Below are positions 1-22,277 of a stretch of 22,277 bases of DNA, one piece after another. The stretch lies in contig CAZDEY010000007.1 in NCBI GenBank assembly GCA_964504565.1, positions 16,874 through 39,150 of the forward strand, given 5' to 3'. Under the pieces are notes generated by a model, which worked only from the letters and a program-made list of their open reading frames with translations, ran no database searches and was not told the origin of the DNA. How positions within the stretch are numbered: the stretch's first letter is position 1; each line of letters starts with the position of its first letter. Position numbers and translations under genes: made by a program. The DNA comes from an uncultured Roseivirgaceae bacterium. GTDB taxonomy: Bacteria; Bacteroidota; Bacteroidia; Cytophagales; Cyclobacteriaceae.

Positions 1-1
1 T

Positions 2-1183
2 GTAACTCGTGCGCCTGAAGGCTCAGAGTATCGAGATTTTAACGGTGATGCAAATAACATTTTGTTGGAAGATAATTTGTATGATCCTAATGTGGATAGG
101 GGGGTGTTTTACTTTAGTAATACATCACTATCAAATGCTTATGACGGTAACATTAATAACTTAGGAGGGTATATTTCTGGTGAGTTTGCATTTACTGATA
201 AGATTAAAGCAATTGTTGGAGGCAGGGTAGAAAACTATAATCAATATTATACCGGAAGAAATCAAGCTGCTAATACCCCGGATAACCCTGATGGAATTAT
301 ATATGATAATGAAAATGTATTAAGTTCAACTAAATTTTTTCCATCCGCCAGCTTAAATTTAGCAACCTCAGAGCTTTCTAACCTACGTTTATCGTACGCT
401 AAAACTATTGCTAGACCTTCTTTTAAAGAAAAATCAAACGTAGAAATAATTGACGTAATTTCAGGAAGGGGCTTTGTAGGCAATATTGATTTGATAGAAA
501 CTGACATCCAAAATTATGATATCCGTTGGGAAGGTTTTTGGGAGAGAGCCCAAACAATTAGTATTGGCGCCTTCTATAAGACTTTTAGAAACCCAATTGA
601 ACTAGTAAGGCAAACTGCTGACGTTACTCAAATTAGGCCTGAGAACGTAGGTGATGCTTATATAGTAGGGGTGGAGTTAGAAACTAGAAAAGATTTTAAC
701 TTTATTTCTCCGTTTATGCAACGTTTTTCATTAGTAACCAACCTTACACTTACTCAAGCAGAAGTGGAAAGAAACGCTGAAGAGTTAGCAGGTAAAGAAG
801 AGTTTCTTAAGGAAGGCGAAGAGTTAGAAACTAAGCGCGACTTTGTTGGGCAAGCACCATACATTCTGAATACTTCAATCAACTATGTAGACTTTGAGAG
901 TGGATTAGAAGGTAGTATTGCGTATAATGTTCAAGGTTCCACCTTAGCTGTAGTAGGGGCTAACCGAGCGCCTGATACTTATACCGTTCCATTTAATAGT
1001 CTTAACTTTACACTCTCAAAAAGATTCGGTGAAGGACAGAGGAATAAAATAGGAGCAAAGGTTACTAATATTTTGGATGATGATAAGGAACAAATTTTTA
1101 CCTCTTTTAGGAGTGATGATTTCTTAGAATATTTTAGAAGCCCCGGTAGAACATTTGGCCTAAGTTATTCGCGAACGTTTTAA
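2..1183 (+). CDS. TonB-dependent outer-membrane receptor, C-terminal beta-barrel portion. The CDS is 5'-truncated by the window edge: the frame stays open upstream of the annotated Met at 62 back to nt 2.
   Basis: There is no in-frame stop between nt 2 and 62. The sequence has the alternating hydrophobic/polar, Asn/Tyr/Gly/Thr-rich composition typical of OM beta-barrels. It ends ...GLSYSRTF with a terminal Phe, the canonical C-terminal aromatic of TonB-dependent receptors/OMPs. A rho-independent terminator follows. Confidence 0.6.
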   Translation, partial: VTRAPEGSEYRDFNGDANNILLEDNLYDPNVDRGVFYFSNTSLSNAYDGNINNLGGYISGEFAFTDKIKAIVGGRVENYNQYYTGRNQAANTPDNPDGIIYDNENVLSSTKFFPSASLNLATSELSNLRLSYAKTIARPSFKEKSNVEIIDVISGRGFVGNIDLIETDIQNYDIRWEGFWERAQTISIGAFYKTFRNPIELVRQTADVTQIRPENVGDAYIVGVELETRKDFNFISPFMQRFSLVTNLTLTQAEVERNAEELAGKEEFLKEGEELETKRDFVGQAPYILNTSINYVDFESGLEGSIAYNVQGSTLAVVGANRAPDTYTVPFNSLNFTLSKRFGEGQRNKIGAKVTNILDDDKEQIFTSFRSDDFLEYFRSPGRTFGLSYSRTF

Positions 1184-1188
1184 TTCTC

Positions 1189-1261
1189 AAACCCCTCCCA
1201 TAACCGGAGGGGTTTTTTTTATTTAACCTTTGTTCTGTTCAGTAGTTATTTGGCCAGATAT
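1189..1261 (+). repeat. Copy 1 of a ~72-bp direct repeat (terminator plus 45 bp ATTTAACCTTTGTTCTGTTCAGTAGTTATTTGGCCAGATAT)
   Basis: Near-identical to 2760..2830. The only differences are one T fewer in the T-run of copy 2 and one G/T substitution. Confidence 0.9.
1192..1220 (+). terminator. Rho-independent terminator (CCCCTCC-cataacc-GGAGGGG followed by T8)
   Basis: Perfect 7-bp GC stem plus a U-run directly after the TAA of the receptor gene; read from the sequence. Confidence 0.75.
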
Positions 1262-1632
1262 ATCGTACATGTAATTTGCGATTGTTATGAGATAGAGTAC
1301 TAATCTCATACATCTTCCATATACACTTTAAGCAATCTATTTTCTCTCGAAAACGTAGCTAGTACTTTATTCGAAATGGCAGAAAGTCCCAGCTTTTGGT
1401 AGCATATTTAATGTGTATATATTAAAACAAGCTTGTCGAAATTAATAGTTTCAAACTTATTAATAATCAAAGATGGACATATATTTATTGAATTTTCATG
1501 AATTAAACAAATAATTATGTTCTATAATTCATAATTTGGTATATGTTATAACAATTAATATATAGATAATATATGCTTAACTGATCCTACATTTTTATTA
1601 GGCAATTTAGGAGTACAACTAAACTAATCATT

Positions 1633-2748
1633 ATGATAAGAAAACTATGGATTTTTGTTGTGGTAATAGCCTTTTCCGCAGCATGTGAGATTGAAGATGT
1701 TGATAAGTCTGAAAACGAAGGCTTTGAACTAATTGAGTTGGTAGAAACAAATGAGGTAGTACGGAAACTGTTGGCAATGGGCTTTAAGCATGAGGCAATT
1801 CAGGATATTAGTTCACACTATCTTGTAGAAGGCGATATACTTTTTTCAAAAGATATTGAAGATTACAAAGTGCCTAAGAATGCTCAATACAGAACAAATT
1901 ATTTGGTGGACGATCAGTATGTTGTAATTAAAGTTGGAGTTGATCCATCAATACCATTTTCAGGGGTTGATGATTGGAGGTCAGAAATATATCAAGCATT
2001 ACAAGATTGGAGTAATATAATTGACTGTAAGATATTTTTTGTTAGTTATAATGACAATCCAGATATATTAATTAGAGCGAGTAATGTTACAGATAACTTG
2101 CCAAATAATGTAATTGCCGCAGCTGGTTTTCCGTTCCTAAATGGAAAACCATACAGTGAAATTATTATTAACCTAAATTTTAGCAATAATAAAACAGTTT
2201 CTACTGGCAGCAAACGCTATAATATGGTTCACGAGCTTGGACATTGTATTGGCTTTAGGCATACAAACTGGCAAATTAGAGGAGAATCAAGTGGTAGTGT
2301 AGGTGCTGTATGGGTGCCTGGCACACCTACTGGATCTGATGCTAGTTCAGTTATGAATGCAGGCACAGCTAATAATACTTGGAATGGTTTTTCTCCATAT
2401 GATATGAGTGCTGTAAAATATTTATATCCCGAAGATAATTGTTCGTTAGGATTGGCAGGTCCGGCAGAGGGAGATTGTGCATACAAAGTGCCTGATGAAG
2501 AAGAGACAAGGAAAACATATAGTGTCTTCGTAATAGGAGGTTCTAGTCCAGCAGGAACTGGTTTTTGGTCAGTAACCGGTAGCGAGATAGAAATAGTTTC
2601 TTATACGACAAGTAGTTGCAAAATTAGAGTTAAGTCTAACATAACTAATTGGCCAGCTACAGGAACTGTAAATTATATTAAAGGAAGTTGTGTTACGCCT
2701 TACAGTGTAGTTCTTGATAATTGCATAGATAATTCTTATACAGATTGA
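1633..2748 (+). CDS. Secreted zinc metalloprotease lipoprotein of the metzincin type (HELGHCIGFRH = HExxHxxGxxH); candidate peptidase M57 'HEIGH' family
   Basis: The N-terminal signal peptide ends in the lipobox FSAAC. The extended zinc-binding motif HELGHCIGFRHTNW is read directly from the translation. The C-terminal third is Cys-rich (at least 8 Cys), consistent with an exported disulfide-bonded domain. The gene is strongly AT-rich relative to downstream genes. Confidence 0.65.
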   Translation: MIRKLWIFVVVIAFSAACEIEDVDKSENEGFELIELVETNEVVRKLLAMGFKHEAIQDISSHYLVEGDILFSKDIEDYKVPKNAQYRTNYLVDDQYVVIKVGVDPSIPFSGVDDWRSEIYQALQDWSNIIDCKIFFVSYNDNPDILIRASNVTDNLPNNVIAAAGFPFLNGKPYSEIIINLNFSNNKTVSTGSKRYNMVHELGHCIGFRHTNWQIRGESSGSVGAVWVPGTPTGSDASSVMNAGTANNTWNGFSPYDMSAVKYLYPEDNCSLGLAGPAEGDCAYKVPDEEETRKTYSVFVIGGSSPAGTGFWSVTGSEIEIVSYTTSSCKIRVKSNITNWPATGTVNYIKGSCVTPYSVVLDNCIDNSYTD

Positions 2749-2759
2749 GAAATCTCTTG

Positions 2760-2830
2760 AACCCCTCCCATAACCGGAGGGGTTTTTTTATTTAACCTTT
2801 GTTCTGTTCAGTAGTTATTTTGCCAGATAT
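2760..2830 (+). repeat. Copy 2 of the ~72-bp direct repeat; it runs into the ATG (2829) of the downstream epimerase gene
   Basis: Aligns base-for-base with 1189..1261 apart from one indel in the T-run and one substitution. Confidence 0.9.
2762..2789 (+). terminator. Rho-independent terminator (second copy of the CCCCTCC/GGAGGGG hairpin, followed by T7)
   Basis: Same hairpin as 1192..1220, located immediately after the TGA of the metalloprotease gene. Confidence 0.75.
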
Positions 2831-3746
2831 GGCATATAAAGTAGTAATTAGTGGCGGCTCCGGCTTGGTTGGCACCCGCCTAACCCAGCTTCTGCAACAA
2901 TTAGGGTATCAGGTAGCCCACCTTAGCCGCTCAGTAAAAGAAAATGACGGCGTTCAGTACTATCTCTGGGATATGGAAACCGGACAAATAGAACCCGGCG
3001 CCCTGGACAATGCAACCGCTATAATTAACCTGGCCGGCGCCGGCGTGGCCGACCACCGCTGGACACCTAGGTATAAACAAGAAATACTAAACAGCCGGGT
3101 AGCCGGTACCGACCTTTTGGTACGCCAAATGGCCAACATGAAGCAAAAGCCCGATGTATTCATATCGGCCTCGGCAGTAGGCTACTACGGCGAAAATGCC
3201 GGTAATCAATACCACACCGAGGATTCGGAACCGGGTGAAGATTTTCTGGCCCAGGTCTGCCACGCTTGGGAAGACGCCGCCCTTAAAGCCGAAGCCCAGC
3301 ATAACATACGCACCGTAATTCCGCGCATAGGCATAGTGCTTACTCCTAAGGGCGGGGTGCTAAAAGAAATGCACCTTCCTTTCCGTTTAGGCTTAGGGGC
3401 GCCCTTGGGTAGCGGAGATCAGGTTATGAGCTGGATTCACCTGGATGACCTGTGCTACATAATTATAATGATGATGCAGGAAGAAAACTTTAGAGGTGTA
3501 TACAATGCCGTGGCCCCGCAGCCGCTTAGCAATAAAGATTTTTCGGTACAGTTAGCTGAGGTTATGCAAAAGCCGTTTTTTGCCCCCAAAATTCCATCCA
3601 TTGCAATAAAAACTGCCTTAGGTAGTCAGCGAGCCGCTATAGCATTGGGGGGTCAAAAAGTGTCTTCGAAAAAAGTAGAAGAAGCCGGCTACGTTTTCCG
3701 TTATCCGCACCTAACCCCGGCCTTACACAACCTACTCCGGAAGTAG
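2829..3746 (+). CDS. yfcH: TIGR01777 / YfcH-like epimerase-family protein (SDR-type Rossmann N-terminus, DUF1731-type C-terminus)
   Basis: Begins MAYKVVISGGSGLVGTRL with a GxxGxxG dinucleotide-binding motif. Length (~305 aa) and overall pattern match the YfcH family. The upstream Met at 2799 lies inside the duplicated terminator repeat, so 2829 is the preferred start. Confidence 0.75.
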   Translation: MAYKVVISGGSGLVGTRLTQLLQQLGYQVAHLSRSVKENDGVQYYLWDMETGQIEPGALDNATAIINLAGAGVADHRWTPRYKQEILNSRVAGTDLLVRQMANMKQKPDVFISASAVGYYGENAGNQYHTEDSEPGEDFLAQVCHAWEDAALKAEAQHNIRTVIPRIGIVLTPKGGVLKEMHLPFRLGLGAPLGSGDQVMSWIHLDDLCYIIIMMMQEENFRGVYNAVAPQPLSNKDFSVQLAEVMQKPFFAPKIPSIAIKTALGSQRAAIALGGQKVSSKKVEEAGYVFRYPHLTPALHNLLRK

Positions 3747-3823
3747 GTGCTTGACCGGTAAGCTATTTTGTGCTACCTTGCCCGGCTTTTGCACTAAAAT
3801 TTTTAGATATATAATTAATTGTT

Positions 3824-4816
3824 ATGGCGAAGAAAAGCTCCAACGGACAGGATAACCAAGAAAAAGCCACAAATACTGATAAGCAAGTAGATAACAACCC
3901 TATTACGCAAAAAACTGCTCCTAAAAAGCAACATAAAACTGTAGTAGCGGAAGAAACCAGTGCTGAAACCGCTCACAAAGAAAAAATTGCCAAAGATGGT
4001 CATCCGCACCATCCTATTGATAAAGGTGCCGCAAAGAAAAAACGCAAGGCCAATATACCACCGGTAAGCCCCAACGAAGATCAGGAGGTGGTAACTAAAA
4101 CCAATGACTCTGAGGATGAGCATCTGATCCGCAAAGCATTTGTAGACCGCGACTGGAACGAAATTCGCAGCTCCAACAGCTGGGCTATTTTCAAGGTAAT
4201 GTCGGAGTTTGTAGAAGCGTTCGAGAAACTGGCCAAAATAGGACCGTGCGTTTCTATTTTTGGTTCGGCCCGTACTAAAGAAGACCATAAGTACTACAAG
4301 ATGGCCGAAGAAATTGCGGCTAAACTGGTACGCCACGGCTACGGTGTAATAACCGGCGGTGGCCCGGGTATTATGGAAGCTGGTAATAAAGGTGCGTATA
4401 ACGAAGGCGGTAAATCGGTAGGTTTAAACATTGTGCTTCCGTTCGAGCAATTCGATAACCCCTATATAGATGCTGACAAACTTATAACTTTCGATCACTT
4501 CTTTGTGCGCAAGGTAATGTTTGTAAAGTACGCCCAGGGCTTTATTGTAATGCCAGGTGGGTTTGGTACTATGGATGAACTCTTTGAGGCTTTAACTCTA
4601 ATTCAAACCAAAAAAATCGGCCGTTTCCCCATTGTATTGGTAGGTAGCAGCTACTGGAAAGGCCTTTTCGACTGGATTAAAGACGTAATGCTGAAGGAAG
4701 AGAATAACGTTAACGCCGAAGATCTGGATCTGGTAAATATAGTTGATACCGCTGCTGAAGCCGTTAAAGTAATTGACGATTTTTACAGCAAGTATTTGCT
4801 TTCTCCTAACTTCTAG
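3824..4816 (+). CDS. LOG-family (TIGR00730, cytokinin riboside 5'-monophosphate phosphoribohydrolase-like) protein with a ~100-aa lysine-rich low-complexity N-terminal extension
   Basis: Conserved LOG motifs GGGPGIMEA and PGGFGTMDELFE are read from the translation. The N-terminal ~100 aa are K/E/T/Q-rich (e.g. AAKKKRKANIPPVSP) with no globular signature. The start could alternatively be an internal GTG. Confidence 0.8.
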   Translation: MAKKSSNGQDNQEKATNTDKQVDNNPITQKTAPKKQHKTVVAEETSAETAHKEKIAKDGHPHHPIDKGAAKKKRKANIPPVSPNEDQEVVTKTNDSEDEHLIRKAFVDRDWNEIRSSNSWAIFKVMSEFVEAFEKLAKIGPCVSIFGSARTKEDHKYYKMAEEIAAKLVRHGYGVITGGGPGIMEAGNKGAYNEGGKSVGLNIVLPFEQFDNPYIDADKLITFDHFFVRKVMFVKYAQGFIVMPGGFGTMDELFEALTLIQTKKIGRFPIVLVGSSYWKGLFDWIKDVMLKEENNVNAEDLDLVNIVDTAAEAVKVIDDFYSKYLLSPNF

Positions 4817-4842
4817 GCAGTTAATTTTTTTATCGAATATTG

Positions 4843-4890
4843 AAAGCCCAAGGTTAAATCGCATAAATGAATTGACCTTGGGCTTTCTAT
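4843..4890 (+). terminator. Candidate terminator hairpin (12-bp stem AAAGCCCAAGGT / ACCTTGGGCTTT, large loop, then CTATTTT)
   Basis: Perfect 12-bp inverted repeat 27 bp after the LOG stop codon. The large 20-nt loop lowers confidence. Confidence 0.45.
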
Positions 4891-4901
4891 TTTAGGTACA
4901 T

Positions 4902-5378
4902 ATGGGAAAGGAAAGGAAGATTAAAAGTCAACGTAAGGAAAGCTGGACTGCGCTGCGTGTAGAAGTTGCCAAGTCAATTCAGGCTAATCAATTAGATGTG
5001 ACTGAGGTATCTACAGGATTTAGTCAAATCATTGAAAGAATTATAGCTGAATCTACTATAAACCACGAGATTTTATCAAATAACTTAGCTTTCAGACTAA
5101 AAAATTCACACGTGCACTTTACGATATTTTTTACAAATATAACTGTTAGAGCCTATCTAGTCTTGGATGAAATAGTCAATGAGCAGAATAAATATTGGTT
5201 GTATGAGGGTACAGTTGGAGCCATGCAAGAACTTTTGAATAATGTATATTATGGAAAGTTTGTTTTAACTTCTAAGAAATATGACTGGGTACTGGGGTTT
5301 GACCAGCATGATATACTCATAGCAAAAGGAAGTATAGTTTCCAGAGTTGAGAGGCATAGGACTCAATTAGAATTATAG
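4902..5378 (+). CDS. Hypothetical protein (158 aa), AT-rich orphan ORF
   Basis: Clean ORF with an ATG and a basic N-terminus, but no recognisable motif. Its composition is markedly more AT-rich than the flanking LOG and regulator genes. Confidence 0.4.
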   Translation: MGKERKIKSQRKESWTALRVEVAKSIQANQLDVTEVSTGFSQIIERIIAESTINHEILSNNLAFRLKNSHVHFTIFFTNITVRAYLVLDEIVNEQNKYWLYEGTVGAMQELLNNVYYGKFVLTSKKYDWVLGFDQHDILIAKGSIVSRVERHRTQLEL

Positions 5379-5498
5379 TAGTTTCTGTGTGATATATAGA
5401 AATATCAGAAGCTTATGTTTCCGTCGCTCGCGTCTTCGCGAGTGGCTAACTAATTCACGAGCCTTCCAGGCGGGTAGTCCTGGCTGAAATAAAAACAT

Positions 5499-6332
5499 CT
5501 AATTCCCCTTCTCCAGCTGATCCAGTCTACTCTTAATCTGACTAAGTTCCCGTTCCAGGCTTAGCATTTTGTGTTCCAGTAAGGTGGGTGGCTGTAATTG
5601 CGTGCTCCAAATTCCTTTTACTTCCCATACTTCCAGTACTTCCTCCAGAGCTAATTGAGTATTCTCATCGCTTGGCCGGTCAGTTAACAATAATAAGTGA
5701 GTGGTTGAAGTGCCCTCGTAACGGCGGGTTATTATTTGCTTGGCAGTTACTATAACTAATAGCTGGCCGGGTTCAAATTTTCCAATTTTGCTCAGGTCAG
5801 TAGGAATACAGGCTAATATATCGCTCTCGTGCAAGCCGCCACTCTCCGTAAGCATTTCGGTGCCTACGTGCTCAAACGCCCTGAACTTATCGCCCTCTAA
5901 AGTAGGAACGTGTAGGTGCGGTAGTCTGGTTATAAAATCTTTATTCTGAAGATTAATTAAATACTCGGTTCTATCGCCCTTTCGTATCAGGGGAATGCCC
6001 TGGTAGGTACTAACCGATTTAGAAGAAAATTGCACTTGCTCATTTTTTGAGCTTTTGCCTAGGGCCGGAGGTAACTTGGTTGGGTCAAAGTCGCCCTTAA
6101 ATATATCGAAGCTGTACAGCTCGTTAACGCTTAATTCCTTTCTCAAAAGGGCATCGGCCGATATGCCAAAATGCTGAGCAATCGCTATAATCGTATCAAT
6201 TTTAGGCTCCGATCTGCCCTCTTCATACGCTCCAACGCTAGGTCTTGCTAAATTAAACAATTCGGCAAACTGAGCTTGTGATAGCTTTTTTACCGCCCTA
6301 ATGCGTTTAATGTTCTTTCCTATATACGACAT
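5499..6332 (-). CDS. XRE-family HTH transcriptional regulator with a C-terminal LexA/cI-like (peptidase S24-like) domain and a terminal leucine-zipper-like helix
   Basis: The N-terminal 65 aa are a textbook HTH_XRE (IKRIRAVKKLSQAQFAEL...GRSEPKIDTIIAIAQHFGISADALL). The C-terminal region aligns by eye to the S24 fold, with GTEM where GDSM is expected and a conserved Lys in VIVTAKQI. Confidence 0.65.
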   Translation of the reverse strand: MSYIGKNIKRIRAVKKLSQAQFAELFNLARPSVGAYEEGRSEPKIDTIIAIAQHFGISADALLRKELSVNELYSFDIFKGDFDPTKLPPALGKSSKNEQVQFSSKSVSTYQGIPLIRKGDRTEYLINLQNKDFITRLPHLHVPTLEGDKFRAFEHVGTEMLTESGGLHESDILACIPTDLSKIGKFEPGQLLVIVTAKQIITRRYEGTSTTHLLLLTDRPSDENTQLALEEVLEVWEVKGIWSTQLQPPTLLEHKMLSLERELSQIKSRLDQLEKGN

Positions 6333-6523
6333 GAAAATAAAATTCTATTATTTTGAGCATATCTATTGACATGAGCAAAAACTTTTCCTATATTTATCTC
6401 AAGCTTTTAGCAAAAACAAATTTTAAGGCATGAAAGACAAAATTTGTTACAAAGCTATAAGTGAAAATAATGTAGAATCTCTTATTTTTAGCAAAGTATG
6501 AAAAATCTAAAACTTTTAACCAA
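6333..6523. promoter_or_regulatory. AT-rich divergent promoter region between the XRE regulator (minus strand) and the yjfI-like/pspA-like genes (plus strand)
   Basis: A 190-bp strongly AT-rich non-coding interval between divergently oriented genes; no individual promoter element is confidently assigned. Confidence 0.4.
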
Positions 6524-6919
6524 ATGAATTGCTATTTCGATACCGTACAGCATTTCTTATTGGAGCTTGGCTGTGAAATAAGATTGGCAAATGAAGCAGA
6601 TGGACTATTTGTAGTGGATAATGAGGAGCGGGGCTTGCGGAATTTAGTTATTGGCTGCGCCGATCCAATCTTAATACTGGAACAGTTCATCTTCGAAATA
6701 AGTGAAGACCGACCAGAGGTATATAAAAGCCTTCTGGTAAAGAACCGCGACATGATTGCGGGTGCCTTTGTACTGGACGATACCGGCTCGCGCGTGCTGT
6801 TCCGCAATACCCTTCAGCTAGAAAACCTCGACCTGAACGAAATAGAAGGAACCTTTAACGCCCTTAGCCTAATGCTTAGCGAATACAGCGACGAGCTAAT
6901 CCGCTTCGCTAAAATGTAA
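6524..6919 (+). CDS. YjfI-like / DUF2170 (YbjN-fold) small protein, PspA-associated
   Basis: Acidic 131-aa protein immediately upstream of a 232-aa PspA-family gene. Size and position mirror the E. coli yjfI-yjfJ pair. The family assignment is from memory of that arrangement and was not computed. Confidence 0.5.
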   Translation: MNCYFDTVQHFLLELGCEIRLANEADGLFVVDNEERGLRNLVIGCADPILILEQFIFEISEDRPEVYKSLLVKNRDMIAGAFVLDDTGSRVLFRNTLQLENLDLNEIEGTFNALSLMLSEYSDELIRFAKM

Positions 6920-6930
6920 ATTTTAAGAAC

Positions 6931-6997
6931 CAAGAGTCAGGAATCAAGAATCAAGATTTTAAGCTTGATCTCAAGACTAGAGACTCAAGACTCAAGA
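6931..6997 (+). repeat. Array of five direct TCAAGA(C/A)T repeats plus one inverted copy, ending 9 bp before the pspA-like start codon
   Basis: TCAAGA occurs at 6944, 6951, 6971, 6985 and 6992. CTTGAT (the inverted form) is at 6964. Confidence 0.8.
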
Positions 6998-7005
6998 CTA
7001 AAACC

Positions 7006-7704
7006 ATGAACATTTTCTCAAGATTATTCAAGATTGGTCAGGCCGAGGCTCATTCCGGAGTAGATAAACTGGAAGACCCGATTAAAATGACCGAACAAGG
7101 CATCCGCGATATGAAGGAAGACCTTGACAAAAGCTTACACGCCCTGGCGGAAGTAAAAGCTATGGCCATCCGTGCCAGAAACGAAGCGGAACGCCACGGC
7201 GAAGCGGCTAAAGATTATGAACATAAGGCCATACAGCTACTAAAGAAAGCACAGGGCGGCGAAATGGATTCAGCCGAAGCCGACCGTTTAGCCGGCGAAG
7301 CTTTAGCTCGTAAAGAGCAAAACCAGAAGCTGGTAAGCAACAGTAAGCAGGAGGTAGAACGCTACGAAAAAAGCGTGGCTCAGTTAGAAGCGAACGTTCG
7401 CACCATAAAGAGCAATATTGGCAAGTGGGAGAACGAGCTTAAAACCCTTAAAGCCCGCGTAAAAGTAAGCGATGCTACCAAAAACCTGAACAAGCAACTG
7501 GCGCAGATCGACAGCAGCAGTACCGTAAGTATGCTGGAGCGTATGCGCGATAAGGTTGCCCAAGAAGAAGCCTTGGCCGAAAGCTACGGTGAAATTGCCA
7601 ACGAAAGCCGCAGTGTCGACGACGAAATTGACCGCGCCTTAGAAGACAACACCACCAAAGCCAACGAAGACCTGGCCGAACTAAAGAAGAAACTTGGGAT
7701 GTAG
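7006..7704 (+). CDS. PspA/IM30 (Vipp1/ESCRT-III-like) family protein, YjfJ-like (232 aa)
   Basis: N-terminus MNIFSRLFKIGQAEAHSGVDKLEDPIKMTEQGIRDMKEDLDK follows the PspA/YjfJ pattern. The protein is entirely alpha-helical, charged and coiled-coil, and has the same length as E. coli YjfJ. Confidence 0.85.
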   Translation: MNIFSRLFKIGQAEAHSGVDKLEDPIKMTEQGIRDMKEDLDKSLHALAEVKAMAIRARNEAERHGEAAKDYEHKAIQLLKKAQGGEMDSAEADRLAGEALARKEQNQKLVSNSKQEVERYEKSVAQLEANVRTIKSNIGKWENELKTLKARVKVSDATKNLNKQLAQIDSSSTVSMLERMRDKVAQEEALAESYGEIANESRSVDDEIDRALEDNTTKANEDLAELKKKLGM

Positions 7705-7707
7705 GAC

Positions 7708-7790
7708 GGCACGAAGTGCCAACCTAATTAGAAATTAGAAATTTAAAATTAGAAATGAAGGCCTAACTGAGTCTAAGTAATTTCTAATTC
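7708..7790 (+). repeat. Post-pspA structured region: GGCAC-gaa-GTGCC hairpin, three direct AATTAGAAAT repeats and an inverted copy (TAATTTCTAATT)
   Basis: Read directly from the sequence. It may act as a terminator or attenuator, but there is no classical GC stem plus U-run. Confidence 0.5.
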
Positions 7791-7868
7791 ATAAACGGTC
7801 CGCCGTTGCGGTCATAATTTTTAATTTTTTAACCAGGCACAAGCCACCAGCCACTAAGCACCAATACT

Positions 7869-8540
7869 ATGAAAGCCCTATTTGAATTTGCCATTGCCGG
7901 CGCCAACGTAATACCCACCCTGTTGCTAATATTCATCGTGATGTATTGGCTAACAGTATTGGTTGGCGCTATCGACATGGATGCCTTCGATATTGACTTG
8001 GATGTAGATGCGGATGTGGATGCGGATGCCGGTCCGGCCGATATTGATCTGGATTTGGGTGATGGGCACTCGGAAGGTGGGTTAGAGTGGCTGAATAGCC
8101 TGCTGAGGTTTTTCAATTTGGGAAGAATACCCCTGATGATATTTTTAACCTTCTTGATACTGCCGCTTTGGTTGTTCTGTATTATAGTCAATGATTTCTT
8201 CGGTTTTCATAGCCTGTTGCCCGGCTTGTTAACACTTATTGTAGGCTTTGTGGCGTGCATGTTTGTAGCCAAAGTGCTTACCATGCCTTTTGTAAAGCTT
8301 TTCGATAAGCTGGACGAAGACAAAAACTATAGTGCTATTGGTAAAATATGTGTGTTGAGAAGCTCAATAGCTGCCGGAAGGCTAGGGCAAGCCGAAGTAA
8401 TACGGAACGGTGGAGGCGCGCCAATTATCCTGACCGTTTGTGCACCCACCGGAGTTGACATCAGCCGCGGCGAAAAGGCCTTGGTGCTAGAACACCAACC
8501 CGAGCGTAGCTGCTACCTGATAGAACCGTTCAGTTTGTAA
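7869..8540 (+). CDS. NfeD-like / YqiJ-like (DUF1449-type) inner-membrane protein with an acidic DxD repeat segment and a C-terminal OB-fold
   Basis: N-terminal TM helix, acidic repeat DIDLDVDADVDADAGPADIDLDLGDG, additional TM helices, and a C-terminal beta-rich segment (GKICVLRSSIAAGRLGQAEVIRNGGGAPIILTVCAPTGVDISRGEKALVLE) typical of NfeD OB-folds. It precedes a flotillin gene, as in yqiJK. Confidence 0.7.
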   Translation: MKALFEFAIAGANVIPTLLLIFIVMYWLTVLVGAIDMDAFDIDLDVDADVDADAGPADIDLDLGDGHSEGGLEWLNSLLRFFNLGRIPLMIFLTFLILPLWLFCIIVNDFFGFHSLLPGLLTLIVGFVACMFVAKVLTMPFVKLFDKLDEDKNYSAIGKICVLRSSIAAGRLGQAEVIRNGGGAPIILTVCAPTGVDISRGEKALVLEHQPERSCYLIEPFSL

Positions 8541-8569
8541 TAACTGTCGCTTATATCAGAACCTGACCA

Positions 8570-8745
8570 ACACACCGCGCGGCGGCCGACCCTACCCCTC
8601 TCAAGAGGGGACAGAACTGAACCTGCAATATTTAAGTCGTAAACCTATGACCTAATTATAAAATACGGAAGGCTAAGCTTTGCTAATGGTTTATTGGTGA
8701 GCTTTCCCCTCTTGAGAGGGGTCGGCGTAGCCGGGGGTGTGTGGC
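8570..8745. repeat. GC-rich REP/MITE-like element, copy 1. It is an inverted pair: ACACACCGCGCGGCGGCCGACCCTACCCCTCTCAAGAGGGG ... CCCCTCTTGAGAGGGGTCGGCGTAGCCGGGGGTGTGTGG
   Basis: The two arms are reverse complements of each other (shared cacacac / gccgaccc / cccctctcaagagggg blocks). Each arm ends in the self-complementary hairpin CCCCTCT-ca-AGAGGGG. A second copy of the family lies at 12053..12168. Confidence 0.8.
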
Positions 8746-8929
8746 CCGTTAGCCAAATTGAACAGTCAGTAATAATATAAATAATAAATAAAAATCGAAC
8801 CAAACTCTGTTCCCTCTCCTCCGAGGAGAGGGCTAGGGTGAGGTAGAACCCTTTCTTCGCCCTTAACCAACAGCCTTTAGGCTGTGCGCAGGAAAGGAAA
8901 AATGTATCACCTTAAATCATTTATCTATT

Positions 8930-11077
8930 ATGGAAAGTATAGCAGGAAATAGCTTATTGGTAGGAGGATTAATCCTCCTGGTAGTGGCTTTTGCCTTCCT
9001 GATTTTCTTGGCTAAGCTATATAGAAAATCAGAGCAGGGCCAGGCACTGGTAGTTACCGGTGTAGGCGGACCCAAAGTATCGTTTAGCGGCACCACCGTA
9101 ATTCCGGTCTTTCAACGATTGGAGATTATGGACATCACGGTTAAAACCATCATGATTAACCGGATGGGCAAAGAAGGCCTTATTTGCCGCGATAATATGC
9201 GGGCCGACATTAAAGTAACCTTCTTCGTTAGGGTAAACCAAACCAAGGAAGATGTAATGAATGTAGCCCAAAGCATTGGTTGCGATCGCGCTTCCGATCC
9301 GGCTCAGTTAGAACTTCTTTTTGATGCCAAATTCTCCGAAGCCCTAAAAACCGTAGGTAAGCGCTTCGACTTTGTAGACCTCTACACCAACCGCGTGGAG
9401 TTTAAAGACGAAATTTTGCAAATAATCGGTACCGACCTGAACGGTTATATACTGGATGACTGCGCTATTGACTATCTGGAGCAAACCCCGCTGGAGTTCC
9501 TGAATGAAAGTAATATTCTTGACTCAGAAGGTATCAAGAAGATTATTGACCTGACCGCTAAGCAGAAAATGGAGGCCAACTTCATTGAACGCGAAAAGGA
9601 AAAAACGCTGAAGAAGCAGGATGTTGAAGCGAGAGAAACAGTATTGCAGTTAGAGCGTCAGCAGATTGAAAGCGAAGAAAAGCAGCGCCGCGAAGTGGCC
9701 AGCGTACGAGCCCGCGAACGAGCCGAAGCTGAAAAGATTGAGGCTGAGGAGCGTTTGAAATCGGAGAATGCCCGTATAGCTACCGATGAGCAATTGCAAA
9801 TAGCTGAGCAGAATAAAGAGCGTCAGGTGTTGGTTGCCCAGCGCAATAAAGAGAAAACCGACGCGGTAGAAATGGAGCGCGTAACCCAGGCTCGCGACCT
9901 TGAGGCTAATGAGCGGGAGCGCATAGTTTCGCTGGCGCAGATTGAAAAAGAGAAAGCCCTGGAGGTTGAGCGTCGAAATATTCAGGAGGTGATTCGTGAG
10001 CGGGTAATGGTAGAAAAAGATACCGTTGCCGAGGAGGAGCGCATTAAAGATACCCGCGCCCATGCCGAGGCAGAACGGTTGAAGAAAGTTGCCTTAATAA
10101 ACGCGGAGAAAGAAGCGCAGGAGTCGTTAGTGAAGGAAATTAAAGCGGCCGAAGCTGCCCGCGAAGCGGCCGAATTCCGGGCTCGTCAGGCGATGATTGA
10201 TGCCGAAGCTGAGCGCAAAACCGCTGATATGAAAGCCGAAAGCATTAAGATTATGGCCGATGCTGAAGCGAAGAAGGCCGCCGCTTTAGGTTTAAGCGAA
10301 GCTCAGGTAATGGAAGCGAAAGCTGCCGCCCTAAGCAAACAAGGTGAAGCCGAAGCTAATGTAATTGAGGAGCGGGCTGATGCCGATGCTAAAGCTATCC
10401 GCATGAAGGGCGTGGCCCAGGCTGAGGCCAATACTAAACTTGGTCAGGCTGATGCCGAAATTATTCGAGCCAAAGCCGAGGCTAAGGAAATTGAAGGCCA
10501 GATGGAAGCCCGTATTATGGAGCAGAAGTTTGCCGCCGAAGCCAAAGGTATAGAAGAAAAAGCCAAAGCCATGAGTGCGCTGGATGGCCCAGGTAAGGAA
10601 CACGAAGAGTTTAAGCTACGTCTGGAGAAAGACAAAGCCGTAGAACTAGCCTCACTGGATATGCAACAGAGATTGGCTGAAGCCCAAGCGACCGTACTAG
10701 CCGAAGCCCTGAAAAACGCCGATATCGACATTATTGGCGGAGAAAGCATGTTCTTTCAGAACATTATGGGAGCCATGGCCAAAGGCAAAGCTATTGATGG
10801 CCTATTCAACCAGAGCGGTGCCCTGCAAGATGTAAAGAACACCTTCTTTGCACCTAATGCTAACGGCAATACCAACTTCAAAGAGCAAATGCGCCAGTTC
10901 CTCGATAAGTTCGGCTTGCAAAGCGAAGATGTACGCAACCTGAGCATTTCGGCCCTACTGCTTCGCATGATGCAAAGTGCCGAAACCGATCAGCAAAAAA
11001 CTGCCTTGCAAGAGCTTAACAAGCTGGCCGGCAGCATTGGCCTCGGCGACAAGCAGGTTAGTATGCTGAATTTGTAA
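8930..11077 (+). CDS. Flotillin-family SPFH/band-7 protein (YqiK/FloT-like, 715 aa) with a long E/A/K/R-rich coiled-coil flotillin domain
   Basis: N-terminal TM helix followed by an SPFH core (QALVVTGVGGPKVSFSGTTVIPVFQRLEIMDITVKTI...), then ~350 aa of EA-repeat coiled coil (AEAERLKK, AEAAREAAEFRARQAMIDAEAERK). Confidence 0.85.
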   Translation: MESIAGNSLLVGGLILLVVAFAFLIFLAKLYRKSEQGQALVVTGVGGPKVSFSGTTVIPVFQRLEIMDITVKTIMINRMGKEGLICRDNMRADIKVTFFVRVNQTKEDVMNVAQSIGCDRASDPAQLELLFDAKFSEALKTVGKRFDFVDLYTNRVEFKDEILQIIGTDLNGYILDDCAIDYLEQTPLEFLNESNILDSEGIKKIIDLTAKQKMEANFIEREKEKTLKKQDVEARETVLQLERQQIESEEKQRREVASVRARERAEAEKIEAEERLKSENARIATDEQLQIAEQNKERQVLVAQRNKEKTDAVEMERVTQARDLEANERERIVSLAQIEKEKALEVERRNIQEVIRERVMVEKDTVAEEERIKDTRAHAEAERLKKVALINAEKEAQESLVKEIKAAEAAREAAEFRARQAMIDAEAERKTADMKAESIKIMADAEAKKAAALGLSEAQVMEAKAAALSKQGEAEANVIEERADADAKAIRMKGVAQAEANTKLGQADAEIIRAKAEAKEIEGQMEARIMEQKFAAEAKGIEEKAKAMSALDGPGKEHEEFKLRLEKDKAVELASLDMQQRLAEAQATVLAEALKNADIDIIGGESMFFQNIMGAMAKGKAIDGLFNQSGALQDVKNTFFAPNANGNTNFKEQMRQFLDKFGLQSEDVRNLSISALLLRMMQSAETDQQKTALQELNKLAGSIGLGDKQVSMLNL

Positions 11078-11093
11078 AATTACCCCCGCCAGC

Positions 11094-11121
11094 TTAGCTA
11101 CGGGTTTAAACCCGTAGCTAA
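11094..11121. other. Perfect 14/14-bp palindrome TTAGCTACGGGTTT|AAACCCGTAGCTAA, located 17 bp after the flotillin stop codon
   Basis: Read from the sequence. There is no following U-run, so it could be a terminator variant or an operator. Confidence 0.6.
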
Positions 11122-11147
11122 CCAGTTGAGGCTAAACCCTTAGAAAG

Positions 11148-11651
11148 ATGAAAACTACTTACACCGAAAGCAGCCGCATAAAAGCTAAACCCGCTTACTG
11201 GATAGTTGGAATTGCCTTAGTCTTAGGTTTAGGCTTGCCGTTGGTAACCTCAGGTAGTGAGTGGAATGAGAAAGAAATAACGGGTTTAGCTATTTGCGCT
11301 GCGGTGATAGTTCCTATTTGTCTCTGGATTATGTACTGTCGTCTGGTAGTAAAATTGAGCCAGGCTGGTATACACTATCAGTTCAAGGGTATGCAATTGA
11401 AACCGCGATTTGTTCGCTGGCAGCAATTAGAATGCTGGAAAATAAGACCGGTAAGTGCCTTCGGTGAATTTGGCGGTTGGGGCTTGCGAACCAATTTCCA
11501 TAGTTGGGGCTACATGACCGGTACTCCTTATGCCTTAGAGCTAAATTACAAAGATGGGAAGGTAAGGGTTATCAGTATTAAACATCCTGCCAAGGTAAGG
11601 CAATGGCTTGAAACCAACAACCTAAGCCCCATGAATGCAGCCGAAAGCTAA
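11148..11651 (+). CDS. Membrane protein (2 TM helices plus a C-terminal ~90-aa beta-rich cytoplasmic domain, possibly a bacterial PH-like domain)
   Basis: Two hydrophobic helices (IVGIALVLGLGLPLV, LAICAAVIVPICLWIMY) are followed by a W/G-rich soluble domain. The PH-like assignment is a guess from the architecture. Confidence 0.5.
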   Translation: MKTTYTESSRIKAKPAYWIVGIALVLGLGLPLVTSGSEWNEKEITGLAICAAVIVPICLWIMYCRLVVKLSQAGIHYQFKGMQLKPRFVRWQQLECWKIRPVSAFGEFGGWGLRTNFHSWGYMTGTPYALELNYKDGKVRVISIKHPAKVRQWLETNNLSPMNAAES

Positions 11652-11681
11652 ATAAAAGAACCTCTAAATTTTTTAACCAAT

Positions 11682-11999
11682 ATGACACTTTTAATGACCA
11701 TACTTTTGCTGGCCTCCGCCGGGTTAACCGGCTGGGTAGGCTGGCAGCTTAGAGCTAATAATCGCCTGGAGTGGTTACTGGGCTATAGCCCAACCGCCGT
11801 TCGCGATAGAAGCGGACTGGCTCGCTGGGCCGGGGGCGTACTATTTGTACTAGCTTTAGTTGAAATTGCCAGCGCCGCCGGTTTATGGGTATGGCCCGTA
11901 ACTTTGGCCGGACTAATCTGCGCCGCTCTACACTGTCTAGGTATTATCATCCTGGCCTTAGGCTCTACACAATACTCAAAAACGGAGGAAACCTTTTGA
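11682..11999 (+). CDS. Small membrane protein (105 aa, 3 predicted TM helices; DUF3784-like, family assignment tentative)
   Basis: Three hydrophobic segments separated by short loops. The start codon is 30 bp after the preceding gene. Confidence 0.45.
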   Translation: MTLLMTILLLASAGLTGWVGWQLRANNRLEWLLGYSPTAVRDRSGLARWAGGVLFVLALVEIASAAGLWVWPVTLAGLICAALHCLGIIILALGSTQYSKTEETF

Positions 12000-12052
12000 T
12001 GGAGAGAATGGAGTTGAAGATGGAAAGGCTATGCAAAATAGGAAACGGGCCT

Positions 12053-12168
12053 ACACACCGCGCGACGGTCGCCCCAGCATCGCTACGCTCGCTACCCCTC
12101 TCAAGAGGGGAATTTCTGCCACTGTCCCTTTTGAGGGGGGCAACTAACGAAGTGAGCGGGGTGTGTCA
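12053..12168. repeat. GC-rich REP/MITE-like element, copy 2. Arms: ACACACCGCGCGACGGTCGCCCC...CTACCCCTCTCAAGAGGGG and, inverted, CCCTTTTGAGGGGGG...GCGGGGTGTGTCAG
   Basis: Shares the ACACACCGCGCG head and the CCCCTCTCAAGAGGGG hairpin with 8570..8745. It is more degenerate and has a shorter inter-arm spacer. Confidence 0.7.
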
Positions 12169-12254
12169 GAAGCCCTACAAGTAACCACGAATTCCAATTT
12201 GATGTAACGATTCTTCCCTCCTTTAGGAGGGACCGAGGGAGGTGAAAAATAAAA

Positions 12255-15200
12255 ATGAGCAAAAATACTATACCTACACCCGAACAACCGCAGGATAATA
12301 ATCAGCTGGAAGGAGCATCGTACCAGATTCTGCAGAAGCGTTTGCTGGATGCTGCTGGTAGTTTGCGCGAGAAGCTGGCCGGGCTCAATGGTAGCCGTAA
12401 AGATATTTTCGGGGCGATAGAAACCAAATTGCTGGCCACCGAGCGCGTAAGTACTGAACACAACTGTGTAGCTCAGGATATGAGTCCGGTGGGCAAGAGG
12501 CCCGTGGGCGAAAGCTTTATCTTCGGCTACAACGTACAGATGGGCCTAAAGCAGGAAATGGATCTGGCCGATGTGTTTAGTATTTACCGCTACGAGGAAA
12601 AGAGCTTCCACCCGGAAACGCTGGATATACTAAAGCAGGGAAGTTTTGCCGAGGACTTCAAAAATCTGTATAAATACTATAAAGAAACCCGTTTTGTAAA
12701 GTTTGTCAAGCAAGGCGTTCACCTGCATATGGTGTTTCGCGTTGGCAAAAGCGAGGGCGATATAAAAACCTTTAAGTGGTTGCTGGAAGGCGATAGCCTA
12801 AAGTATATCGACAACCGGAGTGAACACGAAATTAAAACCCCGGCCCAACAAGAATTTCGCTGGAAAAAAACGACCCGCGATCAGCAGCGCGCCGGCCGCT
12901 TCCCGCACATCAGTATTGAAGATCGGGTGTTTGTGGAAACCCTGGGCGGCGACCTTACCATTAAAGTAGAAGACAATACCGAAAAAGGGCAGGGAATATA
13001 TACCGAACCGGTTGAGTTTCCAGACCAGACGCTGGATGATGCCGAGGTGTTCTACGCCTTACTGGATAACCTCACGGTACTTAAAGTAAGGCCGTATAAC
13101 GAGAAGGAGTGGCGCTATTTTGTCTATAATGCCAAGCTTCAGCAGGTAAAACGTATCGATAGCCTTGGCCAAGCAGCACTCTTATTGCCCGACGATCAGG
13201 GCTTGCTATTCCCGGATGGCTACTATCTGCAAACCGGTGAGTATAAGCGCTTCGATATGCCGGAAGGGAAAGCCATGCGCTTCGAAAAGCGAATTATCAG
13301 CCCCAATGGCGAAGACGTGCTGTTTGTATTCTTTAATGCAGCCGAAGGCTTGTATTTACTTCTGCCCTATAACCTGATTGAGCAGGAAATCGATACGCCA
13401 ATTTATTGCCACGGCTACTCTATTTTCGAGAACGGCGAAATGCTCTTCTTCCGCGGCGATGATGAGCCCACCCGCCACCATACCATCCAGATTTGGCAGA
13501 CTCCCTACGTTGGGCCAAACTACCAGATGGGGCAGGCTAACGACAGTTACTTATTCAAAATTGGTAATAAAGAAGTGGTGCGCGCTATGGCCGAGGCTAA
13601 TCAGCTTATTGGCCTGCTGGAAAAAGAAGATAATTATGCCGGCCTGTACCACGACCTGATAAAATCAGCCACCGCCCTATTAGACCACTACCACTGGCTA
13701 GGCCATGCCGAAGCTTATGAGCTGGAAACTCCGCTAAGGTTGGTTAGGCAAACGGCCAATTCGGCGCTGGATGAATTTGAAAAAGTACGCAGCATAAAGA
13801 AAAGCACCGAGGAGCAAACGGGCAAAACCTTAAGCGAGGCCGACGGACTATTGCGCAACATTAAGCGCGAACGACCGCGCCACATCCTGGATTTTGTAGC
13901 CCAGCTTAACGCGTTGCGTAGGCTTAGAGGTGAAGTTATATCGCTGAAAGACTTGCGCTACGTACAGCTTGCGCCGGTAGAAGGTGCCGAGCAGTTGCTA
14001 AAAGATGCTGCCGATAGCGTAGCCCGGGCCTGCGTACGTTTTCTACTTCAGGATGATGCCCTGCAGCCCTACCAACAAAAACTAGATGAACTTGGACAGC
14101 AGGTAGAAAAGGCACCAAAAGTAGCCGAACTAAATGCCTTGCTGGAAGAGGCCGATACCCTGGCCGGCGAACTGGAAATGCTGTTGGAGGTAGTGGGTAA
14201 TCTAAAAATTGAAGATGCTACCCAGACCACGCAGATAATTGATAACGTTTCGGCTTTGTACGCCGGACTGAACGCCACGCGTACCCGCCTGCGCAACCGC
14301 AAAAAAGAACTGCAGCGCGCGGAAGGGGCCGCTGAATTCTCGGCGCAGCTAAAATTGGTTGACCAGAGCGTAATAAACTACCTGGATGTGTGCGATACGC
14401 CGGCCAAGGTAGAAGAATACCTGACCCGCGTAATGGTGCAGCTGGAAGAGTTAGAAGGTAAGTTTTCGGAGTTTGATGAGTTTCTGGATAAGCTGGCAAC
14501 CAAGCGCGAGGAGGTATATGCTGCTTTCGAGAACAAAAAGGTTGCCCTGACCGAAGCCCGAAACAAACGTGCGGTAACGCTGCATGGCGCCGGTGAGCGT
14601 ATTATTAGCGCAGTAAAAAGCCGTTTAGGTAGGTTTAAAGAGGTTAACGAAATTAATGGCTACCTAGCGGGTGACCTGATGGTGGAAAAGCTGCGTGGCA
14701 TTATTGCCGATCTGCAGGAGTTAGGCGATACCGTAAAATCCGACGACCTAAAGAGCCAGTTACAGGCTCTGCGCGATGAGAGCTTGCGCCAGCTTAAGGA
14801 TAGAAAGGAACTTTATGCCGATGGCGAAAACACTATTAAGTTCGGAAAGTGGATATTTAGTGTAAATAAGCAGCCACTGGAGCTGACCACACTTCTGCGC
14901 CCTGATGGTTGGTACTACCACCTGACCGGTACGGCCTATTTTGAAAAGATAAAAGCCGATAGCCTGAAGGGTACCGAAGCTGTGTGGCAGCAAAATCTGG
15001 TATCGGAAAACGAGCAGGTATACCGGGCGGAATACTTAGCGTATCAATTCCTGAAATCGGTGCGGGAAGGTAAGCTGGAAACCAGCCTGACCGAATTGCA
15101 GCAATTTACTATCGATGAACTGTTAACTGCTGTGCAAAAGTTCTCGGCCGGCCGCTTCGATGAGGGTTACGTAAAGGGCGTGCACGATAAAGATGCCGCG

Positions 15201-17207
15201 CGTTTGCTTACCCACTTACTGACAATGGAAAGTACCGTGGGCTTGCTTAAATACGCCCCACCAACCCGTACGCTGGCGCATATTGGCTGGCTGGTGTTTA
15301 TGCCGAAATCTACGCGCGAAGCGCTGGAAGGGCAACTGACCGGTGCCGGTGAAATCTTGAAGGTATTCCCATCGGCAAACGGCTTTGCGTCGGTGCGCAA
15401 TCAGTTAGAAAAGCACTTGGTACAGTTTGCCGAGGAAACCGAACTGTTCTTAGCTGAAGAAGCCTTTGAGGCCGCCCAGTACTTATTTGAAGCCCTAAGT
15501 GGAGCCGGATTTGTAGTAGATAACTTTGCTATGCAGCTAAAAGAACAGTTTTTAGCTGACTTGAAGAAGAACGGTGGCCTAAACGCTTTCGAAAGCAGTA
15601 TTAAAAAGCTGCAGGACCAGCCCGCCGCAGCCTATAGCTTGCTAAGGCAATGGGCCGGGGCCTGGCTAGAGAGCGCAGAGGCAGAGAATTTCTGGCTCGA
15701 TGAACTGGCCAGTTTGCTATGGCCGGAACTTCGCGATACGCTACAGAATGCGGTAAATGTCAACTTGAGCGATACCATTCAGGAAATGGCCGGTGAGCAC
15801 GCGCTTATTCGGGAGCAACAATATAAGCTGGGCTATCACCAATTCTGGCACAAGCTACAGCAACACGAAAGTACGACGGTGCCACTGTATCGTCAGCTAA
15901 CCCAGGCTAAAAAGCTACTGATAAAAGAAGGGGCAGAAAACCTTCGTCTGGAAGAATTTAAGCCGCGCGTAATGAGTTCTTTCGTACGGAATAAGCTGAT
16001 AGATGAGGTTTACCTGCCACTAATCGGCGCTAACCTGGCCAAGCAAATAGGTACCGCCGGCGATACCAGCCGCGTTGACCGCCAGGGTATGCTTTTGCTG
16101 ATTTCGCCTCCGGGTTACGGTAAAACCACTTTAATGGAATACCTGGCTGATCGCCTGGGGCTTATCTTCATGAAGATTAACGGCCCGGCCATTGGCCACG
16201 ATATTACCTCTATTGACCCGAGCGAAGCTAAAAATGCCGGTGCGCGTCAAGAGTTAGAAAAGCTTAACCTAAGCTTTGAAATGGGCGACAACGTGATGAT
16301 TTATCTGGATGATATTCAGCACTGTAATCCGGAGTTTCTGCAGAAGTTTATCAGCTTGTGCGATGGGCAGCGAAAAATAGAAGGTATCTGGAAGGGTAGA
16401 AGCAAGACTTATGACTTCAGAGGTCGCCGCGTGGCGGTAGTAATGGCGGGTAACCCCTATACCGAAAGCGGCGAAAAATTCCGTATACCGGATATGCTGG
16501 CCAACCGAGCCGACATTTACAACCTAGGCGACATTCTGGGCGATAGCGATACCGCCTTCAAACTTAGTTATTTGGAAAACAGCTTTACGGCTAACCCGGC
16601 TGTGGCGCGCATTGCCACTAAAAGCCATAAAGATGCCGTAGCCATAATCAAAATGGCAATGCACGGCGAAAACCAGGCCGAAACTCCGCAGTGGGAAGCC
16701 AATCACGACCCTAGCGAAATTAGCGAGGCCGTTAGCGTACTAAAGAAGTTGCTGAAAATTCGCGATGTGGTGCTGCGCGTGAACGAGGAATATATTCATT
16801 CGGCCGGCCAGGCCGATGAATACCGTACCGAACCCGCCTTTAAGCTGCAGGGTAGCTACCGAAATATGAATAAGTTGGGTGAAAAAGTAGCCCCGGTTAT
16901 GAATGAGCAGGAACTTGATACCTTAATTCTAAGCCACTACGAAAGCGAGGCGCAGACCTTAACCACCGGTGCTGAAGCCAACTTGCTCAAGTTTAAAGAC
17001 ATGATGAACTGGCTGAGCCAGGAGGAAAAGGAACGTTGGGCCGATATAAAAGCCATTTTTAAGAAGCAGCAGCAACTAAAAGGCCTGGGCGGCAACCATA
17101 TGGCACAGCTTATGGCGCAGGTAGAAAATGTAAGCCACGCGCTGTACGGCATAAGAGCCGCACTGGCAGCGGGTTCCAAGTTGAACGGCGTGGAGAAGGA
17201 AAAATAG
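12255..17207 (+). CDS. Giant (1650 aa) protein with a C-terminal MoxR/AAA_5-class AAA+ ATPase core and a ~1250-aa beta-rich plus coiled-coil N-terminal region; function unknown
   Basis: Walker A LLISPPGYGKTTLMEYLA is at nt ~16113. The Walker-B/AAA_5 box VMIYLDDIQHCNPEFLQKFISLCDG is at nt ~16293. The sensor-1 element VAVVMAGNPY is present, as is the Arg-finger-like DMLANRADIYNLGD; these are the conserved signatures of MoxR/McrB/dynein-type AAA_5 modules. N-terminal residues ~130-560 show repeated beta-strand blocks (VLKVRPYNEKEWRYFVYN, VLFVFFNAAEGLYLLLPYNL, YSIFENGEMLFFRGDDE) that suggest a propeller-like domain. Residues ~780-1000 are coiled-coil. The ORF is uninterrupted. Confidence 0.7.
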   Translation: MSKNTIPTPEQPQDNNQLEGASYQILQKRLLDAAGSLREKLAGLNGSRKDIFGAIETKLLATERVSTEHNCVAQDMSPVGKRPVGESFIFGYNVQMGLKQEMDLADVFSIYRYEEKSFHPETLDILKQGSFAEDFKNLYKYYKETRFVKFVKQGVHLHMVFRVGKSEGDIKTFKWLLEGDSLKYIDNRSEHEIKTPAQQEFRWKKTTRDQQRAGRFPHISIEDRVFVETLGGDLTIKVEDNTEKGQGIYTEPVEFPDQTLDDAEVFYALLDNLTVLKVRPYNEKEWRYFVYNAKLQQVKRIDSLGQAALLLPDDQGLLFPDGYYLQTGEYKRFDMPEGKAMRFEKRIISPNGEDVLFVFFNAAEGLYLLLPYNLIEQEIDTPIYCHGYSIFENGEMLFFRGDDEPTRHHTIQIWQTPYVGPNYQMGQANDSYLFKIGNKEVVRAMAEANQLIGLLEKEDNYAGLYHDLIKSATALLDHYHWLGHAEAYELETPLRLVRQTANSALDEFEKVRSIKKSTEEQTGKTLSEADGLLRNIKRERPRHILDFVAQLNALRRLRGEVISLKDLRYVQLAPVEGAEQLLKDAADSVARACVRFLLQDDALQPYQQKLDELGQQVEKAPKVAELNALLEEADTLAGELEMLLEVVGNLKIEDATQTTQIIDNVSALYAGLNATRTRLRNRKKELQRAEGAAEFSAQLKLVDQSVINYLDVCDTPAKVEEYLTRVMVQLEELEGKFSEFDEFLDKLATKREEVYAAFENKKVALTEARNKRAVTLHGAGERIISAVKSRLGRFKEVNEINGYLAGDLMVEKLRGIIADLQELGDTVKSDDLKSQLQALRDESLRQLKDRKELYADGENTIKFGKWIFSVNKQPLELTTLLRPDGWYYHLTGTAYFEKIKADSLKGTEAVWQQNLVSENEQVYRAEYLAYQFLKSVREGKLETSLTELQQFTIDELLTAVQKFSAGRFDEGYVKGVHDKDAARLLTHLLTMESTVGLLKYAPPTRTLAHIGWLVFMPKSTREALEGQLTGAGEILKVFPSANGFASVRNQLEKHLVQFAEETELFLAEEAFEAAQYLFEALSGAGFVVDNFAMQLKEQFLADLKKNGGLNAFESSIKKLQDQPAAAYSLLRQWAGAWLESAEAENFWLDELASLLWPELRDTLQNAVNVNLSDTIQEMAGEHALIREQQYKLGYHQFWHKLQQHESTTVPLYRQLTQAKKLLIKEGAENLRLEEFKPRVMSSFVRNKLIDEVYLPLIGANLAKQIGTAGDTSRVDRQGMLLLISPPGYGKTTLMEYLADRLGLIFMKINGPAIGHDITSIDPSEAKNAGARQELEKLNLSFEMGDNVMIYLDDIQHCNPEFLQKFISLCDGQRKIEGIWKGRSKTYDFRGRRVAVVMAGNPYTESGEKFRIPDMLANRADIYNLGDILGDSDTAFKLSYLENSFTANPAVARIATKSHKDAVAIIKMAMHGENQAETPQWEANHDPSEISEAVSVLKKLLKIRDVVLRVNEEYIHSAGQADEYRTEPAFKLQGSYRNMNKLGEKVAPVMNEQELDTLILSHYESEAQTLTTGAEANLLKFKDMMNWLSQEEKERWADIKAIFKKQQQLKGLGGNHMAQLMAQVENVSHALYGIRAALAAGSKLNGVEKEK

Positions 17208-17214
17208 TAACTAG

Positions 17215-17694
17215 ATGAAACATTTGATTGAGTTTGACGCTGGGAAGCTTCTCCCGTTTCATTTTATTTTGGCGGGTACAATCCTCCTATTCTTTGGTGT
17301 AGTTGCCTTACTATATAGCCCCTTTGCCGGAATATTGTTTGGCTTATTAGGCTTACTTATACTTACCGCAAAAAGGGGGGTAGATATTGATTTTGCGAAA
17401 AAGATTTATCGGGAATATCACTCTTTTTATTGGATTAAAACTGGCAAGTGGTCGCCTTTTAATTCAGTGGTTAAGCTGTACATAAACCCGGTTAAGATGA
17501 GTCAGCGAATGAGCAATTTGGCTTCAAGTAGCACTATTCATAGTAATGAGTACAAGGCTTACTTGAAATTCAATAATGAAGACAAAGTATATTTGTTGTC
17601 AGGTAAAAAAATAAAAGTTTTAGAGGAAAAATTAACTCCCCTGGCAGCTAGCTTGGGTTTGAGCATAACTGATAATTCTAAGCTGTTTAGTTAA
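17215..17694 (+). CDS. Small membrane protein (2 N-terminal TM helices plus a ~105-aa cytoplasmic domain), translationally coupled to the giant ATPase gene
   Basis: The ATG lies 7 bp after the giant-gene stop. TM segments are LPFHFILAGTILLFFGVVALLY and FAGILFGLLGLLILTA. The gene is AT-rich. Confidence 0.55.
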   Translation: MKHLIEFDAGKLLPFHFILAGTILLFFGVVALLYSPFAGILFGLLGLLILTAKRGVDIDFAKKIYREYHSFYWIKTGKWSPFNSVVKLYINPVKMSQRMSNLASSSTIHSNEYKAYLKFNNEDKVYLLSGKKIKVLEEKLTPLAASLGLSITDNSKLFS

Positions 17695-17705
17695 ATTAAA
17701 TATGT

Positions 17706-18266
17706 ATGAACAAACTCTTAACCAAATTAAAATTAGTTGACTACCATGAGTTTACTCTGCCGGTAGACAAAAATCATTTGGTAAACAAACTAAAAGCTAA
17801 TGTAGACCGAGGTAGTACTTCTAATTTTCTATCAGGGCTTGAAATGTTTTCATCCAGTAAGAACGAGTATAAAGGTGAAGTGCTGGCTGATTCATTTCAT
17901 TTAAGGAAGCGACCTAAAATGTTCGATATGAACAGTATGACATCGGCTAAAGCTAAAGGTATACTAAACGAGGTTGCCAATGGAACTCAGGTAAATTTAG
18001 AAATTAATGGCTTTACTGGGCAGTTCAAGCCATTTTTGATCCTTGTGCCTATAATTTATATAATTTTCATAATAGCCTTTTTGAGTTCGGATACTTTTCC
18101 AGCATTTGGGTTAGTGTTTATACTGGTGCATGGAGTATTTATGTTAGGAATGCCCTATATGTTCATGCGAAGAAGCATTAGCCGCCTGAAGTATGATATA
18201 GAAAGAGATATGTACTATATGGTAAGAAATGATTTATCAACTTCAACCAATAAAATTCAAGCATAA
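17706..18266 (+). CDS. Membrane protein (~108-aa N-terminal soluble domain plus 2 C-terminal TM helices)
   Basis: The start is 11 bp after the previous stop. TM segments are FKPFLILVPIIYIIFIIAFLS and FPAFGLVFILVHGVFMLGMPYMF. No recognisable motif. Confidence 0.5.
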   Translation: MNKLLTKLKLVDYHEFTLPVDKNHLVNKLKANVDRGSTSNFLSGLEMFSSSKNEYKGEVLADSFHLRKRPKMFDMNSMTSAKAKGILNEVANGTQVNLEINGFTGQFKPFLILVPIIYIIFIIAFLSSDTFPAFGLVFILVHGVFMLGMPYMFMRRSISRLKYDIERDMYYMVRNDLSTSTNKIQA

Positions 18267-18270
18267 TTTT

Positions 18271-18648
18271 ATGAATGATAAAGAGAAACTATACGAAACA
18301 ATGGGCGAATTGATATTCGCGGTGGCCAAAGCCGATGGCGTAATTCATGATTCGGAAATGACCGCTTTGCAGGAAATTCTGGACAATCACCATTGGGCTA
18401 AAAATATCAGTTGGTCGTTCAACTACGAGCGCGATAAGAATACCGACCCTAACGCAGCCTACAAAAAAGTAGTGAGCTTCTGCCACAGCTATGGCCCTAC
18501 TGCCGAATACGCTGAGTTTATTGATGTAATGCAAAAGATAGCCGAAGCCAGCGGAACCGTAGAACCGGAACAGGCCAACATCATAAACTCCTTTAGCCAC
18601 GACCTAACCGAACGCTTCCGTAAGGATGTAGAAAGTAAGTTGAATTAG
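18271..18648 (+). CDS. TerB-domain (tellurite-resistance TerB / DjlA-N-like) protein, ~125 aa
   Basis: LYETMGELIFAVAKADGVIHDSEMTALQEIL matches the TerB signature (hydrophobic-AKADG-hydrophobic...E...L). The ATG at 18271 is 4 bp after the upstream stop. The ORF-track start at 18229 overlaps the upstream gene and is rejected. Confidence 0.65.
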   Translation: MNDKEKLYETMGELIFAVAKADGVIHDSEMTALQEILDNHHWAKNISWSFNYERDKNTDPNAAYKKVVSFCHSYGPTAEYAEFIDVMQKIAEASGTVEPEQANIINSFSHDLTERFRKDVESKLN

Positions 18649-18674
18649 TAGGATGACTTTTGTATCAGCCAATC

Positions 18675-19394
18675 AGTAACTAGGTTACTCAAAGTAACCT
18701 AGTTACTTGCTCTATAACCTTACTCAAAGGTATTGGTGTTTTCCCCAATTTCGTATTCCTCATGAAATTTGATGAATTCCTCTCTTCCTCCAAACCAATC
18801 TAAAACCTTTCCTCTCTCAAGCTTAGTTGACCCATTACTGATAATGCTTCGGTAAGATGAATGTTTATAGGTTTTGAAATCTTTGCCAACTTTGTGCTTA
18901 TCAGGGTTTTTATGAATGTAGGCAATAAGTGCAGAGAGATAAGAATTATCCTTAACTTCTATTCTCTTAAACGGGGTTTCAAATAAGGCTCCGGTACGTT
19001 GGTATCGTTTATTAATGGCTCGGGTATAAGCTTGAAATAGGCTGGCAAAGCCATTGCTGACGTGCCAACCTGGTTCTCTGCCAGAAGAAGGTTTGATTTC
19101 TCTAAACTTGTCTTCATCTCGTACCCTAATTAAAATATGGAAGTGATTTTGCAACAGGCAGTAAGCGTAGGTTTCTACTAGAGTGGAAAGGTATTTTTCA
19201 TAGAGTTGGAGAAAGTATTTATAGTTCTCTTCTTCAAAAAATACCGCCTGTCCATTTATCTCTCTATTGTAAATATGATAATAGCGTTCTGGCAACAAGG
19301 GTATTTTACGTATGTTCAAGCTAGGTACGTTCATAGTTTAAGTGTAACAACTGAGGGGATTAGTAACTAGGTTACTTCAAGTAACCTAATTACT
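18675..19394. mobile_element. IS200-like / REP-associated tyrosine transposase (RAYT) unit (~720 bp): one HUH-Y1 transposase gene bounded by two near-identical 33-bp palindromes (AGTAACTAGGTTACT-nnn-AGTAACCTAGTTACT)
   Basis: The left palindrome at 18675..18707 has a perfect 15-bp stem. The right palindrome at 19362..19394 has one mismatch. They sit 13 bp beyond the stop codon and 28 bp beyond the start codon of the enclosed gene, respectively. The unit is AT-rich relative to its surroundings. Confidence 0.7.
18720..19334 (-). CDS. IS200/IS605-family-like Y1 HUH transposase / REP-associated tyrosine transposase (RAYT), 204 aa
   Basis: HUH motif in LQNHFHILIRV (H-F-H followed by hydrophobics) and a catalytic-Tyr motif in SALIAYIHKNPDKHKV (Y-I-H-x-N-P), with the spacing expected for Y1 transposases. 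The flanking palindromes are as described for the mobile element. Confidence 0.7.
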   Translation of the reverse strand: MNVPSLNIRKIPLLPERYYHIYNREINGQAVFFEEENYKYFLQLYEKYLSTLVETYAYCLLQNHFHILIRVRDEDKFREIKPSSGREPGWHVSNGFASLFQAYTRAINKRYQRTGALFETPFKRIEVKDNSYLSALIAYIHKNPDKHKVGKDFKTYKHSSYRSIISNGSTKLERGKVLDWFGGREEFIKFHEEYEIGENTNTFE

Positions 19395-19574
19395 GATTAC
19401 CCGCCGAAACGAGTTACCCTGGTACCGTATTTTAACCGTTAAAATATCAGTTCAAAATTATGGAATTGGTATATATGAAAAATTTAATTTAATCTGTCTT
19501 CGAATAAACATAGCGTCAGATACACAGTTAGTTAAGTATTGAAGTTAATTTTTTTAACCTAAATTTTTATAACT

Positions 19575-20075
19575 ATGTCAGACAAAATGTATTCCCTAAA
19601 AGATCTTTTTGAACACGAGATTAAAGATCTATATAGTGCCGAAAGCCAGCTAACCGAAGCCCTGCCGAAGATGGCCGAAAAGGCTACCCACCCCGACCTG
19701 AAACAGGCCTTTGAAAGCCACCTAATGGAAACCCGCAAACAGCAGGAACGCCTGGAAAAAATAGGGCAGACCTGTGGCTTTGATGTTAAGGGCGAGAAGT
19801 GCCAGGCTATGGAAGGCCTGATTAAAGAAGGTAAAGAAGCCTTAAAAATGAAAGGTGCCGACGAGGTGCGCGATGCCGGACTAATTGCCGCCGCCCAGCG
19901 GGTAGAACACTACGAAATGGCCGGTTACGGAACTGCTAAAAATTATGCGGAGAAGCTAGGCCTTAACGACTGTGCTAAACTACTGGGTGAAACCCTGAAT
20001 GAGGAAAAAAGTGCAGACTCTAAACTTAACAGTATAGCTGTTGGTACAGTAAACCCGGCAGCTAACCGCTTATAA
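19575..20075 (+). CDS. Ferritin-like domain protein of the YciE/YciF (DUF892) stress-protein family
   Basis: LKDLFEHEIKDLYSAESQLTEALPKMAEKATHPDLKQAFESHLMETRKQQERLEKI is the canonical YciE N-terminal pattern. The size (166 aa) fits. Confidence 0.8.
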   Translation: MSDKMYSLKDLFEHEIKDLYSAESQLTEALPKMAEKATHPDLKQAFESHLMETRKQQERLEKIGQTCGFDVKGEKCQAMEGLIKEGKEALKMKGADEVRDAGLIAAAQRVEHYEMAGYGTAKNYAEKLGLNDCAKLLGETLNEEKSADSKLNSIAVGTVNPAANRL

Positions 20076-20103
20076 GCTAGTACTCAAATTTAAGCAACTA
20101 TAT

Positions 20104-20143
20104 AAAAAAAGCCCGGATATTCAATTAAGTATCCGGGCTTTTT
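20104..20143. terminator. Bidirectional rho-independent terminator (A7-GCCCGGATA-loop-TATCCGGGC-T5) between convergent genes
   Basis: A 9-bp GC-rich stem flanked by an A-run upstream and a T-run downstream. It serves the YciE-like gene (+) and the S51 gene (-). Confidence 0.8.
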
Positions 20144-20192
20144 AGTTGTAAACCTAATTGTATACTAACAAAACGATCAATGACCTGCCGGT

Positions 20193-21251
20193 TTAATCAC
20201 GAGTAAAGCTGCCCCGCTCGGCCCACCAATACTGTTGGGTGCAGCCGCTGCCGCAGCTCCAGGTAGCTAAATTAAAAGTATTGCTGCCGGCGGAAGTTCC
20301 GCTTACCCGTTGGGTAGTTACAGCCTGCCGGTTTCGGTTCCAGGTAAGGGGCGTACGGCTACTGCAAACTTCGGCACCGCCGCGGCCGCTCCCCTTTAGA
20401 AAGTATACATCGCCGGTGCCGTAAATTGTAGCAAGTCCGTTCTCATCAATACAAGCCGCAGTTTCTTCATCTACCCCAATGCCTTTTACACTGCCGGAGC
20501 CTACCCCAAAATCTTTAACCAAACGCGCCAAAAAGGCAAAATGCCGGCCAAACCTATCGCGCTCCCCGTAATGGCTATCCGTAATTATATTAGCAAGAAA
20601 AGGCATTTGCAAAAAGCCGGAGCCCAAACCGTTCATATAGCGGTGATAAGGGTCGCCTAGAGCCTCATCGGAGTAAACAGTGCCCTCGTTGGCCCCGTAG
20701 TAGTACTGACCTAAAATAGCTAAGCCGGCGCTAGTGCCGCCAATCGGTACCTTTTTAGTGTTGGCCAGATAATTTATAGCAGCTTCGGTGCGGGTGTCTT
20801 TCCAGTACCGAATATAGTCATACTGATCGCCGCCAGCTATAAATAGGGCCTCGGCATTTCGTATTTTATTCTCCACCTCAGCATTATCAGCATCGGAGCG
20901 CGAATCAATTATAATGGTTTCTACTGAATTCACATTAGCCATATTATATAGATAACTATTGTAACCGTTGGAACCCGAGGAGCGTATTACTATAATGTCG
21001 CCCCCACCGCTACGGGCTAGCATCCAGGCCATAGCCTGATCTACATCGGGCCCGCCGCCCATTAGTATTAATCCGGCTTGGGTTGCCGGGTTAACATCGG
21101 AGGCGCTGCCTACCAAGTAACTGGTTACTGTGCCCTTACCTTTTCCCTCTTTGCCCGAATCGGCGGGCGGCGAGCTACTTGGGGTTGGATCGTCTGTGCC
21201 ACAGGCAGTTGCCCAAAGCAAAAGTGCGGCAAATAAATAGTTGGTTTTCAT
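20193..21251 (-). CDS. Peptidase S51 (cyanophycinase/peptidase-E-like, class-I glutamine-amidotransferase-like fold) lipoprotein
   Basis: Signal peptide with lipobox LWATAC. The GGG...FIAGGDQ and PIGGTSAG (GxSxG nucleophile elbow) motifs are characteristic of S51 cyanophycinase-like enzymes. Confidence 0.65.
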   Translation of the reverse strand: MKTNYLFAALLLWATACGTDDPTPSSSPPADSGKEGKGKGTVTSYLVGSASDVNPATQAGLILMGGGPDVDQAMAWMLARSGGGDIIVIRSSGSNGYNSYLYNMANVNSVETIIIDSRSDADNAEVENKIRNAEALFIAGGDQYDYIRYWKDTRTEAAINYLANTKKVPIGGTSAGLAILGQYYYGANEGTVYSDEALGDPYHRYMNGLGSGFLQMPFLANIITDSHYGERDRFGRHFAFLARLVKDFGVGSGSVKGIGVDEETAACIDENGLATIYGTGDVYFLKGSGRGGAEVCSSRTPLTWNRNRQAVTTQRVSGTSAGSNTFNLATWSCGSGCTQQYWWAERGSFTRD

Positions 21252-21577
21252 GCGTGTTAATAGAAAATAACGTAGGAAAAATTTAATTTTACCCTCTTAA
21301 ATGAAGATGAGGGAAAGGGGGCAAAGATATCCCCGGCACGAAACCACTAACAGTCGAAAATAGGTTGGAGGCCCCGCAAAGACAGGAGTTTAATTAGCAG
21401 GGCAGGCGGCAGTAGTACTTCTTCGCCTGAGCGTAAAAATAGAGCGTTAAGCGAAAGAAGGGTTGCCATAGCTAAAATTTACTAAAATGTAACTAATTAG
21501 CAAACAATTGGTTAGAATATTGGTAAAAATAAGGATATACAGAAGAAAATTTTTTATAGATTTTGACGAGTAGTATT

Positions 21578-22277
21578 ATGAGCAGGCTGAAAGAGATGCT
21601 GATGAAGGAAGAACCGGAACTTACCGCCCCGGGCGTATACCGTATAGCGTCCGCTATAGTTAACGCCTACATGGTAGGCTACCCCGGCGAAGATTGGGTG
21701 CTTATTGATACCGGATTGCCATTTTCAGCCGGCCAAATTAAACATGCCGCCGAAGCCGTATATGGGCTCGACGCTAAACCTGCTGCAATAATTTTAACCC
21801 ACGGCCACTTCGATCATGCTGGTTCAGTAGTAGAATTAGCCGATTTTTGGCAGGTGCCGGTATACGCCCACCCTAATGAATTTCCGTTCCTGACGGGCCG
21901 CTCGCCCTACCCGCCGGCCGACCCTACCGTAGGCGGTTTAGGCGGACAAATGAGCCGATTCTACTCCAACAGTCCGGTTGATATAAGCAAGTATTTACGT
22001 CCGCTGCCGGAAGATGGTAGCGTACCCCACCGCCCCTTGTTTAAGTGGCTGCATACGCCCGGCCACACACCCGGCCATATCAGTTTATTTCGTGAGCGCG
22101 ATAGAGTACTTATTGCCGGCGATGCCATAGTAACTATGGACCAGCACAATGCCGCCGGCCTTATGGGCAAACATACTAACTTATACGGCCCGCCGGAGTA
22201 TTTTACCCCGGACTGGATCGCCGCTCTGCGCTCTATTGACCGCCTGGCACTGCTGAAAACTAAAGTAATAGCTACCG
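21578..22277 (+). CDS. MBL-fold metallo-hydrolase (3'-truncated by the window edge)
   Basis: The frame is open from the ATG at 21578 to the window end. HxHxDH metal-binding motif ILTHGHFDHAG, with downstream His/Asp (HTPGHTPGH, AGDAIV) consistent with a metallo-beta-lactamase fold. The ORF is absent from the supplied track, presumably because no stop codon lies within the window. Confidence 0.75.
   Translation, partial: MSRLKEMLMKEEPELTAPGVYRIASAIVNAYMVGYPGEDWVLIDTGLPFSAGQIKHAAEAVYGLDAKPAAIILTHGHFDHAGSVVELADFWQVPVYAHPNEFPFLTGRSPYPPADPTVGGLGGQMSRFYSNSPVDISKYLRPLPEDGSVPHRPLFKWLHTPGHTPGHISLFRERDRVLIAGDAIVTMDQHNAAGLMGKHTNLYGPPEYFTPDWIAALRSIDRLALLKTKVIAT

What the first reader, a model, noticed from the sequence alone, without database searches (positions are those of the whole stretch)
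1189..2830. AT-rich metalloprotease cassette bracketed by a duplicated 72-bp terminator-containing segment
Seen in sequence: the 72 bp following the receptor gene (terminator hairpin plus ATTTAACCTTTGTTCTGTTCAGTAGTTATTTGGCCAGATAT) recur almost base-for-base after the protease gene. The second copy ends in the ATG of the yfcH-like gene. The 1.5 kb between the copies comprises a 450-bp very AT-rich leader plus a lipoprotein metzincin gene, and it is much more AT-rich than yfcH. Inference: identity this long, running into a start codon, is unlikely to be convergent terminator evolution. It points to a duplicative insertion or cassette-swap event that placed the protease gene between the receptor and yfcH. 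Such an event could arise by recombination at the terminator segment or by a tandem duplication whose internal gene was later replaced. The flanking repeat could mark a recombination hotspot for accessory secreted-protein cassettes.
Basis: partly seen in the sequence, partly recalled or inferred. Interest (0 to 1): 0.55.

Follow-up and report, generated by a model that had tools for sequence, protein, structure and literature searches.

The report
Protease gene inserted between duplicated intergenic spacers
A secreted metalloprotease gene was slotted into the short spacer between an outer-membrane receptor gene and a housekeeping gene in a Cytophagales bacterium, copying the whole 72-base spacer so that one copy lies on each side; this is a real but fairly ordinary trace of gene gain at a variable chromosomal site.

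Summary
Window 1190-1261 and 2760-2830 are 72- and 71-nt direct repeats that differ by one substitution and one T in the T-run. They occur only twice in 30.6 kb, and the same sequence appears in three independently assembled samples.

The unit is the complete receptor-YfcH intergenic region: a Rho-independent terminator hairpin plus a 41-nt leader that ends in the AT of YfcH's ATG.

- **Relatives:** the frame PALP | beta-helix lipoprotein -> TonB receptor -> YfcH is ancestral. The receptor-YfcH gap is empty in L017. In L015 it holds 4.4 kb of other genes. The closest relative, L007 (YfcH 84% identical), has one orthologous copy of the unit and no protease.
- **Timing:** the two copies are 97% identical, against 78-81% to that orthologue, so the duplication is recent.
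- **Correction 1:** AT-richness does not single out the protease. The receptor and beta-helix genes have the same atypical codon usage.
- **Correction 2:** in other Bacteroidota, M57 homologues sit in a conserved receptor/beta-helix/M57 cluster, so the cargo is functionally matched to its neighbours.

No recombinase, tRNA or terminal inverted repeats are present, and the insertion mechanism is unresolved. The closest analogue is the PeSL terminator/promoter module of T4-type phages. Interest is modest.

The parts
1..1183 (+). 3' part of a TonB-dependent receptor gene. The full gene encodes 951 aa (L001 6696-9551) with CarboxypepD_reg, Plug and beta-barrel domains.
   Evidence: Pfam PF00593. 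Full gene and its domains in L001. Positional orthologues, 55% identical, in L015 and L017.
1190..1261 (+). Copy A of the intergenic unit (72 nt). Terminator hairpin at 1190-1214, T-run to 1220, 41-nt leader-like tail at 1221-1261. This is the derived copy.
   Evidence: At the one substituted site, copy A carries G where copy B and L007 both carry T.
1262..1632 (+). 371-bp AT-rich leader (25.6% GC) that arrived with the protease gene and presumably carries its promoter.
   Evidence: It contains no remnant of YfcH, the Por_Secre_tail gene, the beta-helix gene, the receptor or LuxE, and shows no similarity to the spacers upstream of M57 homologues. No Rfam family matches. No canonical Bacteroidetes TAnnTTTG motif was found.
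1633..2748 (+). Peptidase_M57 lipoprotein zinc metalloprotease, 371 aa, intact.
   Evidence: Pfam PF12388, 85.8 bits against a cut-off of 21. Lipobox Cys18, HELGHCIGFRH, the SVMN Met-turn and four C-terminal cysteines are invariant in an alignment with six homologues. The nearest homologues are 42-48% identical.
2749..2759 (+). 11-nt spacer between the M57 stop codon and copy B. This is the right end of the unique inserted segment.
2760..2830 (+). Copy B of the intergenic unit (71 nt). This is the ancestral copy, orthologous to L007 1841-1911. It ends in the AT of the YfcH start codon.
   Evidence: Nucleotide homology with L007 begins at the base of the hairpin (window 2760, aligned by blastn to L007 1840).
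2829..3746 (+). YfcH-type epimerase-family oxidoreductase (TIGR01777), 305 aa. Core gene at 51% GC.
   Evidence: Pfam Epimerase and DUF1731. TIGR01777, 329.6 bits against a cut-off of 207. 84% identical to the L007 orthologue.
3824..4898 (+). LOG-family gene (3824-4816) and its terminator hairpin (4831-4898). This is the right end of the block conserved with L007.
   Evidence: (inverted repeat I2).

Best explanation
A 1,498-bp segment was inserted, recently and only in this lineage, into the ~78-bp spacer that ancestrally joined the receptor gene to yfcH. The segment consists of a 371-bp AT-rich leader, an intact M57 lipoprotein metalloprotease gene, and 11 nt.

The insertion duplicated essentially the whole spacer, from the base of the receptor's terminator hairpin to the AT of yfcH's ATG. 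One copy now lies on each side of the insert.

Shown:
- the repeat and its sharp ends;
- the ancestral receptor-yfcH adjacency;
- copy B is the orthologous copy;
- the copies are far more alike than orthologues are;
- the gap is variable between lineages.

Inferred consequences:
- The receptor keeps its terminator, the protease acquires one, and yfcH keeps its native 5' leader, so the gain disturbs neither neighbour's regulation.
- The two 72-nt direct repeats make the cassette removable by RecA-type recombination. That would restore the ancestral junction exactly and release a circle carrying the gene plus one unit.

Inferred origin, with low confidence in the enzymology: recombination that used the shared spacer as homology. 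This could be Campbell-type integration of a circle or an unequal exchange between population variants, analogous to PeSL cassettes of T4-type phages. A transposase or integrase is unlikely. A staggered break 72 nt apart followed by fill-in, or a replicative template switch at the hairpin, would give the same product.

The cargo is functionally matched to its neighbours: in other Bacteroidota, M57 homologues are linked to TonB-receptor and beta-helix lipoprotein pairs.
For: - **Repeat is real and bounded:**
- **Same structure in three samples:**
- **Ancestral frame:** L017 and L018 have beta-helix -> receptor -> 164 bp -> YfcH. L015 has PALP | beta-helix -> receptor -> four other genes -> YfcH. 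Orthology is 47-69%.
- **Closest relative:** L007 has one orthologous unit directly before yfcH and no M57. Homology with the window starts at the hairpin base.
- **Recent duplication:** copies 97.2% identical versus 78-81% to the orthologue; leader part 40 of 41 versus 31 of 42.
- **No mobility machinery:** no integrase, transposase or tRNA in the 30.6 kb examined, and no terminal inverted repeats.
- **Functional terminator shape:**
- **Intact cargo:**
- **M57 linked to receptor/beta-helix clusters in three other lineages:**
- **A recombinase-free precedent:** PeSL cassettes excise as mini-circles by recombination between flanking copies (PMC2839356).
Against: - No truly close strain with receptor, a single identical unit and yfcH was found. 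The empty site (L017) is at family-level distance and has an unrelated terminator. In L007 the genes to the left of the unit are non-orthologous (31-36% identity).
- M57 shares the atypical codon usage of the receptor and beta-helix genes (GC3 0.23, 0.27 and 0.26; RSCU correlation 0.74-0.85 within the trio versus 0.47-0.62 with core genes). A single import of the whole block is therefore not excluded.
- A homologous-integration route needs a progenitor circle that already carried the unit, and none was observed.
- No promoter motif was found in the unit, so the parallel with PeSL is structural only.
- Only 30.6 kb of the genome could be examined for further copies. Two scans of the metagenome collection returned nothing.
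Confidence: 0.72

Rival explanations
1. Block import. The whole low-GC segment (beta-helix, receptor, M57; about 6.4 kb) replaced the ancestral beta-helix/receptor pair in one homologous-replacement event from a lower-GC relative that already had M57 downstream of the receptor. Copy A arose separately, by conversion or a second event.
For: The three genes have one shared, atypical codon usage (GC3 0.23-0.27; mutual RSCU correlation 0.74-0.85), distinct from core genes (GC3 0.43-0.55). The compositional boundaries fall at the PALP|beta-helix spacer and at copy B, not between the receptor and M57. M57 homologues are linked to receptor/beta-helix pairs elsewhere.
Against: - It does not explain copy A, a 97%-identical duplicate of this lineage's own yfcH leader sitting inside the supposed import. 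An extra event is still required.
- The beta-helix and receptor proteins are no more diverged from their L015 and L017 orthologues than YfcH is.
- The beta-helix gene also has lower GC3 than its neighbours in L015 and L017, so part of the bias belongs to the gene class.
- None of the receptor's 120 best homologues shares a longest-contig length with any listed M57 homologue. This is my own comparison of the contig-length columns, an indirect check.
Confidence: 0.13
2. Ancient arrangement with loss elsewhere. M57 flanked by two units is ancestral to the window and L007 lineages. L007 lost it by recombination between the repeats, and the near-identity of the two copies is maintained by gene conversion.
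For: Direct repeats of 72 nt would allow exactly such a deletion. L007 carries a single unit. In L012 the two terminators flanking M57 are also more alike than their orthologues are, which hints at concerted evolution.
Against: L015 and L017 also lack M57 in the gap. The genes left of the unit in L007 are a different receptor/lipoprotein pair, so a simple deletion does not convert one arrangement into the other. Conversion between 72-nt tracts is expected to be inefficient.
Confidence: 0.06
3. Generic dispersed terminator module. The 72-nt unit is a REP- or MITE-like element that occurs behind many genes, and the two copies here are independent members of that family.
For: It contains a strong hairpin. 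The genome outside 30.6 kb could not be examined.
Against: Only two copies occur in 30.6 kb containing about 25 intergenic regions. The only other strict-criteria terminator hairpin found in the window (about 20110) is unrelated. The unit runs exactly to yfcH's ATG and has a positional orthologue in L007. Neither scan of the metagenome collection found a match.
Confidence: 0.06
4. Assembly artefact: a chimeric join or a strain mixture collapsed at a short repeat.
For: The source is a metagenome assembly.
Against: Three independent sample assemblies give the identical sequence across both junctions. The copies are distinguishable by two differences. At 72 nt, the repeat is shorter than a read.
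Confidence: 0.02

Closest known systems
PeSL (promoter-early stem-loop) regulatory cassettes of T4-type phages (Arbiol et al. 2010, PMC2839356; Comeau et al. 2014, PMC4122927)
   Same: A short composite intergenic motif that contains a terminator stem-loop and flanks a non-essential gene as direct repeats. No dedicated recombinase is involved. Recombination between the flanking copies would excise the gene plus one motif as a circle. Variable genes are gained, lost or replaced at such sites.
   Different: PeSLs are multi-copy families concentrated in phage hyperplastic regions and contain a strong sigma-70 promoter. Here there are only two copies, in a bacterial chromosome. The order is terminator then leader. 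No promoter motif was detected. No circles have been demonstrated.
Minimal mobile elements of Neisseria. The concept is recalled from my own knowledge (Saunders and Snyder 2002). The term appears in PMC3787668 and PMC3082526, which one search listed but I did not read.
   Same: A site between conserved flanking genes holds different gene cassettes, or none, in different lineages. There are no mobility genes, and exchange is presumed to occur by homologous recombination in the flanks.
   Different: Minimal mobile elements are defined within one naturally transformable species and are not characterised by duplication of the intergenic region. Here the comparison is between genera or families, and a 72-nt duplication brackets the cargo.
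Campbell-type (single-crossover) homologous integration, as seen with suicide plasmids
   Same: The product has the inserted DNA flanked by direct repeats of the homology segment, with no target specificity beyond that homology.
   Different: No vector backbone or circular progenitor is evident. The homology segment would be only about 72 nt.
Receptor / beta-helix / Por_Secre_tail / M57 gene cluster of low-GC Bacteroidota
   Same: An M57 lipoprotein protease, 42-47% identical over its full length, is co-oriented with a CarboxypepD_reg-Plug TonB receptor and a Beta_helix_4 lipoprotein. A very AT-rich spacer precedes M57.
   Different: The gene order differs: receptor -> beta-helix -> small T9SS-tail protein -> M57 there, versus beta-helix -> receptor -> M57 here. 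The receptor and beta-helix proteins are only 25-36% identical to the window's, so they are paralogous pairs. The window has no Por_Secre_tail gene or remnant of one.

Membership tests
Peptidase family M57 (Pfam PF12388) | Match to the family profile above the curated threshold | tested here: met
   85.8 bits against a cut-off of 21, covering profile positions 14-212 of 212.
Peptidase family M57 (Pfam PF12388) | Zinc-binding HExxHxxGxxH motif and Met-turn | tested here: met
   H200-E201-L-G-H204-C-I-G207-F-R-H210 and S239-V-M241-N are invariant across 7 aligned sequences.
PeSL-type mobile regulatory cassette | Composite intergenic motif with a terminator stem-loop, flanking a variable gene as direct repeats | tested here: met
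   The cargo is absent from relatives.
PeSL-type mobile regulatory cassette | Consensus promoter within the motif | tested here: not met
   There is no sigma-70-like site within 1190-1261 or 2760-2830, and no Bacteroidetes TAnnTTTG motif in 1100-2900. This is a motif-based test only; transcription start sites are unknown.
PeSL-type mobile regulatory cassette | Many copies clustered in variable regions | tested here: inconclusive
   Two copies occur in 30.6 kb. The rest of the genome was not retrievable.
PeSL-type mobile regulatory cassette | Circular gene-plus-motif intermediates | not testable with these tools
   Needs reads or inverse PCR.
IS or transposon insertion with target-site duplication | Transposase gene and terminal inverted repeats, with a short (2-15 bp) duplication | tested here: not met
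   The insert encodes only M57. Its ends (1262... and ...2759) are not inverted repeats. The duplication is 72 nt.
Integrase-mediated genomic island (attL/attR) | Tyrosine or serine recombinase gene in or beside the element, with a tRNA or conserved-gene target | tested here: not met
   No recombinase domain was found in any gene of the window or L001. No tRNA or tmRNA gene is present.
Integron gene cassette | attC recombination site downstream of the cargo, and an IntI integrase with attI nearby | tested here: not met
   No integrase was found. The repeated unit is a simple terminator hairpin plus leader that is orthologous to a chromosomal spacer in L007. No formal attC model was run.
Minimal-mobile-element-type variable site | The same conserved flanking genes hold different cargo, or none, in different genomes, with no mobility genes | tested here: met
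   The gap is empty in L017 and L018, holds four other genes in L015, and holds M57 in the window. This was tested between genera, not within a species.
Dispersed REP/MITE-like repeat | Many copies at unrelated intergenic sites | tested here: inconclusive
   Only two copies occur in 30.6 kb, and there are no hits in the metagenome collection. The whole genome was unavailable.

The most novel reading that the evidence does not exclude
The terminator-plus-leader unit may be a bacterial chromosomal counterpart of phage PeSLs. In this reading it is a portable recombination module that, using only the host's homologous-recombination machinery, excises and re-integrates single secreted-protein genes as mini-circles at terminators. 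That would make the sites behind terminators general docking points for accessory genes in Bacteroidota.

Three hints point this way:
- In an unrelated low-GC lineage (L012-L014), the M57 homologue is also bracketed by two terminators that are more alike than their orthologues are.
- Between L011 and L012, the beta-helix gene has been replaced, and conservation resumes at the terminator.
- Both ends of the block conserved between the window and L007 coincide with terminator hairpins.
Probability: 0.1. Interest if true: 0.65.

Novelty: new member of a known kind. Interest (0 to 1): 0.3.

Why it matters
This is a clean, datable example of how a bacterial chromosome can gain a single accessory gene without any mobile-element machinery and without disturbing its neighbours. 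The whole spacer is copied, so every gene ends up with a terminator and the downstream gene keeps its native leader.

It also identifies the receptor-YfcH gap as a variable site for secreted proteins in this group of Cytophagales. And it shows that M57 proteases are repeatedly linked to TonB-receptor/beta-helix-lipoprotein pairs, which suggests a shared role in nutrient capture.

If terminator-containing units prove to act generally as recombination handles, as PeSLs do in T4-type phages, that would be of wider interest. The present data show only one clear case and one weak echo.

Tried and rejected
1. **Exact and degenerate scans for the unit in the metagenome collection.** No hits. The source samples are evidently not in that collection.
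2. **Genome-contig scan with YfcH.** Returned only distant actinobacterial hits, so no close species representative was found.
3. **Exact-protein look-ups of YfcH** (305 aa, the 315-aa TTG form, and P0001). Not on record. The 253-kb NCBI contig could not be retrieved, so no genome-wide copy count was possible.
4. **Is the AT-rich leader a decayed gene?** Candidates were the YfcH 5' end, the Por_Secre_tail gene of the M57 clusters, the beta-helix gene, the receptor and LuxE. Rejected: the best tblastn E-value was 0.17, and nucleotide matches were noise.
5. **Did the duplication once extend into yfcH or the receptor?** Rejected: flanks score at shuffle level.
6. **Does the unit carry yfcH's promoter and thereby supply one to M57?** No sigma-70-like or Bacteroidetes-type motif was found.
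7. **Transposon, integrase island, integron, tRNA target or known RNA element.** None found. The Rfam hits are sub-threshold terminator look-alikes.
8. **Flanking repeats around the different cargo in L015.** None found.
9. **AT-richness as evidence that only M57 is foreign.** Rejected, because the receptor and beta-helix genes share the same bias.
Full report
**1. The observation**

The sequence contains two direct repeats, 1190-1261 (72 nt) and 2760-2830 (71 nt). They match in 70 of 72 aligned columns. The only differences are G1253 versus T2822 and an 8-T versus 7-T run.

Searches with a 31-mer and a 25-mer from the unit, allowing up to 3 mismatches, find exactly these two sites in the 22.3-kb window, where dinucleotide shuffles expect none. 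The 8.4 kb further upstream in L001 adds no copy.

Identity ends abruptly. The 30-150 nt beyond each end align no better than shuffled sequence.

Each copy begins with a canonical intrinsic terminator: a 9-10 bp GC-rich stem AACCCCTCC/GGAGGGGTT, a 7-nt loop and a T-run. The segments containing it fold at about -20 to -22 kcal/mol. A 41-nt tail follows.

Copy B ends in the AT of the ATG at 2829-2831. This ATG is the real start of the YfcH-type gene, because the L007 orthologue starts MAYKVVISGG at the same place. Gene callers used a TTG at 2799 inside the repeat.

Between the copies lie 1,498 unique bases:
- the 371-codon protease gene;
- 11 nt.

Contigs from three different samples are 100% identical over the whole structure, so this is not an assembly artefact.

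**2. The genes**

- **Upstream gene:** the 3' end of a 951-aa TonB-dependent receptor with CarboxypepD_reg, Plug and barrel domains. In L001 it is preceded by a 570-aa Beta_helix_4 lipoprotein and a divergently oriented PALP-family gene.
- **Cargo:** an intact Peptidase_M57 lipoprotein (PF12388, 85.8 bits). Cys18, HELGHCIGFRH, the SVMN Met-turn and four C-terminal cysteines are invariant against six homologues.
- **Downstream genes:** a TIGR01777/YfcH oxidoreductase (329.6 bits), followed by a LOG-family gene.

**3. Comparison with relatives**

No close species representative exists in the genome collection. The best YfcH relatives are an identical protein on an unretrievable 253-kb NCBI contig and one 84%-identical protein, P0002. 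The next-best are about 55% identical, from Cesiribacter-like Cytophagales.

*L007, the contig carrying P0002.* It reads: receptor' 3' end, 139 bp, a 418-aa lipoprotein, a single terminator plus leader, yfcH, LOG.

- Its terminator plus leader is clearly orthologous to the window's unit, at 78-81% identity. The hairpin, TTTAACCTTT and GCCAGATATG are conserved, and the middle of the leader is variable.
- Nucleotide homology between L007 and the window starts at the hairpin base (window 2760, aligned by blastn to L007 1840). It runs through yfcH and LOG and stops just after the LOG terminator, at about 4898.
- Everything left of the hairpin differs. L007's receptor' and lipoprotein are only 31% and 36% identical to the window's receptor and beta-helix protein.
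- Copy B is therefore the ancestral copy, and L007 has neither a second copy nor an M57 gene.

*The receptor's own relatives.* The receptor's best homologues are 53-55% identical. Several sit on contigs of the same length as contigs carrying YfcH homologues, and fetching two of them settled the ancestral state.

- In L017 and L018 (a Cyclobacteriaceae MAG) the order is Beta_helix_4 -> receptor -> 164 bp -> YfcH. The site is empty.
- In L015 the order is PALP (opposite strand), a 259-aa gene, Beta_helix_4 -> receptor -> four other genes -> YfcH -> CDF -> LOG. The four genes span about 4.4 kb and include a 904-aa PKD/PA14 protein with a T9SS tail.
- Pairwise identities confirm positional orthology. 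Against L015: PALP 69%, beta-helix 57%, receptor 55%, YfcH 54%. Against L017: 48%, 55% and 47%.

Receptor-yfcH adjacency is therefore ancestral. The gap is a variable site, and M57 is a lineage-specific occupant.

**4. Age and direction of the duplication**

The two copies are 97.2% identical, while each is 78-81% identical to the L007 orthologue. In the 41-nt leader part the contrast is 40 of 41 versus 31 of 42.

The part that is free to vary between species is thus identical between the copies. This excludes convergent terminator evolution and dates the duplication well after the split from the L007 lineage, unless gene conversion has kept the copies alike. At the one substituted site, copy B and L007 share T, so the change occurred in copy A.

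**5. What the duplicated unit is**

The unit is essentially the whole ancestral spacer. It starts 6 nt after the receptor's stop codon, at the base of the hairpin, and ends inside yfcH's start codon.

The left edge coincides with the point where the window and L007 stop being homologous. That is expected if alleles of this variable site share only the sequence from the terminator rightwards. The single truly novel junction is then 1261|1262.

No terminal inverted repeats, transposase, integrase, tRNA or curated RNA family is present. The leader contains no recognisable remnant of any neighbouring or cluster gene.

**6.

*Composition does not single out the protease.* GC3 is 0.23 for M57, 0.27 for the receptor and 0.26 for the beta-helix gene, against 0.43-0.55 for core genes. 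Codon-usage correlation is 0.85 between M57 and the receptor, but 0.47 between M57 and the core.

The compositional island is therefore the whole beta-helix/receptor/M57 block, bounded on the right by copy B. Part of this bias belongs to the gene class: the beta-helix gene also has lower GC3 than its neighbours in L015 and L017. Even so, a one-step import of the whole block cannot be excluded, and I keep it as the main rival. It would still need a separate event to create copy A.

*M57 is not a random accessory gene.* Its nearest full-length homologues, at 42-48% identity, lie in three lineages of low-GC Bacteroidota. There they sit in a conserved cluster: two-component system | TonB receptor -> Beta_helix_4 -> small Por_Secre_tail protein -> M57 -> LuxE. 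A spacer of 17-20% GC precedes M57.

The window's beta-helix/receptor pair is a paralogous version of that pair, at 25-36% identity. The protease has therefore become linked twice, independently, to a receptor/beta-helix pair. This suggests functional coupling, perhaps surface proteolysis feeding TonB-dependent uptake. That is an inference.

**7. Mechanism**

*Shown:* a duplicative insertion into an ancestral spacer, with no mobility genes.

*Inferred consequences:*
- The receptor retains its terminator, M57 gains one, and yfcH retains its native leader.
- The 72-nt direct repeats allow precise RecA-type excision, which would release a circle carrying the gene and one unit.

*Origin:* I favour, with low confidence, recombination that used the shared spacer as homology. 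This could be Campbell-type integration of such a circle, or an unequal exchange between population variants.

The closest documented analogue is the PeSL system of T4-type phages. There, composite promoter/terminator motifs flank ORFans, recombination between flanking copies produces mini-circles, and no dedicated recombinase is involved (PMC2839356).

Two other routes give the same product and cannot be excluded:
- a break with ends staggered by 72 nt, followed by fill-in;
- a replicative template switch that leaves at the ATG and returns at the hairpin.

The unit fails one PeSL criterion, since no promoter motif was found in it. A second criterion, high copy number, could not be tested. This is therefore a structural analogy, not membership of the family.

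**8. Echoes elsewhere**

- In L012-L014 the terminators directly before and after the M57 homologue share 36 of 41 nt and an identical 8-bp stem. They are more alike than either is to its orthologue in L008 or L011.
- Between L011 and L012 the beta-helix proteins are only 32% identical, while the flanking genes are 72-83% identical. The terminator behind the beta-helix gene is nearly identical in the two loci.

These observations fit terminators acting as edges of exchangeable genes. They are also what one expects if variable genes simply sit between conserved flanks.

**9. Verdict**

The phenomenon is a lineage-specific, recombinase-free gene gain at a variable intergenic site, with a long target duplication. 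It is a new instance of a known kind of event, and the size and exactness of the duplication are somewhat unusual.

Interest is modest (0.3). It would rise substantially if read-level data showed active excision or circles, or if the unit or similar units turned out to flank many cassettes.

Noticed in passing
window 4817-5378 (LOG terminator 4831-4898; DUF6756 gene 4902-5378): A second lineage-specific low-GC gene (DUF6756; GC 0.35, GC3 0.31; codon usage like the receptor and M57) starts 4 nt after the LOG terminator. Homology with L007 ends just after that terminator, and L007 has unrelated sequence there. The conserved core from the unit to the LOG terminator is thus flanked on both sides by atypical genes.
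   Followed up: partly
L012 5834-5874 and 7142-7182 (the same in L013 and L014): The terminators immediately before and after the M57 homologue share 36 of 41 nt and an identical 8-bp stem (GCTCCAAT/ATTGGAGC). They are more alike than their orthologues in L008 and L011 are. This is a weaker parallel to the window's bracketing repeat.
   Followed up: partly
L008 1214-7119; L011 532-3480; L012 1292-7125: A conserved cluster in low-GC Bacteroidota: two-component system | TonB receptor -> Beta_helix_4 lipoprotein -> ~113-aa Por_Secre_tail protein -> M57 protease -> LuxE-family gene. Within it, the beta-helix gene of L011 is only 32% identical to those of L008 and L012, while its neighbours are 67-89% identical. 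This looks like gene replacement, with conservation resuming at the terminator.
   Followed up: partly
L001 4892-11116 (window 1-2748 plus upstream): The beta-helix, receptor and M57 genes form one 6.4-kb compositional island (GC3 0.23-0.27) in a genome whose core genes have GC3 0.43-0.55. The positional orthologues in L015 and L017 are much less deviant.
   Followed up: partly
window 2799-2828: Automatic gene calls start the YfcH gene at a TTG inside repeat copy B, giving a 315-aa product. The conserved ATG at 2829 gives the 305-aa protein seen in relatives. This is an annotation pitfall created by the duplicated leader.
   Followed up: yes
window 6524-8540 and 12255-18648: Downstream lie a CesT/YbjN-like gene, a PspA/IM30 gene, a 1,650-aa DUF3686 ('ATPase involved in DNA repair') / DUF7902 / AAA protein, several small genes with no family match, and a TerB-domain protein. 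This may be a stress- or defence-type cluster.
   Followed up: no
L007 961-970: The only moderately close relative is a 4.1-kb scaffold with a 10-N gap inside its 418-aa lipoprotein gene. Its left end stops inside a receptor gene, so it cannot be told whether its receptor'/lipoprotein pair is cargo in the same gap or a replacement of the beta-helix/receptor pair.
   Followed up: no
window versus JGI contig Ga0450804_1614738 (L001, L006): By coordinates, the window runs about 41 nt past the end of the 39,140-bp JGI contig. It therefore probably derives from the 253,673-bp NCBI contig that carries the identical YfcH and M57 proteins (P0001, P0121). That contig could not be fetched.
   Followed up: no

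Follow-up and report, generated by a model that had tools for sequence, protein, structure and literature searches.

A putative membrane-associated gene unit encoding an NfeD-like protein, a long flotillin and a giant AAA+ ATPase, with a PspA module attached in Bacteroidota

Gene content of the locus

The window, a stretch of 22,277 nucleotides from an uncultured Roseivirgaceae bacterium, carries ten plus-strand genes across 6524–18648, a layout on which the ORF listing, Pfam and JGI's gene calls for the source contig concurred (Table 1). This bore out the initial annotation, which had described a 12-kb co-directional block with a divergent XRE/S24-like regulator at its 5′ end. Judged from the comparisons below, the block is one example of a widespread, membrane-associated gene unit, with a conserved core of a YqiJ/NfeD-like gene, a long YqiK-type flotillin gene and an AAA+ ATPase gene of about 1,650 codons in a fixed order.

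Table 1. Genes and sequence features of the block and its divergent upstream region
Feature	Position	Strand	Basis
XRE/S24-like regulator	5499–6332	−	HTH_3
Divergent intergenic region	6333–6523		repeats, sigma-70-like match
YjfI-like protein (CesT_Tir_1/YbjN)	6524–6919	+	Pfam
PspA_IM30 protein	7006–7704	+	Pfam
YqiJ/NfeD-like membrane protein	7869–8540	+	hhalign, YqiJ_N in orthologs
REP-like palindromic element, first copy	8559–8725		repeat families
Long flotillin, 715 aa	8930–11077	+	hhalign to E. coli YqiK
Small membrane protein, 167 aa	11148–11651	+	2 hydrophobic segments
Small membrane protein, 105 aa	11682–11999	+	~3 hydrophobic segments
REP-like element, second copy	12042–12112		repeat families
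Giant AAA+ ATPase, 1650 aa	12255–17207	+	DUF3686, DUF7902, one AAA module
Membrane protein, 159 aa	17215–17694	+	hydrophobic segments
Membrane protein, 186 aa	17706–18266	+	hydrophobic segments
TerB-domain gene	18229/18271–18648	+	Pfam TerB

A regulator, a YjfI-like protein and PspA lie upstream

The divergent regulator has an HTH_3 domain (E = 2.7e-11). An S24-like domain went undetected in the window's protein itself; Peptidase_S24 was matched by 14 of 18 orthologs (best E = 5e-10), and the ortholog profile gave weak matches to the LexA C-terminus (E = 0.012). In an alignment made by eye, GTEM stands where LexA has GMSM, and Glu and Arg occupy the positions of LexA Ser119 and Lys156; on this visual judgement the protein probably lacks the catalytic Ser/Lys pair. 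In 18 of 33 Bacteroidota loci, as well as in loci L086 and L089, the regulator gene is found again at the same place and with the same orientation. Within the divergent region, three 19-nt direct repeats (family D11, at 6396, 6477 and 6505) are candidate operator sites, and a sigma-70-like match lies at 6366–6394; a 9-mer survey of the orthologous divergent regions revealed no clear shared motif.

The YjfI-like protein matched CesT_Tir_1 (E = 6.3e-55) and YbjN (E = 2.5e-9), corresponding to a CesT/Tir-type chaperone fold, and its gene is paired with a PspA gene in 17 loci among the best 80 of more than 582 matches. The next protein aligned with PspA_IM30 over residues 2–229 (E = 1.1e-43, 149.9 bits versus a cut-off of 33.9) and is accordingly classed, by sequence, as a full-length member of PspA/IM30, which belongs to the bacterial ESCRT-III superfamily.

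The YqiJ/NfeD-like protein and a long YqiK-type flotillin

The YqiJ/NfeD-like protein of the window matched Pfam YqiJ_N under the cut-off (E = 0.003); 22 of 30 orthologs matched YqiJ_N, three of 30 matched the NfeD model, and the ortholog profile aligned over the full length with E. coli YqiJ (hhalign, P 97%, E = 9.5e-11). With three hydrophobic segments followed by a soluble C-terminal domain, and with its gene directly 5′ of an SPFH gene, the protein is predicted to belong to the NfeD/YqiJ class, whose features are a multi-pass N-terminus, a soluble C-terminus and this gene position.

The flotillin gave no Pfam Band_7 match even at E ≤ 1 and no match in a PDB sequence search, and just one of 29 orthologs matched the Band_7 model. 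Profile–profile alignment nevertheless points to a YqiK-type SPFH member: the ortholog profile aligned with E. coli YqiK by hhalign (P 100%, E = 2e-40, 31% identity, 393 columns) across anchor, SPFH domain and coiled coil. One hydrophobic segment at residues 1–34 forms the N-terminal membrane anchor, the coiled coil is long and Glu/Ala-rich, and a low-confidence AF2 model (pLDDT 56) drew a near-continuous helix over residues 199–596. The C-terminal ~180 aa are conserved within the subfamily and resembled neither the YqiK C-terminus (P 0.6%) nor any PDB sequence.

The giant ATPase carries a single MoxR/dynein-clade AAA+ module

In the giant protein, an N-terminal DUF3686 domain (Pfam, residues 37–480, E = 8e-185) is followed by DUF7902 with a coiled coil at about 600–900, a helical middle region, a single AAA+ module at about 1270–1430 and a helical C-terminus. 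The module clears the Pfam AAA_5 threshold, has its closest structures in MoxR-type NorQ and CbbQ and then in midasin and dynein, and possesses the pre-sensor-1 β-hairpin; it belongs to the MoxR/dynein clade, being of AAA_5 type with a MoxR-like fold. Walker A (with K1290), the sensor-1 Asn and one conserved Arg are invariant among orthologs, as is a Walker B Asp-Asp in place of Asp-Glu, which could imply a slow or regulatory turnover of ATP rather than a motor. Conservation across phyla amounts to ~50% identity over 1,650 aa. A search for hydrophobic or membrane segments found none, and the protein is predicted to be soluble; the Pfam scan likewise detected neither a protease domain nor any other effector domain that could be recognised, and no DNA-binding or nuclease domain. 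No gene for a VWA-domain partner was found near the ATPase gene among the conserved ORF clusters or the annotated loci.

Two better-known ATPase types were considered and rejected for this protein. A Vps4-type, classical-clade AAA was set aside on account of the pre-sensor-1 hairpin and the absence of an MIT domain, and with the NorQ/CbbQ likeness these features tell against the Vps4 comparison of the initial annotation wherever it is read as ancestry. A membrane-anchored AAA+ protease of the HflK/C–FtsH type was set aside since the ATPase has neither a hydrophobic segment nor a peptidase domain.

The flotillin–ATPase linkage spans at least six phyla

Linkage was examined in 80 loci, the best species matches of more than 582, an uneven sampling, and was counted for loci with at least 2.3 kb of upstream sequence. 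Among these best matches, 60 of 65 loci had a flotillin gene directly upstream of the ATPase gene and co-oriented with it; the tally by phylum was 22/22 in Planctomycetota, 32/36 in Bacteroidota and 5/5 in other phyla. The adjacency was also seen in all seven distant relatives (27–34% identity), among them one actinomycete and one genome of the Lachnospiraceae; all seven were sampled around a single distant representative. Combined, a long YqiK-type flotillin gene precedes the DUF3686-AAA+ gene in 67 of 72 loci outside the window's genome. The linked loci span at least six phyla and occur in Bacteroidota, Planctomycetota, Desulfobacterota, Verrucomicrobiota, Kiritimatiellota, Calditrichia, Actinomycetota and Firmicutes. 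Taken by itself, co-orientation says little, but an arrangement conserved at this frequency goes beyond chance. Five loci (L019, L060, L061, L066 and L020) have no adjacent flotillin gene despite ample upstream sequence, and so the adjacency is not obligatory.

In 60 of the 80 best-match loci, the flotillin gene had a YqiJ/NfeD-like gene just 5′ of it. The intergenic gap between these two genes is typically −8 to +10 nt, and that between the flotillin and ATPase genes has a median of ~150 nt and is shorter than 300 nt in most genomes. When all neighbouring ORFs were clustered de novo, no further neighbour proved to be widely conserved. Over 63 loci, the matrices of pairwise identity for flotillin and for ATPase correlated (Pearson 0.87), which speaks for co-inheritance; mean pairwise identities were 57% and 54%, respectively, indicating slow and similar evolutionary rates.

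Whether the ATPase gene stays linked to those for PspA and flotillin had been named by the initial annotation as the relevant test of a functional partnership. For flotillin/NfeD the outcome was positive; for PspA it was limited to Bacteroidota, where 19 of 33 loci have PspA 5′ of NfeD-flotillin, against none of 27 loci in other phyla. The XRE/YjfI/PspA module is a second unit, attached upstream of the core in Bacteroidota only and in many genomes there.

Local insertions and a low-GC tail surround the core

The first REP-like element is built from CTACCCCTCTCAAGAGGGGA, present in two inverted copies, together with a flank of 34 nt (repeat families D7, D15, I4 and I7), and its second copy shares D7, D15 and I7. 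The 167-aa and 105-aa small membrane proteins had homologs only in L056, a Cesiribacter locus, among the best 80 of more than 582 matches, and their genes (11148–11999) are an insertion specific to this lineage, which parts the flotillin gene from the ATPase gene. As to gene calling, a JGI-called gene at 11885–12184 overlaps a REP-like element and has no homolog elsewhere, and the ORF at 11682–11999, uncalled by JGI, is conserved in L056.

Downstream of the ATPase gene, the GC content falls to 0.34–0.39 over 17215–18648, versus 0.46–0.52 in the core. The 159-aa and 186-aa proteins of this tail had no homologs in any other locus among the same best 80 matches. The TerB domain passed its Pfam cut-off (E = 6.5e-6, 26.9 bits versus 24.4), but TerB occurs near the giant gene in just three of 85 loci (the window, L041 and L086), and its supposed membership of the unit was not upheld. 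The two membrane-protein genes and TerB are a local addition outside the conserved unit. The earlier view, which held that no single ancestral operon underlies the block, has to be divided: it stands only for this tail, the REP-like elements and the two genes for small membrane proteins, and fails for the NfeD-flotillin-ATPase core, which is an old, tightly packed unit with short gaps.

A proposed partnership with the flotillin scaffold and its alternatives

We favour, with some confidence, a reading in which the giant ATPase works with the flotillin/NfeD scaffold as its dedicated partner, driven by ATP, and in which PspA is an addition specific to one lineage. The flotillin, anchored via the hydrophobic segment at its N-terminus and organised by the NfeD protein, would oligomerise into an SPFH-type scaffold on the cytoplasmic side of the inner membrane. 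The ATPase would dock onto this scaffold; the putative contact, a conjecture, would be between the subfamily-specific C-terminal region of the flotillin and the N-terminal DUF3686/coiled-coil part of the ATPase. ATP would be spent on assembling, disassembling or turning over the scaffold or the proteins held there. Where co-encoded, PspA may be recruited to the same membrane patches in envelope stress, much as PspA of Bacillus subtilis is recruited by the SPFH protein YdjI, YjfI would act as its chaperone, and the XRE/S24-like protein would control expression. Two precedents come from published text: Scholz et al. 2021, as cited in a passage of a 2025 review, describe an SPFH protein through which PspA is linked with the membrane, and the SPFH proteins HflK/C are described in a background text as associating with the AAA protease FtsH. 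A more specific version, which we put forward tentatively as the less probable one, is that the ATPase binds the subfamily-specific C-terminal region of the long flotillin and uses ATP to remodel both flotillin assemblies and, in Bacteroidota, PspA polymers, as a Vps4 analogue with a MoxR/dynein-type engine in place of a classical AAA module; it would then be the dedicated motor that bacterial membrane-scaffold systems have so far lacked.

Alternatively, the ATPase might act mainly on PspA polymers as a Vps4 counterpart, flotillin/NfeD being only a membrane platform. This would suit the attachment of PspA and YjfI in the 19 Bacteroidota loci and also in L086 and L089, and the PspA genes found on the downstream side in L083 (within 6 kb) and in L046 (at about 1 kb). 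The same Vps4 analogy was made by Ravi et al. 2024 (PMC11237479), and the 2025 review knows of no Vps4-like ATPase in bacteria. We regard PspA as an unlikely main substrate.

Control could also run in the reverse direction, as for HflK/C–FtsH, with flotillin/NfeD confining or regulating an ATPase whose substrates are other membrane or membrane-proximal proteins. Pairing of SPFH assemblies with AAA+ enzymes is established beyond HflK/C–FtsH, and a tight operon with co-inheritance would fit control in either direction. However, the ATPase, unlike FtsH, is devoid of a membrane segment and of a protease or recognisable effector domain, and the ORF clustering revealed no candidate substrate gene conserved nearby, so that we regard this arrangement, too, as improbable.

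That the locus is a conflict, anti-phage defence or stress island seems very unlikely. Its context gives some reason to consider it: TerB lies downstream in the three loci named above, a PLDc_2 (phospholipase D) gene adjoins the regulator in L086, and XRE-S24 regulators are common on mobile elements. PADLOC, however, returned no meaningful matches, TerB is rare, and the core keeps its ~50% identity across phyla and in varied chromosomal contexts, unlike fast-evolving defence genes. A DNA repair ATPase with an incidental flotillin neighbour has a negligible probability, as its sole support is the Pfam DUF3686 description and the NCBI product name, whereas no DNA-binding or nuclease domain and no conserved DNA-repair neighbour gene were found, a literature search met no mention of DUF3686 or PF12458, and the adjacency in 67 of 72 loci effectively refutes 'incidental'. 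As a label in databases, 'DNA repair ATPase' almost certainly misleads and should not spread further.

Bacterial flotillins and PspA/Vipp1 build large membrane assemblies. Bacteria appear, according to the 2025 review, to be without a Vps4-like ATPase. As a presumed partner of the flotillin/NfeD scaffold, encoded beside flotillin in at least six phyla, the giant ATPase would be the most obvious candidate for dismantling or recycling such assemblies, a role open to testing in the culturable Pontibacter, Hymenobacter, Rufibacter and Dokdonia.

Comparison with known systems

The AAA+ module is closest to those of the MoxR-type proteins NorQ, CbbQ and RavA and of midasin and dynein, with which it has the pre-sensor-1 β-hairpin in common. 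The giant ATPase differs from this group in the absence of a VWA partner gene nearby, in its Walker B Asp-Asp, in having one AAA module rather than six in one chain, and in its huge N-terminal DUF3686/coiled-coil region, to which nothing in these proteins corresponds. With Vps4/ESCRT-III of archaea and eukaryotes it shares, in Bacteroidota, an AAA+ gene beside the gene of an ESCRT-III-superfamily protein, PspA, and a similar working relationship is possible; Vps4, however, belongs to a different AAA+ clade, and the giant ATPase has no MIT domain, bears its one AAA module after a 1,200-aa N-terminal region and is linked to PspA in one phylum only.

In HflK/C–FtsH and in prohibitin with the m-AAA protease, an SPFH scaffold at a membrane is likewise coupled, genetically or physically, to an AAA+ ATPase. 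FtsH is membrane-anchored, of the classical AAA clade and equipped with a protease domain, whereas the giant ATPase, a predicted soluble protein of the MoxR/dynein clade, lacks such a domain. The two-gene NfeD-flotillin arrangement is the same as in YqiJ-YqiK of E. coli and YuaF-FloT of B. subtilis, and homology is detectable (tested for E. coli). In E. coli, yqiK is not followed by an ATPase gene, and the window's flotillin is ~160 aa longer than YqiK, with its own conserved C-terminal region, and escapes Pfam Band_7.

The nearest precedent is an operon class reported by Ravi et al. 2024 (mSystems 9:e00847-23, PMC11237479), with CesT/Tir-PspA, band-7/flotillin, YqiJ/YuaF and a 'novel AAA+ ATPase' given as β-propeller plus coiled coil (example around ANH61663.1, Dokdonia donghaensis); these authors also described shorter operons with only flotillin, YqiJ/YuaF and sometimes the ATPase, which match our three-gene core. 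The window carries the order regulator(−)/CesT-Tir/PspA/YqiJ-YuaF/band-7-flotillin/large AAA+ ATPase, and comparison with the Table S3 entry showed the same content and order, including the divergent cHTH+protease regulator. The Dokdonia ATPase is matched by its published description and gene position. There is no essential difference between the two loci; the window adds two genes for small membrane proteins, REP-like elements and a TerB tail. As the class had been published, the association found here is a rediscovery, and the functional inference for the ATPase is also already in that paper. Added to the published account are the frequency of the linkage and the MoxR/dynein-clade assignment; and, seen from the side of the ATPase, flotillin is nearly always present, where the published wording was 'in some cases'.

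Gene content of the block and identity of its products

The ORF listing, the Pfam and NCBIfam scans and the gene calls of the source metagenome contig gave a consistent gene map, with ten plus-strand genes within 6524-18648, bearing out the co-directional block described in the initial annotation. Hydrophobic segments were determined by a simple hydropathy scan, and none was found in the giant protein.

Features of the window, with the evidence for their assignment
Feature	Position	Strand	Remarks
~77-nt direct repeats	1185-1261; 2755-2830		85-96% identical; each bears a GC-rich hairpin and a T-run
Peptidase_M57 gene	1633-2748		bracketed by the ~77-nt repeats
Helix-turn-helix regulator gene	5499-6332	divergent	at the 5′ end of the block
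Three 19-nt direct repeats	6396-6523		ATCTCAAGCTTTTAGCAAA and variants; between the divergent regulator and YjfI genes
YjfI-like CesT_Tir_1 protein		+	E 6e-55
PspA	7006-7704	+	E 1e-43
NfeD/YqiJ-like protein	7869-8540	+	223 aa; three-pass membrane protein
REP-like element, two copies	8559-8725; 12042-12112		34-nt flank and palindrome CTACCCCTCTCAAGAGGGGA
Flotillin	8930-11077	+	715 aa; one N-terminal hydrophobic segment
Two small membrane proteins		+	167 aa and 105 aa
ORF not called by JGI	11682-11999		conserved in L056
JGI-called gene	11885-12184		probably spurious
Giant protein	12255-17207	+	1,650 aa; DUF3686 (E 8e-185), DUF7902 and one AAA module
Walker B	16305-16313		residues 1351-1353 of the giant protein
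Low-GC segment	17215-19500		GC 0.34-0.39, versus 0.46-0.52 in the operon core
Two small membrane proteins		+	159 aa and 186 aa
TerB-domain protein		+	26.9 bits versus a cut-off of 24.4
37-nt inverted repeats	18671-18707; 19362-19398		each palindromic; bracket the 204-aa gene
204-aa gene	18720-19334	-	weak IS200-like Y1 transposase match; HxH-type motif (HFHILI)

Direct Pfam, NCBIfam and PDB sequence searches with the 715-aa protein gave no SPFH match, with Pfam Band_7 unmatched even at E ≤ 1, and Band_7 was matched by one of its 29 orthologs. Its SPFH identity was settled by profile-profile comparison, in which the ortholog profile aligned with E. coli YqiK (hhalign probability 100%, E 2e-40, 31% identity, 393 columns) along the membrane anchor and SPFH domain and into the coiled coil, so that the flotillin label was upheld. 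An AF2 model of the flotillin (25 sequences) was unusable (pLDDT 56, below 50 in the SPFH region). The NfeD/YqiJ-like protein of the window alone fell below the Pfam threshold; YqiJ_N was matched by 22 of 30 orthologs, and the ortholog profile aligned over its full length with E. coli YqiJ (E 9.5e-11), in agreement with this label as well.

The giant ATPase is linked to flotillin and NfeD across phyla

The giant protein was aligned with 15 homologs and one genome per GTDB species was then scanned, by which more than 582 stretches encoding a relative were found; the best 80 (48-59% identity to the window protein) were fetched with 10-kb flanks. These 80 loci belong to Bacteroidota (42), Planctomycetota (30) and Desulfobacterota (3), with the rest from Kiritimatiellota, Verrucomicrobiota, Calditrichia and two unclassified bacteria. 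Their six-frame ORFs were then searched with each window protein. Upstream sequence reached 2.3 kb or more in 65 loci, and in 60 of these a flotillin was identified directly upstream on the same strand, i.e. in Planctomycetota 22/22, Bacteroidota 32/36, Desulfobacterota 1/2 and other phyla 5/5. The NfeD-like gene precedes the flotillin in 60 of the 80 loci, typically with a gap of -8 to +10 nt, and the gap between the flotillin and ATPase genes has a median of ~150 nt. In the five loci lacking an adjoining flotillin, unrelated TPR, AbiEii, 2OG oxygenase and 7TM-SpoIIE genes lie upstream.

The bias of this set to close relatives was countered by using the first 700 aa of the giant protein as query for 1.84 billion cluster representatives, which yielded 922 matches at E ≤ 1e-3; full-length members measured 1,600-1,930 aa, with identities as low as 27%. 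Among seven contigs carrying relatives of one 27%-identical representative, flotillin was directly upstream in all seven and a recognisable NfeD-like gene was present in six; this distant set includes a Lachnospiraceae genome and Natronoglycomyces albus (Actinomycetota), the flotillin of which does match Band_7. Pooling both sets, flotillin adjoins the ATPase gene in 67 of 72 loci, as the proposed linkage of the two had predicted. Furthermore, pairwise identities of flotillin and ATPase correlate (Pearson 0.87, 63 loci) and both proteins are slow-evolving, indicating a unit inherited together. The initial view that the block is not a single ancestral operon applies to the window, which is interrupted, but not to the three-gene core of NfeD/YqiJ-like, flotillin and ATPase genes.

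PspA is a Bacteroidota-specific addition

The regulator/YjfI/PspA module precedes the core in 19 of the 33 Bacteroidota loci that have at least 6.5 kb upstream and in 0 of 27 loci of other phyla. The older unit is thus the three-gene core, to which PspA was added in one lineage, and the suggested linkage of PspA to the giant ATPase is seen in part of the Bacteroidota loci and in none of the others. Two distant Bacteroidota loci, L086 and L089, carry the module too, and in L046 and L083 PspA lies shortly downstream. Thus, seen from the ATPase side, the near-constant partner is flotillin/NfeD. A less likely rival explanation is an ATPase acting chiefly on PspA.

The remaining small genes were rejected as conserved members. 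Homologs of the 167-aa and 105-aa proteins were found only in L056 (Cesiribacter), the one locus besides the window with these genes between flotillin and ATPase; the 159-aa and 186-aa proteins have no homologs outside the window; and an iterative HMM search of all ORFs for TerB returned two Marinilabiliales loci only, where it lies directly 3′ of the giant gene (L086, Carboxylicivirga, 14918-15331, +; L041, Saccharicrinis, 14904-15314, +). DUF4178, listed by Ravi et al. in another PspA-CesT/Tir operon class (PMC11237479), was observed in 3 of 26 scanned ORFs directly downstream of the giant gene (L002-L081 locus set, alignment A6).

An AAA module of the MoxR/dynein clade and its probable role

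When the entire giant protein was used for a PDB profile search, only the Walker A region matched, weakly, to p97/RuvB, so a structure model was needed for clade assignment. The model of residues 1215-1650 was usable (pLDDT 78, pTM 0.71); in it, a beta-hairpin separates the Walker B strand/helix from the sensor-1 strand, and on this modelled fold the ATPase is assigned to the MoxR/dynein clade. The alignment shows no variation in Walker A, the sensor-1 Asn or a conserved Arg, and Walker B is an invariant Asp-Asp instead of the usual Asp-Glu (16 and 53 homologs). The 'beta-propeller' description of the N-terminal DUF3686 domain comes from Ravi et al. (PMC11237479). Median giant ORF lengths are 1,648 aa in Bacteroidota, 1,797 aa in Planctomycetota and 1,870 aa in Desulfobacterota, the latter two (loci L026-L081) being ~150-220 aa longer. 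One homolog (P0403, 1,876 aa; L088 3188-8818) is fused to ankyrin repeats, and several genes near the distant homolog in L083 (1734-6978, 22532-23161) have faint or weak ankyrin-repeat matches.

With moderate confidence, we consider the giant ATPase most likely an ATP-driven partner of the flotillin/NfeD scaffold. The analysis shows which genes these are, the conserved order in which they lie and the clade of the ATPase; that the ATPase would touch this scaffold, act on it rather than the reverse, and use ATP to do so is what we infer. The C-terminal 180 aa of the flotillin, conserved among the ATPase-linked flotillins and without counterpart in E. coli YqiK or the PDB, is for this reason a candidate docking site, and E. 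coli YqiK, unlike the flotillins of this core, has no giant-type ATPase gene adjoining. Given the same adjacency, control could, less probably, be reversed, with flotillin/NfeD acting over the ATPase as in HflK/C and FtsH. The database label 'DNA repair' and a defence role have little or no support, since unbiased clustering of all neighbouring ORFs revealed no other widely conserved neighbour up- or downstream and PADLOC found no defence-system match.

Regulator, repeats and mobile elements

The regulator was initially annotated as a divergent XRE-S24 protein; its position was confirmed, while S24 was undetected in the window protein itself and found in 14 of 18 orthologs. Visual inspection points to substitution of both catalytic residues of LexA (Ser and Lys), suggesting that the S24 domain may not self-cleave. 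The 19-nt repeats are candidate operator sites; a 9-mer survey of the regulator-YjfI intergenic region in 19 loci gave no convincing shared operator motif, and a sigma-70 promoter and terminator scan, with a model ill-suited to Bacteroidota promoters, performed no better than on shuffled sequence. In L086, a phospholipase-D-family gene (4180-4860, -) adjoins the regulator gene, as Ravi et al. report for some Proteobacteria (PMC11237479).

REP-like palindromes occupy the NfeD-flotillin gap and the gap before the ATPase gene, where the JGI-called gene runs across the second copy and lacks homologs in other loci, hence its probable spuriousness. The low-GC segment spans two membrane-protein genes, TerB and the transposase-like 204-aa gene, a composition consistent with recent acquisition. 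Together with its bracketing repeats, the 204-aa gene (18671-19398) resembles a REP-associated tyrosine transposase accompanied by its REP sequences, and in L018 and L033 weak homologs of it lie close to the giant gene. The ~77-nt repeats suggest either a duplicated terminator/promoter segment or insertion of the Peptidase_M57 gene.

Comparison with published operons

Literature searches (DUF3686, PF12458, flotillin+MoxR) found the ATPase treated only by Ravi et al., with no mention of DUF3686 or PF12458 and no experimental study of the ATPase in the literature searched. Ravi et al. propose chaperone-like or ESCRT-like membrane remodelling and also note shorter operon versions without PspA (PMC11237479). 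As they published the gene arrangement, the present finding is a correct rediscovery, to which are added the linkage frequency, flotillin/NfeD as near-constant partner with PspA Bacteroidota-specific, the MoxR/dynein-clade assignment and the subfamily-specific flotillin C-terminus. The closest likeness is the Dokdonia donghaensis locus in their supplementary table (PMC11237479), which has the same gene order as the window, including the divergent cHTH+protease regulator gene.

Follow-up and report, generated by a model that had tools for sequence, protein, structure and literature searches.

The window, a stretch of 22,277 nucleotides from an uncultured Roseivirgaceae bacterium, carries the gene for a giant ATPase of 1650 aa (12255..17207, + strand), which closes a membrane-stress operon known from earlier work (PspA, flotillin, giant ATPase). 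In the preferred reading, which is given a probability of about 0.6, the protein is an orthologue of the DUF3686-DUF7902-AAA+ family, terminal in a YqiJ/flotillin/ATPase operon, where it would remodel membrane scaffolds, and the genes downstream of it were inserted.

Domain architecture and family of the giant ATPase

The single 4.95-kb open reading frame with an intact AAA+ core, recognized in an earlier note on this DNA, is indeed present, and its product is a member of a large, named but uncharacterised family (DUF3686 + DUF7902 + AAA) that NCBI calls 'DNA repair ATPase'. The family holds more than 4,291 homologues that are colinear over the full length, with a query coverage of 98-100% among the 120 matches listed, bar one at 95%. 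Across phyla, full-length homologues share 45-61% identity with the window protein; for those of Proteobacteria, Actinomycetota and Deinococcota the figure is 35-41%. In Pfam, the DUF3686 region (PF12458; aa 37-480, 12363..13694, + strand) is matched with 615 bits against a cut-off of 25 (E 8e-185), and DUF7902 (PF25472; aa 601-685, 14055..14309, + strand) with 98.6 bits against a cut-off of 26 (E 2.3e-28). Given this DUF3686 match and a published account of the operon (Ravi et al., 2024, PMC11237479), the term 'undescribed', which the earlier note applied to the system, has to be dropped.

The DUF3686 region is modelled as a beta-propeller-like domain packed on a helical bundle. The AlphaFold2 model of aa 1-530 (pLDDT 75, pTM 0.72) places approximately 25 beta-strands at aa 58-415 and helices after them, and the top Foldseek matches of this segment in the PDB are all beta-propellers (DCAF1 WD40, Elp1, Sec12 and prolyl oligopeptidase), with E-values of 1e-7 to 1e-4 and low TM scores of 0.2-0.45. 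Strands and propeller matches thus bear out the propeller-like N-terminus proposed earlier, within structure models of medium confidence (pLDDT 71-75) built on shallow 12-sequence alignments. The middle of the protein, which includes DUF7902, is helical or coiled-coil, again as proposed. By hydropathy, the ATPase has no TM segment, in contrast to the membrane proteins that are its conserved partners. In PVC and Desulfobacterota the orthologues have longer C-termini, which are of low complexity or coiled-coil and here and there show TPR or ankyrin-like repeats by eye; a TerB or TM domain hidden in these tails, equivalent to the downstream genes, was ruled out on inspection.

The AAA+ core lies at aa 1280-1404 (16092..16466, + strand) and comprises the Walker A residue K1290, the Walker B residues D1352/D1353 and the sensor-1 residue N1400, with R1418 located beyond it. 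All the motifs named in the earlier note were found, at G1287-Y-G-K1290-T-T, D1352-D-I-Q-H-C, A1398-G-N1400-P and N1417-R1418-A-D, and form invariant columns in 20 orthologous sequences. Among the Pfam profiles, the proposed AAA_5 matches with 25.5 bits (cut-off 22), but PF00004 AAA, likewise above its cut-off, scores 27.6 bits on the same segment. In a structural search with the predicted model, the nearest solved structures of the AAA+ domain are NorQ and CbbQ, both MoxR proteins; the margin of MoxR folds over Clp/Hsp100 folds is small, and McrB ranks only 20. In the AlphaFold2 model, helix 3 and strand 4 are separated by a predicted pre-sensor-1 beta-hairpin at aa 1374-1387 (strands 1374-1379 and 1382-1387), and the helix-2 insert region (aa 1310-1327) for the most part lacks regular structure in this model. 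The marks of the Vps4/classical AAA clade, namely an MIT domain, a classical second region of homology and classical proteins as the closest folds, were not found in the ATPase. Sequence searches of the PDB, started from the protein alone and from a profile of 20 sequences, matched p97, RuvB and Rpt in the P-loop only and found no solved relative.

The conserved upstream operon

From 5499 to 17207, the window reproduces the gene order HTH, CesT/Tir, PspA, YqiJ-like, flotillin, giant ATPase. The order, including a 'Betapropeller+Coiled-coil+AAA-ATPase', has been described by Ravi et al. (2024, mSystems, PMC11237479), with Dokdonia donghaensis ANH61663.1 as a published example of identical arrangement. 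The first gene is divergent and encodes an HTH_3 (Xre/LexA-like) regulator of 277 aa (5499..6332, - strand; Pfam HTH_3 E 2.7e-11). Of 62 loci, 20 have a homologue that is placed here and is likewise divergent. Its Hymenobacter orthologue is a 'LexA family transcriptional regulator' in RefSeq, and the divergent regulator is listed as 'cHTH+Protease' by Ravi et al. (PMC11237479). The HTH regulators of relatives show a weak Peptidase_S24 match.

On the + strand follow a CesT/Tir-like chaperone of 131 aa (6524..6919; Pfam CesT_Tir_1 E 6.3e-55) and a PspA/IM30 protein of the ESCRT-III superfamily (232 aa, 7006..7704; Pfam PspA_IM30 E 1.1e-43). Twenty of 62 loci have PspA upstream in the same orientation, all Bacteroidota where named, some metagenome-assembled genomes being labelled only to higher rank; CesT/Tir is present in 19 of the 62, each time with PspA. 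The next gene (7869..8540, + strand) encodes a YqiJ/YuaF (NfeD-like, DUF1449) 3-TM protein of 223 aa, identified by its conserved position together with a sub-threshold Pfam match (YqiJ_N, E 0.0028) and showing three hydrophobic segments; its Hymenobacter orthologue is a 'DUF1449 family protein' in RefSeq. The flotillin-like SPFH/Band-7 protein (715 aa, 8930..11077, + strand) has one N-terminal TM segment by hydropathy and a long coiled coil. Band_7 matches its aa 34-173 with E 2e-12 when the N-terminus is searched alone, orthologues are labelled 'flotillin family protein' or 'SPFH domain-containing protein' in RefSeq, and a PDB search gave no match.

Between the flotillin gene and the ATPase lie two clade-specific genes, both on the + strand. 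TMa (167 aa, 11148..11651) is a small protein with two hydrophobic segments and, among the loci compared, has homologues only in L047 and L085/L086. TMb (105 aa, 11682..11999) is a DUF3784-like small membrane protein, placed by homology (E ~1e-15) to a gene of 101-104 aa which, in the closest relatives, adjoins the start of the ATPase; the DUF3784 match itself was seen on this gene in four of five of their loci (L082, L083, L085 and L086, none in L084).

Conservation was assessed in the best-scoring 80 of 565 confirmed matches, which are not a random sample. In 63 of the 66 orthologous loci with enough upstream sequence, the gene immediately before the ATPase, on the same strand, encodes a flotillin/SPFH protein, often with a gap of 4-100 bp, and 59 of 66 have a homologue of the YqiJ-like protein upstream in the same orientation. 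The loci span at least seven phyla, among them Bacteroidota, Planctomycetota, Verrucomicrobiota, Desulfobacterota, Clostridia, Kiritimatiellota and Omnitrophota. Around one third, belonging to Bacteroidota wherever named, additionally hold CesT/Tir, PspA and the divergent HTH regulator. The same module appears independently in the RefSeq annotation of Hymenobacter, Pseudomonas pQBR103, Streptomyces and Deinococcus.

This neighbourhood bears on two other functions that may be considered for the ATPase. If the database name were correct, the protein would act in DNA repair: Pfam describes DUF3686 as 'ATPase involved in DNA repair', the divergently transcribed regulator resembles LexA and there are weak RuvB_N matches to the P-loop. 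However, those matches are confined to the P-loop and far under the cut-off, no DNA-binding or nuclease domain was detected, the conserved neighbours are all membrane-scaffold proteins, and a literature search found no paper mentioning DUF3686 or PF12458. A role in DNA repair is thus very improbable, and no support was found here for the function that the family name implies. Equally improbable is that the protein is a McrB/MoxR-like ATPase which defends against phage through a novel effector; the earlier note had named a defence system among its possibilities. In a scan of all ten operon and cassette proteins against PADLOC-DB 2.0, the best match was IetA (E 9e-4), which covers the P-loop region only and is not significant, and the three genes behind the ATPase had no match. 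Neither a nuclease nor an McrC-like nuclease domain, as expected for an McrBC-type system, was found in the window. Moreover, a full-length identity of 45-61% and one fixed position across phyla are unlike the variable surroundings of defence islands.

A low-GC insertion behind the ATPase

Three genes on the + strand follow the ATPase. D1 (159 aa, 17215..17694, GC 36.5%) and D2 (186 aa, 17706..18266, GC 34.4%) encode 2-TM proteins, and the third gene a stand-alone TerB-family protein (125 aa, 18271..18648). The earlier note had joined them with the ATPase into one dedicated, undescribed membrane system serving envelope stress or defence, and several of its observations are accurate. The spacers do measure 7, 11 and 4 bp if the TerB gene starts at 18271, a start in line with TerB homologues of 124-125 aa, and on a common strand they suggest co-transcription. 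By hydropathy, the topologies are mirror images, with the hydrophobic part at aa 9-58 in D1 (TM-TM-soluble) and aa 103-154 in D2 (soluble-TM-TM). The TerB domain is real, as a weak Pfam match above the cut-off (26.9 against 24.4 bits, E 6.5e-6).

The genes nevertheless lie outside the conserved system. No homologue of D1, D2 or TerB occurs in any of 69 orthologous ATPase loci, even with family HMMs, and the D1 family, which comprises 589 representative clusters, has no member in any of 80 ATPase loci. Only three homologues of D2 exist among 5.8 billion proteins, each solitary and in an unrelated context. The TerB gene has 42 homologues besides itself, the named ones all from Bacteroidota, and in the three contexts examined the homologue is solitary, with no tie to the ATPase, D1 or D2. 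Nor does the window contain a Ter cluster, as no further Ter domain (TerC, TerD, TerZ, TerA) was found in it. A recurrent, independent D1-D2-TerB cassette was likewise rejected, because none of the TerB and D2 loci examined unites its members.

The closest relatives show the ancestral arrangement. In three of them a DUF892 gene directly follows the ATPase, and the ATPase-DUF892 synteny is kept throughout L082-L086; in the window, DUF892 begins at 19575. Because the closest relatives' ATPase adjoins DUF892 directly, the intervening segment (17208..19574) is a lineage-specific low-GC insertion between ancestral neighbours. Its GC content is 36.7% compared with 49.9%, a fall of 13 points at the ATPase stop codon. 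Besides D1, D2 and TerB, it contains a REPtron-like unit (18671..19398, - strand), in which a Y1-transposase-like gene (18720..19334) is accompanied by two flanking palindromic repeats of 36-37 nt; the closest relatives have no such unit at the ATPase-DUF892 junction. Rfam matched nothing in the window.

As a conserved system, the four-gene grouping is therefore already refuted, and there is scarcely any likelihood left for it in other form. The earlier note had itself named orthologues without the three downstream genes as counter-evidence, and such orthologues are what was found; the neighbourhood survey it proposed puts the conserved partners upstream (flotillin, 63 of 66) and not among the 3' genes. 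The window is a clear case of a small operon-end insertion that mimics a gene cluster.

From the 7-bp spacer, joint expression of D1, D2 and TerB with the ATPase is predicted to be very likely in this organism; a scan for sigma-70 promoters and terminators gave background levels and is uninformative for a Bacteroidota-type genome. Probably, then, they are co-transcribed by read-through, yet are no components of the machine. Alternatively, the inserted genes, though not ancestral, may have been recruited in this lineage to serve the flotillin/PspA/ATPase machine, as accessory adaptors at the membrane or as modulators. Small TM proteins and TerB domains would plausibly act as stress modules close to the membrane, as the earlier note had pointed out for TerB, the cassette is tightly coupled to the ATPase stop codon, and no terminator-like site was reported in the 7-bp gap. 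However, the three genes are unlinked to each other in the loci examined elsewhere, D2 is a near-orphan, the cassette adjoins a mobile-element-like gene and an operon-end insertion is the simplest reading, so that such recruitment is unlikely.

Proposed function

Most likely, by inference, the ATPase is a MoxR-like remodeller of flotillin/PspA membrane assemblies. The membrane-associated, ATP-driven envelope-stress machine imagined in the earlier note fits the upstream operon in its general direction. The proposed mechanism would build on the conserved order of YqiJ/NfeD-like TM protein, flotillin/SPFH and giant ATPase, preceded in the CesT/Tir-bearing loci by the chaperone and PspA under a putative divergent LexA-like HTH repressor. 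The soluble ATPase would oligomerise via its MoxR-like AAA+ domain, and the propeller, helical bundle and long coiled-coil arm would attach it to flotillin (SPFH) cages from the cytoplasmic side and, where PspA is present, to PspA polymers. ATP would then be spent to assemble, remodel or recycle these membrane-scaffold assemblies in envelope stress, which would make the ATPase a functional counterpart of Vps4 on ESCRT-III without being a Vps4 homologue. Both the partner (flotillin, PspA or other) and the direction (assembly or disassembly) are read from the gene neighbourhood alone.

More tentatively, and with odds somewhat against it, the DUF3686 ATPase may be a dedicated ATP-driven remodeller of flotillin cages and PspA polymers, a bacterial Vps4 analogue, from Bacteroidota to Proteobacteria, Actinomycetota and Deinococcota, to which TerB or membrane accessories may have been added here. 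According to current reviews, bacteria have no Vps4 counterpart. The operon is a pointer to how bacterial SPFH/flotillin and PspA scaffolds turn over in membrane-stress biology, yet this 1,600-residue AAA+ protein, for all its link to flotillin, still bears the RefSeq label 'DNA repair ATPase'.

Comparison with known systems

Compared with MoxR-type ATPases (NorQ, CbbQ, RavA; AAA_5), the window ATPase carries ~1,250 additional N-terminal residues, and the classical AAA profile of Pfam scores equally high on it. It also has no VWA-domain partner; as the earlier note had observed, neither a VWA nor an McrC domain was found by Pfam among the window proteins. Vps4 and ESCRT-III of archaea and eukaryotes resemble it by analogy only, through an AAA+ gene located beside PspA, of the ESCRT-III superfamily, and membrane scaffolds. 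An SPFH protein, an NfeD-like partner and PspA are also the combination known from B. subtilis, with PspA-YdjGHI, in which the SPFH protein YdjI links PspA to the membrane, and the FloT/YuaG-YuaF (NfeD) pair. We know of no AAA+ ATPase associated with either.

The PF12458/PF25472 'DNA repair ATPase' family is colinear over the full length, with 45-61% identity to Pontibacter, Hymenobacter, Rufibacter and other named members; the window ATPase differs from it in nothing of substance and contributes merely one further orthologue. The operon of Ravi et al. (2024), a computational description, agrees with the window in components, order, divergent cHTH regulator and phylum. The window differs from it by two small TM genes, common to close relatives only, that separate flotillin from the ATPase, by a 255-bp spacer ahead of the ATPase and by the 2.4-kb insertion behind it.

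The ATPase and its family

The locus is not the undescribed system proposed in the earlier note but a further member of an operon already described computationally (Ravi et al., 2024, PMC11237479), whose 3' end here carries unrelated inserted DNA. As read there, positions 12255..17207 (+) form a single uninterrupted ORF of 1650 aa. All of the ATPase motifs are present and invariant in an alignment of 20 orthologues (G1287-Y-G-K1290-T-T, D1352-D-I-Q-H-C, A1398-G-N1400-P and N1417-R1418-x-D), and residues 1280-1404 match Pfam AAA (27.6 bits) and AAA_5 (25.5 bits), which bears out the AAA+ class. Hydropathy gives no transmembrane (TM) segment. The overall architecture, which had seemed to match none with a name, comprises DUF3686 at residues 37-480 (PF12458, 'ATPase involved in DNA repair', E 8e-185) and DUF7902 at residues 601-685 (E 2e-28), and more than 4,291 homologues were found at E<=1e-10 among 5.8 billion proteins searched. 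Among the top 120, query coverage is 98-100% with a single exception (95%), at 53-61% identity, and full-length relatives with 35-41% identity occur in Pseudomonas, Proteus, Vibrio, Halomonas, Streptomyces, Nonomuraea and Deinococcus. Many homologues (Pontibacter, Hymenobacter, Rufibacter, Adhaeribacter, Fulvivirga and others) carry the NCBI name 'DNA repair ATPase'; the competing view that the protein acts in DNA repair derives solely from this database name.

PDB sequence and profile searches gave only matches of P-loop length and no solved structure of any family member; the structure models reach medium confidence. Bacteroidota members end immediately past the AAA+ lid region. Orthologues from Planctomycetota, Verrucomicrobiota and Desulfobacterota bear low-complexity or coiled-coil C-terminal tails of +68 to ~350 residues (loci L010, L011, L019, L021, L023, L024, L031, L038, L052, L064 and L080), ending, by eye, in TPR-like repeats in L010, L024 and L038 and ankyrin-like repeats in L023.

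The upstream operon

The earlier note covered the downstream side only, and the operon lies upstream. On the + strand it encodes a CesT/Tir-like chaperone (6524..6919, E 6e-55), PspA (7006..7704, E 1e-43), a YqiJ-like 3-TM protein (7869..8540, weak Pfam match), a 715-aa flotillin-like protein (8930..11077) that has a TM segment at its N-terminus and a Band_7/SPFH domain, and, between this gene and the ATPase, two small TM proteins (11148..11651 and the DUF3784-like 11682..11999). The full-length flotillin-like protein gives zero Pfam matches, and none are recorded in the relatives' precomputed tables; Band_7 (E 2e-12) emerges only when the first 257 aa are searched alone, because in the whole protein it is hidden by a long coiled coil rich in Glu, Ala and Lys. 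The deposited JGI gene call at 11885..12184 (99-aa ORF) overlaps the 105-aa TM ORF at 11682..11999. Only the latter has equivalently placed homologues in relatives (E ~1e-15), and the JGI call is therefore probably wrong. Between the DUF3784-like gene and the start of the ATPase lies a 255-bp gap with G+C-rich hairpins (12000-12254; RNA fold z-score -2.0, no Rfam match); in the closest relatives the two genes abut.

An HTH_3 regulator (5499..6332, -) is divergent to the operon and is kept with its PspA-containing version. The relatives' regulator is annotated as LexA-family and has a weak Peptidase_S24 match; at E<=0.01 the window copy shows no S24 domain. The naming and the weak match in relatives suggest that the operon may be induced by repressor self-cleavage. 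Upstream of the regulator, genes for a LOG/SLOG-family protein (Lysine_decarbox and LDcluster4) and, after it, a DUF6756 protein (3824-5378) form a pair not kept beside the ATPase in other loci.

Conservation of the neighbourhood

Iterated profiles of each protein in the window were run against the six-frame ORFs of 80 orthologous loci taken from GTDB species genomes (the best-scoring 80 of 565 confirmed matches, from Bacteroidota, Planctomycetota, Verrucomicrobiota, Desulfobacterota, Clostridia, Kiritimatiellota and Omnitrophota), and loci with enough flank were counted. Across phyla the ATPase stays linked to YqiJ and flotillin: a flotillin-like gene lies directly upstream on the same strand in 63/66 loci, often 4-100 bp from the ATPase start, and a YqiJ-like gene is nearby in 59/66. 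PspA (20/62), CesT (19/62) and the divergent HTH regulator (20/62) each occur in roughly one locus in three, always in Bacteroidota where the genome is named; some of these loci come from MAGs with a higher-rank label only. The module recurs in RefSeq, whose annotation is independent: LexA-family regulator, divergent from Tir chaperone - PspA - DUF1449 - hypothetical - 'DNA repair ATPase' in Hymenobacter; PspA ... glutathionylspermidine synthase - hypothetical - SPFH - ATPase on P. fluorescens pQBR103; flotillin - ATPase in Streptomyces; and hypothetical - hypothetical - 'DNA repair protein' in Deinococcus. A role in defence, also entertained in the earlier note, finds no support in PADLOC and is at odds with this fixed cross-phylum neighbourhood.

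The downstream genes

Three small same-strand genes follow the ATPase with spacers of 7, 11 and 4 bp, as reported, the last requiring a TerB start at 18271, in agreement with a homologue length of 124-125 aa. Hydropathy upholds the mirror-image topologies of D1 (17215..17694, +; TM-TM-soluble) and D2 (17706..18266, +; soluble-TM-TM), and the third protein (18271..18648, +) matches Pfam TerB slightly above the cut-off (E 6.5e-6). Their membership of a four-gene system failed. Single-sequence iterated searches and family HMMs found homologues of D1, D2 or TerB in 0/69 loci with >=1.5 kb of downstream sequence, although very divergent small proteins could escape HMMs built from 150, 4 and 43 sequences, respectively. 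Orthologues thus routinely lack the three genes, an outcome that the earlier note had itself named as refuting, and as a conserved system the proposal is refuted. Clustering of ORFs <=3.5 kb downstream gave no family common to >5 loci; the operon therefore ends with the ATPase.

Elsewhere, the D1 family comprises stand-alone proteins of ~160 aa in 589 representative clusters, the whole database yielded only three D2 homologues, all solitary, and the TerB-like protein has 42 homologues besides itself, the named ones all Bacteroidota, its gene being solitary among unrelated neighbours in Catalinimonas, Flammeovirga and one MAG. The examined loci with TerB or D2 homologues lack the other cassette members.

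The three closest ATPase relatives (loci L082-L086, ~60% identity) have a divergent HTH gene and the order CesT - PspA - YqiJ - flotillin - (TMa, the first small TM gene) - DUF3784-like - ATPase, followed after 210-265 bp by a DUF892 gene orthologous to window 19575..20075 (E 1e-69 to 1e-82). From this order, 17208..19574 is an insertion at the 3' end unrelated to the operon; its GC content is 36.7%, against 49.9% in the ATPase. Read-through from the ATPase, implied by the 7-bp spacer, would fit local co-option of the inserted genes by the operon, a reading that nothing positive supports. Within the insertion, a Y1-transposase-like gene (18720..19334, -; Y1_Tnp E 0.0024, below cut-off; 'HFHILIRV' motif by eye) is bracketed by two 36-37-nt repeats, each palindromic (18671-18707 and 19359-19398), with four half-sites found versus 0.07 expected by chance. 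The layout is similar to that of a REP-associated tyrosine transposase unit (REPtron-like).

Possible function and relation to known operons

The earlier interpretation is borne out in its AAA+ class and in pointing to membrane stress, but not in the composition of the system or its novelty. A soluble MoxR-like AAA+ oligomer could contact the membrane via its propeller, bundle and coiled-coil arm and there remodel flotillin/SPFH cages, plus PspA polymers where present, under the control of a LexA-like repressor. Such a flotillin/PspA remodeller would extend the proposal of Ravi et al. (2024). According to a 2025 review, bacteria appear to lack a Vps4-like ATPase (PMC7619361). The family merits experiments; the window itself adds little past the published description. 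On the P. fluorescens SBW25 megaplasmid pQBR103 (locus L095, 85407-104317), the YqiJ-like/SPFH/ATPase module is joined to a PspA-polyamine operon (PspA - rhomboid - DUF2491 - DUF350 - DUF1190 - glutathionylspermidine synthase), uniting two classes of PspA operon that Ravi et al. (2024) describe separately.
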